From NCBI GenBank assembly GCA_050253415.1, contig JBFWJC010000002.1, positions 608,725 through 672,724 on the forward strand: 64,000 nt of DNA, in the 5' to 3' direction. Positions 1-64,000 of the stretch are shown here, piece by piece (position 1 is the stretch's first letter; each line of letters starts with the position of its first letter). Both the position numbers and the translations under genes were made by a program. Source of the stretch: Pedobacter sp. (GTDB taxonomy: Bacteria > Desulfobacterota > Desulfuromonadia > Desulfuromonadales > Syntrophotaleaceae). The notes beneath the pieces were generated by a model. It had not been told where the DNA came from. It saw nothing but the letters and a program-made list of their open reading frames with translations, and ran no database searches.

Positions 1-7
1 TTTCGGG

Positions 8-1096
8 GTGTTTTTCCTCTTTCCTCTGTTCATTGAAATGCACGGGGGTTCCGAAGCCGACATCGGTATCATTATGGGAGTGTTTGCCCTGGCCGCCACC
101 GTATGCCGGCCCTGGGTTTCTGAACTGATCGATCGCATCGGGCGCCGGCGCAGTTTCACCATCGGCACTTTGATGATGGTTATGTTGCCCGTGGGTTACC
201 TGCTCCTATCCGGACCTTTGACGGGATTCTATCTGGTGCTGATGGTGATGCGGATTCTGCACGGCATCGGCATGGCGCTCTGTTTTACCGCGGCCTTTAC
301 CTTCGTGGCGGATATCGTGCCGCCGGCACGTCTAAACGAAGGCATCGGCATATTCGGCATTTCAGGGCTTGTGGGTATGGCTGCTGGCCCGGCTCTGGCC
401 GAATTTTCTCTTAATCACTACGGTTTTCCCGCCATGTTCGTGACGGCTTCGCTGTTTGCCGGGGTAGGACTGGTGGCTCATTTCCCTTTGGCGGAACCTC
501 TGGCCGACCAGCATGATCGTGATGCGGGGGCCTCTTTTTTCCAGGTTTTGGCGCGGCCCAAAATTTTAACCGTGGCGTTGCTGGCGGTACTTTTTGGTAT
601 TGGGCAGGCGAGTTCCGGCAACTTTGTCGCGCCCCTGGCTGCTGCGCGCAGCATCGTGCATGTTTCATGGTTTTTCGTCGCCTATTCCGTGGCGGCGGTG
701 CTGGTGCGGTTGGGGGGAGGGCGTGTGGCCGACCGGATCGGAGAGTTGCGGGTGCTCCCCTACGCTCTGGTCATTACAGGGGCGGGGTTGTTGTTCGTGA
801 CCCTGGCGCATCATGCCTGGTCCCTTGCCCTGGCCGGTGCTATAACCGGTTTCGGCCACGGGTTGCTGTTTCCTTCCCTTAATTCCCTGGCGGTACGCGG
901 TGAGCCAGCCGGTATTCGTGGCAAGATTACCGGCATCTATACCGGTGCGCTGGATGGCGGAAACTTCACCGGGTCCATTCTGCTTGGCTATATCGGTGAG
1001 TGGATAGGTCTGCGAGCGGTATTTATCGTTGCCGGTTTGGCCTTGCTCAGCGGTCTGATAGTGTTACCCTGGGGCCTTCGTCGAGGAAAGGCGTGA
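8..1096 (+). CDS. MFS transporter (5' end probably upstream of the window)
   Basis: Many hydrophobic TM segments; MFS motif A-like 'IDRIGRR' and 'ADRIGE' in the two halves; the frame is open to the window edge. Confidence 0.85.
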   Translation: MFFLFPLFIEMHGGSEADIGIIMGVFALAATVCRPWVSELIDRIGRRRSFTIGTLMMVMLPVGYLLLSGPLTGFYLVLMVMRILHGIGMALCFTAAFTFVADIVPPARLNEGIGIFGISGLVGMAAGPALAEFSLNHYGFPAMFVTASLFAGVGLVAHFPLAEPLADQHDRDAGASFFQVLARPKILTVALLAVLFGIGQASSGNFVAPLAAARSIVHVSWFFVAYSVAAVLVRLGGGRVADRIGELRVLPYALVITGAGLLFVTLAHHAWSLALAGAITGFGHGLLFPSLNSLAVRGEPAGIRGKITGIYTGALDGGNFTGSILLGYIGEWIGLRAVFIVAGLALLSGLIVLPWGLRRGKA

Positions 1097-1195
1097 CCCT
1101 GTACCTCTGGGTGTAAACCGGTACAAGAATCTGTCGACAAACTCCCAATACAGTCAGGCCATCATATTCTCAGTGCCTTCGTGTCGATCCTGAAA

Positions 1196-3403
1196 TTATC
1201 GCTTTTTATGCGAATTGGGAGGATCCGAATCTTTTTCCAGTCTCCGGGATTGTTTTTGAGCTTTTCGGCTTATGGCCTGGGTCTGCAACTCTGTCCAGAC
1301 GGCAAGGTTGTTTTTTTGGATAACCTTGAAATTGGCGAGTAATTGCTTCAGCCTCCGTGCCTGTTTCGCGAGGGTTTCGGCAGATGCGGCGCTCTCCTGT
1401 GCGGCAAGGGTATTTTCGCCATTTTCCGAGGGGGGTTCATGTGCAGGCGGCGTCAGGTTCACTCCCAGGGCCTGTTCCCGGCTGGCGACGGCGATTTCCG
1501 AGGCCAAGTCGGTAATCTTGCCGATCCCTTCAACAATTTTGCGCAAAGTTTGTGCCGTATAATCGACGCTGTTGTTATCTGCGCCCGGGGTGTCGCTGGT
1601 GCTTTCAATCAGATCAGCCGTATCTTTGGCAGTACGGGCGCTGCGGGCAGCCAGATTACGCACCTCTTCAGCCACAGAAGCGAAACCTTTCAGGTCTTCC
1701 TTCTGTCCGCCCCTTGTTGCGCCAACTGCAGCGTTGAGGGTCAGAAGATTGGACTGAAAAGCGATTTCGTCGACGATTTTGATGATTTTGGAAATATCTT
1801 CGGCCGAGGCATTGATGTCGGCAACGCTTTCTGCCATCTCTTCAAACAAGAGATGTCCATCCGTTTCGCCCCCCCCCTCAGCTGTCGCGGTACCGGGACT
1901 TGTCGACACCTGATCGGCGCAGCTGGCCACCTGATTGGCAATGTCCTGGATCTCTTGCACCAATTCATTGAGTGCGACGTTGGCTCTGGCCAGAGGTTTG
2001 GCGATTAAGCCCTTGGCCTTGAAGGTGAAATCTCCATGGGCCAGTTTGTCAAAAGCTGTGTGTATTTCTTCCTGCAGGTTGTCGGCAAAGTGGTCCACGG
2101 CGCCCGCGATTTCGCCGATTTCATCTGTCCGTGACAGGTTCAGACGCTGGTCCAGTTTACCTTCTTCCATGCCGAGGATCATGTCGAGGGTCTGTTTTAG
2201 AGGCTTGCTTATGCTGCGCGCCATAATCAAACCGACTATGATCGCAACCACCAGGACCATGGCAGCCACAGTCATTGCAGACCGGATAATGGAAAATAGA
2301 CCGGCTTTTACCGAATCCTGGGCAGCTTGGAGGTCATCTTCGTTGAAAACAGCGACAATGACCCAGTCCGATGGCTCAAAGTAAGTAATGGCCGCGGTGC
2401 GCATTCGGGGGGCTTTGTCTCCTTTCTCCTGAAAAGAATACTGTTCGAATGCAACGGGAATCTCGGCCTCGGATTCGGTATGCAGTGTCATAGCCTTTTC
2501 GATCAGGCTGCGGATAAAAAACCGACCATCCCTGGTGTCCTGGCGGTCCCAAAAGGACGTACCTTCAATCCCTTGCTGGCGGCTGATCTGGACCACACCT
2601 CGATGCTTATTCGTGCCACCGAGGATGAAGACCTCTCCGCTTTGACCAACCTGCATGGCCTTGATACCCTGGCGCAAGCTAACGACGTTTTCCTGCTTTT
2701 CGCCAAAATAAAGCACGCCGACCACTTTTTCGTGACCCTTATCCCAGATCGGCTGATAAGCGGTTATATACCATGCGTTAACCACGAACGCGCGACCCAC
2801 AAAAGTTTTGCCACTCATGACCGCCGTGATGACTTCGTTGGCGGAACCGTCCGGGTTGACGGCTGGGATATATGTGCCAATGGCTCGCATACCGTTATTT
2901 TGCAAGACATTGGTGGCAATCCGCAGCATGTCCCCGTCTTCATTCATGCGCTGAAAGACGCTGGCTGTCCCGCCGACCAGTTGTTTTACTTCATCGACCA
3001 GGGGGGTATGATATGCAGCGTCGCGGTTCTGGCCGAACCATTGGTTGCCGATGCGCATTTTAGGCAGCAGAACGGATTTGGTTTCTTTGGTGAACTGGTT
3101 GACAGCAACCCATCTGATGGTTTCAGGTGTAATGGAAATGCCGCCTTTGTTATGAAGCAGAGCGTTGGCTACTTTAAGGTTATGTAAAACCGTATCTGTG
3201 ACCGATTCGCGCATGACTTCGCACATCAGGTGTATGCTGCGCGCCACTTTGCTTGTTTCCTGGCGGGCCTGGTTTTCTATGATATTGGTAACGCTCAGGC
3301 CAATGCGTTTTTCCTGGAAGTGGGTAATGCCGACAATGGCAGCAGTTGTCAGCACGACCAATGTAACCCCCATGGCAGTAATCTTGCCCTGGATTTTCAT
3401 CAT
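1196..3403 (-). CDS. Methyl-accepting chemotaxis protein (Cache-type sensor, HAMP) with degenerate signalling domain
   Basis: TM-periplasmic Cache-like region-TM-HAMP (RTDEIGEIA), then 'ISKIIKIVDEIAFQSNLL...VAEEVRNLAARS'. Confidence 0.85.
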   Translation of the reverse strand: MMKIQGKITAMGVTLVVLTTAAIVGITHFQEKRIGLSVTNIIENQARQETSKVARSIHLMCEVMRESVTDTVLHNLKVANALLHNKGGISITPETIRWVAVNQFTKETKSVLLPKMRIGNQWFGQNRDAAYHTPLVDEVKQLVGGTASVFQRMNEDGDMLRIATNVLQNNGMRAIGTYIPAVNPDGSANEVITAVMSGKTFVGRAFVVNAWYITAYQPIWDKGHEKVVGVLYFGEKQENVVSLRQGIKAMQVGQSGEVFILGGTNKHRGVVQISRQQGIEGTSFWDRQDTRDGRFFIRSLIEKAMTLHTESEAEIPVAFEQYSFQEKGDKAPRMRTAAITYFEPSDWVIVAVFNEDDLQAAQDSVKAGLFSIIRSAMTVAAMVLVVAIIVGLIMARSISKPLKQTLDMILGMEEGKLDQRLNLSRTDEIGEIAGAVDHFADNLQEEIHTAFDKLAHGDFTFKAKGLIAKPLARANVALNELVQEIQDIANQVASCADQVSTSPGTATAEGGGETDGHLLFEEMAESVADINASAEDISKIIKIVDEIAFQSNLLTLNAAVGATRGGQKEDLKGFASVAEEVRNLAARSARTAKDTADLIESTSDTPGADNNSVDYTAQTLRKIVEGIGKITDLASEIAVASREQALGVNLTPPAHEPPSENGENTLAAQESAASAETLAKQARRLKQLLANFKVIQKNNLAVWTELQTQAISRKAQKQSRRLEKDSDPPNSHKKR

Positions 3404-3776
3404 TATTCTCCCTGGAATTCAGCCCTTGTCCAAGCGGGGGAGATACCAATAATGCCTTAACCGGCGAAAGGTTTCCATTGGAGGTATCTCGCAACGCAAA
3501 CAAATTGTTTCGACTTTTGGAAAGCCGGTACGAAGCGAAAGGATGTTCATTCAGTGATGATTTTGATTGGATAATAGTACAAAAACATGTTGTTCCATGC
3601 CAGTCGGAACAAAAATATACCATTGAATGGGAATGATTAGAATAGGGGAAATGTGATAACTTGCTCCGATGTTCAACTTGAAAGCGCAGAATGGGTGCTG
3701 ACGGGGTTCTGCCGGACGGGGCCATCGGAATGGCCGCGCATGCTAAGAATCTGGTTATGTGTTATTGGTGTCCCGC

Positions 3777-4496
3777 TTAATCCCAGGCATCGGGCACGAA
3801 CAGGTACCCTTTGCCCCACACAGTTTTAATGCGGCAGGGTGTTGCGGCGCTATCTCCCAGTTTTTTGCGCAGTCGGGAAACCGCCACATCGACGGAACGG
3901 TCAAGGCCATCATAAGGGATCCCGCGCAAGCGTCGGTTGATGGTGTCTCGATCGAGAACCTTGCCGGCATGGCCGGCCAGCAGAGTGAGAAGATCGAATT
4001 CGGTACTGCTGAGGTTGATGGCTTCTTTTTGATAGACGACCTTGCGGGAAGGGGTGCTTATGAGCAGTTCGCCGAAATTCATGACCGGCCTCTGCTGGAG
4101 ATCGGGAACTCTTTTATGGCACCTGTCGCCGTGGAATCGCTTTAGCAAGGTACGAATTTTTGCCAACAGGGTTTGCGGTTCGATCGGTTTGTTTACATAG
4201 CCGTCGGCCAGCAGGGCCGTTTTGCTTCCGGTGGGTTGTCCGTTTTCCCGGTCGGCCAGAAGGATGACCGGGCCCTGGTAGGTGGCGCGTATGTCCTGAT
4301 ACAGCGCTTCGCTGTCAGTCGTGGACGGAGAAGGGTCGAGGATCACGAGATGGGGCCGTTCACAGTCGATTGCAGGCACACTCTTTTTGTGCAATTCTGC
4401 GGTAGTCTTATAGCCATGACGTTGCAGATAGTTTTTGAGAAATTTGGACAGTTGTTGGTCCTCTCCTACCAGCATTAGGCAAAAAGGTTGGTTCAT
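3777..4496 (-). CDS. OmpR/PhoB-family response regulator, atypical receiver, no adjacent kinase
   Basis: Winged-helix C-terminus 'DRSVDVAVSRLRKKLGD...IKTVWGKGY'; GGAGG RBS before ATG 4496. Confidence 0.85.
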   Translation of the reverse strand: MNQPFCLMLVGEDQQLSKFLKNYLQRHGYKTTAELHKKSVPAIDCERPHLVILDPSPSTTDSEALYQDIRATYQGPVILLADRENGQPTGSKTALLADGYVNKPIEPQTLLAKIRTLLKRFHGDRCHKRVPDLQQRPVMNFGELLISTPSRKVVYQKEAINLSSTEFDLLTLLAGHAGKVLDRDTINRRLRGIPYDGLDRSVDVAVSRLRKKLGDSAATPCRIKTVWGKGYLFVPDAWD

Positions 4497-4599
4497 TGCG
4501 TTACCTCCGCATTGGATATGGTCTTGAATGTACACAAGGGTTTGATTAGAGGCCGCGGGTTCCGGCGGTTGACGGTTTTTTTATTAACGGTTTTTAAAA

Positions 4600-4615
4600 T
4601 GCAAGAAAGGTACCA
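4600..4615 (-). promoter_or_regulatory. Sigma54 (-24/-12) promoter for the response regulator
   Basis: Minus strand TGGTACCTTTCTTGCA = GG-N10-GC; overlaps a 10-bp inverted repeat at 4601-4627. Confidence 0.65.
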
Positions 4616-4757
4616 TGCCTTTCTTGCTGTGCAATAATCCGGGCTGGCAGCCGCTGACATGGTTTTATAGCCCGTTTTATGGTAATGGTGACGGCATGAT
4701 GTCGCCGCTTGCCAACAGGATTCATGCCCTGGCCGGGCTGGATGGGAGACGGGACGT

Positions 4758-5597
4758 ATGCAGGAAACCATTGCAATTATCTTTGATTTCGACGATACGC
4801 TGGCACCGGACAGCACCTCGAGTTTTCTCGATAACCGTGGGGTCGATGTGCCCCATTTCTGGCAACATAAGGTTCTGCCCCGCATCGAGGCCGGCTGGGA
4901 TCCTGTACCGGCTTATCTGTACGAAATGATCGTCCTGTCGAACACCGGGGACGCGATCCGCCGCGATGATCTTATGCGCTGGGGCAAGCGCATCAAGCCT
5001 TTCACCGGCGCCACGCGGATTTTTGATCGGGTACGTCGGCACGCCGAGTCGATCAATGAACGGGTCGGGGTCGAGTTCTATCTGATCAGCAGCGGCATCG
5101 GCGATATCCTGCGGCATACGCGATTGGCGCGCCATTTTCATGATATGTGGGCTTGCGATTTTCACTACGACGACCATGCCGGCATCGTCTATCCGAAGAA
5201 TGTGGTCAGTTTTACCGATAAAACCCGCTTTTTGTTTCAGATCGCCAAGGGGATTACCGGCCCCGAATGCCGCAGCGAGCCGTTTGCCGTCAACCGCAAG
5301 CTGAGCCAACAGCAATTGCGCGTCCCTTTCGATCAAATGATCGTGGTCGGCGATGGTCTGACCGATATCCCATGTTTTTCCCTGATTCGCCGTAGCGGTG
5401 GCTATGCCATCGGGGTCTTCGATCGGGCCAACAAGGCCAAATGGGGGCGTGCCTGGGGGTTTATCGAGGACGGACGGGTTTCCAATCTGGTGCCGGCCGA
5501 TTTCAGTAAAAATTCCGCACTGTCCCTCTCTTTGCTGATGGCGGTGGAAAACCTGGCGCGTAAACTTAAATTGCGGGCCCAGACCTATCAGGGGTAA
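4758..5597 (+). CDS. HAD-superfamily hydrolase
   Basis: Motif I 'IFDFDDTL', motif II 'ISSG', motif IV 'VGDGLTD'. Confidence 0.85.
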   Translation: MQETIAIIFDFDDTLAPDSTSSFLDNRGVDVPHFWQHKVLPRIEAGWDPVPAYLYEMIVLSNTGDAIRRDDLMRWGKRIKPFTGATRIFDRVRRHAESINERVGVEFYLISSGIGDILRHTRLARHFHDMWACDFHYDDHAGIVYPKNVVSFTDKTRFLFQIAKGITGPECRSEPFAVNRKLSQQQLRVPFDQMIVVGDGLTDIPCFSLIRRSGGYAIGVFDRANKAKWGRAWGFIEDGRVSNLVPADFSKNSALSLSLLMAVENLARKLKLRAQTYQG

Positions 5598-5612
5598 CGC
5601 TCTGGAGCGGAT

Positions 5613-6152
5613 ATGCGAGATGTGACCGGTGTTGAGGATCTTCTACGACAGAGCGGCTACCAAGATTTTTGCTGGCTGGCCGGTGCGCAACTGCCAGTGT
5701 GCCAATGGGTACGCTTCAAGTGCCGTTACGGGTGTCCCAATTACGGGCAGTTGGCGACGTGTCCGCCGGAGGTGCCTACTCTGGACGCGTGCCGGGAGTT
5801 TTTCGGTGAATACGGGCATGTAGCCGTCATCCGGTTGTCTGCCTGCGTCAGCGGGCTTGCCGAAGATGCACAGTGGAATCGTCAGGTTAGCCAGGATTTG
5901 CTGGCTCTTGAAAGAGCTGTCTTTCTGGCCGGTTTTCCTAAGGCTCTGGTGTTGTTTCCCGGACCCTGCCGATTGTGTGAAATCTGCACCGGGGATCGCA
6001 AAACCTGTCGCCGACCGGCGGATGTGCGTCCCAGTCCCGAAGCCTTGGGCGTTGATCTGTTCGGTGCGGTGCGTCTGGCCGGTTACGACCTGCGGATTTT
6101 GCAGGATACCGACCAACCGATGGCGCGTTTCGCATTTTTGCTGGTAGCATGA
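5613..6152 (+). CDS. DUF2284-like Cys-rich metal-binding protein
   Basis: 'WVRFKCRYGCPNYG..CPP', 'GPCRLCEIC...C', 'RPSPEALGVD'. Confidence 0.75.
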   Translation: MRDVTGVEDLLRQSGYQDFCWLAGAQLPVCQWVRFKCRYGCPNYGQLATCPPEVPTLDACREFFGEYGHVAVIRLSACVSGLAEDAQWNRQVSQDLLALERAVFLAGFPKALVLFPGPCRLCEICTGDRKTCRRPADVRPSPEALGVDLFGAVRLAGYDLRILQDTDQPMARFAFLLVA

Positions 6153-6185
6153 ATGAATTATGCGAATTCAACCTGCGGAGGTCTC

Positions 6186-6794
6186 ATGCAACAGCCCAAA
6201 AAGATCGTGGCGGTGGTTGGCAGTTACCGTAAAGGCGGGATTATCGATTCCGCTGTGGACCAGGTCCTGGCCGCGGCCGCAGAGCAGGGCGCCCGCGTCA
6301 GTAAAATTTATCTGTTGGACAAACACATCGAATTTTGCAGTAACTGTCGCAGGTGCACCCAGGAGCAGGGAGACCGGCGCGGTTATTGTGCCATCCGGGA
6401 TGATATGGCTGGAGTGCTCGATGAACTGGAATCTGCTGACGGTATCGTGCTTGGTTCGCCCATTAATTTTTTCAGCGTAACCGCCTTGACCAAACGGTTT
6501 GTCGAGCGTCTGGTCTGCTATGCCTGGTGGCCCTGGGGGGGCAGGGTTCCCAAAATGCGCTCCAGTAAGCGCCCCCGCCGCGCGGTATTGCTTTTGTCTT
6601 GCGCCATGCCGGCTTTCATGGCACGGCTGTTGGGCGGTGCGCCACGGGTACTGAAAACGGCGGCAGCGATTTTGGGTGCCCGGATCGTCGGACTCTTGAT
6701 TATCGGCCAGGTGGCGCAGCAGGAGCATGAGACGCTGCCCGACCGGGCGCGAAACAAAGCGCGACAGTTAGGCGTCAAACTGGCAGCTGGCTGA
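6186..6794 (+). CDS. Flavodoxin-like / iron-sulfur flavoprotein (NADPH-dependent FMN reductase family)
   Basis: 'GSYRKGG', CxxCxxC...C, 'DGIVLGSP'; GGAGG before ATG 6186. Confidence 0.8.
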   Translation: MQQPKKIVAVVGSYRKGGIIDSAVDQVLAAAAEQGARVSKIYLLDKHIEFCSNCRRCTQEQGDRRGYCAIRDDMAGVLDELESADGIVLGSPINFFSVTALTKRFVERLVCYAWWPWGGRVPKMRSSKRPRRAVLLLSCAMPAFMARLLGGAPRVLKTAAAILGARIVGLLIIGQVAQQEHETLPDRARNKARQLGVKLAAG

Positions 6795-6865
6795 TTCCCA
6801 TCTTCGGCTTTCGGAGGGGGAAACTTTTCAGCCGTGGCAACAAAGATAACGCCTGGGAGGGCAAC

Positions 6866-7834
6866 ATGAAAATCGTGTATCTGGATGGTTATACACTTAA
6901 TCCCGGCGATCTCAGCTGGGATGCCTTGGCCGAATTGGGTGAATTGACCATTTATGAGCGCACCCCGCCTGAGCTGGTGCTTGACCGCGCCAGGGGTGCC
7001 CAGGTGTTGCTGACCAATAAGGTCGAATTCGATGACGCCCGGCTTGCTCAACTTGACGGCTTGCAATATATCGGCGTGACGGCGACCGGTTTCAATATTG
7101 TCGATACCGTCGCTGCGCGGCGACGCGGAATAGTGGTGACCAATGCTCCTGCTTACAGTACCCGTTCGGTATCGCAGATGGTGTTTGCCTTGCTGCTGGA
7201 GATGACCCAGCAGGTCGGTCATCACAGTCGCCTGGTACAGGAACAGCAGCGCTGGAGCAGCAGTCCCGATTTCAGTTTTTGGGATCGTCCCCTGATTGAG
7301 CTGGACGGCTTGACCATGGGGCTGGTCGGTTTCGGGCAGATAGGACGCCAGGTTGCTGGTATCGCGCGTGCCTTCGGTATGCGGGTTCTCGCCCATACCG
7401 CCCACCCTGCCAACTACAGCGCATATGAGCAGCGTGGTGAAGTTTCTTTTGTTTCCCTCGATGACCTGTTCAGCCGTAGCGACGTGATCAGCCTGCATTG
7501 CCCTCTCACCGATGCAACCAAGCATCTTGTCGATGTCCGTCGGTTGGGTCTGATGAAATCCTCGGCCCTGCTCATTAATACCTCACGCGGTCCGTTATTG
7601 GATGAGGCGGCCGTTGCAAAGGCTCTCAACGAAGGGCGCATCGGTGGGTTGGGGACCGATGTTCTGTCCAGTGAACCACCTGCAGCCGATCATCCCCTGC
7701 TCCATGCCCGCCATGCCTTTATCACGCCGCATATTGCCTGGGCCAGCCGTGAAGCCCGTTTGCGCTTGATGCATATCGTGACCGAGAACCTGCGGTCCTT
7801 TATGGACGGCCATCCTCAAAATGTCGTTAACTGA
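6866..7834 (+). CDS. D-2-hydroxyacid dehydrogenase (glycerate dehydrogenase/hydroxypyruvate reductase-like)
   Basis: 'GLVGFGQIG', 'SLHCPLT', 'LINTSRG', 'TPHIAW'. Confidence 0.9.
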   Translation: MKIVYLDGYTLNPGDLSWDALAELGELTIYERTPPELVLDRARGAQVLLTNKVEFDDARLAQLDGLQYIGVTATGFNIVDTVAARRRGIVVTNAPAYSTRSVSQMVFALLLEMTQQVGHHSRLVQEQQRWSSSPDFSFWDRPLIELDGLTMGLVGFGQIGRQVAGIARAFGMRVLAHTAHPANYSAYEQRGEVSFVSLDDLFSRSDVISLHCPLTDATKHLVDVRRLGLMKSSALLINTSRGPLLDEAAVAKALNEGRIGGLGTDVLSSEPPAADHPLLHARHAFITPHIAWASREARLRLMHIVTENLRSFMDGHPQNVVN

Positions 7835-7864
7835 TCGGGGACCTGCCGGTGAACGCATATTGAC

Positions 7865-7892
7865 TTGACATTCCATGGGGAAATTTTATGAT
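7865..7892 (+). promoter_or_regulatory. Putative sigma70 promoter for folD
   Basis: TTGACA (7865-7870), 16 nt, TATGAT (7887-7892). Confidence 0.5.
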
Positions 7893-7916
7893 GACGCCTG
7901 CCAAGAGGCAGCTTGC

Positions 7917-7990
7917 AGTGACAAGTGACAAGTGACAAGTGACAAGTGACAAGTGACAAGTGACAAGTGACAAGTGACAAGTGACAAGTG
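7917..7990. repeat. Perfect heptanucleotide tandem repeat (AGTGACA)x10.5
   Basis: Read directly; ends 10 nt before the folD RBS (AGGAG 8001-8005). Confidence 0.97.
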
Positions 7991-8010
7991 TTTTTATAAA
8001 AGGAGTTCAA

Positions 8011-8883
8011 ATGTCTGCTAATTTGCTCGAAGGAAATGTCGTCGCCGCGGCCGTATTGGAAGATGTGGCCAGGCGTGTGGCGGTTCTTAAACAAAAAGGG
8101 ATTCAGCCTGGTCTTGGTACCATCCTGGTTGGTGAGGATGGTCCGAGTGTCAGCTATGTCAACAAAAAGCATGAAACCTGCAAAACCGTCGATATTGCCT
8201 CCTTTAATATTTCGATTCCGGCCACGGCAAGCCAGGCCGATCTGCTGGCTGCGGTTCGAGACTTCAATGAGAGCCCGGCCGTGGATGCCTATATCATCCA
8301 GTATCCTTTGCCCAAAGGTTTCGACTTTAATGAAGCCCTGATGCTGATGGATCCGGACAAGGACGCCGACGGTCTGCATCCGGTCAATCTCGGCCGCCTG
8401 GTATTGCAGGAACCCGGTCCGGTGCCTTGTACCCCCGCAGGCATTCGCGCCATGCTCAAACATTACGATATCCCCATAGAAGGCAAAGAGGTTGTCGTTA
8501 TCGGTCGCGGTCCGACGCTGGGGCGTCCCTTGTCGCTGCTGCTGACCCTTAAGCAACCCTATGCCAATGCTGCCGTGACGGTAGTTCATTCCGGCATCAA
8601 GGATCTCGGCGCCTATACCCGGCGGGCCGATGTCGTCATTGCCGCTGCCGGTTGCCCCGGTATCGTGCAACCCGACATGATTCGTCCCGGAGCGGTTGTC
8701 ATAAGTGGCGGGATCAGCTGGGAAGGGCGCAAGTTGCTGCCGGATGTTGATGAGTCGGTTGGCGAGGTCGCGGGTTGGATTACCCCTCGGCTTGGTGGCG
8801 TCGGTCCGACTACCGTTGCCATGTTGCTGCAAAATACCATTCAGGCCGCCGAAGAGCGTGCGCGCAAGGCCGGCAAACTGTAA
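8011..8883 (+). CDS. folD: Bifunctional methylenetetrahydrofolate dehydrogenase/cyclohydrolase (divergent)
   Basis: 'YVNKK', 'QYPLP', 'KDADGLHP', 'PCTPAG', 'GGVGPTT'; AGGAG RBS. Confidence 0.92.
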   Translation: MSANLLEGNVVAAAVLEDVARRVAVLKQKGIQPGLGTILVGEDGPSVSYVNKKHETCKTVDIASFNISIPATASQADLLAAVRDFNESPAVDAYIIQYPLPKGFDFNEALMLMDPDKDADGLHPVNLGRLVLQEPGPVPCTPAGIRAMLKHYDIPIEGKEVVVIGRGPTLGRPLSLLLTLKQPYANAAVTVVHSGIKDLGAYTRRADVVIAAAGCPGIVQPDMIRPGAVVISGGISWEGRKLLPDVDESVGEVAGWITPRLGGVGPTTVAMLLQNTIQAAEERARKAGKL

Positions 8884-8907
8884 TCTTGCCGTTTTCCCAT
8901 GGTAATC

Positions 8908-8952
8908 ATAAAGGGCGTCACCGCTACAGGCGGTCGACGCCCTTTATTTTTA
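8908..8952 (+). terminator. Rho-independent terminator after folD
   Basis: ATAAAGGGCGTC...GACGCCCTTTAT stem followed by T-run. Confidence 0.75.
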
Positions 8953-9499
8953 TGTGGAAATACCAAGGTGACTTTCAGGGCGGATGGGGTCAGTGTAGGT
9001 TTGTTTATGTTTGAATGGGAAAGGCTTGATGCTGGCTAATAAAGTGGTCGGGCGGTGTTATTCAGGACTAGAGTCCGTTCATGTCGGAAATGTAGCGTTG
9101 AAAAATGGTTGGAAAATTTCAATAGTATGTGCAAGGCAAAGTTTAAATTATTACAGGGCATTCATGTTGTCTCAAATTTGGTTACCCTTGGCTAATTTAA
9201 GCGCCGTTTCTCTTTTTTAAAATTAGATACGGATAATAAACAGGCTGAAGCAGCACCTTTTTGGTTTGTTTGTATTAATTTACCATGAGATTTCCAAATT
9301 AAGGTCTGTGAGGTTTTTAATTGTTTAAATTGTGTAGTCTTGGTCATGTGTTTGTGTAAATAATCCAGGAAGCCTTTCTGAGGATTTTTTATTTCATGAT
9401 TAACAATTTCGTTTTTTCAGGTGGCACCTTTCGAGAGTTCTAATTATTCTTGAGGCACCAACGCGCACTTTATTGTAACCTGATGACTCCACCCCTTTA

Positions 9500-11014
9500 G
9501 TGAAGGAGAATCTTTTGGCGAATAAATGTTGGCAATGTACGGTTTGCGGATATGTCCATGTCGGGGCAAATTTGCCTGAATGTTGTCCTGTCTGTGGGGT
9601 AGATAAGGATTTGTTTGAAGAAAAGAAGGAGGAGTCCTCTTGCCTGGACAATCGGATACCCCGGGCCTGGCGTTGCCTGGTATGTAACTATATACATGAA
9701 GGTGAGACACCTCCTGAGACTTGCCCGGTTTGCGGTGCCGGCGCCGATCAGTTTGAGCCTGTTTCGCCGGAGCCCTCGAATAGTAAAAGTCTTGAGACCA
9801 GTGAAGTTATCGTGATTGTCGGGGCAGGTATTTCCGGACTCTCCGCGGCAGCCGCTGCGCGAAAAAATGCGCCATCGGCGAAGATCACGATACTCAGCCG
9901 CGAAACTGAAATCCCCTATTATCGGCTGAATCTTACCCGTTACCTTGCCGGTGAGCTGACAGCGCAGCAATTACAGATTCATCCGCCACAGTGGTATGAA
10001 GATAACCGTATCGATCTGTCTCTTGGTGTCGAAGTAACGGCTATTGATGCTACCCGCAAAGTTCTCCGTCTCCGGGGGCAGGAGGATATATCCTACGACA
10101 AATTGATCCTGTCCGTGGGGGCGCACTCTTTTATTCCACCGGTCAGTGGCGCGGAAAAAGATGGCGTCAAGGCATTGCGGACACAACAGGATGCTACGGA
10201 TATCCTGGAAAAAGCACAGCCGAATAAGAACTGTGTGGTGATCGGAGGCGGTGTCCTGGGGCTGGAAACGGCAGCGGCTCTGGCGCGCCGCGGCGTGCAA
10301 GTCACTATCGTCGAAGGTTTCGACTGGTTGCTGCCGCGTCAACTGACCCGTGCTGCCGGTGAACGTTTGGCCGGTTATGTTGAAAAGCTCGGCATTCGCC
10401 TGATTTGCGGAGGGCGTGTTCAAAGTCTTGCAGGCGGACAGGCTGTGACCGGTGTGGCTTTGGCTTCAGGGGAGGTTATTGCCGCGGAATTGGTGGTTTT
10501 TGCTGCAGGTGTGCGCTGCAACAGCGCCTTGGCCCGGCAGGCCAACCTGTCAGTGAATAACGGTATCCTGGTGGATAACGCCATGCGTACTTCCAACGCC
10601 GATATTTTTGCCGTTGGCGATGTTGCGGAACATCAGGGGGTCATTTACGGGACCTGGGTGCCGGCGCAGCTGCAGGGGGAAGTTGCCGGAACCAATGCCG
10701 CAGGCGGTAACGATAGTTTTACCGGTATCTCCCGCTCCAATATCCTTAAAGTACTCGATGTTGATCTGTTCAGTATCGGTCAGGTGCACCCTGAAGACGG
10801 TAGTTATCAGGTTTTCGAGGATCACGGCGATGATCGCTATGCTTTGTTTGTATTCCGCAATTCTTTTCTTGTCGGCGCCATCCTTATGGGGGATACGAGC
10901 CTGTCCTCGCGGGTCAAGAAATTGATTGAACAACAGATCAGTTGCACACAGCTTCTTGTCGGCGCGGATACGGGTGGGATCATACGGGAACGTTTGGTTG
11001 CCGGTACGGTCTAA
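9500..11014 (+). CDS. FAD/NAD(P)H-dependent oxidoreductase with two N-terminal rubredoxin-like domains
   Basis: Two 'WxCxVCxYxH...CPVCG' units, GxGxxG, 'IGGGVLGLE', 'IFAVGDVAE'; GTG start. Confidence 0.85.
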   Translation: MKENLLANKCWQCTVCGYVHVGANLPECCPVCGVDKDLFEEKKEESSCLDNRIPRAWRCLVCNYIHEGETPPETCPVCGAGADQFEPVSPEPSNSKSLETSEVIVIVGAGISGLSAAAAARKNAPSAKITILSRETEIPYYRLNLTRYLAGELTAQQLQIHPPQWYEDNRIDLSLGVEVTAIDATRKVLRLRGQEDISYDKLILSVGAHSFIPPVSGAEKDGVKALRTQQDATDILEKAQPNKNCVVIGGGVLGLETAAALARRGVQVTIVEGFDWLLPRQLTRAAGERLAGYVEKLGIRLICGGRVQSLAGGQAVTGVALASGEVIAAELVVFAAGVRCNSALARQANLSVNNGILVDNAMRTSNADIFAVGDVAEHQGVIYGTWVPAQLQGEVAGTNAAGGNDSFTGISRSNILKVLDVDLFSIGQVHPEDGSYQVFEDHGDDRYALFVFRNSFLVGAILMGDTSLSSRVKKLIEQQISCTQLLVGADTGGIIRERLVAGTV

Positions 11015-11273
11015 GCTCGGTCTTCAACATTTGCTGATGTGCCTGAAATCGACCGTTTGCGGAAAATAAACACGCTGGTATATCACCGGATCGGCCGAGG
11101 CATAGACTTTCTGGTCCGTGGGCAGGTTGAACGCGGTTGTGATACAGTAGGCTGCTTATTTACTTGATTTACGGGGCCGCAACGGAGCTGACGGATTTGG
11201 CAGTTTCTGTTTCGTCGGTACGTCTGGCGTGATCGACGTCGATATGGCTCAAGTTTACTCAGAAAGGGCGGAC

Positions 11274-11696
11274 ATGTTACGTGGTGCGGCAGGAATACTG
11301 ATCGGTTTGTTGTTGATTTTATGTTTCGCTGGCTGCAGCGATACCGTTTCCCGCGATCTTGGCGATTATGTCGGTGAGTGGACTTCGCCAAATATGCACC
11401 TTCTTATCACCCCTGATGGATCGGTGAAATATAGAAGGATCAAACAAGGGGGGCGCGTTTCGCTGACCGGTACTTTGAAGGGTTTCAAAGGGCATGATTT
11501 TATCGTTCGGTACTGGCTGTTTTCAACCACCTTCGAGGTTTCAGTCCCGCCCCATGAGGAAAATGGCGAGTGGCATATGGTGGTGGATGGCGTAGACCTG
11601 GTTCGTTCCCGGCGCCCGCAGCAACCCTTTCCGCAGGATGGTTCGCCAAAGTCCTTGCAAGTCAGGTTTAACAATCAGGTGATGCGCCAGGCTTAA
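11274..11696 (+). CDS. Hypothetical lipoprotein
   Basis: Signal peptide with lipobox 'FAGC'. Confidence 0.65.
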   Translation: MLRGAAGILIGLLLILCFAGCSDTVSRDLGDYVGEWTSPNMHLLITPDGSVKYRRIKQGGRVSLTGTLKGFKGHDFIVRYWLFSTTFEVSVPPHEENGEWHMVVDGVDLVRSRRPQQPFPQDGSPKSLQVRFNNQVMRQA

Positions 11697-11720
11697 TGGT
11701 TGGAGCGCGAGGTGGTACCG

Positions 11721-13058
11721 ATGTGCAAAAAGTGGCTGTGGAAACTAATAATGCTCATGCTACCGGTGTTGGTGACGGCTTGTCAGACGCAGGTCGAGCA
11801 TCGGGACCTTCTGGATCTTCAGCTGTTGCCACAGAATCTCACGGCATATGTCGTGACAGATAACGCAGCGCGTGCACTGCTGCCTGCTGAACGCCAGAAA
11901 CAATGGTCCGATGACTATCGCCGCCGTTTTCTGGCCCCATGGCAGGCTACCTGGGAAGGACGCCCCATCCACGAGTTGTTTGGCATTCGTGAGTGGTTGC
12001 TGAATAATCTGGTATTTGGTAGTAATTATCGGCCTGTTCCCCTGCAACTCCGGCAACAATGGTTGTTGCTTTGTGCTGAGACGGAATTCCCCAATGCCGA
12101 TTACCCTGCCATAACCCTGCGTGCTTCCAATATAAGGGGGCTGCCAACGCGGCAACCGGCCTTTTATGACTTCACCCTGCCGGGCGAAGGGTTCCCTTTT
12201 GATTATCTGCAAAATTCCTCCATTCCGGCTAGCGTGCCGGTGCGGGTTCGCCAGCATTCGGCTGATGGAGGTTGGTTGCTGGTTGAAACCGATGCCATGT
12301 TTGGATGGATTCCGGCAACGGATGTTGCCCCGGTCGATGAGGCGTTCATACGGCAATATACGACATCGGCATGGTCGGTCGTGACCCAGGATGATGTCTT
12401 GTTGACCGGTGATGACGGTGACGTCCTGGCCACCGCAGCCCTGGGAAGTATCTGGGTGCAATCGATGCCCGATAAGGTTTGGGTGGCCATGCGTGGCGAC
12501 AATGGTCATGCAACGTTGCGGCCGGCCGCGATGCCAGCCGGTGCGGCGCAACCTTTTCCTTTGCCTCTGACGCCTGGTCTTATGGCGGAGCTCGGCAATC
12601 ATCTGCTCGGTAAACCTTATGACTGGGGTGGGCAGTTCGGGGGCCGAGACTGTTCCGCCACCGTGCGCGATCTTTTTGCCTGTTTCGGTCTGTATCTGCC
12701 GCGCAATTCCGCCGGGCAGGCCAAGGTCGGGGAAAGACTGAATCTAAAGCACTTGCCTGCAAAGGAGCGCGAGCGATTCATCATGAGCCAAGCGGAGCCT
12801 TGGTTGTCCCTGGCATACATGCCGGGACATATCATGTTGTATGTGGGCATATTCAAAGACCAGCCGGTTTTCCTGCACACCTTGTGGGGTGTAAAGACCA
12901 AAAATCGCCACGCAAAGGCAGGACGCCATCTCGTGGGGCAAACCGTCATCACCGGGTTACGTCCAGGCGATGAACTAAGCGACCTGATGCGGCCTGAAGG
13001 ACTGTTGCTTGAGCGGATCGAGGGTATGGTGCTGCTCGGAGGCGTTGCCGAACCATGA
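11721..13058 (+). CDS. NlpC/P60 peptidoglycan endopeptidase lipoprotein with SH3-like domains
   Basis: Lipobox 'VTAC'; 'GKPYDWGG...RDCS', 'LPRNS..Q', 'GHIMLYVG'. Confidence 0.88.
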   Translation: MCKKWLWKLIMLMLPVLVTACQTQVEHRDLLDLQLLPQNLTAYVVTDNAARALLPAERQKQWSDDYRRRFLAPWQATWEGRPIHELFGIREWLLNNLVFGSNYRPVPLQLRQQWLLLCAETEFPNADYPAITLRASNIRGLPTRQPAFYDFTLPGEGFPFDYLQNSSIPASVPVRVRQHSADGGWLLVETDAMFGWIPATDVAPVDEAFIRQYTTSAWSVVTQDDVLLTGDDGDVLATAALGSIWVQSMPDKVWVAMRGDNGHATLRPAAMPAGAAQPFPLPLTPGLMAELGNHLLGKPYDWGGQFGGRDCSATVRDLFACFGLYLPRNSAGQAKVGERLNLKHLPAKERERFIMSQAEPWLSLAYMPGHIMLYVGIFKDQPVFLHTLWGVKTKNRHAKAGRHLVGQTVITGLRPGDELSDLMRPEGLLLERIEGMVLLGGVAEP

Positions 13059-13129
13059 CTTCTTGGGGCCATCGGTTTGAATCTATGCGAACGATCAATG
13101 TGAAAATTTTATTTCAGGGAGAGACAGCT

Positions 13130-13915
13130 ATGCAATGGATGCGTTTGAAAACGGCAGCACTGACCGCTATATTATTGATGTTCTGTTGCCTGCCGGCCGT
13201 GGCGGGGCAGGATACCCTGGTGCAGGTCTCGACTATCGATGCCTTGCTGAGCGGCTTGTACGATGGCACCATGACCATCGCTGAATTGCGCCAGAGCGGC
13301 GGTTTTGGTATCGGTACCTTTGATCGTCTCAACGGTGAGATGGTGATGCTCGATGGTATCGTCTACCGGGTACGTAGCGACGGCAAGGTGGATCTGGTGC
13401 CTGATACGGATACCACGCCCTTTGCAGCCGTAACCTTTTTTGAATCCGAACTCCGTCGAGATATCCCATCCGGCAGCGATTTCTTAATGTTTCAGCAATG
13501 GCTCGACTCCTTGCTGCCAAATTTGAACCTGTTTTATGCGGTGCGGATCGAAGGGCATTTTCGCGTCATGAAAACCCGTAGTGTGCCACAACAGGTAAAA
13601 CCCTATCCGGCGTTGGCCGAAGTTGCCAGGCATCAGCCGGAGTTTGAATTTGAGGATGTCGAAGGCGTGATTGTCGGTTATCGTTCCCCGGCTTTTGTCA
13701 AAGGTATCGGAGTGCCGGGTTACCATCTGCATTTTCTTACCAGCGATCGTAAGGCGGGGGGGCATATCCTTGCCTTTACGGTACAGCAGGCCACGGTCGA
13801 CGTCGACCAAACCAGCGAGATTTTATTGCGCTTGCCCGAGTCGAAGGCATTTGGGGGCGTTGATCTGGGCCAGGACCGCAGTGCGGACCTGAAACAGGTT
13901 GAACAGGAGAGATAA
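13130..13915 (+). CDS. budA: Alpha-acetolactate decarboxylase with signal peptide
   Basis: 'QVSTIDALLSGLYDG', 'GIGTF..LNGE', Zn ligands 'GYHLHF...GGH'. Confidence 0.88.
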   Translation: MQWMRLKTAALTAILLMFCCLPAVAGQDTLVQVSTIDALLSGLYDGTMTIAELRQSGGFGIGTFDRLNGEMVMLDGIVYRVRSDGKVDLVPDTDTTPFAAVTFFESELRRDIPSGSDFLMFQQWLDSLLPNLNLFYAVRIEGHFRVMKTRSVPQQVKPYPALAEVARHQPEFEFEDVEGVIVGYRSPAFVKGIGVPGYHLHFLTSDRKAGGHILAFTVQQATVDVDQTSEILLRLPESKAFGGVDLGQDRSADLKQVEQER

Positions 13916-14066
13916 AGACGTTCGCAACGTCGGGAATTGCCGATTTGCCCAGCTGTTAAGCGAGAGTTGCAGTCGTTGATTTCTAGGATAATCTGATCAG
14001 ACAGTCTCGTCGAAGTTTTCTTGTAAGATCGCTGCTCAGCAGCCTGTGCGGTTACCAGGGAGAGGT

Positions 14067-15386
14067 ATGATGACCTTTCGATTCGCATTTCTTAAACAAC
14101 CTTTCGAGGACTTTTTTAAGCATCAGGCCTCCGGCGGCATTGTCTTGTTCGGTGCCACGATCCTGGCCATGGTCCTGGCCAATTCGCCCTGGAGCGAAAC
14201 CTATTTTCATTTCTGGGAACTCAAATTAACCATCGGCTTCGATCATTTCGGTTTGACCCAGACGCTGCATCATTGGATCAATGATGGCCTGATGGCCGTA
14301 TTTTTTTTCCTGGTTGGGCTGGAGCTTAAACGGGAATTCATGGCTGGTGAGCTGGCCAGTTTTCGCCAGGCGATGCTTCCGATTGCCGCAGCTATTGGCG
14401 GGATGGTGGTGCCGGCTGTGATTTTTTACCTGATGAATCCTGTCGGGCCGGAAGCAGCAGGTTGGGGCATCCCTATGGCGACCGATATTGCCTTTGCCCT
14501 GGGAATACTGGCTCTGCTTAAGGGGAAGATATCGAGATCCCTGGCTATTTTCCTTACCGCCCTGGCTATTGTCGACGACCTCGGTGCCGTACTGGTCATC
14601 GCCTTGTTTTATAGCGGTGAGCTGGCTTTTGTGCAATTGGCGATAGCCCTGGGTCTGTTGTTGGTGCTGATTGTCGGAAATCGTATGGGAGTACAGTCGC
14701 TCAATTTTTATGGCCTGATAGGGGTTTGCCTATGGGTAGCGTTGCTGAAATCCGGAGTGCACGGCTCGATTGCCGGGGTATTGGTCGGGGCAGTCATCCC
14801 CGCGCGGCCACGTCTGCCCCACAAAGAGTTTGTAACGCTCACCGAACACTACATGGGGCGCTATAAAGAAGTCGGGGAGGTTCCCGGACCTTTTCATCAT
14901 GAGGAACGCCTTGGTGCGTTGCTTGCCCTCGAACATATCTGTCACGATGCCATGAGTTCGCTGCAGCGCATGGAACACCAGCTTCAGCACTGGGTCATTT
15001 TTGGCGTGATTCCCATCTTCGCTCTGGCCAACGCGGGTTTGGTGCTACGCTGGCAGGATCTGGCCACCGGATTGACCCATCCGGTAACCATCGGAGTCGT
15101 CCTTGGTCTGCTGATCGGTAAGCCGCTCGGGATCCTGGTCTTTTCATGGATCTCGGTGCGCAGTGGACTGTGCGCGCTGCCGCGTGGGACCTCCTGGTTG
15201 GAAGTGCTTGGCGTCGGTATTCTCGGCGGGATAGGATTTACCATGTCGTTATTTATCAGCAATCTTGCTTATATCAATATATCCCTCTCTAATAACGCCA
15301 AACTTGGTATTTTTATCGCCTCGCTGCTGGCCGGTGCGATCGGATTTATGCTCCTCTCCCGTGTAGCTTCTCGCAAGATGACATGA
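14067..15386 (+). CDS. nhaA: Na+/H+ antiporter NhaA
   Basis: 'HWINDGLMAVFF', 'GWGIPMATDIAF', 'LAIVDD', 'GIGFTMSLFI'. Confidence 0.95.
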   Translation: MMTFRFAFLKQPFEDFFKHQASGGIVLFGATILAMVLANSPWSETYFHFWELKLTIGFDHFGLTQTLHHWINDGLMAVFFFLVGLELKREFMAGELASFRQAMLPIAAAIGGMVVPAVIFYLMNPVGPEAAGWGIPMATDIAFALGILALLKGKISRSLAIFLTALAIVDDLGAVLVIALFYSGELAFVQLAIALGLLLVLIVGNRMGVQSLNFYGLIGVCLWVALLKSGVHGSIAGVLVGAVIPARPRLPHKEFVTLTEHYMGRYKEVGEVPGPFHHEERLGALLALEHICHDAMSSLQRMEHQLQHWVIFGVIPIFALANAGLVLRWQDLATGLTHPVTIGVVLGLLIGKPLGILVFSWISVRSGLCALPRGTSWLEVLGVGILGGIGFTMSLFISNLAYINISLSNNAKLGIFIASLLAGAIGFMLLSRVASRKMT

Positions 15387-15539
15387 TGGCCAATTTCGAG
15401 GTCTTTGTTGCGCTACGGGGCTCTCTGTCCTCTTTTGGACCACCTCTTGAATCGGAGTGTTCGTCCTTGTTTTTACCGTTGGTACTCCTAAGTTTCTGAA
15501 TTTATACGTTTATTTTTGAAGTGAAAAAAAATTCAAAAC

Positions 15540-15555
15540 TGGCAGAGCCTTTGCA
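15540..15555 (+). promoter_or_regulatory. Sigma54 promoter upstream of the hgtR-like gene
   Basis: TGGCAGAGCCTTTGCA = GG-N10-GC, about 90 nt before the ATG. Confidence 0.75.
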
Positions 15556-15642
15556 ATAGTGTATACAAAAAATAGCCGGTCATAATCGTTGGGCCGGTTT
15601 CTGTTGGTTGCGATGAGATTAGGGACACAAAGGAGACACCAA

Positions 15643-15801
15643 ATGGGAAAAAGTGTAGAAAACCCGAAAAAAAACATCATTTCCTGCCGAGTTAACGATC
15701 GGGAAATGGAGGCATTGCAGGATCTCGCGAAAAAAGCCGGCACCAATATTTCCGACCTGGTGCGTCAGAGTATCATGTCTCTGGCTCACAGCCATGGCTG
15801 A
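15643..15801 (+). CDS. hgtR: Small ribbon-helix-helix repressor, HgtR family (52 aa)
   Basis: MGKSVENPKKNIISCRVNDRE...ISDLVRQ resembles Geobacter HgtR (MGK..ENP..N.IS.R); AAGGAG RBS; sigma54 promoter. Confidence 0.72.
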   Translation: MGKSVENPKKNIISCRVNDREMEALQDLAKKAGTNISDLVRQSIMSLAHSHG

Positions 15802-15898
15802 TCCCTCCTGATTATCCTCCCCCTATGCTTATGGTTGTGAATCGACGCTCTGTCGGTGGCTGATTGATTTTAATATTTATCCTTATTGAAGGTTTTTG

Positions 15899-15940
15899 AG
15901 GGCTGCTCAACTTGCGCTGAAGCGCGATGGGCAGCCCTTT
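15899..15940 (+). terminator. Putative terminator of the hgtR-like transcript
   Basis: AGGGCTGCTCA...TGGGCAGCCCT stem followed by T's. Confidence 0.6.
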
Positions 15941-16042
15941 GTCTTACCGCCGAGTCCGCCTTTTTGCTTGACTTATGCAGGCGTTTTGCTACTTTATCAG
16001 ACTTGTTTTTTTGCCACCCAGCAGCCCTTCGGGAGGAATGCA

Positions 16043-18826
16043 ATGGACTACAAACAGACCCTTAATCTGCCTGAAACCGAATTTCCCATGCGTGGCAACC
16101 TGCCCAAACGGGAACCTGAAATTCTTGAACGGTGGCAGAGCATGGGGCTTTATGAAAAGATGGAACAGGCCGGTCGCAATCGGCCCAATTTTACGTTGCA
16201 TGACGGCCCCCCTTATGCCAATGGTCACATTCATATCGGTCATGCCCTGAATAAAATCCTCAAGGACATTGTCCTTAAAAGCCGTCGTATGCAGGGTTTT
16301 TACGCGCCCTATGTGCCGGGCTGGGATTGCCACGGACTGCCCATCGAGCTGATGGTGGACAAGCAACTCGGCAAAAAGAAGCGGGATATGACCAAGGTCG
16401 AGATCCGCAAGGAGTGTCGCTCCTATGCCGAGCAGTGGGTCAAGATTCAAAGTGAGGAATTCGAACGCCTGGGCGTTTTTGGTGAGTGGGACAATCCGTA
16501 CCTGACCATGACCCATCATTACGAGGCGGTAACTGCCCGTGAATTGGCGCGATTCGTGGAAAAGGGCGGCCTTTTCAAGGGGAAAAAACCGATTCACTGG
16601 TGTTCCTCCTGTGTCACAGCTCTGGCCGAAGCCGAAGTGGAATACGCCGATCATACGTCGCCTTCCATCTACGTGAAATTTCCTTATGCTGACGATCTGC
16701 CGGCGGAATTGTCTGATCTCGCCGGGCGTAAGCTGTCGTTCGTCATCTGGACCACCACTCCCTGGACTATCCCCGCCAACCTCGGGATCTGTCTCAATCC
16801 GACCCTGCCTTACGCGATTGTCGAAACCGGCGACGAGTTGCTGGTGCTGGCTGAAGGTCTGGTGCAGACGGTTATGCAGCAACTCGGAGTGGACGATTTC
16901 CGGGTAATCAGGACCTTTGAGGCCCCGATTTTTGAGCGCAAGAACTGCCGTCATCCGTTTTACGACCGTCCCTCACTGCTCATTCTTGGTGACCATGTCA
17001 CTCTGGAAGCCGGTACCGGGTGCGTACATACCGCACCGGGGCATGGCCAGGATGACTATGTCGTTGGTCTGGCCTACGGGCTTGAGGTGTATAATCCGGT
17101 CGACGACTATGGTCGCTATTACGATAACGTTGAATTTTTCGGCCGCATGAAAATCAGCGACGCCAACGTCGCTGTGAATGCCAAGCTTACGGAAGTCGGC
17201 GCCCTGCTCAAGGAAGGCAAGGTCAGCCACAGCTATCCCCATTGCTGGCGTTGCAAAAAACCGATTATTTTCCGCGCCACCGAGCAATGGTTCATCTCCA
17301 TGGAAGCCAACGGCCTGCGCGACAAGGCCCTTAAGCATATCAACGATGTGACCTGGATTCCCCGCTGGGGCCGCGACCGCATCTACAATATGGTTGAAAA
17401 CCGCCCCGATTGGTGTATCAGCCGCCAGCGCAGCTGGGGGGTCCCCATCACGATCTTCTACTGTGCCAAGTGTGGCGAAGCGTTGGAAGACAGCAAAGTC
17501 ATGCATCATGTTGCCGATCTGTTCGAAGAAGGCAGCAGTGATCTCTGGTTCGAGAAAGAGGCGCGGGAACTGATGCCGGCAGGCACCACCTGTCCGTCCT
17601 GCGGCCATGACGACTTTACCAAAGAGACCGACATCCTCGACGTATGGTTCGATTCCGGCGTATCCCATGCAGCTGTGTTGGACCATCGCGATTATCTCAA
17701 CTGGCCGGCGGACCTTTACATGGAGGGCAGCGATCAGCATCGCGGCTGGTTCCATTCGAGCCTGCTGGCTTCCGTCGGGACCCGCGAGTTGACCCCCTAC
17801 AAGTCCGTGTTGACCCACGGTTTTGTGGTCGACGGCAAGGGTAAAAAAATGTCCAAGTCGGTGGGCAACGTCGTTGCTCCCGAAGAAGTCATCAAAAAGT
17901 ATGGCGCCGAGATTCTGCGTCTGTGGGTAGCCGCCCAGGATTACCGCGACGACATCCGCATCAGTGACGAGATTCTGCAACGGCTTTCCGATGCCTATCG
18001 GCGGATCCGCAATACGGCCCGCTATATCATCGGCAATCTGAGCGGTTTTGAGCCGTCCAGGGATATGGTGGCTGACGATCAGTTGATGGAACTGGACCGC
18101 TGGGCCCTCGCCAAGCTTGAGGATCTCGCCGGTCGGGTGGAAAAGGCCTATGAAAATTATGAATTTCACGTCATTTATCATGCCGTGCATAATTTCTGCA
18201 GCGTCGAGATGAGTGCTTTTTATCTGGATGTGCTCAAGGATCGTCTTTACGCCTCCGGAGCCACCAGCATCGAGCGCCGTAGCGCCCAGACCGCCATGTA
18301 CCGGATTCTCGATTGCGTAACGCGGTTGATTGCGCCGGTATTGTCGTTCACCGCCGATGAGATCTGGGATTTCATGCCTGGAGAACGTCCTGAGAATGTG
18401 CATCTGGCCGACTTCGTCCGGTTTGACACAAGTTTCCGTGACGCTGCGTTGGAAGAGCGTTACGATCGTCTGCTTGTTATCCGTTCGGATGTCTCCAAGG
18501 CCCTGGAAGTGGCGCGCAATGACAAGGTAGTCGGACACTCTCTCGATGCCCGCGTGTTGCTCAGCGCCCCTGCCGGTGCAACCCGTGATCTGCTCGAAAA
18601 ATATCGCGAGCAACTCGCCTCCATGTTTATTGTTTCCCAGGTTGAACTGGTTGATGATCTGCCGGATGCGATGCAGGGCGAGAACCAGACCGAGCTCAAA
18701 GTACGTGTCGAGAAAGCCCAGGGCGATAAATGCGAGCGCTGTTGGAATTATGCTACCTCCGTTGGACAGAACGCTGAACATCCCGCGCTTTGCCAACGGT
18801 GCGTAAAGGTGCTTGTCGGCCAATGA
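16043..18826 (+). CDS. ileS: Isoleucine--tRNA ligase
   Basis: HIGH and KMSKS motifs, 'WTTTPWT', C-terminal CERCW...C..C zinc finger; GGAGG RBS. Confidence 0.98.
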
Positions 18827-19308
18827 AAGGGACCCGCTACAATATGCTGCTGCTGATTGCCAGCCTGGTCGTAGTGGTCGATCAGGTTACCAAGTGGCTC
18901 ATCGTGCAAAACTTTCGGATGCACGAGGCGCTACCGGTAATCCCGAACTTTTTCGATCTGGTGTATGTACGCAATAAGGGAGCCGCTTTTGGAATTCTTG
19001 CGGATACCGGGTTTCGCGTACCCTTTTTGCTTACCACCACCATGGTCGCCGTGGTTTTTCTGGTGTGGTTTTATCGGCAGCTTAAGCCCGAGCAGGTCTT
19101 GTCTCGCTCGGCTCTGAGTATGGTCCTTGGTGGGGCCGTCGGTAATCTCATCGACCGGTTGCGACTGGGAGAAGTCATCGATTTTCTCGATGTTCACTGG
19201 TTTCAGCATCACTGGCCCGCATTTAACGTTGCCGATTCGGCCATTTGCGTCGGGGTGGGGATGTTGCTGCTGGCCCAGTGGCGGGACAGTCGGCAGTCTA
19301 AAGGCTAG
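18823..19308 (+). CDS. lspA: Lipoprotein signal peptidase II
   Basis: 'DQVTK', 'NKGAAFG', 'GNLIDR', 'VIDF', 'FNVADS'; ATGA overlap with ileS. Confidence 0.97.
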
Positions 19309-19332
19309 AAATTGCTGATGGAATAAATCATT

Positions 19333-19370
19333 AAGCCGGCGCGATCTGTTTATCGTGCCGGCTTTTGTTT
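19333..19370 (+). terminator. Rho-independent terminator after lspA
   Basis: AAGCCGGCGCGAT...ATCGTGCCGGCTT plus T-tract. Confidence 0.75.
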
Positions 19371-19437
19371 TATTTGATCTTGACCGAAAAACAAGGTCTT
19401 GTTGTCTCGTGCTCGGAGCCTTGGATGGGCCTTCCCA

Positions 19438-19528
19438 ACCACGAAGAGCGCGAAGGAAGAGGATAAAGGAAAAATTCAACCATCAAAAATTGAAATGTAT
19501 TCTTCGTGCCCTTCGTGTCCTTCGTGGT
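19438..19528. repeat. Nonamer-periodic inverted-repeat element (CACGAAG.../...CTTCGTG), copy 1
   Basis: ACCACGAAGAGCGCGAAGG, AT-rich spacer, CTTCGTGCCCTTCGTGTCCTTCGTGGT. Confidence 0.8.
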
Positions 19529-19550
19529 AAATAACACTAAGGACGACCTC

Positions 19551-20477
19551 TTATTTCCGGAGGGCCAGCCACCACGCCAGCACTATAAACGAAGCCGCAA
19601 ATATCCCCAGCCAACGATTCAGTAGCGGGCCGGGCCGCGGCAGGGGGGCAAGCAGCCAGCCGGCGGCGAGCCCGCATAAAAAACCGAACAGATGGGCCAG
19701 CAGGTCGGTATGTTCGCCTCCGGTACCCAACAGGGCCAGCAAGGCGAGGCTGGCCGCCAGTGGCAGGGTCCACCTTTTTGTGAGCCGCAAACGATGGCGT
19801 CGGGCATTCAGTGCAGCGAGGATGCCGATAGCGCCAAAAACGGCGGTCGAGGCACCCACCGATTGATGGGACGGGGCCTGGATCAAGCAGTTAAGGTAAT
19901 TGCCGGATACTCCAGCAAGGAGAAGCAGGCACCAACCGGTCCCCGATCCAACCTCCCGGCACAGGCGGATGATGAATACCCCACCGATAAGGATATTGCC
20001 TGCAAGGTGCAAAGCATCGCTGTGCAGCGTCAGGGCGGTAGCAAGGCGCCACCATTGACCGCTGCGGATGCTGGCGACGTGGGCGTTGCCCGATGCGAGC
20101 CAAGGCAGAAATTTAATGTCGAGGGAAGGGTAGTGCAGGCGGGTAATATTGTGAAACAGCGCCAGAGCCGCCAGAACGCAGGCACTGACCCAGGCGTTGT
20201 CCAAGCTGGTTGCGGTTGGAGGGGACGGTGGCCAATGGCGATTTTCTTCCGTATATAATCGCAACGCGTACAGCGCCCGCTGCAGATCCGGGGCCGGGAC
20301 CGCCAGGTGCCAACCGTCTTCAACCTGCTGCAGGCGAGTGTCGATACCGCACGACGTCAACACCAGGTGCCAGTCCCGGGCCTGAACGGTGGTCAGGGGC
20401 GGGGACATATCCGGGTCGACACTGGTGGGGTCGAGGATCTGCCACAGGGTCTGGTCATGCTCGGTTATCGGGGGCAT
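19551..20477 (-). CDS. Rhomboid-family intramembrane serine protease
   Basis: 'QWWRL', 'HLAGN', catalytic 'GAS', 'DLLAHLFG'. Confidence 0.9.
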   Translation of the reverse strand: MPPITEHDQTLWQILDPTSVDPDMSPPLTTVQARDWHLVLTSCGIDTRLQQVEDGWHLAVPAPDLQRALYALRLYTEENRHWPPSPPTATSLDNAWVSACVLAALALFHNITRLHYPSLDIKFLPWLASGNAHVASIRSGQWWRLATALTLHSDALHLAGNILIGGVFIIRLCREVGSGTGWCLLLLAGVSGNYLNCLIQAPSHQSVGASTAVFGAIGILAALNARRHRLRLTKRWTLPLAASLALLALLGTGGEHTDLLAHLFGFLCGLAAGWLLAPLPRPGPLLNRWLGIFAASFIVLAWWLALRK

Positions 20478-20555
20478 GGTGGTAGCGTCTCGATATCGAA
20501 TTTATCGGATTATACCCGCGGCTCCGGTGCGTATATACGGGGCACCATTTGCCTT

Positions 20556-20685
20556 TGATCACTATGATCACTATGATCACGAGGGACACGAAGAAAGACG
20601 AGAGCCAAGATTATGGGTCTCAACAAAACCACATCGAAGATTTGTCCTTAAGCATGTCTTCGTGTTCTTCGTGCTCTTCGTGGTG
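20556..20685. repeat. Nonamer-periodic inverted-repeat element, copy 2
   Basis: TGAT CACTATGAT CACTATGAT CACGAGGGA CACGAAG ... CTTCGTGTT CTTCGTGCT CTTCGTGGTG. Confidence 0.8.
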
Positions 20686-20733
20686 AGATAGCCCTTTTTC
20701 TCTTTTATGGCAACACACCATGCGAGGCAAGTC

Positions 20734-20967
20734 ATGCTGGAAAAACACTATTTTGTCGTATCCCGTAAAGACATCAGTACCATGCGCTTTATCCTGGAAA
20801 GCTATGATGGGTTGATGTTCATGCGTACCATCGATGCTGCGGCCGGAGTGATCGAAGTTGCTTATCATCCATCGCGCCGTCAGGATGCTGAGGATCTTCT
20901 GCAAGCATTGATCGATGAGGTCGGGCTGACACCTACCGCTCCCCCGGAAAACCTCGATACTTTATAG
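20734..20967 (+). CDS. DUF4911-like small protein
   Basis: 'RKDISTMRFILESYDGL...RTID' pattern. Confidence 0.75.
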   Translation: MLEKHYFVVSRKDISTMRFILESYDGLMFMRTIDAAAGVIEVAYHPSRRQDAEDLLQALIDEVGLTPTAPPENLDTL

Positions 20968-21025
20968 CCTGAAATGAGTGCGTAGCACCACAGCGGTCTT
21001 CCTGGCCTTGTATGGTTTTGGCCGG

Positions 21026-22165
21026 TCAGGCTATTGACTCCGGCATGGCTGCCTGAACATTGCTTTGTGCGTCATTTTGTCCACGCAGGTAGATCGAACG
21101 ACTCGGAAAAGCGACCTCCAGGCCGAGAGCTTCGAGGATATCCATGATTTTCAGACAGACATCTTCGCGGGCATCGAGGTATTCCCCCCATACCGTCGTG
21201 GTGGTGAAGCAATAAACCATGATGTCCAGAGATGACGGACCATAATCGGTGAAGTTGACCAGAAAGAAATCCTGCTCGATGGCCGGGTGGTTTTTCAGCA
21301 TCTCCCTGATCTGCGAGACGGCCTGGCGCATTTGTGCCGGGCTGGTTTCATAGGTAACCCCCACGTTGAGTTTGATGCGCCGTTTGGGCATGCGGCTGAA
21401 ATTGTCGATGGCCAGGTTGGCGATGATGTTGTTGGGCACAGTGATCAGGGTCTTGGCGAAGGTGCGGATTTTGGTGGAGCGAAAACCGACCTCTTCGACC
21501 ACCCCTTCCATGTCGCCGGCCTTGACCCAGTCACCGAGGTGAAACGGCCGGTCGAGGATGATCATGAACGAACCGAAGATATTCGACAGGGTGTCCTTGG
21601 CCGCCAGGGCTACGGCGAGACCGCCGATGCCCAGCGAGGCCAGCAATCCGGAGATGGAATAGCCGAGGTTCTGGATGGTCATGATCACAGCCAGAAAGAT
21701 AATGAAAGCCCGCAGGCTCTTGCGGATAAAAGGCAGCAGATGGTCGTCGAGGGTCGATTCGGTTTTGCTGACCCAGCCGGCCAAAAAGATATCCAGCAGG
21801 TCGACCAGATTGAACAGGGCCCAGCCGATATCGAAAGTCACAAGCACCTTGAGGATGGCGTAAGCGCCGCGTCGCAGGTTGACCGGATCGGTCGGCAGCC
21901 GCAGGACCTGCACAGCAATAAACAGCCCGATAATCACTACCAGCAGTTCTGCCGGCTTGCGGATGCAATTCAAAAAGTCGTCGTCATAGCGGCTTTTGGT
22001 GCGGGCTGCCAGGGGGTAGATCACGCTGACAAAGATATGCCCGAGAATCTTTTTTAAAATAAGGGCCGTGATGAGGATGGCAAAAGTGGCTGCAAAACGG
22101 CCGGCACTGATGCCGAGAAAGGTTTCCTTGAATATGACATCCAGAGTGGAAAAAAAATCGTTCAT
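21026..22165 (-). CDS. mscS: Small-conductance mechanosensitive channel family protein
   Basis: 'LGIGGLAVALAAKDTLSN', 'RPFHLGDWV', 'GFRSTKIRT', 'AFPS'. Confidence 0.92.
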   Translation of the reverse strand: MNDFFSTLDVIFKETFLGISAGRFAATFAILITALILKKILGHIFVSVIYPLAARTKSRYDDDFLNCIRKPAELLVVIIGLFIAVQVLRLPTDPVNLRRGAYAILKVLVTFDIGWALFNLVDLLDIFLAGWVSKTESTLDDHLLPFIRKSLRAFIIFLAVIMTIQNLGYSISGLLASLGIGGLAVALAAKDTLSNIFGSFMIILDRPFHLGDWVKAGDMEGVVEEVGFRSTKIRTFAKTLITVPNNIIANLAIDNFSRMPKRRIKLNVGVTYETSPAQMRQAVSQIREMLKNHPAIEQDFFLVNFTDYGPSSLDIMVYCFTTTTVWGEYLDAREDVCLKIMDILEALGLEVAFPSRSIYLRGQNDAQSNVQAAMPESIA

Positions 22166-22401
22166 GCAGATATCTCCTTGTGATTTCAATGCCTGATACT
22201 TAACAGATGGTGTTTTTGATTGCAAGTGCATGCGCTCAAAGGATGCGCGGATAAGGAATCTCTGCTACATTGAGAAGATTAAATACTGGTGATTGGTTGA
22301 GAGTGATGAATGATCAGTCATGACCTAGCCAAATGCTGGACCTTAAACACTATTCCGCATCGGTCCCGGTCTTAAGAGAAATTTTTATTAAGGAGCCCAT
22401 C

Positions 22402-24345
22402 ATGCCGAGCAATGTCACCCGTAAAGTTCTGGAAAACCACCTTGTCGAAGGTCAGTTGGTGCCCGGCGAGGAGATTGCCATCCGCATCGATCATACCCTG
22501 TTGCAGGACGCTACCGGTACCATGGCCATGCTGGAGTTCGAGGCTTTGGGCCTGGAACGGGTGAAGGTGGATCTGGCGGCGCAATATGTGGACCACAACC
22601 TGTTGCAGACAGATTTTAAAAATGCCGATGATCACCGTTATCTGCAGTCGGCCTGCGCCCGCTATGGTATTCATTTCAGCCGCCCCGGCAACGGCATTTC
22701 CCATCAGGTGCACCTGGAGAATTTCGGGCGTCCGGGACTGACCCTGCTCGGTGCCGACAGTCATACGCCTGCCGCCGCCGGTTTGTCGATGCTGGCCATG
22801 GGAGCCGGCGGCCTGGACGTGGCACTGGCCATGGCGGGGCGCCCTTACTACCTGCCCTGCCCCCAGGTGTTGGGTGTGATGCTGCTCGGCAGACTCCCCG
22901 ATTGGGTCAGCGCCAAGGACGTGGTCCTCGAGATGTTGCGTCGTTACGACGTCAAGGGGTGTCTGGGCAAAGTGGTCGAATATTACGGTCCGGGGGTTGC
23001 TACCCTGAGCGTGGAAGATCGCGCCGTCATCGGCAATATGGGCACCGAACTCGGCGCCACCAGTTCCATCTTCCCTTCCGATGAACAGACCCGTGCTTAT
23101 CTGCAGGCCCAAGGGCGTGGAGACCACTGGCAACCGCTGGTTGCCGATGCGGATGCCTCCTACGACGAATACGATGAAATCGATCTGGAAACCCTTGAGC
23201 CGCTCATCGCCTGTCCGTCGTCGCCGGGCAATGTCGTGACGGTGCGCGAGGTTGCCGGTATCCCTGTCGATCAGGTCATCATCGGTTCCAGTGCCAACAG
23301 CGGGCTCAAGGACCTGCTGCGGGTGGTACGTATTGTCGAAGGACGCCACAGTGCCGCCAATACCGATTTTCATATCAATCCTGGCAGCCGCCAGGTGTTG
23401 GAAAACGTGGCCGAGGCCGGCGGCATCCTGCCGCTGATGATGGCCGGAGCCAAGATACATCAATCCGGCTGCCTTGGCTGCATCGGCATGGGGCAGGCTC
23501 CGGGTACCGGTCAGGTAAGTCTGCGCACCTTTCCACGCAACTTTCCCGGTCGCTCCGGTACCAAGGATGACCAGGTCTATCTCTGCTCACCGGAAACCGC
23601 CGCAGCGGCGGCGTTGCGCGGGAGCATCACCGATCCGCGTGATCTCGCAAGCGACATGGCCTATCCCTCGATCGAAGAGCCTGCACAGCGGGTGGTCGAT
23701 CGCTCCTCCATGGTCTTTCCCTGTGAGGAGGGCTTCGCCACCGAAGTGCTGCGGGGCCCGAATATCAAACCTTTTCCGCAGCTGGATGCGTTGCCTGAAA
23801 ACCTGCGTGTCACTGTAGCGATCAAGGTCGGTGACAATATCTCCACCGATGGCATTATGCCCGCCGGTAACAAGGTGCTGCCGCTGCGTTCCAATATCGA
23901 AGCGATCAGCGAATATGTCTTTTATCAGCTCGACCCCGGCTTTCACACCCGCTGTCGTCAGCTGGTCGATGTGGCGGTGATCGGCGGCGATAACTACGGT
24001 CAGGGGTCCAGTCGCGAACATGCGGCTCTGGCGCCGCGTTACCTTGGCGTGCGACTCAAACTGGCCAAGAGCTTCGCCCGTATTCACAAGGCCAACCTGT
24101 GTAATTTCGGCATTTTGCCCCTGACCTTTAAAGATCCTGCTGATTATGAACGGTTGGCGGAAGGAACGGTTCTCGAAATCGACGCGGTTCGCCAACGTCT
24201 TGAACGGGGCGATACGGAACTCCCCGTGCTTGTGAACGGCGATAAAATCATGGCGCTTCTGTCGGTGTCGGCACGTCAACGAACCAGTCTTCTGGCAGGC
24301 GGAACCTTGAATCAGGTACGACGGGAACTGGCGCGTCTTGGATAA
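22402..24345 (+). CDS. Aconitate hydratase (short, Aquifex-type architecture)
   Basis: 'QDATG', 'DHN', 'GADSHT', 'GCLGCIG', 'RNFPGR', 'STD', 'NYGQGSSREHAA'. Confidence 0.88.
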   Translation: MPSNVTRKVLENHLVEGQLVPGEEIAIRIDHTLLQDATGTMAMLEFEALGLERVKVDLAAQYVDHNLLQTDFKNADDHRYLQSACARYGIHFSRPGNGISHQVHLENFGRPGLTLLGADSHTPAAAGLSMLAMGAGGLDVALAMAGRPYYLPCPQVLGVMLLGRLPDWVSAKDVVLEMLRRYDVKGCLGKVVEYYGPGVATLSVEDRAVIGNMGTELGATSSIFPSDEQTRAYLQAQGRGDHWQPLVADADASYDEYDEIDLETLEPLIACPSSPGNVVTVREVAGIPVDQVIIGSSANSGLKDLLRVVRIVEGRHSAANTDFHINPGSRQVLENVAEAGGILPLMMAGAKIHQSGCLGCIGMGQAPGTGQVSLRTFPRNFPGRSGTKDDQVYLCSPETAAAAALRGSITDPRDLASDMAYPSIEEPAQRVVDRSSMVFPCEEGFATEVLRGPNIKPFPQLDALPENLRVTVAIKVGDNISTDGIMPAGNKVLPLRSNIEAISEYVFYQLDPGFHTRCRQLVDVAVIGGDNYGQGSSREHAALAPRYLGVRLKLAKSFARIHKANLCNFGILPLTFKDPADYERLAEGTVLEIDAVRQRLERGDTELPVLVNGDKIMALLSVSARQRTSLLAGGTLNQVRRELARLG

Positions 24346-24429
24346 ATAGGCTTGGCTGTTGTTGATGATTCTGGTAGGAATGGATTATCGCTATGCTGTC
24401 TGATAATTATCGGTGGGAAGAGGGCCTGG

Positions 24430-25926
24430 ATGCAACGATTAACCCTTAAAGCAAAACTTATATTCTCGTTAAGCTTCATCCTGGTATTTGGCCTTGTCCT
24501 GACCAACGTTAACAATTATCGGGTTTCTGCCCGCTCGGTGCGTAAAAATATCGTCGAACATGCCCTGCCTCTGACGCGCGACAATATCTATTCGGAGATC
24601 CAATCCGATCTGATGCGTCCTATTTTTATCTCGTCGTTGATGGCCAATGATACCTTTCTCAAGGATTGGGCCCTCGGCGGTGAACAGGACGTGGATAAAA
24701 TCACCCGTTATCTGCAGGAAATCGAGGGAAAATACGGATTTTTCTCCACCTTTTTCGTTTCGGAAAAGACCGGCTATTACTATCATTTTAACGGTATTCT
24801 TAAAAAACTCAGTGACGATGATCCCCACGACGTGTGGTACACCGATTTCAAGGCTATGGGGAAACCTTATGACCTTACCGTCGATACCAACGAGGCTGCA
24901 GAAAACGGCCTGACTATTTTCATCAATCACCGCCTTAACGATTACAACGGCAACCTGCTTGGCGTGACCGGCGTGGGACTGAATATGGAAATGGTGGCCA
25001 GCCTGCTTACATCCTACCGGCAGCGCTACGGGCGGGATATTTACCTGGTTGACCACCACGGCCTTATCAAGGTGCATAAGGATCAGTCTCTGGTGGACCA
25101 TGCCAATATAGCCGACCAGGAAGGTTTGCGGGCCATTGCTCGGCAGGCCCTGGTGGTCAAACCGGAAACCGACTGTTTTGATTTTTGGCGTGGCGGGCGG
25201 CACATTCTCCTGACCTCCCGTTATATCCCCGAGTTTGAATGGTTTTTATTCGTCGAGCAGGACGAGACGCAGGCCATCGCCGGTATTCGTCGCAATTTTT
25301 ATCAAAACCTCCTATTCGATCTGGTGATCATCGCTGCAATCCTCGGGATTACCATTTATACGGTCAACCGTTTTCAGAACAAGCTTGAGGAGATGGCCAC
25401 CACCGACAAATTGACCGGAGCTTGTAACCGGCGGGAATTCGATCGCTGTTTCGATTTGGCCTGCTATCTCAGCAAGCGGCAGAACGTGCCTTTTTCAGTC
25501 ATTTTATTCGATATTGATGATTTCAAAACCATCAACGATGAACTGGGGCATATGGCCGGGGACCAGGTTCTCAAACAGATAGTCAATCTTGCCGAAGGAC
25601 ATATCCGGCAGAACGACCTGGTTGTGCGCTGGGGGGGGGACGAGTTTGTCCTGCTGGTTCACAACGACCTGTCCCAGGCCTGGCAGGTGGCGGAGCGTTT
25701 GCGCGAAGAGATTCGCAAGCGGGACCTGTTGGTCGGATTTGATGGCGGCTCTGGCAAAGGGTCGGTAACCATCAGTTGCGGAGTGGTGATGTATGACGAC
25801 GGCGAGACCCTTGACCATCTTATGATGCGGGTCGATGCCGCTCTTTACGAGTCCAAAAAACGGGGCAAGGATCAGACCGTGACGCTTCCTGCCATTTCTG
25901 TAAAACAGGCATCGGGGGCTACCTGA
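24430..25926 (+). CDS. Cache-sensor diguanylate cyclase
   Basis: Two TMs around a Cache-like domain; 'RQND' I-site and 'RWGGDEF'. Confidence 0.9.
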   Translation: MQRLTLKAKLIFSLSFILVFGLVLTNVNNYRVSARSVRKNIVEHALPLTRDNIYSEIQSDLMRPIFISSLMANDTFLKDWALGGEQDVDKITRYLQEIEGKYGFFSTFFVSEKTGYYYHFNGILKKLSDDDPHDVWYTDFKAMGKPYDLTVDTNEAAENGLTIFINHRLNDYNGNLLGVTGVGLNMEMVASLLTSYRQRYGRDIYLVDHHGLIKVHKDQSLVDHANIADQEGLRAIARQALVVKPETDCFDFWRGGRHILLTSRYIPEFEWFLFVEQDETQAIAGIRRNFYQNLLFDLVIIAAILGITIYTVNRFQNKLEEMATTDKLTGACNRREFDRCFDLACYLSKRQNVPFSVILFDIDDFKTINDELGHMAGDQVLKQIVNLAEGHIRQNDLVVRWGGDEFVLLVHNDLSQAWQVAERLREEIRKRDLLVGFDGGSGKGSVTISCGVVMYDDGETLDHLMMRVDAALYESKKRGKDQTVTLPAISVKQASGAT

Positions 25927-26302
25927 AACCTTTCTGGCGAGGTTTCCGCCCCGTCAGTTTACCCGCTTTAGGTTTTTTGGATGGCAGGGTGAGGGTAAAA
26001 TCAATACCCCGCTGAACCCAGGTGGCCAGGGCGTTGTCCTCGGCGGTACCGGTTATTTCGATCTGTACCCAGCCGGTCATGGGCCGGCCGGTAAAATCGA
26101 AAACCTGCGTATGTGGCAGGTGCAGGGCTTCGGCATATTTTCGGGGCCCGACCCTTACGATCAGCAGATCGTGGACGATGGCGCAGGCCATGTGGCCGCG
26201 CAACATGAAACAGATCCCGCCGAACATCTTGCGTTCACTATAACCGTCAAGGGGCAACAACAGGGCGCGAACCCTGTCGGCCAGGTGCGTGTTGTATGGC
26301 AT
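25919..26302 (-). CDS. TfoX N-terminal domain protein
   Basis: 'ERKMFGGICFM..GHM...LIVRVG', 'FDFTGRPMTGWV'. Confidence 0.8.
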   Translation of the reverse strand: MPYNTHLADRVRALLLPLDGYSERKMFGGICFMLRGHMACAIVHDLLIVRVGPRKYAEALHLPHTQVFDFTGRPMTGWVQIEITGTAEDNALATWVQRGIDFTLTLPSKKPKAGKLTGRKPRQKGFR

Positions 26303-26430
26303 GGTTTCCAACCTGTCCCGTTAATAGGTTTCTTCAGAAGATTACCCGATCCGCCGTATCCTGTATGTTTCTTTCTCCCTTTGAGCATAGCATCTCCTCC
26401 TTAAAATATCTGGATCTCCCAGCCAGAGGT

Positions 26431-27813
26431 TCATGCTTCATCGACCACCCTTTGCAGTGATTTGATCATCTCTCCTTTTATACGCTGCCGGTAAATTTTT
26501 TCTCTGATAAAGGGAATTTTCACCAGCAACAGCAATAGCCCGTTTTTCAGCCGGATGCGCCAGTTTCGGTGTGGGAAGTCGTAGCCGTGATACTTTTTGA
26601 AAAAACGGTGGTCGGCCACGAAAGGGAAGCGCAGTCGTCCCCAGATTTCGTCACGCAGCAGTTTGCTGCCGGCCACCCCGAGAAAGGTTCTCGGTTTCAT
26701 GTAATTCTGCTCACTGAGGAGAATCAATTGTTGCGCCAGGTGATCGAGTCGCACCTCCAGCGGTATGGACGCGACGCTTTCGTCACCGACAATCCCCACC
26801 ATGTTGGCCTGCATCATTTCGAAATAGCCCTCGAGAATCTCCCGCAAGTGCCCATTGCAGCTTAAGGGCCCGGCCACAATAATGCCCACCTGCTTATTTC
26901 GTACTGTCGGCGTGTGGCCCATGAAAAAGGTACGGTCAAAAAAACTCTTCCAGCGGGCTGACAGATAGCGATCCTTTATGGTGCCGGCATAGATCAGTAT
27001 GTCGGCGGTCATTACCTTGTCGCGATAAAAAGGGATAAAGTCATCGAGGTCTTCCAGCGGGCAACGGTTATCGTAGCCGCATTGAATACAGCCCAGACAA
27101 CTGCTCTTGATGCACAGCTCATTCAGGTTGACGACCTCGGCTTGATTGCCGAAACTTGCCTGGAGCCGCGCGACCATTTTGGCCTGATTATCCTCGGGAT
27201 TTACCGCGTCCGTGATAATGAGGATGGTGCGGCCATTGGTATCGAGTAGTGTCGGATGGGTGGTCGGTGTATAGGGCGGTGGAGGTGTGATTGCCGGTTG
27301 CGGAGTCGGGAACGTCGGCCCATGCTGGGCAATGGTTCGGAACACATTTTCACCAAAGGTCAACAGCTGGCGACGCTGTTCCTCGATGAGCAGATCCTGC
27401 ATATCGGCCGAAAACCCATCGATAAAACGCATCTGCAGGTCGTCGCATATCGCTCGTATATACTGCAGGGCCGTGTGGTCGTAGAAGTGCACCGAAGTTG
27501 CTATGGCCAGAGTGTATTTATCCTTGAATGCGGTGGTCGCCTGCTTCTCCCAAATGAGCTCGATAAAGCGCTTCAAATGGGCATGGACCAGCAGATAGTA
27601 GAGAGGCGTTCCCCAGAGGATACCATCAGCCGCGGCGATGCATTCGATGATCTCTTCAAACAGTTGTGGATTGCCTTCGATATGCTGAATATCCCGGGCG
27701 ATATGCAGGATGTGAAATTCGTGCTGCGGGAACTTTTTGCCGAGAAAGCGGACATACTGCATGGTGATGCTCTGCTCACCTTTTGGGCTGCCGTTCAATA
27801 CGACGATTTTCAT
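26431..27813 (-). CDS. Tandem flavodoxin-domain NAD(P)H oxidoreductase / iron-sulfur flavoprotein
   Basis: 'VLNGSPK' N-terminal domain; second domain with CLGCIQC.....C. Confidence 0.78.
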   Translation of the reverse strand: MKIVVLNGSPKGEQSITMQYVRFLGKKFPQHEFHILHIARDIQHIEGNPQLFEEIIECIAAADGILWGTPLYYLLVHAHLKRFIELIWEKQATTAFKDKYTLAIATSVHFYDHTALQYIRAICDDLQMRFIDGFSADMQDLLIEEQRRQLLTFGENVFRTIAQHGPTFPTPQPAITPPPPYTPTTHPTLLDTNGRTILIITDAVNPEDNQAKMVARLQASFGNQAEVVNLNELCIKSSCLGCIQCGYDNRCPLEDLDDFIPFYRDKVMTADILIYAGTIKDRYLSARWKSFFDRTFFMGHTPTVRNKQVGIIVAGPLSCNGHLREILEGYFEMMQANMVGIVGDESVASIPLEVRLDHLAQQLILLSEQNYMKPRTFLGVAGSKLLRDEIWGRLRFPFVADHRFFKKYHGYDFPHRNWRIRLKNGLLLLLVKIPFIREKIYRQRIKGEMIKSLQRVVDEA

Positions 27814-28160
27814 CGGATCCTCCCTGTTGCGATGCTGCGTGTTTCGCTTGCCGTATGGAGCCCGCCGAATATATCACTTTGTAATTATTATCAAAAATAT
27901 CTTTTTGGGCTGTTTTCGTACGCGGTTGTCGTGCTGTCGTTGGCAACCCTGCACCTGCAAATGCGCGGAGGAATGTCGGGATGGGGAACGGGTATTTTGC
28001 AGGTGGGGGCGAATAATGAAACCTTGGTGGACATGGAATGTGCGGATATTTATGACTCTATCCACAGCAGCTGTGTAAAACTCCCCGCACAACTCTGGAA
28101 ATGGAGGCGGTGGTGCTTGATTTTTCGAAGGAATCACCTGTTTGCCTATTGTTTAGACAC

Positions 28161-28186
28161 CCGGGGAAAAGGTGAATATTCCCCGG
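28161..28186 (-). terminator. Hairpin just downstream of the porin gene
   Basis: CCGGGGAA...TTCCCCGG, 5 nt from the stop codon. Confidence 0.55.
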
Positions 28187-28191
28187 CTCTG

Positions 28192-30204
28192 TTAAAAAAT
28201 CATGCTACAGGTTGCTCCGATGAGATGGGCGCTGTAGTTGTCCGATCCGTCGCTCGCATTGTCGTCGTAATTGTAGAAGCCGTAGCGCAGCTTGACGGAC
28301 AGGTTATCGGTAATTCGCCGGGTCAGGCTGGCAAGTACGGCATGACGTTGATTTTCAACCCCCAAAGGTAAACCGGTGCTGGCAATATTCTCGAAATTTT
28401 CCGCCAGACTGAAAGAGTATTGGATGTTGAGGTTGGTGCGAGCATCCAATGCCATTCCGGCGCTGGCCGCCAGTGACAGGACATCGCCGTTATATGAAAC
28501 GACCGTATTATCGCCCACATTGACGGTTTCAAGTCTCACATCCTGGTAGGAGACCAAACCGGTGAGAAAGAGGCCGGCCAAGGGTGTTGCAGTAAGACTG
28601 GCGGTGTAGATGCTGGAGTCGTAGTTGGTTGTCTGTACGGAACTGGTCGGATCCGTATCCTCGTCGGTATCGATATTCATGGTCGTGAACAGGTACTTCA
28701 GGGAAGCCCGGATGCGCGATACCGGCCGAAAGGAGACTTTGGCCATCACCGTGTGGGTGGTGAAGTCCTGGTCGAGGATAAAAGCGGAATAACTGTCCGT
28801 ATTGTCCCGCTCATGATCGTAATCGTTGGACCGATAGCTGAAGCGGTAGCGGGCAGCGACCGTGGTTCGGGGCAGCGGAGAGCTGTTGAAGCCGATGCTG
28901 TAACGTTGGCGCCTCACCTGCGTGTCGGTATCCCGGTCCAGCTCCAGGGCCCCGTCCTCCAGTTCCGTTTCGGTAAGGTTGATGTCCTGTTGCGTCCAGC
29001 GGCCTTCCGCGTAAACGGTGGTGCGGGGCAGACCGGTATAACGGATCCCGAGCGTTTCCTCGATACCCACCTTGTTTTCCTCGCTGTCACTGATGGCCGA
29101 TGGGGACTCCAGGGTCCCAACGTCGTCAACAACCTCGGTCAGTATGGCATCGGTATCCCCATGTTTGTCCAGCTTCTCTCCCTGCAGGCCGAGGTAGATG
29201 GTGGTCTTATGGAAGGGGCCGAAGGTGGCATTGATGTTGGCAATGTGCACATCCTGATCGATGTCAATGACATTGGATAGCCAGTGCTTGTCACGGTTTT
29301 CATTTCCCGGCAGGGTTGCCATGCGAAATGAGGCGTCGCCTTCCAGGGTGGTGAAGAGATAGCCCAGAGCGAGAAAGGTTTTTTCGTTCAGATGGGTCGA
29401 CGCATGGAATGTGTTGTACAAAGCATCGTGCTCATAGTCCTCATTGACGGTTACCGTCTCGGTGGCGGTAGGATCGCCGATTTCGATCGCCTTTTCGTGA
29501 CGCCTGGTATCGATACGATAGCTCTCATAGCGGAACTCATCGCCTAGCTGGATATTGGCGATCTCATGGCTGATCTCCAGTCTCACTACATCCGTTTTTT
29601 CGTCGATCTCCTTGAACGAGGGGAAGATCAGCCTCTGCGTACCTCCTTCACTGACTCCACCCCATTCAAGCAAGGATTTTTCTCCGTCCTTGAAGCGGTG
29701 TTCATAGCCGACGATGAGCTTCGGGCGGTTGGGCAGGGTCAGGCCTGCTTCGATGAAAGCGTTACCGATATCCAGGTGCATATCCTTACCCAGGTCGAAG
29801 GATGACTCGCTGAAGGAATTAAAGAATCCGCCCGTGTCGTCGAAGTACTTGCGGTACTCCTTGTAACCGGCGTGCACATATCCGATATCCTGCCGGTCGA
29901 CATGCAGGTCGAGGCGGTAGTTTTCTTCGGGTACGATGGCACGTCCCTGCACCTCGATAGTTGTCTTATTGCCCAGTTGGCGGCGCAGGCTGAAGTTGTC
30001 TATTCCGCCGGTCACCCCATCCTCCAGCCAACTGTCCTCGCGAAATTTGTTGTCATCGCCATCCACAAAGATGCCGCTGAGCGAGGGAGAGATTGTGATG
30101 GCTCCGGTTGTCGAATCATCGTTTTCTGCTGCCCGAAGTTCTCCGCCCGACACAGCCAGGGAGGAAATAAAGGCCAGCACGATACCGAACAGAATGGGTT
30201 TCAT
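28192..30204 (-). CDS. Outer-membrane beta-barrel, MtrB/PioB-like porin
   Basis: Signal peptide, 670 aa, alternating amphipathic strands, 'KFRED' near the N-terminus, terminal Phe; follows an MtrA-like cytochrome. Confidence 0.78.
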   Translation of the reverse strand: MKPILFGIVLAFISSLAVSGGELRAAENDDSTTGAITISPSLSGIFVDGDDNKFREDSWLEDGVTGGIDNFSLRRQLGNKTTIEVQGRAIVPEENYRLDLHVDRQDIGYVHAGYKEYRKYFDDTGGFFNSFSESSFDLGKDMHLDIGNAFIEAGLTLPNRPKLIVGYEHRFKDGEKSLLEWGGVSEGGTQRLIFPSFKEIDEKTDVVRLEISHEIANIQLGDEFRYESYRIDTRRHEKAIEIGDPTATETVTVNEDYEHDALYNTFHASTHLNEKTFLALGYLFTTLEGDASFRMATLPGNENRDKHWLSNVIDIDQDVHIANINATFGPFHKTTIYLGLQGEKLDKHGDTDAILTEVVDDVGTLESPSAISDSEENKVGIEETLGIRYTGLPRTTVYAEGRWTQQDINLTETELEDGALELDRDTDTQVRRQRYSIGFNSSPLPRTTVAARYRFSYRSNDYDHERDNTDSYSAFILDQDFTTHTVMAKVSFRPVSRIRASLKYLFTTMNIDTDEDTDPTSSVQTTNYDSSIYTASLTATPLAGLFLTGLVSYQDVRLETVNVGDNTVVSYNGDVLSLAASAGMALDARTNLNIQYSFSLAENFENIASTGLPLGVENQRHAVLASLTRRITDNLSVKLRYGFYNYDDNASDGSDNYSAHLIGATCSMIF

Positions 30205-30219
30205 GGCGGTCCTCCTCTG

Positions 30220-31005
30220 TTAGTAACGCAGATGGGAGTTCATGTTGGAGCCATGAACGGCGGTGTGACAGCCAGCGCTCCAACAGGTGCCCCGACGAAG
30301 TCGAGAGGCATGGTTCGATCCCCCCAGTTCTGCATTATCCGCCGCCGTAATCTGCGCATGACAACGCAGGCACAGATTGGCATCGCTGGCGACTAGCAAT
30401 TTGTCGTTAATGGAGCCGTGCTGATTGTGGCAGGTTGTGCAGCCTTCCCGCAGCGCTTCGTGCTCGAAGACAAAAGGCCTTCCCTGATCCTGATGGCATT
30501 GACTACAGGGAGCATTGTCCTGGCCGACCATCTGATTGCCGGGCAGCATGATGTTCTGGCCGTGAGGGCTGTGGCAGTCGATACACCCGACCCCCTGCTC
30601 AGCAAGAGGATGATGGTACTGTAGACTGCGATAACCCTCGATCTCCGGATGACATTGGTAGCAGGTTGCGGGGTCCTTGCCGGGGTTGATGATGTGTTGG
30701 CCCCGGCCACCGCCGGCGGCCATGTGAAGGCTGCCGGCACCGTGGCAGGATTCGCAGCCAAGCACTTCCTTCCCATCAGGCAGCGTCACTGTGAGTTTGG
30801 CGTGCCTGGCGTATTTGAAATTCTTTACCGTCTCGGGATGGCACAAGGCACAGCTTTCCATGCCGATATATTCCGCTCCCGGCACGGTGGCGGGAGGTGG
30901 AATCTCACCACTTTTCATGGAGGGACAGGCAAGCAGCAGCAGGGGCACCAGGCCGGCGAGGGCCAGGCCAAACATTCTTTTTGAGAAGATTTTAGATTTT
31001 TTCAC
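30220..31005 (-). CDS. MtrA/DmsE-like multiheme cytochrome c lipoprotein (7 CXXCH + 1 CX4CH)
   Basis: Lipobox LLAC; CALCH, CESCH, CYQCH, CIDCH, CSQCH, CTTCH, CLRCH, CWSAGCH; C-terminal 'VHGSN'. Confidence 0.85.
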   Translation of the reverse strand: MKKSKIFSKRMFGLALAGLVPLLLLACPSMKSGEIPPPATVPGAEYIGMESCALCHPETVKNFKYARHAKLTVTLPDGKEVLGCESCHGAGSLHMAAGGGRGQHIINPGKDPATCYQCHPEIEGYRSLQYHHPLAEQGVGCIDCHSPHGQNIMLPGNQMVGQDNAPCSQCHQDQGRPFVFEHEALREGCTTCHNQHGSINDKLLVASDANLCLRCHAQITAADNAELGGSNHASRLRRGTCWSAGCHTAVHGSNMNSHLRY

Positions 31006-31113
31006 TGCTTGCCTCCTTTATGAATGAATCTGTAACGGCTGTTTTAAAGCCATTTCAAACTGTAGGGTCCAAGGGTGTTCGTAATACCGCACTTGCTACG
31101 GTTTTGGAGACAA

Positions 31114-32607
31114 TCACGGTGCGCCGGCGTGACAAAGAGTACAGGGGAGTCCTCCGGGAATATCCCCGCCCGGATGAGCGAACGGTAAGCCTGCCAGGTT
31201 GCTGGTGGCCGGTGCTTTGCCCAAGGCCTGGGAAATGATGGTGTGGCAGGCATTGCAGTCGTTGGAGATGGTTTTCCCTGTGGCGCTCACATGCTCTCCA
31301 TCATGACAGCGAAAACACCCTGGCCAGTTGCGGTGACCGATATTGTCGGGGCGTACTTGCCAGGTCGTTTTCATCTCAGGAAAAAAATTGTTGCGATAAA
31401 TGTTCTGTGCTTCCGCAACCGCCTGGCGGATTTTTGCTTGATCTGCGTAATCCGGATATTTGGCGGAAATTAACTCGTCGATCTGTCTCAGTCCTTCGGC
31501 CCGCGATCCTGCCCCGGAACTCTGCACAAGGGCTGTGGCCGCATTGCGCTTAATGGCAGGGATGGCAGCATCGACGCGGTTAAGCCAGAGGGCGATATCC
31601 AGGGCATCGTTGGGGGATTGAAATATGTGGGTCGGGCGATTGTGGCAGTCGATGCAGTCCATGCGCCGTGGTCCCGGGGGCTTCGATCCTCTCGTTGCAG
31701 CGCTGTCAGCCGTTTGGTAGATCGTGACCTCGCCGGTAGCGCGGGTGGCGCGCACCCAGGGGATGGTTTGCCGGCTTTTATCGGTCGGCTGGTATTCGAT
31801 GTCATTGCCGACGGCCATGTGCCAGTGAATCCCTCCCACGGGGCCATGCAGCGGATTGGCGCCACCGACCTTGATCATCATCCGGATGTCAAAGGGTGTA
31901 TTGTCCGTATCGGACAGATAGTGCCGACGCAGCAGTTCCGTGGAGCCGTAGAACTTTTCCGGCCAGTGGCACTGTTCGCAGGTTTCCCGGGCCGGCCGCA
32001 GATTTTCGACCGGAACCGGAATGGGGCGGGGATACGAGTTGGTGAGTACCGCGTATACCTGCCGCAATCCCGATACCTTGGCCCGCACGTACCAGGAGGC
32101 CCCTGGTCCGATGTGGCACCTTGTGCAGGCAACCCGGGCGTGAGGTGAGTTCAGGTAGGTCGTGTGGACAGGTTCCATGACCTGGTGACACAAAAGGCCG
32201 CAGAAAGCGACCGATTCCGTCACCTGGTAGGCCCGATAACTGCCGAAGACAGAAAAAAGCAGAAACACGAATCCGATGCACACCGTCAGGATCACGTTGC
32301 GTCGATGGCGGGGATTATTCAAGTCGATATATGGAAGTCCGGGTTTATATTCCGGTGCTCTCCGCAGTCGACGCTGATGCCAGGCGCCCGCCCCTATGAG
32401 TAACAGACCTGCAAACACCGCACCGGGAAGAATGACGTAGACCAGCACCCCCAGATAGGGCCGATTGAAGCCCAGAAAAATATCGAAGGCGATCAGAATG
32501 AGCAGGGCGAGCAGCGAACAGGCGGTCACGATGATGCCCGCCAGGCCAAGCCAGTTGCCGGCGTATGCCAGCAGTCCTTTTGGAGGCTTTGGGGAGGTTT
32601 CGGTCAT
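31114..32607 (-). CDS. imcH: ImcH-like inner-membrane heptaheme cytochrome (NapC/NirT domain)
   Basis: 3 TMs; CGLLCH plus six CXXCH; 'SPHARV.C..CH.GPGA.WYV.AK.SGLRQV', 'LRPARETCEQCHWPEKF', 'RMDCIDCHNRPTH', 'PGCFRCHDG' match my recollection of Geobacter ImcH. Confidence 0.85.
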   Translation of the reverse strand: MTETSPKPPKGLLAYAGNWLGLAGIIVTACSLLALLILIAFDIFLGFNRPYLGVLVYVILPGAVFAGLLLIGAGAWHQRRLRRAPEYKPGLPYIDLNNPRHRRNVILTVCIGFVFLLFSVFGSYRAYQVTESVAFCGLLCHQVMEPVHTTYLNSPHARVACTRCHIGPGASWYVRAKVSGLRQVYAVLTNSYPRPIPVPVENLRPARETCEQCHWPEKFYGSTELLRRHYLSDTDNTPFDIRMMIKVGGANPLHGPVGGIHWHMAVGNDIEYQPTDKSRQTIPWVRATRATGEVTIYQTADSAATRGSKPPGPRRMDCIDCHNRPTHIFQSPNDALDIALWLNRVDAAIPAIKRNAATALVQSSGAGSRAEGLRQIDELISAKYPDYADQAKIRQAVAEAQNIYRNNFFPEMKTTWQVRPDNIGHRNWPGCFRCHDGEHVSATGKTISNDCNACHTIISQALGKAPATSNLAGLPFAHPGGDIPGGLPCTLCHAGAP

Positions 32608-32662
32608 AGTTTCCCCTGGTTACGAGATCCGTTGTCGGCCGTTCCTGCCGGAGGCGAGAAGT

Positions 32663-32974
32663 CTATGGTTTAGGTGCTGAACGGAGATAATGGAGCATGG
32701 TCTTCATCTCTTCATCTGTAAGTTTGTATGCGGGCATGCGGGTGTCGGCTCCTAGCGCTTCCTTGGGGCTGACGATGGACTGCTTCAGGAAATCGTCGGT
32801 TTTTCCTTCGGCGATCCCGGCCAGAGGCTGGGCCATCCCCCCATCCTTGTGGCAGATGGTACAGCGATTTTTTTCGGCGAGGGCTTTGCCTGCAGCCGTC
32901 ATTTCACAGTCCGCCGCTGCCGGTACGGTAAATCCGACGAGCACCAATGCGATGCATAGGGATTGGACTTTCAT
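32663..32974 (-). CDS. Periplasmic monoheme class I cytochrome c
   Basis: Signal peptide, CTICH, distal Met candidate 'RMPAY'; GAGGAGG RBS. Confidence 0.85.
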   Translation of the reverse strand: MKVQSLCIALVLVGFTVPAAADCEMTAAGKALAEKNRCTICHKDGGMAQPLAGIAEGKTDDFLKQSIVSPKEALGADTRMPAYKLTDEEMKTMLHYLRSAPKP

Positions 32975-33127
32975 GGTGACCTCCTCACACTTTCAATAAC
33001 TGTTTGTTTGGCCTGCCTTCAGGTGTCCGCTTGGCGTTCCATCTGCTGCACAAACCGTTGGCGGAATGAGCCGACCTGGTGGTTTTTACGGTCCTGCGAA
33101 CCTGTTTCTGTTCTTAGCGCGGGTCAC

Positions 33128-33145
33128 TGTAAAAAAGTGTTTACA
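33128..33145. promoter_or_regulatory. Palindromic operator TGTAAA-N6-TTTACA upstream of the cytochrome operon
   Basis: TGTAAAAAAGTGTTTACA, perfect 6-bp arms. Confidence 0.55.
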
Positions 33146-33464
33146 AAATAAATACATACCTTGATATGCCACGATGTCAACCTGGATGCACCCGCGCTTT
33201 CGGGAGGATGCTGATATCCATTTTGGTCTTTTAGCCAAACTTATGGATATCGTTGATATTTATTCGCCATTATTTCAGGTCTGCGTGGATTGCAAAACAA
33301 CGGCACCATAGAAGCAAAATCGCATTGGTGCGCTGAATATCAAGGGGTGACCGTAATGCTTGACCGGAGATTCTGTGTCGCGCGCCATGTCCCGAGGTTC
33401 TTCGGGTATAATGACTCAAGCGGATCGTGCTCTTAATGTTGGCGTATGCTACAGGATATTTCCC

Positions 33465-34067
33465 ATGACTGACGTGCCTGTTTTGGAAGTGGTCTACGAT
33501 TACATCTGCCCGTGGTGCTATCTGGGTGCCGCCCACGCGGAACGTCTGCACACAGAGTTCGGTGTGAAGCTACGCTGGACCTTGTTCCCTCTGCATCCTG
33601 AGATCCCCACGGACGGCATGCTGTTGGCCGAATTGTTTCGCGGCCGGGCCTACGATGTCGAAGCCATGAACGATCGGTTGCAGGTGGCGGCGGACCAGGT
33701 CGGTCTGCCGATCGTCCGCCGGGCGCGTATCAGCAATAGTCGCCGGGCTCAGGAATTGCAAAAATGGGCCGAAAGTCTCGGTCGGGGAAATGCTTTTCGC
33801 CATGCGGTTTTCCATGCCTATTTCGTCGGAGGGAAGGACATCTTCGCCCTGGATGAACTGGAGGCTATAGCCGAGGCTGCTGGCTTGCCGAGGGCAGACG
33901 TTCAGACTGTTCTCCAGCAACGACGGTTCGCCGATGAGGTGGACGGCGACTGGCTGCGAACCCGGCAGTTGGCGATAACGGCGGTACCGTTTTATCTCTA
34001 CGGCGAAGAAGTGCTGGTGGGATTTCGCCCTTACGAGGATTTCGTCAAGTTGCTGGGCAAAACCTGA
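33465..34067 (+). CDS. DsbA/FrnE-family thiol-disulfide oxidoreductase
   Basis: 'DYICPWCYLG', 'FPLHP', 'ITAVP'. Confidence 0.85.
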   Translation: MTDVPVLEVVYDYICPWCYLGAAHAERLHTEFGVKLRWTLFPLHPEIPTDGMLLAELFRGRAYDVEAMNDRLQVAADQVGLPIVRRARISNSRRAQELQKWAESLGRGNAFRHAVFHAYFVGGKDIFALDELEAIAEAAGLPRADVQTVLQQRRFADEVDGDWLRTRQLAITAVPFYLYGEEVLVGFRPYEDFVKLLGKT

Positions 34068-34106
34068 GGTTTTCCTAAACCTGTCTCTTTTAGCGTGGAG
34101 GAGCAG

Positions 34107-35102
34107 ATGGCCGGTGAATCGTGGACTGCGCGGACCTTGCTGGAAGTTTCCAACGGTTACTGGCAGACCTGCGCCCTGCACGCGGCAGTCAAGCTTGACC
34201 TGTTCAGTTGTCTGGATGAACAGGCTGCCGTGGCGGCCGACCTGGCCCAAAAGGTCGGGGCCGATCATGCAGCACTGGAAAGGCTCCTCAATGCCCTGAC
34301 CGCCATGCAGCTGCTGACCAAAAGCGGTGAGCGTTATGTTTGTACGCCCAGTGCCGCCGAGTTTTTGTCGCGGCAATCGCCCCGTTATCTGGGGCATATT
34401 ATTCTTCACCACAGGCACTTGATGGACTCCTGGTTGCATCTTGATGAGGCGGTAACCAGCGGCCAACCCGTGCGCAAGAAACCCTTTTACGTGGATAAGG
34501 AATCGCTGGAGAGCTTTCTGCTCGGGATGTCCGCTCTGGCCATGCTGCTGGCGCCAAAGGTGGTCGATAAAATCGACCTGTCCGGGCGTCGCCGGCTGCT
34601 TGATCTGGGAGGCGGGCCGGGAACCTGGGCTCTCCACTTCTGCCGGGAAAACCCCGGGCTGGAGGCCACTGTTTTCGATCTGCCAACGACACGCGACTTT
34701 GCCGAGGAAGCTATCGCCCGCTTCGGTCTTGGTGACCGTGTTGCCTTTGTCGCCGGCGACTTTCTGACCGAGGGCGTACCCGGCCGGTACGACGTCGCCT
34801 GGCTCTCGCATATCCTGCATGGCGAGGGGCCGCAGGAGGTGCGAACCATTCTGGATAAGGCAGTTTCTTCCCTTGAACCGGGAGGTCTGCTGCTGATTCA
34901 CGAATTCGTCCTCGACAACGACCTGGCCGGACCACTGTTCCCGGCGTTGTTTTCCCTCAATATGCTGCTGGGCACACCGGGCGGACGTACGTACTCCGCC
35001 CAGCAGCTGTTTGACGCCTTGCGAGCAGCGGGGTGTAAAGATCCACGCCTGCTATCCCTTGATCTGCCGGGGGGATCCTCCATTATCGCGGCTATTGTCT
35101 GA
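34107..35102 (+). CDS. SAM-dependent O-methyltransferase (dimerisation + Methyltransf_2)
   Basis: 'LLDLGGGPG', 'VFDLP', 'AGDF', 'SHILH'. Confidence 0.88.
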   Translation: MAGESWTARTLLEVSNGYWQTCALHAAVKLDLFSCLDEQAAVAADLAQKVGADHAALERLLNALTAMQLLTKSGERYVCTPSAAEFLSRQSPRYLGHIILHHRHLMDSWLHLDEAVTSGQPVRKKPFYVDKESLESFLLGMSALAMLLAPKVVDKIDLSGRRRLLDLGGGPGTWALHFCRENPGLEATVFDLPTTRDFAEEAIARFGLGDRVAFVAGDFLTEGVPGRYDVAWLSHILHGEGPQEVRTILDKAVSSLEPGGLLLIHEFVLDNDLAGPLFPALFSLNMLLGTPGGRTYSAQQLFDALRAAGCKDPRLLSLDLPGGSSIIAAIV

Positions 35103-35237
35103 ATCGGTGTCGCTGATTTACGGCCGCTGCCTTCCCATGATGCCCATCCGCAGGTTGGGGCGTTTTGTATTCCCGGCTCGATGGCCTTGTCATCGGAATC
35201 GCGCCTGTTGGTCACCCCTTAACCACAGGAGAGCGCC

Positions 35238-35831
35238 GTGAGCCGAAGCATCGACGACCTGATCCGTAAAATGCACGCATTGGAAGAAGAACTGCAGGTG
35301 GAGTACCGCAAAAAGAGGGAAGAGTTCGACTTCATCATCCAGGAGAAGCGGGTTCGTTTCGCCGCGGAGATAGCCCTTCAGCAGCGCCGCTTCAAGTCCG
35401 GTATTTTCGGATATCTCCGGCACGCCCGGCTCCTCAACATCCTGACTGCGCCCATCATCTATGCCGGCTTAGCGCCAGTTATTCTGCTCGACCTGTTTTT
35501 GTGGGCCTACCAGGGGATCTGTTTTCCGATCTATGGAATCGCCAAGGTGAAACGTTCCGATTATCTCGTTTTTGACCGGACAGACCTGCCGTATCTCAAC
35601 ATCATCGAAAAGTGTAACTGCTTCTATTGTTCCTATGTCAACGGCCTGGCGGCATTCCTGCGGGAGATCGCTGCGCGTACCGAGCAGTACTGGTGCCCCA
35701 TCAAGCATGCCCGAAGGATTCGCGATGCGCACAGCCTTTATCCCCGCTTTTTTGAATTCGGCGACGCCGAAAGTTATGGGAAAGGGTTGGAGCGGCTCAG
35801 GGAGGAGTTGAACCAAGGCGAAGAGAAATGA
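35238..35831 (+). CDS. Hypothetical membrane protein with Cys/His motif
   Basis: GTG start with AGGAG RBS; TM segment; 'EKCNCFYCSYVNG...EQYWCPIKH'. Confidence 0.7.
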   Translation: MSRSIDDLIRKMHALEEELQVEYRKKREEFDFIIQEKRVRFAAEIALQQRRFKSGIFGYLRHARLLNILTAPIIYAGLAPVILLDLFLWAYQGICFPIYGIAKVKRSDYLVFDRTDLPYLNIIEKCNCFYCSYVNGLAAFLREIAARTEQYWCPIKHARRIRDAHSLYPRFFEFGDAESYGKGLERLREELNQGEEK

Positions 35832-36219
35832 TGTGCCAGTCGGAAGAGCATACCTGCGTTTGGCATATGATCAGAAAGGAACAGCTTGCACTTTCCTTTT
35901 GTTTGGTACGGATGTTTATGGAACAAATGCTTTTTTATGAATTTTAGAACTCTGCAAGCTACTTGTAGCTAAAAATCCAAACCATATTGTGCTCGGGCTG
36001 ATGCTGCCAACAGCGTGCGGATGCTTGGGACGCTGCTGTTTATTCCCAGGACCTGAAACTGAAGTGTCCTCTGACGCTTTGGACGATTGCGTAATGTGTG
36101 CTATAAAAAATGATCTGCTGCGTTACATGCTGGATGTTCGCAATGCCGGGAGGGCTGCGGTCGGAGGTTGGTTGGCGTGGTGGACTACAGAAAATGAACG
36201 GTTCATAAGGAGGAAGATT

Positions 36220-36993
36220 CTGTCATTTTTCACGAAAAAGAAGCCAGCAAAGGCCATTAAAGCGGTCTTTTTTGATCTCGACGGAACCCTGCTTGATGTG
36301 GAGATGAACGGATTTATCGCTGCCTACATCGAAGGGCTGGGCCGTCATTTTTCCGATGTCGCTATGCGTTACAACTTCGGTTCCGCTTTAAGGGAAGCGA
36401 TGATGGCCTTGCTGGAGGGGAAAAATGGATTCGACAGTAACGAGCAGCTGTTCTTAGCTGTACTGCAGCAGCGCCTCGGTATCGATGCCGACCTTTTTTT
36501 CGCTCGTCTTGAAAATTATTGCGTAGATGGCCTGTCTCGTCTTCAGACTTTCGTCAATCCCCTGCCGCTGGCGCGACAAATTCTCGACCAGTGTCGTGCC
36601 CTGAACCTTACCGTGGTACTTGCCACCAACCCGGTTTTTCCTCGCGCCATCGTTGATGCCCGCCTTGCCTGGGGCGGTATGGGCGATTTCCCGTTCGATC
36701 TTGTAACCTCCATCGAAAATACCCGTTTTTGCAAACCCGATCCCCGTTATTTCTCTGATCTTCTCGACCGTTTCGGCCTCGCCCCCAAAGAAACCATCAT
36801 GGTGGGCAACGATACCGAGCACGATCTTGCCGCTCTCGATGTCGGTATGAAGACCTTTCTTGTCGATACCTGGCTCATTGACCGCGGCAGCAATTTCGAA
36901 CCCGATTATCGTGGAGGACACCAGGATCTTCTCATGTTTCTGGAAGGCCTCGGACCGTTTGGTGGTATAAAAATCATGGATCATCTCCGTTAA
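36220..36993 (+). CDS. HAD-family hydrolase (start uncertain; CTG at 36220 proposed)
   Basis: 'FDLDGTL', 'ATNP', 'CKPDP', 'MVGND...D'; TAAGGAGG at 36206-36213. Confidence 0.82.
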   Translation: MSFFTKKKPAKAIKAVFFDLDGTLLDVEMNGFIAAYIEGLGRHFSDVAMRYNFGSALREAMMALLEGKNGFDSNEQLFLAVLQQRLGIDADLFFARLENYCVDGLSRLQTFVNPLPLARQILDQCRALNLTVVLATNPVFPRAIVDARLAWGGMGDFPFDLVTSIENTRFCKPDPRYFSDLLDRFGLAPKETIMVGNDTEHDLAALDVGMKTFLVDTWLIDRGSNFEPDYRGGHQDLLMFLEGLGPFGGIKIMDHLR

Positions 36994-37058
36994 TCCCAAT
37001 GAATTCCAGCCCGGATAACCCTTACATGTGACACCGCAAAATTCCTGCAGACATAAAC

Positions 37059-37089
37059 AGCCCTCCCGTGATCCGGCGAGGGCTTTTTC
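37059..37089 (+). terminator. Rho-independent terminator
   Basis: AGCCCTC-CCG...CGG-C-GAGGGCT followed by TTTT. Confidence 0.7.
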
Positions 37090-37322
37090 ATACCTGAAAG
37101 GCTTTGTCTCCACGACAAAATCTTCTCCCCGTACAGAAAATTTCGTGAAACAGCAGGCTTATTTATTCAGGGAGTGATTGAAGAAGGTCAATAAAAGTCC
37201 GGAATAAAAAGAGTATGGATTGAAATATAGGAAGCTAAAGGTAGTCGTTAAATAGGTGAAACCGGCTGCGCAGTGTAACAAAACGTCACATCGGAAGAGT
37301 GCTTGTTTCAGGAGGAATGCGG

Positions 37323-38228
37323 ATGGCTGAACCGATGCTGAGGCAGTTGATAGCGAAAGTCGCCGGTCAATCGTGGTTGCGCAAGGCTGTGATGAGTACT
37401 CCCGGCATTCGCGACCTTGCCTGGCGGTTTGTGGCGGGGGAGAATCTGGATGCCGGAATTGCGGCGCTGAAGTCGCTTAACGCTCGCGGTATCAAGGGGA
37501 CGCTGAATTTCATAGGCACCCACGTCAAGAATGAAGCCGAGGCCGTGGCGGCCGCCGACGCGGCTATCGAGGCGCTGCGACGCATACACGCGGAGGAGCT
37601 TGACGGTAACCTGTCGGTCAAACTCACGCAGATCGGACTGGATATCGATAAGGCCCTCTGTCGCGCGCAATTGCGACGGATCCTGGAGTGCGCCGCGCAG
37701 GTGGGAAACTTTGTCCGCATCGACATGGAAGAATCTCGCTATGTGGAACCCACCCTGCAAATCTTTGAGGAGATGCTCGATGCCTATGGCGCCGATACGG
37801 TGGGGATCGTGTTGCAATCCTACCTGCTTCAACGCAAAGCCGACCTCGAACGCATGCTCGCCAGGGAGGCCAGGATTCGACTGGTGAAAGGCGGATACTG
37901 GGAAGCGGCCGAAATCGTGTATCGCAAGAAGTCCGACATCGATAATGCCTTTCGCCGGGATCTTGAGGTGCTCCTGCCGCGTGGGCGGTATCCGGCCATC
38001 GCTACGCACGATGCGCGGTTTCTGGCCCAGACACGGCATCTTGCCGGTGAGGCTGGTATCGAGCCGCAGGCGTTCGAGGTTCTGTTGCTCTACGGCGTAC
38101 GGACCGATCTCCAGAACGACTTGGTGCGAGATGGTTATAACGTGCATTGCTATGTTCCGTACGGGGGTAAATTGTATGCGTATCTGCTCGGTAGTGTCCG
38201 CCGCATTCCCTGGGGGGGCGCCGGGTGA
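37323..38228 (+). CDS. Monofunctional proline dehydrogenase family protein
   Basis: 'RFVAGE', 'SVKLTQIG', 'RIDMEE', 'LQSYL', 'RLVKG', 'ATHD', 'LYG', 'YVPYG'. Confidence 0.85.
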   Translation: MAEPMLRQLIAKVAGQSWLRKAVMSTPGIRDLAWRFVAGENLDAGIAALKSLNARGIKGTLNFIGTHVKNEAEAVAAADAAIEALRRIHAEELDGNLSVKLTQIGLDIDKALCRAQLRRILECAAQVGNFVRIDMEESRYVEPTLQIFEEMLDAYGADTVGIVLQSYLLQRKADLERMLAREARIRLVKGGYWEAAEIVYRKKSDIDNAFRRDLEVLLPRGRYPAIATHDARFLAQTRHLAGEAGIEPQAFEVLLLYGVRTDLQNDLVRDGYNVHCYVPYGGKLYAYLLGSVRRIPWGGAG

Positions 38229-38377
38229 GCGAGTGGGTTCGACCCATGTCATGACGAGTACGCATACCAATCCCTGCTTGACGGCTGGTCTGCGTATTAT
38301 GGTGTGTCTCCTTCCCAGGGCGGATTTTTCCCGTCCTATCGATCGCTTCCTGACACGGATCCCCAGCCTCCGACTGA

Positions 38378-39256
38378 TCACAAATAATCAAGAATAGAAA
38401 GGCTCATCACCCGTGTGCTGACGCTCAGGGCGGCTTCCAGAGATTCCTCAGCCAGGGTCATATCACTTAAAACTTCCACCAGATCGGCATCTTCATAACT
38501 GGAAAGGGTGGACTGCATCTGCAGTTTGGCGTCCTCCATGAGGGACATGCTGTCCTCCATGCGGGCGTTGATGTTGCCCATTTTGCTGCGCTGCCGGGTG
38601 ACCTGGGTGGCCGCGTTTTCGAGGGTGTCCAGTTGCTCTCCCATAGCCGTGGTGTCTGCGCTGGACAGGGCTTCTTGAAGGGTGGACAGGGTGTCAAAAA
38701 TGTCCACCGGATCGCTGAAAAGTTCGTCGCCGGTGATATTGGTCTGTACCGTCTGGCCGGGCCCGATCTGCAGGAATTTGTGGTCGCTGGTGCCGCTGTA
38801 GGTGACCGGGTCGCCACTGAACGGCGCGGTGGTATCGCTGAAGCCGGCAAACAGGTACTTGCCATCGACCCGGGTGTTGGCGATGCTGAGCATCTGTTCC
38901 TGCAGGGCCGCCACTTCTTCTGCATACGATTGCAGGTCATGGTCGGTCAGCGATCCGTTAACGCCGGCGACGGCGATTTCCCGGGCTCGCGCCATGATGG
39001 TTTCGGCGGAATCGAGATAGCTGTCAACGGTGTCCATGCGATCCTGGGCAACTTCGATGTTTTCCATGTAGCGGTCCATGCCGGTAATGGCGCTGCGGGC
39101 GCTGCTCACTTTGGAAACGGTCGTCGGATCGTCGGAAGCGCGGGTCATTTTCTTTCCCGTGGAGGCCTGCAGATACAGACTGTCAACGCGACTGTTGCTT
39201 TGGCGGATGGCGAGCTGGATGCTGCGATAGGTTGAGCTGGCTGTGGTTCTCATCAT
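38378..39256 (-). CDS. flgL: Flagellar hook-associated protein 3
   Basis: 'STGKK..RASDDP', 'ANT..DGKYLFAG', C-terminal 'LSILDYL'. Confidence 0.92.
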   Translation of the reverse strand: MMRTTASSTYRSIQLAIRQSNSRVDSLYLQASTGKKMTRASDDPTTVSKVSSARSAITGMDRYMENIEVAQDRMDTVDSYLDSAETIMARAREIAVAGVNGSLTDHDLQSYAEEVAALQEQMLSIANTRVDGKYLFAGFSDTTAPFSGDPVTYSGTSDHKFLQIGPGQTVQTNITGDELFSDPVDIFDTLSTLQEALSSADTTAMGEQLDTLENAATQVTRQRSKMGNINARMEDSMSLMEDAKLQMQSTLSSYEDADLVEVLSDMTLAEESLEAALSVSTRVMSLSILDYL

Positions 39257-39262
39257 TGCTCC

Positions 39263-40666
39263 TTATAAAGCCATCAGGGTGTCGAGCATGTCCTGCACCA
39301 CCGAAAGGTATTTGGCCGCGGCCTCGTAGCCGCTCTGGTACTGGGTCAGCAGTACCATTTCCTCGTCAACCGATACCCCGGAGATGGAGTCCCGCAGGTT
39401 TTGAAGCTGCATCAGGGCGTCTTCGCTGGCTTCAGTGGCGGTGCTGTTGCGACTGACGGTTGTGCCGATTCCGGCGGCGATCTGGTCGTAGTAGTCTTGA
39501 AAGGTGGCGTTTCCATTCATGGTCGCCGTGCCCTGCAAGGCGGTCATGAGCAGGGTGTTGGTATTGTCGCCGGACAGGGTGTTGGAGCCGGTCAGGGTTC
39601 CTGCAGCTACCTGATCGGTGTCGGTAAGAGCCAGGGATATGGAGCCTGCCGCGCCGGCCCATGGCGCATCCGGGTCGGAGGAAGCGGCAAGACTGAAGAA
39701 AGCGCTGCCGCTGTTGCCGTCCAGGTCGACTCCAGAGCTATGCACGGTGTTGACACTTTCGGCGAACTGCCAGGCCAGCTGGTCCAGTTGCGCACGCGCC
39801 TCTTCGATGGTTTCATCCCGCACCGTCATCAGTCCCTTGAGCGTTCCCCCCAGATCGTCGTTGTCGATTTTGACCGCAGACGCTCCGGTAGCGACGCTGA
39901 GCTGGATTGTGCCGTCCGTCCGCTCCGTTGTAATGGCAAAGAAATTCCCTGCGATGACCAGCGGCACGCCGGATGCCAGGTTTACCGATACCGCGCCATT
40001 GTCCATTTCGTAGTATTGAATGCCGGCGGTCCCGGCGACTTCCTGCAACAGCAGGTCCCGTTCATCGCGCAATCCGTTGGCCGCTACGCCGCCGGATTCC
40101 ATGGAGACGATTTGCGTATTGAGGTCCGCGATCTGCGCCAGTTGGCTGTTGAGGGTGTCCACTTCCACTGTGATATTCTGGTTGATACCTTCCTGCAGGT
40201 CGGCAAGGTCCTGATCCATTTGCACAAAAGCGGCGGCGAGTTGCTCTCCCATTTGCAAGACTTCCTCGCGTTCGATGCTCTTGCCGGGGTCGCTGCTCAG
40301 CGCTTGCCAGGCATCGAAAAAATCATCAATGGCCGAACTCAGGTTCCCCTCGGAAATGCCAACGATACTTTCCAGGGTAGCGAGCGGCTCGGTCTGGGCT
40401 GCTGCTTCGCCGTAATCGGCATTTTTGTTTACCAGTTGGCTGGTGACCAGTGCGTTCTCTGTACGGCTGATGCCGCTGACCGATGCTCCCTGGCCGACAA
40501 AGGTGCCGTTAAACTCCAAAGCCGGTGCCGAAGCAACCTGCACCACCTGGCGGGAATAGCCTTCGGTGTTGGCGTTGGCGACATTGTTGCCCGTTACTTC
40601 GATGCCGATCTGGTTAACCGTCAGTCCGCTCTGCCCGGTATGGAGGGAGGAAATAAGTCCGCTCAT
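39263..40666 (-). CDS. flgK: Flagellar hook-associated protein 1
   Basis: 'VTGNNVANANTEGYSRQ', 'LRDERDLL', 'SGVSVDEE...YQ..YEAAAK'. Confidence 0.95.
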   Translation of the reverse strand: MSGLISSLHTGQSGLTVNQIGIEVTGNNVANANTEGYSRQVVQVASAPALEFNGTFVGQGASVSGISRTENALVTSQLVNKNADYGEAAAQTEPLATLESIVGISEGNLSSAIDDFFDAWQALSSDPGKSIEREEVLQMGEQLAAAFVQMDQDLADLQEGINQNITVEVDTLNSQLAQIADLNTQIVSMESGGVAANGLRDERDLLLQEVAGTAGIQYYEMDNGAVSVNLASGVPLVIAGNFFAITTERTDGTIQLSVATGASAVKIDNDDLGGTLKGLMTVRDETIEEARAQLDQLAWQFAESVNTVHSSGVDLDGNSGSAFFSLAASSDPDAPWAGAAGSISLALTDTDQVAAGTLTGSNTLSGDNTNTLLMTALQGTATMNGNATFQDYYDQIAAGIGTTVSRNSTATEASEDALMQLQNLRDSISGVSVDEEMVLLTQYQSGYEAAAKYLSVVQDMLDTLMAL

Positions 40667-40668
40667 TG

Positions 40669-41025
40669 CTAGATTTTCCCCGAGATAAGATGTTGCGCCG
40701 GGGCGCCGGATGCCTTGTTGCCCGCCGGGCCGTAGCCCTGGTTGCCATAGTGGCGACAATGGGCGCTCCAGATACCCATAATCGTGTGCATGCAACAGTG
40801 GTACAGTCGCGTGTTGCGCCGGATTTCCAGCCGTATTTGGATTATCAGCTGCCGGGTTTCGTGGTCTAACGCATCAATGGCGTAGGGCTCCAGTCTGGAG
40901 ATAAGAGCCTGTTTGTCGCACAGGATGCTTTGCAGCCCCTGCATGTCCAGATCTCGGGCGCAACGCCGCTCGTAGATAAGAAGTTGCCTGAGGCTCAGCA
41001 ATTGTTCATGCAGGGTTTGGCTCAT
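40669..41025 (-). CDS. flgN: FlgN-like export chaperone (divergent)
   Basis: About 118-aa helical protein immediately upstream of flgK; 'LLIYER...LD..GL......KQ.L'. Confidence 0.55.
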   Translation of the reverse strand: MSQTLHEQLLSLRQLLIYERRCARDLDMQGLQSILCDKQALISRLEPYAIDALDHETRQLIIQIRLEIRRNTRLYHCCMHTIMGIWSAHCRHYGNQGYGPAGNKASGAPAQHLISGKI

Positions 41026-41046
41026 GGTGGCCTTCTCCATGTAACT

Positions 41047-42312
41047 TTAACGTTTGAGATTGATCAGTTCCTGCAGCATTTCATCGACGCTTGTGATGAC
41101 TTTGGAGGCTGCCGAATAACCGTTTTGAATGGTAATCATGTCGACGAATTCCTGGGACAGATCGACGGTCGACAGCTCCAGCGCGTTGGTGAAGATGCTG
41201 CCCATGGATGATCCGGCGGTGCCGACCTGAGGCTGGCCCGAATTGCTGCTGACGGAGTAAAGACTATTGCCTTCCTTGACCAGCCCGCCGGGGTTGGAAA
41301 AGGAGGCCAGCGACAGCACTGCAACATCCTTGGTTTCGCCATTGGAATAGGTGACGCTGACTACCCCGTCGTTGTCGATATTCACATCAACCACATCGCC
41401 GGAGGCATAGCCATCCTGTGTTTGAGACAAGATGACCGAATCACTGCTGTACTGGGTGGTATTAAATTCGAAAGCAATTTGCTGACTGGCATTTGAGCCG
41501 TTGGTCCAGTCCAGGATGCCTGCAGTGCTGGAGCCCGTACCACCAGTGAGAAGATTGCCCGAATCGTCGAATTCCAGAATGCCGCTTGCGATAATGTTGA
41601 TTTCACCGGCTGTGCCGCCATCGAGTTCCGAACCATCTACCACGGTATTCCATGCCCATTGCTGGTCGTCGGTTTTGGTGAAATAGGTCGTCACCATGTG
41701 GGTGGCGCCCAAAGCATCGTAGATCGTGCTTGAGGTCGAGTAGTTGGATGTCGCGTCAGGGTCGGTGCTGTCAAAAGGTCCGCAGGCCTCTTCACTGGCA
41801 TCCAGGTTGGTCGACATGCTGATGCTTTCCGTGCCATGAGCGGCGATCTGTGTGCCGAGGTCGACCAGTATGTCGGTGGGATCGCCATTCAGGGGCTCGC
41901 CTTCGGCACTGTACCCTTGCCCTTGTACACGGTAGCCTTCGGCATTGACCAGGTAGCCGTCCGAATCGAAACTGAAGGAGCCGTTGCGGGTGTAATAGCA
42001 TTCCGACGAATCGGCAGGGCTGACCATGAAAAATCCATCCCCCTCGATGGCCAGGTCCGTGGCGCTGGAGGTGGTTTGGAACGAGCCCTGACTGAAATTG
42101 GTGCGCACGGTAGAAACGCTGGTGCCGCGACCGACCTGACCGGTGCCGCTGGCGGTGGCGACGCTTGCAGACAGCACATCCGAAAAAATGGTGCTGCTGC
42201 TTTTAAAGCCGACGGTATTGCTGTTGGAGATATTGTTGCCCGTAACGCTCATGGCCGTGGAGTTGGCCTGCAGGCCACTGACGCCGCTGTAAAGGGTACT
42301 TGACAGTCCCAT
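41047..42312 (-). CDS. flgE: Flagellar hook protein
   Basis: 'GNNISNSNTVGFKS', 'DLAIEGDGFF', 'YTRNGSF', 'LELSTVDLSQEF'. Confidence 0.95.
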   Translation of the reverse strand: MGLSSTLYSGVSGLQANSTAMSVTGNNISNSNTVGFKSSSTIFSDVLSASVATASGTGQVGRGTSVSTVRTNFSQGSFQTTSSATDLAIEGDGFFMVSPADSSECYYTRNGSFSFDSDGYLVNAEGYRVQGQGYSAEGEPLNGDPTDILVDLGTQIAAHGTESISMSTNLDASEEACGPFDSTDPDATSNYSTSSTIYDALGATHMVTTYFTKTDDQQWAWNTVVDGSELDGGTAGEINIIASGILEFDDSGNLLTGGTGSSTAGILDWTNGSNASQQIAFEFNTTQYSSDSVILSQTQDGYASGDVVDVNIDNDGVVSVTYSNGETKDVAVLSLASFSNPGGLVKEGNSLYSVSSNSGQPQVGTAGSSMGSIFTNALELSTVDLSQEFVDMITIQNGYSAASKVITSVDEMLQELINLKR

Positions 42313-42350
42313 GGTGATCCTCCCGGAGCGTTGTGCTCCTGTTTGTAGGG

Positions 42351-42668
42351 TCAGGCGAGCATCGCGCTGTCGATGTTGGTGAAAATACTTTCCTGCATGG
42401 CCTGCCGGTCGACGATGGTGATGACCAGGCTATTTTTGAGGCTGACCACCAGCGCGGTATGGTCGAGCAGTATCAGCGAATGGCGTCCGCCTTTGGCACG
42501 CAGGGATAGGACCGCCTCGCCCAGGCGGGTCCATTGGCCGGCGGTGAGTTCTATGCCGCGGCTGGCCATCCGGCTTAACGCATGTCGGGAAAAACGCAGC
42601 GCATTGGCGGCAGGGTTGGTCGGTGCCGCTGCGATGATGGGAGCGTGTCCGGAAGATGCTTGTTGCAT
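42351..42668 (-). CDS. Flagellar operon protein, TIGR02530-like
   Basis: 'LRFSRHA..RM..RGI', 'VIT.VD......IFTNIDSA'; lies between flgD and flgE. Confidence 0.85.
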   Translation of the reverse strand: MQQASSGHAPIIAAAPTNPAANALRFSRHALSRMASRGIELTAGQWTRLGEAVLSLRAKGGRHSLILLDHTALVVSLKNSLVITIVDRQAMQESIFTNIDSAMLA

Positions 42669-42685
42669 GGTGTGCCTCCTTATGT

Positions 42686-43345
42686 TCAGCTCTGGGAAAC
42701 GCTGGTAAGATCCGACAGACTGAATTCCCCGGCCCCGGTGACCAGCACGCTGCCAGTCGAATCCAGCGATACCTGTTTGACCACGGTCCTGACCAGTGGC
42801 GTTGCGTCGATCTCCGCCGCACTGTCGGCGGCATTGATGGCGAAAGAATACTCGCCGCTGGCGAGTTGCGCTCCTGTATCGGTGGTTCCGTCCCAGGTGA
42901 CGAAGTTGGTTCCCGCCGCGGCCTGAGCTACATTGAGGGCGGCAACCACCGTGTTGCTGGCATCGAGAATGGAGATTTCCACGTCGCTAGCCGCTTCATC
43001 CAGGCTGAAACCCAGATCCACGGAACTCCCCGTATAGGAAAAGCTGTCGCTGCTCGCCACCACTTCGGTTCCCAGTAACTGGAAGGCGGCGTAGCGTTCG
43101 GTGTTGCCTGCGGATTCAATAAGCGTGTCCAGATTTTCGTTGGTCTGGATCTGCTGCTCCAGTGAACTAAACTGGGCCATTTGCGAGATGAATTCACCCG
43201 AATCCTGCGGATCAAGGGGGTCCTGGTTCTCCAGCTGCGCCACCAGAATGGTCAAAAAATCTTCCTTACCCAAAGTCAGGTTGCTGGTAGATGAGCTGGT
43301 GTAGGCGGTTGTATCGGTCGCGGTGCTGACGCTGGTTACGGACAT
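42686..43345 (-). CDS. flgD: Flagellar hook capping protein
   Basis: 'LGKEDFL.ILVAQLENQDPLDP...FISQMAQFSSLEQ', 'WDG'. Confidence 0.95.
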   Translation of the reverse strand: MSVTSVSTATDTTAYTSSSTSNLTLGKEDFLTILVAQLENQDPLDPQDSGEFISQMAQFSSLEQQIQTNENLDTLIESAGNTERYAAFQLLGTEVVASSDSFSYTGSSVDLGFSLDEAASDVEISILDASNTVVAALNVAQAAAGTNFVTWDGTTDTGAQLASGEYSFAINAADSAAEIDATPLVRTVVKQVSLDSTGSVLVTGAGEFSLSDLTSVSQS

Positions 43346-43394
43346 GGGTGGCTCCTGCCTGGTTATGCTGCGATCCACGGGGATGCAGTTGTTT

Positions 43395-44693
43395 CTACGA
43401 AGAGAAAAATGCGGTCAGATAATCGGATGACGAGTTCAAGTCGGACATCAGCAGCTCAAGGGCGTTGTATTGGGCCGTGAGGGTTTCCTCGCGTTTTGCC
43501 AGGCGTGTTTCCATGCGCTCGATCGACTCTTCGATACGCGATATCTTGGCATCCAGGCTGTCTTCACGCGTGGCATAAAAGCCGGTTCTGGAGTCGGTCT
43601 GCTCGTCCAGATACTCGAACATTTTGGTGAAGATGCCGATACTGTTGTCGTCACCGGCGAACAGGGCCATCACGCTGTCGAAGTTGTCTTCCAGGGCCTC
43701 GCTTAAAGTCGTGCTGTCGATGGACAGTTCGCCGGTCTGAAAATCGGTCTCAAAACCGAGGCTGGACAGGGCGTTGAAAACACTGTCGCCCTCAAACTGG
43801 GTGTTAAGGAATCCACGCATGCTGCGGGCGATGCTGTTCAGGTCGCTGCTGGTCGAGCCGCCGCTTTCGGCCGCCTCGTCGATGAAGCTGATCATCTTGT
43901 TGTAGGCACTGATAAAGGAATTGATCTTGGACGTGATGGCATCGGTGTCGGTAGCCACGGTGACGTAAGTGGTCGAATCGTCGGAACTGCTGCTGAGCAG
44001 GTCGAGGGTCACTCCATAGATGCCATCGGAGATGGTGTTGTTTTCACTGTAAATATCGATGCCGTCGATCTGCACATGCGCCAGGGCGGCGGTGCGCGTG
44101 TGGCCGTTGGTGGCGGTATCGATGGTGATGCTGCCGGTAGCCAGGATGTCGGCGCTGGCGGCAGCTGTATCGCCGGTCAACACCAGCCGCCAACCGTCGT
44201 CCGTACCGTCGTTGATCATGCCGGCGGTGTATCCTGTGTCGGCCTCGTTGATCATGTCGATCAGCCCCGACAACGAGACATTTTCATAGCTTAACTCGGT
44301 GCCGTCGATGGTGATGGTGCCGGACAGACTTTCGTCGCTGACGTCCGAAAACCCTTCGCTGCTGACGTCTTTTTGTGTCTGGGCCAGGTTGATGATCTCG
44401 ACTTCGTACGAGCCGGCCACCGCATCGCTTGAGGTGGTAACCGAGACGACATCTTCGCCGGCAACGGTCCCTGCATATGATCGGAGTTCCGTCAAGGTGT
44501 CGATCTCATCAACGGCATCCATAAGCGAGCTTAAAATGTCATTGAAAGAGCTGTACGTATCCAGCTGGCTTTCAAAATATTCTTTATCGCTTTCCAGGTT
44601 GTCTAATGGCTCACTTTCCACGGACATGATAGCACTGATGATTTCATCAGTATCAAGTCCTGACGCCAATCCTCCAAATGTGATTGTCGACAT
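43395..44693 (-). CDS. fliD: Flagellar filament cap protein
   Basis: 'ITFGGLASGLDT', 'NLAQ', 'NTISD.I.GVTL.L', C-terminal 'L.AQY.ALE'. Confidence 0.92.
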   Translation of the reverse strand: MSTITFGGLASGLDTDEIISAIMSVESEPLDNLESDKEYFESQLDTYSSFNDILSSLMDAVDEIDTLTELRSYAGTVAGEDVVSVTTSSDAVAGSYEVEIINLAQTQKDVSSEGFSDVSDESLSGTITIDGTELSYENVSLSGLIDMINEADTGYTAGMINDGTDDGWRLVLTGDTAAASADILATGSITIDTATNGHTRTAALAHVQIDGIDIYSENNTISDGIYGVTLDLLSSSSDDSTTYVTVATDTDAITSKINSFISAYNKMISFIDEAAESGGSTSSDLNSIARSMRGFLNTQFEGDSVFNALSSLGFETDFQTGELSIDSTTLSEALEDNFDSVMALFAGDDNSIGIFTKMFEYLDEQTDSRTGFYATREDSLDAKISRIEESIERMETRLAKREETLTAQYNALELLMSDLNSSSDYLTAFFSS

Positions 44694-44763
44694 TGTTTTC
44701 TCCTGGAGTTAAAAGTTTAATCTATGGATTTTATGCAAAGTATTTTTTCTTTCTATATTGACC

Positions 44764-44791
44764 TTATCGAAATATTGAATTAAAAGTTTTA
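44764..44791 (-). promoter_or_regulatory. Possible sigma28-like promoter for the fliD cassette
   Basis: Minus strand TAAAACTTT-N11-TTCGATAA (consensus TAAA-N15-GCCGATAA, imperfect). Confidence 0.35.
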
Positions 44792-45115
44792 TTGTATAAT
44801 TGAAACAATAAGTATCCATACTGTATCAAATGATTATTATTGGATTGACTATGAAACTTTTTAGTTACCCAAAACACTTGATTGTGCTGGCTATATTTAT
44901 ATTTTGTAACAGTATATTTCATGAAGAAAATTAAAATCAGGCATTATTTCAATGGTTTGTTCTGTCTTTTGTTTTTTAGAAAGTTAGAATCGGTCGGATA
45001 AAGTCTGTATGAATGAATGCGGTAGTTATGTAACGAACGGGCGGGGTGGGGCGCATGCTTGACAAACGCCGGCTATCGGCGTAAATCACTAAAAATCATT
45101 AACAAAGGAGAACGC

Positions 45116-46459
45116 GTGTCGGATTATTATTGTTTACCCTTTTCAAGCCATCCGCAGCGTGAACAGCTTTATGACGAGTTGCATGCCAGGCCGTTTCATC
45201 CCATCATTACGCCTCAGCAAATCTCCCATCTTGCTTTTACCGCTACGCCCCAGGATTTGGACAAAGCCTTTGTTCTGATTTGCGAACTCTGTCGTCGGTA
45301 CGGCGTTGCCCCGCCCGGTCATGGCAGTGTCTCGTTTTTACATGATTTCGGCGCGTTTTTTGTGCGGTGGGAACGCCACCTGGAGTTTTACACTCTGACG
45401 GTGATGCGCCCGGCCCCATGCCATGAGCGACCTTTTGAAAGCCGGGTTCTGGATGTTATGCCGGAAGACTGGCTTGCGGTGTTGCCGGGGCAGGCGGTAG
45501 CGGCCTTGCACCTGGCCGTTGGTGGCGAGGACCTGGACGTGACCCAGGAGGAGCTGACACGCATGTTTGATGGAGAGCGATTGGTGGTCAGTCGCCCCAA
45601 AGAAGGCAGAACCCTGCTGTGTACGGCTTTCAAGCTGCACGGTGACGGTTTCGGCCGGATACTTATTCAAAACAACGGTATTTCCGAATATCAGATGGGG
45701 CGCCTGGTGCAGCGGGTCTATGAAATCGAGACCTACCGCCTGCTCGCCCAACTGCCCATCCCTACCGCCAAGCGTCTGGCTCCCGAGTTGCACGAGATGG
45801 ATAGGCATCTGGCCGACATGTTGGCGCGCTTGCCGGGTTTAGACGGCAGCGATGCCGAGCGCGAACTGTTGGAGCGTTTATCGCTGCTGTCGACGCGGCT
45901 GGAAACCTGGCGAGCCGAGACCAACTATCGTTTTTCGGCCACCCGGGCCTATCAGGATCTGGTCATGTCCCGTCTTACCAATATCCGTGAAGTTGAAGTC
46001 GAAGGCCACATGACCGTGGCGGAATTCATCGCACGGCGATTTAATCCCGGATTGCGTACCATCGAATGGGCACAGACCTGGATGGAGGATCTTTCCCGGC
46101 GCATCGAACGGGCCGGAGATATGCTGCGCACACGGGTCAATCTTGCTATGCAGGAACAGAACAAGTGTCTGCTGGCCGCCATGAACCGGCGCAGCTACCT
46201 GCAACTGCGCATGCAGGAAACTGTGGAAGGTTTGTCGGTGGCCGCCATCAGTTATTATCTGGTGGGGTTGATCGGTTACGTGCTCGGGGTGTTGCCGCTG
46301 GAAAGTCTGCATCTGGATAAAAAGACCGCCATGGCATTGGTGGTGCCGGTAGTGCTGGTGTCGGTGTGGTGGACGGTCCGCCGGATCAAACACCGACTGA
46401 TCGGCGCACCTGACGGGGCACAGGAAGTCTGTGTTGAATCGGAAACCGGGAAGACTTAA
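45116..46459 (+). CDS. DUF3422-family membrane-anchored protein
   Basis: 'HP.R..L.DELHARPF', 'RWERHLEF', 'GRLVQR..EIETYR', 'QETVEGLSVAAISYY'; GTG with AAGGAG. Confidence 0.88.
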   Translation: MSDYYCLPFSSHPQREQLYDELHARPFHPIITPQQISHLAFTATPQDLDKAFVLICELCRRYGVAPPGHGSVSFLHDFGAFFVRWERHLEFYTLTVMRPAPCHERPFESRVLDVMPEDWLAVLPGQAVAALHLAVGGEDLDVTQEELTRMFDGERLVVSRPKEGRTLLCTAFKLHGDGFGRILIQNNGISEYQMGRLVQRVYEIETYRLLAQLPIPTAKRLAPELHEMDRHLADMLARLPGLDGSDAERELLERLSLLSTRLETWRAETNYRFSATRAYQDLVMSRLTNIREVEVEGHMTVAEFIARRFNPGLRTIEWAQTWMEDLSRRIERAGDMLRTRVNLAMQEQNKCLLAAMNRRSYLQLRMQETVEGLSVAAISYYLVGLIGYVLGVLPLESLHLDKKTAMALVVPVVLVSVWWTVRRIKHRLIGAPDGAQEVCVESETGKT

Positions 46460-46526
46460 ACATACCTTGGTGGGGATTTCCCCGGTAGCTTTTTGGGATG
46501 CAGGTCGTCTCAACCATGCTGTTGAT

Positions 46527-47573
46527 TCATAGCTGCGGCATGGTTTGCCATGACTGCTGAGTAGCAAAAAGTTGCTCGTCATCCTGCAGGCGTTTTTCTA
46601 TCTCTACAAAGGCGTCGATGTTTTCCATGAAAAGGTCGATCAGCGTCGGATCGAACTGGATACCGCGTCTTTCAAGCATATAGTTTTGCACCTCTTCAAT
46701 GCTCCAGGCTTTTTTGTAGGATCTTTTCTGTAACAGGGCATCGAAAACATCGGCGATGATGGCGATTCTGCCTCGGATATCGATCTCTTCGGCCCGCAAC
46801 CCCCGTGGATAACCGCTGCCGTCCCAGTGCTCATGATGTTCAAGGGCGATGACGGCTGCCGAACGAAGCAGTTTGCGGGTGGAGTGCTGCAGGATTTTGA
46901 AGCCGGCCAAACTGTGTTGTTTGACGATAGCGAACTCCTCAGGGGTCAAGCGACCGGGTTTTTGTAAAATGGCGTCCGGGATGGCAACCTTGCCAATGTC
47001 ATGCATGGCTGAGGACCAGCGGATCTCTGTGCAGGTCTGTTGGTCGAGGCCGCTAATTTGGGCGAGCAGGCTGCAGATTTCGGCGACTCGGTGGATATGC
47101 TTGCCCATTTCAATGCATTTAAATTCACAGGCGTTGCCCATCATCAGAATGATCTCTTTTTGTGTCTCTTCGATTTCCAGATCGTGGTAACGCTTTAACT
47201 GCAGATGGGTTTTTACTCTGGAGTTCAATTCGTAGGAATTGAACGGTTTGGTGATATAGTCCACCCCGCCCGTTTCGAAGCCTTGTACCAGGCTGTCTGC
47301 ATCGGTTTTGGCTGTCAGGAAGATGATCGGGATATCCCGGGTTTGAGGGTCGTTTTTTAAGCGATTACACACCTCGAAACCGTCCATTGGCTGCATGATG
47401 ATGTCCAGCAGGATCAGGTCGAAGTCATGTTCTTTTACCCGTTCGAGAGCTTGTTTTCCGCTTGTGGCAAAGATCATGTGATAGTTTTTGTGTTCCTTGA
47501 GAATGTTGATCCCGACCTGGATGCTTTTCAGGTCGTCGTCCACAACCAGTATCGTGTGTGCCGGTTCAGACAT
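46527..47573 (-). CDS. Response regulator with HD-GYP phosphodiesterase domain
   Basis: Receiver 'VVDD...LLDIIM..KP'; 'MHDIGK', 'HHEHWDGSGYP'. Confidence 0.92.
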   Translation of the reverse strand: MSEPAHTILVVDDDLKSIQVGINILKEHKNYHMIFATSGKQALERVKEHDFDLILLDIIMQPMDGFEVCNRLKNDPQTRDIPIIFLTAKTDADSLVQGFETGGVDYITKPFNSYELNSRVKTHLQLKRYHDLEIEETQKEIILMMGNACEFKCIEMGKHIHRVAEICSLLAQISGLDQQTCTEIRWSSAMHDIGKVAIPDAILQKPGRLTPEEFAIVKQHSLAGFKILQHSTRKLLRSAAVIALEHHEHWDGSGYPRGLRAEEIDIRGRIAIIADVFDALLQKRSYKKAWSIEEVQNYMLERRGIQFDPTLIDLFMENIDAFVEIEKRLQDDEQLFATQQSWQTMPQL

Positions 47574-50500
47574 TTGTTTGCGCCTCCGTTTGCTTGATTC
47601 TTTGGATAAGGTCAGGGTATTGAAACATCAGCTCATATATTTCGCCGATATCGAAATTTTCGACGCATGTGGATAATTTGTCGGTGTACTGCTTCAAAAA
47701 GGTGCTGTTATGGGCATCAGCAAGTTGTGTCAGTTCATGGCAGAACCCTTGGATGAGCTGGATGTCCCCTTTGTCTCGAACTGCCTGCCACAGCCTGAAC
47801 AGGTCATTTTCCATCCTGGCGGCAATGGCAGCGCGGACTTCCTCGGTTTCAGTCAGTGACATCGATTTAAGATCGTTATCGTCGGGCGCTTTCTGGGTGC
47901 ATGGCAGGAACTCGGACAACGTCCTCAATAACTGTTTTTTCTCTACCGGTTTTTGGATGTAGCCGTTAAACCCGAAATTCTCGATTTTGCTAAGGTCGTC
48001 TACCAGTACCGAGGCGGTCAGAGCTACGATCGGAAGATGCCGGAACGCTTCGTCTTGGCGGATTTCCCTGGTTGCCTCGTAACCGTTCATGACCGGCATG
48101 CGCAGATCCATCAAGAGTAGATCGACCGGTGTTGTTTGCAACTGTGCGATGGCATCCCGTCCGTGTGCCGCTTCTATGACCGTTACGGCGGTGCTGGAAA
48201 AGGCCGCTTTAACCAGGGTTCGGTTGTCGGGGATGTCATCCACCACCATAACCGTTGCAGGTTCGAAAATGATGTCTGTTTCCGGCGTAGCATCCTGGTT
48301 ATGGGTGGCAACGGAACTGACGGCAATATCGTGCAGCGTGACGGAAAATACCGACCCCTCGCCAACCTTGCTGGTGACCGTGATTTCGCCGTTCATCATA
48401 TCGACCAGCTTTTTGCAGATGGCAAGACCCAGGCCGGTGCCGCCGTACTTACGGACATCCTGGCCTTCCTGTTGTTCGAATACCTGGAATATTCTGTCCA
48501 GATTCTTCTGGGGGATGCCCATGCCGGTATCGGCGATCTGCAAGACCAGATCGAGCTTACTTTGTTCGGCGTCCTTATACACTTTTTTTACACCAAGGGT
48601 GATGCTTCCTTTTTCGGTGAATTTGATAGCGTTGCCGATCAGATTGAACAGAATCTGCCGTAGGCGGATGCCATCGAGGATAAGGTAATCGGGTATTTTT
48701 GAGTCGATCTCTATAATGAAGCGCAGGTTTTTCTGCCGGATTTTAGCTTGAAAGAGTTGTTCCATTTCACCGAATAAAAGATGCGGGTTGATGCTTTCGT
48801 ATTCCAGCTTGAGCTGGCCGGCTTCAATTTTGGAAAGGTCGAGGATGTCATTGATAATGCCGAGCAAGGCCTTGCCACCGACCTTGATGGAACGCAGATA
48901 GCTTTTTTGCAGCGGGTCTTCGATCAGGTCGTCCAGCAGGTCGGTAAAGCCGATCACCGAGTTCATAGGGGTACGGATTTCATGGCTCATGTTGGCCAGA
49001 AATTCACTTTTGGCCCGGGTTGCCTGCTCGGCCGCATTTTTGGCCAGCAGCAGTTCCTGTTCGGCGGCCTTACGCCGGGAAATGTCTTCGCAAACCCAGA
49101 TAAAGCCAGTGGCAGTTGCATCGTCGTTTAAGACCGGTGTGACGACCATGCTTATCCAGAACAACTTGCGGCATTTTTTTTCAAACTGAAGCTCTGCCTG
49201 CCAGGTTTTTCCACGCAGGATATCCTGCCACATATTGGTGTATAGATTTTCATCGTTGGCACTACAGGCAAACATGTTGATGTTTCGACCGATAATCTCA
49301 TCCTGAGCAAAGCCCGTAATCTCATAAAACGCATTATTGGCATATTCGATCCGTCCCTTGTCGTCGGTCATGACCACTGAGACGGGAGTGAATTCCAGGG
49401 ATAGGTGCAGTCTTTTAAGCTCTTTTTCAATCCGGATTCTTTTCCTGATTTCCTGGGAGAGGCGTCGATTCCAGTAGAGGGTCCCAACGATAATCAACAG
49501 CAGAACGCCGGCGATTTGCCACAGCAGCGTGTAGTCCACGGTCGCTTCGTACTCAAATTTTACCCAACGCCGATAAATCTCTCTGCGTTCGGTCAGATCG
49601 ATGCTTGCCAGGGCCTTGTTGATGATCGATCTCAGCACCGGTTGGTTTTTCCTGAAACCGAAATGCAGAGGAAAGGAGTAGGGGGTGCCTCCGGATACCT
49701 TCAGGTTGCTTAACCCAAGCTTTTCGCTGACAAAATCCAAGGTCGGAAGATCTACGATAAAAGCGTCGAGTTTCCCCATTGATAGCGCCTTTAAACCGGA
49801 TTCCGCATTGGCAAAGGCGCGTAGCCTGATGTCAGGGACATCGCGTTGCAACAATGTCTCAGTGATGTCTCCTTGGACAACACCGACTGTTTTTTCCGAA
49901 AGTTCGGTAACGCGGCTTATAACGGGGCTTTTATCCGACCCTACAATGACATTGTCGATACGGATGTGCTGCTGGGAAAAGTCCATGAAATTCCGGCGTT
50001 CAAAGGAATATCCAGTGGCATCGAGCATATCGATCTTTTGTTGTGTGAGCGCCTCTATGGCATCGACATAGGAACTCAGATGTTGGGCTGAAAAACGTAA
50101 TCCAGTGCGTTCGTGGATCAAACGCAGATAATCCGAAATGATGCCGGCATATTCTTCATCTTTTGTGAAAAACGACACCGGTTCCCTATTCGGGTCTCCA
50201 GCAATGGTTATTTCCGGATGGGCTTTGATCCATGCTTTTTCAGTTTCGGTCAGCAATACCTGTTTGTGCTTGCTGTCTGGACTGTTGCCCAGCCATTTAC
50301 GGTCGATCGCATCTTTTTCTTCTTGTGTTATGGCTTTGAGTGCTTTTTGCAGCATGGCGAGAAGCACCCTGTTGTCTGCGTTTGTCGCCATGCGCAATCC
50401 CGTGGCGACCAGCTTTACCGGAAAGGCTGCTTTGATCCCAGCCAGCCCCGACTGGTTGGAAACGTGACCCACGGCGCCAAAAGTGTCGATATAAAAATCG

Positions 50501-51783
50501 GCCTGGCCATCCTGAAGCATGTGCAAGGCCTCCCGAATTGTTTCGACTTCACGAATACGGACCGATGGGAAAAGGTTCCGGATCGCAGGTATGGTATTGC
50601 TACCGGTTACGAATACCGCCGTTTTGTCTTCGATATCGGCGAGGTTTTGAATGCCGTGTTCATCTTCGCGGATGAACATGAATTCCTTGGCCTGGGTATA
50701 GATGTCGGTAAAAAGGAATCGCTGCTCGTTTGTTTGATCCAAATAGATGGCTGGCAGCAGTTCGATTTTTCCTGCGGCCAACTGGTGTTGTAGTTCGGCC
50801 CAGGTTCCGTTGGCGTTGTAGTCAAAGCGCAGACCGGTTTTCTTTGCGATAAGTTGCAGATAGTCGTTGGCAATCCCTTGATATATGCCGTTTTTCTTGA
50901 AATCGTAGGGAGGCCAGTCGGACCCCGTGCCGACTTTGACGACGGGGTGCCGGCGAAGCCATTCTTTTTCCTGGAAGGTCAGGGGTACGGCCGGGGATAG
51001 GTCTTCGGAAAAGTAGGCAACCCATTGTTTTCGAATCCGTCGGTGGGTATCTTCATCAATGCTCCGCAGAGCTTTTTGCACCAGTCGATACAGGATCGGA
51101 TTGTTCTTGTTTACCGCAAAACCAAATCCCGGTTTTTCATCCGGAATCTTGAAAGCGATTTTGGCATTGGTGATGATGTTCTTTTCCAGAAAGTAATTGC
51201 CAACCGCCATGTTCCCCAGGTAGGCATCGACTTGTCCCATTGCCAGCAGATCAATGGCTTCTTCGTTGGAGCGGGTTAAATGGAGGCGGATCGCGGGGTA
51301 ATTGTTTTGCAGGTAATCTTGCAGGAAATTGCCTTGCGGTAATGCGACGGTTTTCCCATAGAGATCCGACAGGGTTCGTGTGGATGTGTCATTCTTGGCA
51401 ACAAAAACCGCCACATCGATATAAATATACGGATCGGAAAAGAAAAGGTAGGTTTCCCGCTGGGGAGTTCTGGCCGCGCAGGCCAGCATGGCGATGGCAT
51501 CGGTTTTTGACAACTCCAGGACGGTATTCCAGTCGTCGGGATAAATCTTTACCGACAGGCCCAGTCGTTTGCTTATCTCGTCAAGGTAGTTCGACGCGAT
51601 CCCCTGGTGTCCCTTGCTCGGATCAAAGTAATCAAAGGGCGGCCAATTTCGGTCTATCCCTACATGTACTATAGGATTTTTTTGTAGGTAGGTCTGCTCT
51701 TCCGGGGTGAGTTGAAGCGGTGGGGCACTGTAGGCATAAGAAAATACCAAGGTCAAAAGTAACGCTATAAAGAGCGGTTTCAT
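47566..51783 (-). CDS. Hybrid sensor histidine kinase: three periplasmic solute-binding domains, TM, PAS, HisKA, HATPase, REC
   Basis: Three 'WPPFD/WPPYD/REPVS' PBPb units; 'FLANMSHEIRTPMN', 'NLIGNAIKFT', 'GGTGLGL', 'LLMDLRMP'. Confidence 0.92.
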   Translation of the reverse strand: MKPLFIALLLTLVFSYAYSAPPLQLTPEEQTYLQKNPIVHVGIDRNWPPFDYFDPSKGHQGIASNYLDEISKRLGLSVKIYPDDWNTVLELSKTDAIAMLACAARTPQRETYLFFSDPYIYIDVAVFVAKNDTSTRTLSDLYGKTVALPQGNFLQDYLQNNYPAIRLHLTRSNEEAIDLLAMGQVDAYLGNMAVGNYFLEKNIITNAKIAFKIPDEKPGFGFAVNKNNPILYRLVQKALRSIDEDTHRRIRKQWVAYFSEDLSPAVPLTFQEKEWLRRHPVVKVGTGSDWPPYDFKKNGIYQGIANDYLQLIAKKTGLRFDYNANGTWAELQHQLAAGKIELLPAIYLDQTNEQRFLFTDIYTQAKEFMFIREDEHGIQNLADIEDKTAVFVTGSNTIPAIRNLFPSVRIREVETIREALHMLQDGQADFYIDTFGAVGHVSNQSGLAGIKAAFPVKLVATGLRMATNADNRVLLAMLQKALKAITQEEKDAIDRKWLGNSPDSKHKQVLLTETEKAWIKAHPEITIAGDPNREPVSFFTKDEEYAGIISDYLRLIHERTGLRFSAQHLSSYVDAIEALTQQKIDMLDATGYSFERRNFMDFSQQHIRIDNVIVGSDKSPVISRVTELSEKTVGVVQGDITETLLQRDVPDIRLRAFANAESGLKALSMGKLDAFIVDLPTLDFVSEKLGLSNLKVSGGTPYSFPLHFGFRKNQPVLRSIINKALASIDLTERREIYRRWVKFEYEATVDYTLLWQIAGVLLLIIVGTLYWNRRLSQEIRKRIRIEKELKRLHLSLEFTPVSVVMTDDKGRIEYANNAFYEITGFAQDEIIGRNINMFACSANDENLYTNMWQDILRGKTWQAELQFEKKCRKLFWISMVVTPVLNDDATATGFIWVCEDISRRKAAEQELLLAKNAAEQATRAKSEFLANMSHEIRTPMNSVIGFTDLLDDLIEDPLQKSYLRSIKVGGKALLGIINDILDLSKIEAGQLKLEYESINPHLLFGEMEQLFQAKIRQKNLRFIIEIDSKIPDYLILDGIRLRQILFNLIGNAIKFTEKGSITLGVKKVYKDAEQSKLDLVLQIADTGMGIPQKNLDRIFQVFEQQEGQDVRKYGGTGLGLAICKKLVDMMNGEITVTSKVGEGSVFSVTLHDIAVSSVATHNQDATPETDIIFEPATVMVVDDIPDNRTLVKAAFSSTAVTVIEAAHGRDAIAQLQTTPVDLLLMDLRMPVMNGYEATREIRQDEAFRHLPIVALTASVLVDDLSKIENFGFNGYIQKPVEKKQLLRTLSEFLPCTQKAPDDNDLKSMSLTETEEVRAAIAARMENDLFRLWQAVRDKGDIQLIQGFCHELTQLADAHNSTFLKQYTDKLSTCVENFDIGEIYELMFQYPDLIQRIKQTEAQTNV

Positions 51784-52139
51784 ATACTTTCATTCCCCGG
51801 TTTCAGTGTGCCTGTTATTGCAAAGACAATCTGCCGCTTCTGACCACCCATCTATCGAATTTTTTTAAAATCTTCCTACCGGCTTGGCTCCAATCGGTCG
51901 GTTCGGTTTTTTTGATGCGGAATGGTTACGTTGCTGAAATGGCTACGGACAATAAAAAGATAGTAATTTTAATAAAATACCTAGAATGAACGGGCCCTGT
52001 CAATGTTAACTTTTGTAAATGCGGCCTGCATTTGCTCATAGTATAGCGATCAAGAATGCAAGGTCGAGGCGGGGAATAAGAGATTAATTGTATTCAACGG
52101 GGAAAGGATCTCTTGTTTTTGCCTGATCCGTTTTCAGAA

Positions 52140-52170
52140 GCCGGCCCCGGAAACAATATCCGGGGCCGGC
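52140..52170 (-). terminator. Hairpin terminator downstream of the autotransporter
   Basis: GCCGGCCCCGGA-N7-TCCGGGGCCGGC. Confidence 0.7.
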
Positions 52171-52197
52171 GGGTTGAATGCGAGGTAGAGTAGTCTA

Positions 52198-55100
52198 TCA
52201 GAACAGGTAACGGAACCTGATCCAGCTGCTATGCATAGTTGTGTCGTCGCCGAATTCACCGCCATACGCCAGCTCGGTAGCCAGCTGTTCTTTGCGGAAT
52301 CGTACCGAGGCGGAGATTGTGCCGGTTACGTCGTCCTGCTCCGACTTCACCGTCACCGGACCACTGCCCGCCACCGACTGGTTTACATCAAGCTCGTCGT
52401 CGGTCACCAGGTAGCGTATTCCAGCCGCCAACGACGGCGTTACTTCCACATTGCCGGCTTGCAGACGGGTCAGCCAGCGCAGCGATGCCAGAAAGTTAAC
52501 CTGATGCTCATCCATCGAGTCGCTGTGCAGATCCCAGTTGGAATCATCGGCGTCGGTGGTGAAGCTGTCGCGGTGCAACCACAGGTACTCCACACCGACT
52601 TCCGGCAGCAAAATCTGTCCGTTGTGTTCGAACAGGTGCCCGCCCAGCAAGGAGGTGCGGACCCCGTAGCTGTCGTAATCGGCGCTCTCTTGCTGCTCCA
52701 GGCTTACACCGGTCAAGCCTTCGTAGTCGTGCCAGCCGTAAAAGCCGGTAACTTGGGCGCGCCAGGTCCAGTCGTTTTGTCCGCCCATCAGGTGAACCCC
52801 GGCCGAAAGCACTTCCTGGTCTTCCCGGTTTTCGCTGTAGCCGGTACCGGTATAGTCGATGCCGGCATGTCCGAAGCCGAGATGGAAACCGTACAGGTTG
52901 CCGCGTGACTCCCGCTCGATGCCGGTCATGAAACCGACCAGATCGGCATCATACCCTGCCGGAGCGGCGTCTTTTTCGATGTTGGTATAATACGGCGTGA
53001 AGAAGAATCCCCCGCTCTCCACCTTGCCGGGTTGCGCTCCTGCATCGCTGGCTACCGTCTGGGCTGCAGCGTAGTGGCGGGGCGCATGGGCGGCCAGTCG
53101 GGACTGCAAGAAGCCGGTTGCCAAGCGCTGGCCGACCAGATTGGCGGATATGTTTACGGTGTTGCCTAACAGTCCGACACCTTCGAGTTGCGGCGAAGCG
53201 CCAGGCCGATAGGCCAGGGAGACCGTATCGTCGGCGCTGTCGTCGTTGCCCTGATCGTGGTACAGAGCCACCACGTCGGGGTTGATCGGGGAAGCGAGTC
53301 CGCTGAAAGTGCCGCTGACAAGCCCGCCGTCGCTGGTATCGAAAATCTGGTATGGGGTGTTTACCTGGGTGGTGCCGTTTATCATGGTCACACTGAGCAG
53401 AGCACCGTTCAGATTGAGTTCGGCATCTTCGCCCACATACAGGGAACCGACCGTCGGATCGCCGTCCAGGGTGAGATTGTAGTTGTTCAGCAGAGTCACG
53501 GTGCCGGCGTTGATATAGACTTCATAAACTGCGCTATCGGCAAAGGCCCGGATGATGCCGGTATTGGTCAGACTGCCGCTTTCAGCAAAATAAATGCCGG
53601 CGGCCGAAGACTCGTAAGCTTCGCCGGCCGTGGCGTTAACGGTGATGTCGGCACTGTTGGTGATAAAGGCTGTTCCCTTATTTACATAGATGCCGGCTGC
53701 ATCGGCATCGGCCGTCGATCCTTCGGCTGTTGCGGTGCCGCCATTGGCGGTGACGACAATGGCACCGCTGTTCATCAGATCGCCGGCGGTAACGATTCCG
53801 GCCGCATTCGCTTTAGCCGAGGAATTGGGACCGTTGGCCGTCCCCCCCGTGGCTGTTACGGTAATGGCGCCGCTGTTGGTCAGATCAGTGGTAGTTAGAA
53901 TGCCGATCGCTTCACCATATACCGAAGAGTTCGCACCTTCGGCAGTGCCCCCGATGGCCGTTATGCTGATGGCGCCGCTGTTGGTCATCTCATCGCTGGT
54001 TCGGATACCGTAAGCCCTTGCATTGACGACACTGCTTCCCGTTCCGTCGGTTGTCCCTCCCTCCGCCGTTACCGTAATCGCGGCTCTGTTGAGACCACCG
54101 CCATCCGACCATAGGCCGTAGGCGACGGCGATTGCATTCAATTCCGCGTCCGAATCGGAGGTGCCGTGGCCTCCTTCAGCCAGCACCGTAATCGTACCAT
54201 CGTTGGTCGCGGATAAATAGGTATGGACACCATAGGCATAAGCCTCGGCAACGGCATAGCTGCTGTCGGAGGAAGACGCCCCGCCCTCGGCGATCACCGA
54301 GATGGCGCCGCTGTTAACCATGCCTTCCGCCTCGATGCCAACTGCGCGGGCACTTGCATACGCATATTCGCTGGCGATGGCATCGCCGCCATGGGAGGTT
54401 ACGATGATAGCTCCGCTGTTGGTTACATCACCCCTGGAAGAAATGCCTGTTGCATTGCTGTGGGCTCGCGCCTCGGGATCCTCGAACCCCTCTCCGCCTA
54501 GACTGTCGGTGACAGCGTTGCCACCTGTGGCATTCACCCTGAGCTCACCGCTGTTGGTCACCGCTGTTTCCGATCTAATCGCCACAGCTTTGGCACTGGC
54601 ATCCGCGATATCAAACATTTGGTCATCAAGCGGGTTAGTGGCGCTGGCGGTTCCGCCTTCTGCAATTGTCTGGACTTGTCCGTCGTTGACAATCGCACCC
54701 TCGGCCAGCATGCCAGCTGCCTCGGCAGCGGCAAACGCGTAGGTGCCGTCTGTAAATTCTCCGTCGGTTATGGCCTCACCGCCAAGAGCGCCAACCAAAA
54801 GGGTGCTGTTGTTGTCGATCGCGCTACCGGTTTCGATGCCGACCGCTTTGGCACCGGCCAAGACCGTAGAAGCTCCCCCAGCGGATTTGGCCATTGCCAC
54901 ACTCATAATTGTCGCGGTATTGGTCACGTCTCCTTCGGCACCGATCCCCAGGCTATGGACCGATGCGTCGCTGGTCCCGGTAATGAATACACCCTCCTCG
55001 GATGTAACCAAGGCTCCGCCATCCGGGGTCTCATTTATGATGCTTTCCATTGTGCCCCCTAAGGCGAGGACCCTAAGCGCCGCGCTATTGTCGACCGTAT

Positions 55101-55608
55101 CACCGGAATCGATTCCAACCGCACTCACCGTGCTGATGGCGGAGGCCTCCGTGTCGGCTTCGGCTGTAACCGACGCAGTCCCGCCGAAGGCAAAAACCAC
55201 GACCTCTTTGCTATTGTCCACGGCGCCTTCGGTAGCGATGCCGGCCGCCTCGATCGCGGCTGTGGTTTCTTCGGTGCTGGTGGCCTTACCACCGTTGGCA
55301 TTCAGCACGATACTGCCCTGGTTTTGGATGTCGACTGCGTTAAGTGAATAAAAGCCGTAAGTTGAAAAGGAGACATTGGCATACGCTTCGGAATCATCAC
55401 CTCTACTAATGACTGAATAGTTGTCCGTATTGATAAACGGAGACGTAAAATCGGATACATCCAGCCCGTAAACAAAAGCACCGTCGTGCAATTCCGTCTC
55501 TTCAATAGTAATTGCGGCTGCAAAAGACACGCACATGGTGCACGCCAAAGCCCCGATCAGACAGCTAGTAAGCCATATAACCCTCGTATTGACGCCCATA
55601 TAAATCAT
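52198..55608 (-). CDS. Autotransporter (type Va) with repetitive Ala/Gly/Thr/acidic passenger
   Basis: Signal peptide; repeated 'N.GAITV.A.GG.A...A.A.GI'; C-terminal beta-domain ending 'FRYLF'. Confidence 0.88.
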   Translation of the reverse strand: MIYMGVNTRVIWLTSCLIGALACTMCVSFAAAITIEETELHDGAFVYGLDVSDFTSPFINTDNYSVISRGDDSEAYANVSFSTYGFYSLNAVDIQNQGSIVLNANGGKATSTEETTAAIEAAGIATEGAVDNSKEVVVFAFGGTASVTAEADTEASAISTVSAVGIDSGDTVDNSAALRVLALGGTMESIINETPDGGALVTSEEGVFITGTSDASVHSLGIGAEGDVTNTATIMSVAMAKSAGGASTVLAGAKAVGIETGSAIDNNSTLLVGALGGEAITDGEFTDGTYAFAAAEAAGMLAEGAIVNDGQVQTIAEGGTASATNPLDDQMFDIADASAKAVAIRSETAVTNSGELRVNATGGNAVTDSLGGEGFEDPEARAHSNATGISSRGDVTNSGAIIVTSHGGDAIASEYAYASARAVGIEAEGMVNSGAISVIAEGGASSSDSSYAVAEAYAYGVHTYLSATNDGTITVLAEGGHGTSDSDAELNAIAVAYGLWSDGGGLNRAAITVTAEGGTTDGTGSSVVNARAYGIRTSDEMTNSGAISITAIGGTAEGANSSVYGEAIGILTTTDLTNSGAITVTATGGTANGPNSSAKANAAGIVTAGDLMNSGAIVVTANGGTATAEGSTADADAAGIYVNKGTAFITNSADITVNATAGEAYESSAAGIYFAESGSLTNTGIIRAFADSAVYEVYINAGTVTLLNNYNLTLDGDPTVGSLYVGEDAELNLNGALLSVTMINGTTQVNTPYQIFDTSDGGLVSGTFSGLASPINPDVVALYHDQGNDDSADDTVSLAYRPGASPQLEGVGLLGNTVNISANLVGQRLATGFLQSRLAAHAPRHYAAAQTVASDAGAQPGKVESGGFFFTPYYTNIEKDAAPAGYDADLVGFMTGIERESRGNLYGFHLGFGHAGIDYTGTGYSENREDQEVLSAGVHLMGGQNDWTWRAQVTGFYGWHDYEGLTGVSLEQQESADYDSYGVRTSLLGGHLFEHNGQILLPEVGVEYLWLHRDSFTTDADDSNWDLHSDSMDEHQVNFLASLRWLTRLQAGNVEVTPSLAAGIRYLVTDDELDVNQSVAGSGPVTVKSEQDDVTGTISASVRFRKEQLATELAYGGEFGDDTTMHSSWIRFRYLF

Positions 55609-56304
55609 CATACCTCCTTGTGGTGGTTAATCTTGCCGTGCCTGGAAGGTTGTTTTGGGTTCCCTTGTCGCCCGGAATTTTAAAGATATGCGGCTGCTGT
55701 GTTCCGGACATTGTCCGCTATTTATAGACTCGCGTTGGCAAATTGACAGCATTCGTTGCCAAATATTTTTAAAATATATGAAAAATTTCATTGGATAATT
55801 TAGTATACAGAAAATTACTTAAATATCTATAAGCTCTTAGCGTTGTAGGTCGACTAGCAAATCGTTTGAAATTTTACGGCCTATCAGATCCAAACCTCTG
55901 GTTGGTTTCGTTCGCTGGAATCAACAAGATTATGAAAAAAACCCGAATGGTTATACGCAAAAAGGAGATCTTTGTAATTGGTGTCAAAAACCATCAGCAT
56001 CAGAGGCAGGCGAATTGTTAGGTGTATTGCAGGTGTGCAGAACGAGCGTCTGCCTGTTGCGTTATCAGTTATGGTCTGGTCGGTTTGGTCGGAAAGGCAC
56101 TGGGGATTTTTCCCTGGAAACGTGGCGTCTGGATATAAATATCGCCCTGGCTTTAGTGCTGCTGGTTCTGATGTGGTTATAGTGGCCGATTCGAAGGGGC
56201 ACACCCGTCTCCTTTGCTTGGTAACGCGGGGGCAACCTGCTTTGTGCATCAAGATGGGGGCTGGCGGCGGATACGACAGGGCATCCGCTGTTGCTGCATA
56301 AAGT

Positions 56305-58182
56305 TCAGGAACAATCAGGTTTAAGCCTGGAGAGAGCCTTGGCATGAAACGGTGACTCGGGGAAGGTGTCGATAAACTTCCGGTAGTAATGCGTGGCAAT
56401 GTCGAGCTTGCCGATCAATTCCATCTGTCGGGCACACTGAATCATGGCTTTTTCCCGGATATCGGGCGGGGTACCCGGGTCGTCCGCCAAAAGCTCCAGG
56501 CAGCGCGCGGCCCATTCGTAATCTTTCTGCTGGTGATAATAGGCGGCAATACGGAACTGGGTTTCCGGGTTGCCGCCTTTGAGGTAACGCGCATAATATT
56601 CCTTGAACGTGGACGCCACCTCTTTCATCCGCGTCTTGCTTAAAAGATCCATGCCTTTTCGATACAGGCCCTCCCCTTCTGCATTGGCTTCGGATTTGGA
56701 TAGCAGCCGCGCCAGCAGGATCATGGTGTCGCCGTTGTCGGGATTCTTGTTCAAGGCGAGTCGAAGCGACTCTTCCGCTTGATAAAGATCACCCCCCTTG
56801 CTCAGCGCCTGACTGCCGATCTCCTGATGGCGTTCTTCAACCGCCTCTTCCCCCAATTTGAACAACATGCCGAGAAGAATGCCGCAGACCATGCCGCCGA
56901 TATGCGCCCAGTGGCCGATGTTGGATGTGTCCGTTCCGGTTACCTGACCTATGCCCCCGGAGAGATCCGCCAGAAAGAACAAGCCGATTATGACCAGCGA
57001 GTTGAGCCGGATCTTGAGGCTGATCGGCAGGATCAGGGAGAAAATTCCCAGGATCGGCAACGGGAAGACCATGCTTTTGAAATAACAGCGCACGGCGAAC
57101 AAACCCATGACTCCGGAGATGGCTCCGGATGCTCCCAGGCCATGCACTGGGGTATGGAAGAAAGCCCAGTATACGGTCGCGGACAAAAGGCTGGCGGCAA
57201 TTCCGGCAACCAGGTAAAAGGCCAGGAACTTTTTCCCTCCGATGCGCTTCTCCACGACGGTGCCGATGGCCCAGAGGAACAGCATGTTGCCCCACAGGTG
57301 CATGCCGCCGGCATGCAGGAACATCGACGTGAAAAGGCTTAGTGGTACATTCACGAGATTCGGCGCATGGGGCAAAAACAGCAGGTTGTTTAAAATGAAA
57401 TCCTCATTCACATTCAGCTCGAATCCGTAGAAAATCAGCACGTTGATGAAAATAAGGCTGTAAGTTATCTTGGCGACACCTTCTTTCTGGCGTTCTCCCT
57501 CTGTGTACATGACAGGCATGAAAGTAATGTGTTGGGCCAGGACTTCGGTGGGCGGTCGATCGGTTGCCGCTGCCTCCATGCGGACATAGATGAGAAACAG
57601 CACCGGGAACAGCAGGATGAACAGTGCAAGCAAACCGCTTAAATATTTTGTGATGAAAATGATGCATCCAATGACGACGAAGGCTTTGAGAATGAAGGCC
57701 TGTTCCTGGTGGCTCGTAAAGTAAGCTCCCATCCGTTCCATGAATCCGGATTCGGTTTCCGCAGCAGAAGACGAAGGGCAGGGGATTTCTCCTCTTTCGA
57801 TGGCGGCTTTGCGCTCCTGCGCCTGGTGGAACTTGGCAAACACAATCCCGCAATGCATGCACGTCAACCCGGTGGGTTGTTGTTGGCCGCATTTGGGGCA
57901 AGCCAATACGTCGGGCGACGTTTCGTCTTCCGGTTCAATTGTTGCGATCGAAATATCCTCGATTACGCAAACGGCTCCGGTCTGATCCAGCGCCGCTTTG
58001 TATCGTTGGGCTGATTCATGGGAGAGATTATTTTTGAGAATGGCAGGCGTTCCAGAGAAAAGATGGTCAAGGGTCCTGTCGTCATATTTGCACAGACGTT
58101 TGAGGTTGGCGCGGGTTTCCGCTCTGTTGAATCCATAGGCGATGTCCCCACTAAAGACGATACGATATGTCTTTTCTTCCAT
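56305..58182 (-). CDS. Rhomboid protease with N-terminal zinc ribbon and C-terminal TPR-like region
   Basis: CPKC...CMHCG; 'HLWGNM', 'GASG', 'HWAHIGG'; helical repeats at the C-terminus; GGAGG RBS. Confidence 0.85.
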   Translation of the reverse strand: MEEKTYRIVFSGDIAYGFNRAETRANLKRLCKYDDRTLDHLFSGTPAILKNNLSHESAQRYKAALDQTGAVCVIEDISIATIEPEDETSPDVLACPKCGQQQPTGLTCMHCGIVFAKFHQAQERKAAIERGEIPCPSSSAAETESGFMERMGAYFTSHQEQAFILKAFVVIGCIIFITKYLSGLLALFILLFPVLFLIYVRMEAAATDRPPTEVLAQHITFMPVMYTEGERQKEGVAKITYSLIFINVLIFYGFELNVNEDFILNNLLFLPHAPNLVNVPLSLFTSMFLHAGGMHLWGNMLFLWAIGTVVEKRIGGKKFLAFYLVAGIAASLLSATVYWAFFHTPVHGLGASGAISGVMGLFAVRCYFKSMVFPLPILGIFSLILPISLKIRLNSLVIIGLFFLADLSGGIGQVTGTDTSNIGHWAHIGGMVCGILLGMLFKLGEEAVEERHQEIGSQALSKGGDLYQAEESLRLALNKNPDNGDTMILLARLLSKSEANAEGEGLYRKGMDLLSKTRMKEVASTFKEYYARYLKGGNPETQFRIAAYYHQQKDYEWAARCLELLADDPGTPPDIREKAMIQCARQMELIGKLDIATHYYRKFIDTFPESPFHAKALSRLKPDCS

Positions 58183-58800
58183 GAGCTCTCCTCCCATATA
58201 GGTCAAGTGGTCACCCCTTGAACCGTGTAAATCCTCAATTAAAAATGTAACAATTGGTAGATAGTACAAAACAAATTAAAATATAACAACGTAAAATAGA
58301 GGTTTAGCGAAATCATACTTTGAAAATTGGAGTGGACTGGTGAAGCTTGAGGGCATTTATGTTTGTGTTGATGGTCAGATGGGTATCAGGTGTCGCCTGG
58401 GATGTGCTGCAGGTTGCGTTGTGAGGTAGTTGTATTTAAAGCGATGGTGGGAGAGAGCACAGGGGCAAGGCAACTTGGTGTTATGCCCTTGAATCTGCGC
58501 TTGAAAATCAATGGATATCTTCAGTCGTGGCCAGATGGATGTCGGTTCGCTTACGCTGATGTGGCGCTGTCGCTTGGTCCTCGGGTGAAGTACCGCCCGG
58601 ATCATGGCATTATCCTGCGAGGGGTCCGCATCCCAGCCCGGGCTTCCTGAAGATGCTGCCCGCAGTTTGCGAACGAGGCTCGTTCGGTGTTTTCGATAAT
58701 GCTCTGATTTTCAAAGTACCGATGTCTCCTTCCCTCTCCCCATGGATATGATTTCACTTACTTAGATGGTTTAGAGTGCTTTAGCTGTAATTTCAAATGG

Positions 58801-59697
58801 TTATCTCGGTACGACTGCAGGTTCCCCTAATGGAAAGGGTTGGCTACCTTGGTCGATCCGCCCTTGCCGCAACGGGTAGTCGGCCAGCCGGACGAAGCGG
58901 AACCCTCTTTTGCGCAACTCAGGCACGGCGGCCATGACCCCATTTGCCGTGCCGCTTTCCGGATGGTTCATGTGCAGGATGACGATGGATCCGGGAACTG
59001 AGGCCATGAGCGCTGCATTGACCTGTTGCTCGGTATAGGTGGCGCCTGCATCGCCGAGCACCGAGAAGCCGATCACCTGGTGCCCGAGCCGTTCGGCTAT
59101 CTGTACGGCCATCTCGTCGTAATAGGCGGTTCCGGAGCGGTAGTAAGTGGGCCTCTTACCCGTTAGTCGTTTGATTTTATCCGCATTTAAACCAATCTCG
59201 TCGATAAGGTCATCCAGGTTCCCGGTGCCCTTTATTCCGTAGATCGATCTGCCGTTGATCGAGGCCGGTTTGTGAAGGAAGCCGTGATTGGCGATGGTGA
59301 ACAGCGGGTTTTTAGCCAGCGCCATAAAATGTTTCGGATTACCATCTATCCAGCGAGCATTGATGAACAGCGTGGCCGGAATCTCTTCTTTTTCAAGATA
59401 GCGGATAAGCTCGCTATCAAAGCCCATCCCATGCAAGCTGCCGCAGGCGTCCAGAGTCAGGGCCACGACCTTTTCATCGGTATCCATACAGGTCTTTACC
59501 CCGGCTACCGTCTCGCTCCATGCCAGGGGGGATTGCTCGGCATAGGTGGCATTCAGTTTCCCCTTCAGGGCGCCGGATGACAAATAACGGGTATTGGGAA
59601 CGCAACCTCCCATGACAGCTATAGCCAGCGACAGGGCAAGGGCGCACCATCCATGGATGAACGGGTTTCTTAGAGCATGCGGTTTCATGGGGCTCAT
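58801..59697 (-). CDS. Polysaccharide deacetylase family lipoprotein
   Basis: Lipobox-like 'MGGC'; 'VALTLDAC', 'ATLF', 'NHG..H', 'ILHMNHP'. Confidence 0.82.
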   Translation of the reverse strand: MSPMKPHALRNPFIHGWCALALSLAIAVMGGCVPNTRYLSSGALKGKLNATYAEQSPLAWSETVAGVKTCMDTDEKVVALTLDACGSLHGMGFDSELIRYLEKEEIPATLFINARWIDGNPKHFMALAKNPLFTIANHGFLHKPASINGRSIYGIKGTGNLDDLIDEIGLNADKIKRLTGKRPTYYRSGTAYYDEMAVQIAERLGHQVIGFSVLGDAGATYTEQQVNAALMASVPGSIVILHMNHPESGTANGVMAAVPELRKRGFRFVRLADYPLRQGRIDQGSQPFPLGEPAVVPR

Positions 59698-59940
59698 TTA
59701 TCTGGAAAGTGAGTGTTTGGATAATAATTTTTGTACCCAGAGCCTGCCGCAATCGGGAACAGGTAAGGCTCGGTGGCAGCAAGTGCCAGGGTCAAGATTT
59801 TTTCCGGCGGTGCTCACCGGTATGGGCAGGTCCGACTGTAAGAGAAAACGGTTTGATGTGCAACGGGTGTTTAGTTCGGGAGGGCAGTCACGAATTTAAT
59901 CGGTTTTGCCATGCGCCACACGCGACCGGAAACTTACCGC

Positions 59941-61053
59941 TCAAAATCGACAGGCAGGTTGGGCGCGGCCGCTACCTTGCCTGGTCATGACAATTTGCCA
60001 TACCTGGAGATCTCTGGCGCGAAACGCCCCTGCGGATGACAGCAGGTAATACTCCCACATGCGCTTGAATCGATCATCGAAGCGGCCCCTCAGCGATGGC
60101 CAGGCCTGCTGAAAATTACGATTCCAGGCCATCAGGGTCTTGTCATAGTGGGGACCCAGATTGTGCCAGTCCTCGATTACGAACAGCCCCTCGGCCGCCT
60201 TGCTGATCTGCGCCGGACCGGGAAGCATGCCGTTGGGGAAGATGTATTTGGTCACCCAGGGGTCGCAGCCCTTGCTGGAGATATTGCTGCCGATGGTATG
60301 TAGCAGAAAGATCCCTTCGTCCTTCAGGCTACGATGCACCACTTTCATATAGGTGGGATAGTTTTTATGCCCGACATGTTCGAACATGCCGACCGACACG
60401 ATCTTGTCGAAGCGTCCGGCAATGGATCGATAATCGCACTCGTGAAAATCTACGGATAGCCCCTTGCAGCGATCACGCGCGTAACGCAGTTGGTGTTTGG
60501 AAATATTGACGGCTGTCACCCGGCAACCGTGGTGCGTCGCCACATAGCGGGCCAAACCACCCCATCCGCAGCCGATATCCAGCACATGGTCCGCCGCCGA
60601 CAGCTGCAATTTCCTGGCGATAAGAGCGAGCTTGTTTTGCTGGGCCTGATCCAGATCGTCTGTTTGTTCGAAGTAACCGCAACTGTATTGCTGGTAATCA
60701 TCCAGAAAGGAAAGAAACAGGTCGTTGCCGACGTTATAGTGGCGTTTTGCGACCATGCGACTGCGCATGCGGGATTGCAGGTTGAACAGCAGACCTGGCA
60801 AAAAACTTAGCAGGTAGCGTAAATTCCCCCTGACTTTGCTGTCCAGGCCGCAGCGCAGCAACCGGTAGAACATTTCGTCCAGCTGTGCACAATCCCACCA
60901 GCCATCCATGTAGGATTCACCCAGCCCCAGATTTTTTTCCCGCCATACCCGTCCAAACCATCGAGAGTCATTGATCTGGATATCCCAAGGATGGGGGCCG
61001 TTAAGCCTGATGCCGGCGGATGCAAGCAGTTCCTGAAGTATTTCGGGTACCAT
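59941..61053 (-). CDS. cfa: Cyclopropane-fatty-acyl-phospholipid synthase
   Basis: 'LGLGESYMDGWW', 'HYNVGNDLF', 'LDIGCGWG', 'SVGMFEHVG', 'YIFPNG'. Confidence 0.95.
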   Translation of the reverse strand: MVPEILQELLASAGIRLNGPHPWDIQINDSRWFGRVWREKNLGLGESYMDGWWDCAQLDEMFYRLLRCGLDSKVRGNLRYLLSFLPGLLFNLQSRMRSRMVAKRHYNVGNDLFLSFLDDYQQYSCGYFEQTDDLDQAQQNKLALIARKLQLSAADHVLDIGCGWGGLARYVATHHGCRVTAVNISKHQLRYARDRCKGLSVDFHECDYRSIAGRFDKIVSVGMFEHVGHKNYPTYMKVVHRSLKDEGIFLLHTIGSNISSKGCDPWVTKYIFPNGMLPGPAQISKAAEGLFVIEDWHNLGPHYDKTLMAWNRNFQQAWPSLRGRFDDRFKRMWEYYLLSSAGAFRARDLQVWQIVMTRQGSGRAQPACRF

Positions 61054-61469
61054 GATCTCTCACTTCATGCGTGGTTGCGGCTGTCCTTTCTAAAGCGACT
61101 TCCACCTTTCCTGTCTGACGTCGTCTTGCACAGACAGTATCTATAAAAGTTATTGAGCCGGTTCGTTTTTGAAGTTTACCACCAAAGCTGGGCCGCATCG
61201 TCCGGATGTTTGTTTTCCGGTCAATGGCAAGGAAGAGATATGCAAATTCCCCAGCACGATTATAGGGCTTTGGATGCATGGAAAAATGAGAATTACGGTA
61301 ATTTTGCCGTCTTTATGTAGCTATTGCTTTTGATTTGTAACAAGATGGGCGGCGTAGTGTTGTAGGAGAACCTTGTGTTCCCCTGAAGTAGAAAACCTGC
61401 CAATCGTGGTTATACTAGCCAAAATAGGCGAAGACAGCGTCGCACATCGATCAACTTACAGGAGGAATC

Positions 61470-62669
61470 ATGCACTTTCCCATTACCGATATCGTAACCT
61501 TTGTAGGGAAAACGGATTGGGAGCTACGCAAGTTCCATGGAGAGGAATATTCCACTCATCGGGGTTCTACCTATAACTCATATTTGGTGCAGGATGAAAA
61601 AACTGCCCTTATCGATACCGTTTGGGCACCCTTCGCCAAGCACTATGTGGAAGAGTTGTTCCAAAAAATCTCTCCAGAAGATATCGACTTTGTCGTAGCC
61701 AATCATGCGGAGAGTGATCACAGCGGTGGTTTGCCGGAATTGATGCGGCATCTTCCCGGCAAACCAATCTACTGCACTGCAAATGCCGTTAAATCCTTAA
61801 AAGGTCATTACCATGCCGACTGGAACTTCCAGGTCGTCAAGACCGGAGACCGTCTGAGTCTCGGGCAACGAGAACTGATTTTCATTGAGGCGCCGATGCT
61901 GCATTGGCCCGATAGCATGTTCTGCTATCTGACCGGAGAGGATATTCTTTTTTCCAACGATGCCTTCGGGCAGCACCTGGCATCCGAGGATCTCTACAAC
62001 GATCGGGTCGATCCCTGTGAGCTGTGGGCGGAATGCATCAAATATTACGCCAACATCCTCACGCCTTTCAGTCCCCTGGTTTTGAAGAAGATACAACAAT
62101 TCGCCGGTCTTGATTTGCCGCTGAAGATGATCTGTCCCAGCCACGGAGTGATTTGGCGGGATAACCCCATGCAGATTGTCGAAAAATATCTGCAATGGGC
62201 CGACAATTATCAAGAGGATCAGATAACCCTTCTTTACGACACCATGTGGAACGGTACCCGTACCATGGCCGAGGCGATGGCGGCAGGAATCCACCAGGCT
62301 TCTCCGGATACGACAGTCAAGATTTTTAATTGTGCCCGGTCTGACAAAAACGATGTCATCACCGAAGTGTTTAAATCAAAGGCGATTCTGGTCGGATCTC
62401 CTACCATCAACCAGGGCATCCTTTCTGCGATGGCGGCTATTTTGGAAGAAATCCGCGGTCTGAAGTTTCGCGGCAAAAAGGCGGCAGCCTTTGGCGCCTA
62501 TGGATGGAGCGGCGAGGGTATCGGAATGATCGGCGACAAACTCAGTGAGGCCGGATTTGAACTGGTCAACAGTGGCTTGCGCCAGTTATGGGCTCCAGAC
62601 AGCGAAGCACTGCAACAATGTGCAGCGTTTGGCAAGGAATTCGTCGATCAAATCGGCCAGGTTCAGTAA
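61470..62669 (+). CDS. fprA: Flavodiiron protein (class A, metallo-beta-lactamase + flavodoxin)
   Basis: 'HAESDHSG', 'HWPDS', 'SNDAFGQH', 'PSHG', 'YDTMWNGT', 'FGAYGWSG'; no rubredoxin domain. Confidence 0.9.
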   Translation: MHFPITDIVTFVGKTDWELRKFHGEEYSTHRGSTYNSYLVQDEKTALIDTVWAPFAKHYVEELFQKISPEDIDFVVANHAESDHSGGLPELMRHLPGKPIYCTANAVKSLKGHYHADWNFQVVKTGDRLSLGQRELIFIEAPMLHWPDSMFCYLTGEDILFSNDAFGQHLASEDLYNDRVDPCELWAECIKYYANILTPFSPLVLKKIQQFAGLDLPLKMICPSHGVIWRDNPMQIVEKYLQWADNYQEDQITLLYDTMWNGTRTMAEAMAAGIHQASPDTTVKIFNCARSDKNDVITEVFKSKAILVGSPTINQGILSAMAAILEEIRGLKFRGKKAAAFGAYGWSGEGIGMIGDKLSEAGFELVNSGLRQLWAPDSEALQQCAAFGKEFVDQIGQVQ

Positions 62670-62843
62670 TGGACCGCACCGTGCTCTCAACCAGATGACA
62701 CTTGCAGCGTATATCCGTCGGCAGGTGTAAAGCCGTCGCCATGGGTCTGTCGGATTGTATGGGCCGAATTTGCAGCCGGCTCATGGATAGTCCGACAGAC
62801 TCCTGGTAGTCGTGAATTATGGGCAGGTTGAATCAAGCGGATA

Positions 62844-63125
62844 TCAGGGATGTTGTATTTTACCGATGGCGGGTTCGCCAAATGGTGAGTGGGGCTGCCG
62901 GGAGTTTTCCAGAAAGTACGTCAGCAGATTTTTAGCCGTCTTGCGGGCGCCGGGAAATGATCCGAGTATCATTCCGGTAGCAAAAGCGGCAAACAGACAG
63001 GCTTTGGGCGATTGACGTGAAATCTCCAGAGCGGAAGTCAGCCACAACGGTTCTCCCGCGGCCGTCAACCGGAGCTTTGCTTTGGCCTCGCGGACGTTTA
63101 GCGAAGCATTCTGCGTGCGTGGCAT
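62844..63125 (-). CDS. Small hypothetical membrane protein (YqjK-like position)
   Basis: Overlaps the upstream gene; one hydrophobic segment 'ACLFAAFATGMILG'. Confidence 0.5.
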   Translation of the reverse strand: MPRTQNASLNVREAKAKLRLTAAGEPLWLTSALEISRQSPKACLFAAFATGMILGSFPGARKTAKNLLTYFLENSRQPHSPFGEPAIGKIQHP

Positions 63126-63376
63126 AAAAATGCTCCTGCAGTGAGAATGAGGGTCAACGCGCAGAGCGAAAGGGCTCCCGGCTGTTCCATAACCCTTATC
63201 AGAATGAGGTAAAACGCCCACATCAAAAGCCCCAGCGCACTGAGAGTTATCAACATGGCGGCGAGTCCGATCATAAGCACCGCGCCAAGTACCACGATGC
63301 CCCGCCGTGCCGATATAGCCTCAGCCTCAACCAGATCCATAAAAGCAATTAAAAAATCGGCGATGGATTTTAGCAT
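63098..63376 (-). CDS. Small two-TM membrane protein (YqjE-like)
   Basis: 'MDLVEAE' followed by hydrophobic helices; directly after the DUF883-like gene. Confidence 0.6.
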   Translation of the reverse strand: MLKSIADFLIAFMDLVEAEAISARRGIVVLGAVLMIGLAAMLITLSALGLLMWAFYLILIRVMEQPGALSLCALTLILTAGAFLCHARRMLR

Positions 63377-63380
63377 GAGC

Positions 63381-63695
63381 CTACTTGCGCGATACCAGCC
63401 AGCCAACAATAAAACCAATGCCGCCTGCAGTCAGAATAGATGTCAGAGGATTTTCTTCGATCTTTTTTTCGACCTTGCCGATGGTTTCCTGTCCGTGCTG
63501 TTTGATCCCGGTGGCAGAGTCCTGAAGACGGGAAAGAAGTTTCTGGGTTTCCGCTTCAAGCTTTTGTCGGGCTGCATTAACCATCTCACTGGTAAGATCC
63601 TTGCTGTCGTCTTTAAGTTTGATCGTATCCGCCTGCAATTGTTTTAAGTCCTTGCGGATGGCTTCAAGTTCCTTTTGAACAGCGCTCTCATTCAT
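63381..63695 (-). CDS. DUF883/ElaB/YqjD-family tail-anchored protein
   Basis: Coiled-coil plus 'IEENPLTSIL.AGGIGFIVGWL..RK'. Confidence 0.82.
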   Translation of the reverse strand: MNESAVQKELEAIRKDLKQLQADTIKLKDDSKDLTSEMVNAARQKLEAETQKLLSRLQDSATGIKQHGQETIGKVEKKIEENPLTSILTAGGIGFIVGWLVSRK

Positions 63696-64000
63696 GGTCA
63701 TGCCTCGTTTTTGTTGGGTTATCTTCAAATATTTTGTTTCGGGATTAATCCATAGACGCTAATTATAAGCTCGGGAAAGAGCATTTAAGGTGCCTTTCCT
63801 TAACTGTAGCAAAAGAAAGAGGCTTGGCAACTCGATGAGCAGGTCCATACTTGGCAGATCTTATTTTGCCTGCAAAAATCGACGAGTAATCTGTTTCATT
63901 GGGTTGGCTTGGCCCGATCTCAGATGCTCAAATATATCTCCATGATCACCTGCATACATAATGGGAGTTGAGTGGATTGACATCCCCTTCTCATATGTTT

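Follow-up and report, generated by a model that had tools for sequence, protein, structure and literature searches.

The inner-membrane cytochrome ImcH of Geobacter sulfurreducens (GSU3259) interacts with menaquinol and is needed for high-potential extracellular acceptors, as set out in the 2014 paper that named it (PMC4251993) and in the accessible part of a later report (10.1101/2023.05.03.539133), which also places its hemes below -100 mV, gives the triheme cytochrome PpcA as its in vitro partner and describes the monoheme cytochrome PccH as not bound. The gene is monocistronic in that organism (PMC4251993), and a 2018 survey of 71 homologues, which had been identified in Fe(III) reducers only, found no mtrAB or mtoAB beside imcH (PMC6295460); both papers agree with what the first-pass annotation of our locus had put forward, namely that imcH of Geobacter is encoded apart from the porin-cytochrome clusters. 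An extracellular lipoprotein cytochrome forms part of those clusters, which the literature treats as non-homologous to Mtr; it is with the porin-cytochrome pairs without a surface cytochrome, MtoAB and PioAB, that Fe(II) oxidation has been associated (PMC6344600). The Mto cluster of Sideroxydans lithotrophicus ES-1 is made up of mtoA, mtoB, mtoD and cymA/imoA (PMC6295460). There is, finally, a putative porin-cytochrome system of Verrucomicrobia, in which a porin of at least 20 strands adjoins a cytochrome whose eight heme sites are conserved, and in some cases the cluster also has an extracellular multiheme cytochrome; according to the accessible part of the report on it, homologues of the Shewanella and Geobacter systems are absent (He et al. 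2017, mSphere, PMC5615132).

The locus described here lies in a window of 64,000 nucleotides, by which we mean the whole stretch of DNA that was analysed, from a member of the Desulfuromonadales whose lineage has been characterised as fermentative and as having multiheme cytochromes in small number or not at all (PMC11492766); the cultured members of its family are likewise described as fermenters of this kind that lack ImcH (PMC11492766, PMC4251993). What the locus holds is an ImcH joined to a shortened Mtr-type outer-membrane module, an association that is unreported in print and recurrent in uncultured bacteria. Four co-oriented open reading frames on the minus strand encode, in order of reading, a monoheme cytochrome c, ImcH, an octaheme cytochrome and a porin, separated by gaps of 55, 108 and 15 nt. 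This layout, and the identity of each of the four proteins, had been proposed at first pass from the letters and translations; the open reading frame coordinates confirm the one, and profile, motif, homology and fold evidence the other.

A Shine-Dalgarno-like sequence precedes each of the four genes, and the terminator scan came up empty in all three gaps between them. A promoter-like site (TTTGCA, a 16-nt spacer and TG-AATAAT; 33269..33296, minus strand) lies some 295 nt upstream of the start codon of the monoheme gene and is a weak candidate that does not rise above chance, since two such sites were observed in the region and 4.3 are expected from shuffles. The hairpin with which the gene set had been said to end is real, with an 8-bp GC-rich stem and a 10-nt loop 5 nt past the porin stop codon (28161..28186, minus strand; minimum free energy -19.4 kcal/mol, z = -1.96), but it is weak evidence for a terminator, because it has no U-tract and 8 of 200 shuffled sequences form a fold that is as good or better, and the terminator scan did not call it; that it marks the end of the operon is possible but unproven.

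The second gene (31114..32607, minus strand) encodes a heptaheme inner-membrane cytochrome of 497 aa which, judged by its sequence features, is a member of the ImcH family. It shares with the G. sulfurreducens protein a NapC/NirT-like region (Pfam Cytochrom_NNT matches residues 102-192, E 9.3e-11) and one CX3CH heme motif (at 136) followed by six CX2CH motifs (at 161, 210, 318, 431, 451 and 489). A Kyte-Doolittle scan finds hydrophobic segments at 22-40, 53-71 and 105-123, in keeping with the three N-terminal transmembrane helices that are a feature of the family (PMC4251993, PMC6295460), and E131, H141, K177, Q183 and Y192 have spacing identical to that of the conserved residues around heme 1 of G. 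sulfurreducens ImcH (E127, H137, K173, Q179 and Y188 in the accessible part of 10.1101/2023.05.03.539133). The Geobacter gene stands by itself and has the triheme PpcA as partner, whereas the present one is clustered with a monoheme and belongs to a separate subclade. Its homologues number more than 7,900. It shares 35-46% identity with the ImcH proteins of other genomes in its host's order, and in a 109-row tree its clade falls within a clade of 34 rows (SH-aLRT 95) together with Verrucomicrobiota and Desulfobaccales, outside which lie the 16 'canonical' and eight 'second-type' ImcH proteins of the host order. Grouping it with the order's usual ImcH was rejected by an AU test (delta lnL 180.6, p = 3.5e-5), in which the group was named after inspection of the tree and L081 was left out. 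By these phylogenetic comparisons it is an ImcH of a type foreign to its host order. It is also the only one, since the search for a second canonical imcH elsewhere in the genome, advised at first pass, returned none.

Directly upstream of imcH, here as in genomes G057, G105 and G110, lies the gene for a class I cytochrome c of 103 aa (32663..32974, minus strand), with a signal peptide, a single CXXCH motif (CTICH, at residue 38) and a match to Pfam Cytochrom_C (E 3.5e-9). The candidate methionine ligand noticed at first reading has held up well: Met80, which lies in an MPAY motif, is unchanged throughout an alignment of 13 relatives, verrucomicrobial ones included, as are C38, C41, H42, D60 and Y96. 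An AF2 model (pLDDT 82.5) finds its best Foldseek matches in c551, c552 and the c-domain of caa3 (TM 0.54-0.60, E at least 0.024). A specific relationship to MtoD was considered and rejected, given a phmmer E of 0.34 against 4xxl_A, a chain deposited under the name 'Cytochrome c class I' which we take to be MtoD of Sideroxydans, and the place of 4xxl outside the best 50 Foldseek matches. As far as sequence and fold prediction go, then, it is a generic class I cytochrome that has the general class I fold alone in common with MtoD.

The outer-membrane half of the module consists of an octaheme cytochrome of 261 aa (30220..31005, minus strand; GTG start) and a porin of 670 aa (28192..30204, minus strand). 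The former bears seven CXXCH motifs, a terminal CX4CH and a lipobox cysteine, Cys27, all eight heme motifs and the lipobox cysteine being invariant in 22 of 22 sequences, and by sequence it is clearly homologous to MtrA of the solved Mtr complex: in a phmmer search of the PDB its residues 107-256 match residues 175-326, the C-terminal half, of the MtrA chain 6r2q_A (E 2.3e-23). Membership of the curated decaheme MtrA/DmsE family was rejected, with eight motifs against ten and 137.7 bits against an NCBIfam TIGR03508 cut-off of 192.2; the NF041028 score is 143.7, for a cut-off of 325. The porin has a signal peptide and no heme motif, and returns no Pfam match at E <= 0.01, MtrB_PioB (PF11854) included; a long-form relative reaches 19.6 bits against the 23-bit PF11854 cut-off, and the precomputed PF11854 label is attached to a few of its relatives in databases. 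The AF2 model of the porin (pLDDT 84.6, pTM 0.76) has 26 long strands and finds MtrB itself (6r2q_B) as its top Foldseek match, at E 1.4e-15 and TM 0.67/0.69, with the next matches, 22-strand TonB-dependent receptors, near TM 0.4.

Failure of the 670-aa protein to model as a large barrel housing the cytochrome had been named beforehand as a finding that would tell against a conduit, and the models gave the opposite result. The octaheme is predicted to sit inside the barrel with an ipSAE of 0.90 in three of three runs, as against 0.00 for the best of three controls, and the runs have at least 85% of their contacts in common, a partner pLDDT of 77-79 and 336-356 contacts that line many of the strands. 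The mark used for such scores is attained by 116 of 157 solved complexes and by 2 of 215 mismatched pairs, though here the pass may stem from likeness to, or the model's memory of, MtrAB, which is a solved complex (6R2Q).

Set beside Shewanella MtrAB, the pair is alike in its (modelled) heme wire inside a 26-strand barrel and in a cytochrome gene directly upstream of the porin gene, and unlike in having eight hemes rather than ten, an invariant N-terminal lipobox and a CX4CH as last motif; beside the complete MtrCAB pathway it has no MtrC partner, and the quinol oxidase is ImcH rather than CymA. The three-layer logic is that of Geobacter clusters such as OmaB-OmbB-OmcB and ExtABCD, with OmaB likewise an eight-heme periplasmic component, but there is no OmcB-like gene, and it is by their descriptions that OmaB and OmbB are set apart. 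A parallel with mtoD-mtoA-mtoB-cymA/imoA of Sideroxydans had also been drawn, and survives in layout: each locus pairs a class I monoheme cytochrome with a multiheme of MtrA type, a porin and, in the inner membrane, a relative of NapC/NirT, which makes four parts, and neither has an extracellular cytochrome. It does not extend to the components, since the monoheme shows no specific likeness to MtoD, a three-helix heptaheme ImcH stands where Mto has a tetraheme CymA/ImoA with one helix, the octaheme is a lipoprotein with eight hemes rather than a decaheme, and the host is no known Fe(II) oxidiser. The octaheme-porin pair does fit the description, as far as it is accessible, of the putative Verrucomicrobia system (PMC5615132), to which we liken it by description; ImcH, the monoheme, the lipoprotein anchor and the relationship to MtrA and MtrB are features of the present locus that go unmentioned in that part of the report. 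Here the octaheme is MtrA-related, the barrel has the MtrB fold and the host belongs to the Desulfuromonadales.

ImcH, octaheme and porin occur in the same four of 17 family genomes, all four of which also have the monoheme, with constant order and spacing and 60-86% amino-acid identity across two genera; the porin, the sole one of its kind in the window's genome, is present in four of 201 genomes sampled from the order. More widely, the porin family runs to 854 cluster representatives at E <= 1e-3. In 75 of 80 related porin-centred loci the gene directly upstream of the porin gene is that of the octaheme, and an MtrC-like nine-heme gene lies upstream in eight of the 80; ImcH is nearby in five of the 80, which are metagenome loci, so that the outer-membrane pair is in general independent of ImcH. 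Linkage of ImcH to the porin is confined to one ImcH subclade and comes in two gene orders, the alternative octaheme-porin-monoheme-imcH being found in metagenome locus L133 and in five loci of Verrucomicrobiota (L042, L048, L058, L059 and L065) whose octaheme is 44-48% and whose porin is 24-28% identical to those of the window. Three further loci (L006, L011 and L012) have the monoheme and imcH genes without this porin. It had been said in advance that the idea would fall if the arrangement were already widespread and characterised: it does recur in other loci, as a minority (the five of 80), and what has already been described, as putative, is the octaheme-porin pair (PMC5615132).

We consider it a little more likely than not that the four genes are a single operon encoding a minimal conduit from quinol to the cell surface, and we favour export over uptake. 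The description of the lineage as fermentative (PMC11492766) counts against such a conduit. ImcH, held by three helices in the inner membrane, would oxidise menaquinol beside its first (CX3CH) heme and pass the electrons down its seven hemes to the periplasm, where the soluble His/Met monoheme would ferry them to the octaheme. This, tethered by lipid at its N-terminus to the outer membrane's inner leaflet, would thread about six C-terminal hemes through the 26-strand barrel, so taking electrons through the outer membrane and on to a last, CX4CH, heme that is presumably exposed at the surface. Because no MtrC-like surface cytochrome is encoded, the likely acceptors would be soluble or colloidal oxidants able to reach the mouth of the barrel, such as chelated Fe(III), humic quinones or shuttles, a partner cell or a conductive particle. 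The genes, motifs, predicted folds, homologies and co-conservation are observed; it is from these that we infer each electron-transfer step, the part played by the monoheme, the topology and which way the electrons flow, and the label 'high-potential' for the module would be one borrowed from Geobacter genetics.

The same parts could work inwards, the octaheme being fed by Fe(II), by a shuttle in its reduced state, by a mineral that acts like a cathode or by a syntrophic partner, and the monoheme delivering to a terminal oxidase or reductase and also to menaquinone, with ImcH as a quinone reductase. We think this unlikely, though several observations suit it: MtoAB-MtoD-CymA/ImoA has been proposed to work by the same logic, Verrucomicrobiota are numerous among the hosts of the sister arrangement, and an MtrC/OmcB-type gene is absent from the cluster, as it is with MtoAB and PioAB (PMC6344600) and as had been stated at first pass (no further cytochrome gene lies there), and was not found in the genome with the queries used. 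The heme-copper oxidase, cytochrome bd and NrfAH that the genome encodes are possible sinks. The carrier, too, is of the His/Met class I kind, with nearest folds that are those of terminal-oxidase donors. Such monohemes are usually high-potential, and a high-potential carrier between two low-potential multihemes would be awkward for export and would fit uptake at least equally. Set against this, the reduction of menaquinone by Fe(II) is uphill and the monoheme is without specific similarity to MtoD, while ImcH has so far been implicated in quinol oxidation only, with its homologues known from Fe(III) reducers (PMC6295460).

It is also conceivable, and in our view decidedly improbable, that the genes are neighbours rather than one chain, the monoheme and ImcH acting as a quinol dehydrogenase that faces the periplasm and serves some reductase there, and the octaheme and porin being fed by other carriers, for instance the two PpcA-sized triheme cytochromes encoded in the genome, with adjacency a by-product of a variable region. 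The general independence of the two halves noted above, and the position of the cluster within an 11-kb segment that is missing from a complete genome of the same genus, would suit this. Yet the halves came together in two gene orders and two phyla, they are co-inherited in all four family genomes that bear the module, their gaps are short and free of terminator-like sites, the cluster contains no gene for another periplasmic reductase, and the genome, with 16 open reading frames of at least two CXXCH motifs and none of more than eight in a genome-wide motif scan, holds no second ImcH-type cytochrome, and few others that oxidise quinol, to feed the porin. That the cluster is a functionless leftover of DNA gained by horizontal transfer, decaying or silent, we give hardly any weight: the patchy spread and the foreign type of ImcH would agree with it, but the four reading frames are intact with every heme motif in place, identity and order are kept across genera, the ribosome-binding sites are strong and the GC content is similar to that of the remaining window.

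A wider and more tentative idea, on which we would not wager evenly, is that the monoheme-imcH and octaheme-porin pairs are portable two-gene units that have been joined independently in different phyla (there being two gene orders, with the closest relatives of each half unlinked) into a self-sufficient 'plug-in', horizontally acquired here, by which a family poor in cytochromes, and in other respects fermentative or syntrophic, is wired directly to humics, chelated metals, conductive particles or partner cells. The paper that named ImcH held that knowledge of its interacting proteins would greatly improve the prediction of respiratory strategy from sequence (PMC4251993), and an imcH that shares a putative operon with candidates for each subsequent step, here and across a whole ImcH subclade, turns the question of partners into testable pairs; if true, the 'plug-in' reading would identify the physiological partners long sought for one subclade as a monoheme carrier with His/Met ligation and an MtrA-like lipoprotein with eight hemes. 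This locus corrects the claim in print that imcH never has mtrAB-like genes beside it (PMC6295460). At four genes and about 4.8 kb, the module may rank among the smallest complete quinol-to-surface conduits, a size that makes it attractive for heterologous expression and the engineering of electroactive strains. And if it works, some members of this family could respire humics or metals, or swap electrons with their partners.

The four minus-strand genes that the first-pass annotation read as one electron conduit lie exactly where it had placed them, separated by 55, 108 and 15 nt, and run from a monoheme cytochrome (32663-32974, 103 aa) through an ImcH-family protein (31114-32607, 497 aa) and an octaheme lipoprotein (30220-31005, 261 aa, GTG start) to a porin (28192-30204, 670 aa). 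A Shine-Dalgarno-like sequence precedes each start codon, and a consensus scan found no terminator-like sites in the internal gaps. The hairpin that had been taken to end the module is indeed there (28161-28186, minus strand, 8-bp stem, starting 5 nt past the porin stop codon), but it has no U-tract, and among 200 shuffles 8 fold equally well or better, so we retain it just as a weak marker of the operon's end rather than as a terminator. The flanking genes are unrelated to the module: on the upstream side, in divergent orientation, lie a DsbA-like gene and one for an O-methyltransferase, and downstream are FMN-reductase-like, TfoX-like, GGDEF-protein and aconitase genes. No transposase or integrase was seen among these annotated neighbours, and we have set a mobile-element origin aside. 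Elsewhere the window holds two very long minus-strand ORFs, at 47566-51783 (1405 aa) and 52198-55611 (1137 aa).

The 497-aa protein has every sequence feature by which the literature recognises ImcH (PMC4251993; PMC6295460). Its three hydrophobic helices, CX3CH motif followed by six CX2CH, and NapC/NirT-like region bear out the original assignment to a three-helix, heptaheme, ImcH-like protein, as do the Glu, His, Lys, Gln and Tyr near heme 1, spaced exactly as in the Geobacter protein (E127, H137, K173, Q179 and Y188 in preprint 10.1101/2023.05.03.539133). Searching the genome with an ImcH query returned this one copy and no second; the sole other match, a weak one (E 3.9e-5; G000:C1:941074-942987, on another contig of the same genome), is an NrfH-like ORF with six CXXCH that adjoins a 420-aa octaheme ORF. 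ImcH is widespread in the order (122/201 genomes), where the proteins are just 35-46% identical to that of the window, and it is metagenome-assembled genomes labelled Verrucomicrobiia, Desulfobaccales or 'delta proteobacterium' that reach 51-59%. In a tree of 109 rows the window's clade falls, alongside those outsiders, within a 34-row clade (SH-aLRT 95), and the order's own types occupy the other main clade. Constraining the window's clade to group with the latter costs 180.6 log-likelihood units (p-AU 3.5e-5, for a group named post hoc, after inspection of the tree, and with one very long branch omitted). It would therefore seem either that this ImcH was acquired horizontally or that it is an old paralogue mostly lost from the order.

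The monoheme protein has a signal peptide, a single CXXCH and a Pfam Cytochrom_C match (E 3.5e-9), and an alignment of 13 relatives keeps C38, C41, H42, D60, M80 and Y96 unchanged throughout, which makes His/Met ligation likely. Its predicted structure (pLDDT 82.5) shows the class I cytochrome fold in generic form, nearest among solved structures to c551, c552, mitochondrial cytochrome c and the c-domain of caa3 oxidase (TM 0.54-0.60, E >=0.024). The parallel once drawn with mtoD of Sideroxydans finds no support in these nearest folds, nor in the non-significant sequence similarity (E 0.34) to chain 4xxl_A, which we take to be MtoD. Kinship with the selenite/tellurite Ext operon was likewise set aside: the sole signs of it, the monoheme protein's match to NCBIfam ExtS (E 0.0087) and the porin's to GSU2204 (E 6.6e-4), both fall far below cut-off. 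The window's protein has a cysteine, Cys23, two residues past its predicted signal-peptide cleavage site, as do three of the four closest aligned relatives (loci L087, L088 and L095); this cysteine is absent from the fourth, L089, and from more distant aligned relatives.

The octaheme and the porin are the predicted outer-membrane half of the module. Seven CXXCH motifs in the 261-aa protein are followed by a terminal CX4CH, and all eight heme motifs, together with lipobox Cys27, are invariant in 22/22 homologues. Over its C-terminal 150 residues the protein shows homology to MtrA as solved in the Mtr complex (E 2.3e-23), and it scores under the curated cut-offs of decaheme families. The last heme motif, at residues 241-247, keeps its CX4CH spacing in 22/22 homologues, and by the MtrA alignment its heme is the one expected at the cell-surface end. 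No Pfam family matches the 670-aa protein at E <=0.01; modelled from an alignment of 26 relatives (pLDDT 84.6), it is predicted to have 26 long strands, and among solved structures MtrB matches it best (E 1.4e-15, TM 0.67/0.69), followed by 22-strand TonB-dependent receptors (TM ~0.4), so the large barrel proposed at the outset is what the model gives. Predicted together, barrel and octaheme reach an ipSAE of 0.90 in each of three runs, where the best of three controls scores 0.00 (pLDDT of the partner 77-79, at least 85% of contacts common to the runs), a mark reached by 116/157 solved complexes and 2/215 mismatched pairs; because MtrAB is already a solved complex, we treat this pass as likeness and not as proof. 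The contacts line many strands of the barrel and on the octaheme side involve chiefly residues 116-261, and so the model agrees with the C-terminal part lying within the barrel and the lipid-anchored N-terminal part pointing towards the periplasm.

The window's genome (4.1 Mb, 18 contigs) has one ImcH and one porin of the module's type, and just 16 of its ORFs carry two or more CXXCH, none more than eight; the remaining multi-CXXCH ORFs resemble NrfAH, an octaheme enzyme with an NrfH-like partner, small trihemes and similar proteins. The porin occurs in 4/201 sampled genomes of the order, all within the window's own family, and ImcH, octaheme and porin co-occur in the same four of 17 family genomes, with the gene order monoheme-imcH-octaheme-porin in all four. 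In the genus's three module-bearing genomes the module sits at the same site, beside the aconitase and GGDEF genes; the other genus has different flanks around it. Between conserved flanks, window positions 27900-39270 span ~11.4 kb, against ~2.7 kb in G004, a complete genome of the same genus that lacks the module; this segment also carries the DsbA-like, O-methyltransferase, HAD-hydrolase and unannotated genes.

Beyond the family, the octaheme-porin pair makes up a large family in its own right, and its two genes are closely linked. A search with the porin finds 854 cluster representatives at E <=1e-3, of which 306 reach E <=1e-30, and in 75 of 80 porin-centred metagenome loci the gene immediately upstream encodes an octaheme; the other five loci are cut at that edge. 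Some porins take a long form of ~790-830 aa (L136:6440-8950; also L148, L166, L116, L122 and L173, all metagenome loci), in which the barrel is preceded on its N-terminal side by a fused monoheme domain, PSCyt1 ('Planctomycete cytochrome C', PF07635, E 1.8e-14), that may replace a separate monoheme carrier. In 8/80 loci an MtrC/MtrF-like protein of ~9 hemes and 856-915 aa is encoded directly upstream of the octaheme gene (L114:3576-6146 and seven further loci; PF22113 domain II/IV, E 1.4e-13, with a PKD domain), and by sequence these look like a three-part, MtrCAB-like form of the family. The absence of any MtrC-type cytochrome, already remarked upon for the module, extends to the whole genome when the L114 protein is the query; PF22113 itself matches just NrfA and a 548-aa multi-domain cytochrome, which we discount as unspecific because in controls this model hits E. 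coli as well.

Only a minority of loci link the pair to ImcH. Among the porin-centred loci these number 5/80: four closely related to the window and matching it in gene order, and a fifth, L133, that reads octaheme-porin-monoheme-imcH. Viewed from the ImcH side, octaheme and porin lie just upstream of imcH in 5/80 genome loci, all Verrucomicrobiota, two further truncated loci display the porin alone, and a same-family monoheme of 105-115 aa stands between porin and imcH in six of these seven loci (L080 left out). The arrangement recurs, and so the window belongs to a wider, uncharacterised variant. All 13 ImcH rows with such linkage belong to the 34-row clade, and a monoheme ORF lies directly upstream of imcH in 20/33 loci of that clade versus 4/57 elsewhere with room for one, by a crude ORF rule and among non-independent relatives. 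Around porins that share 44-50% identity with the window's, no ImcH lies within 7 kb, and ImcH proteins 55-59% identical to the window's have the monoheme and no window-type porin. We infer that monoheme-imcH and octaheme-porin are two units probably joined more than once, and such repeated joining argues for a functional link; that they are two unconnected units we hold to be distinctly unlikely, and that they are a silent remnant very improbable indeed.

How much of this is new? None of the parts is new in kind, and the octaheme-porin family fits, as matched by description, the putative novel porin-multiheme cytochrome system of bog and soil Verrucomicrobia outlined in PMC5615132, whose cytochrome conserves eight heme sites and whose porin has 20 strands or more. 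What we have not found in print is ImcH and a monoheme partner in one predicted operon with an MtrAB-like pair. A 2018 survey of 71 ImcH homologues states that none had mtrAB-like genes beside imcH (PMC6295460), and passages from PMC12133095, PMC13013709, PMC11492766, PMC6933298, PMC6896113, PMC6344600 and preprint 10.1101/2022.03.26.485925 contain no such adjacency. This comparison was of text; Figure 7 in either PMC6295460 or PMC5615132, or the former's supplementary tables (such as Supplementary Table S3), might show such neighbours.

On balance, we favour a minimal trans-envelope conduit working in the export direction, in which electrons would pass from menaquinol to ImcH, to the monoheme carrier, to the octaheme within the barrel and so to the cell surface, where, because a surface cytochrome is absent, acceptors would have to reach the barrel mouth. 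Export is preferred because ImcH has so far been tied just to quinol oxidation (PMC4251993, PMC6295460 and preprint 10.1101/2023.05.03.539133), and because the verrucomicrobial relatives are proposed, in PMC5615132, to reduce humic substances. The same conduit used for uptake, or with mainly inward flow, seems to us rather unlikely, and it has several points in its favour. The carrier is probably a His/Met class I cytochrome, and such cytochromes usually feed terminal oxidases; the genome also encodes a heme-copper oxidase, cytochrome bd and NrfAH. Moreover, two-part porin-cytochromes without MtrC are those tied to Fe(II) oxidation in PMC6344600. A pentaheme membrane cytochrome ORF (G000:C2:541951-542496) and heme-copper oxidase subunit I (G000:C2:562266-563597) lie ~46-67 kb before the window, and cytochrome bd is at G000:C1:300068-301354; all three are possible electron sinks if the conduit runs inward.

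In our view, it is the host that gives this putative conduit its particular interest. Cultured Syntrophotaleaceae are described, in PMC11492766, as fermenters in which multiheme cytochromes are few or lacking, and ImcH is notably missing from fermentative Pelobacter (PMC4251993). Within this cytochrome-poor lineage, regarded as fermentative, the module is the sole candidate outer-membrane conduit in its host's genome.
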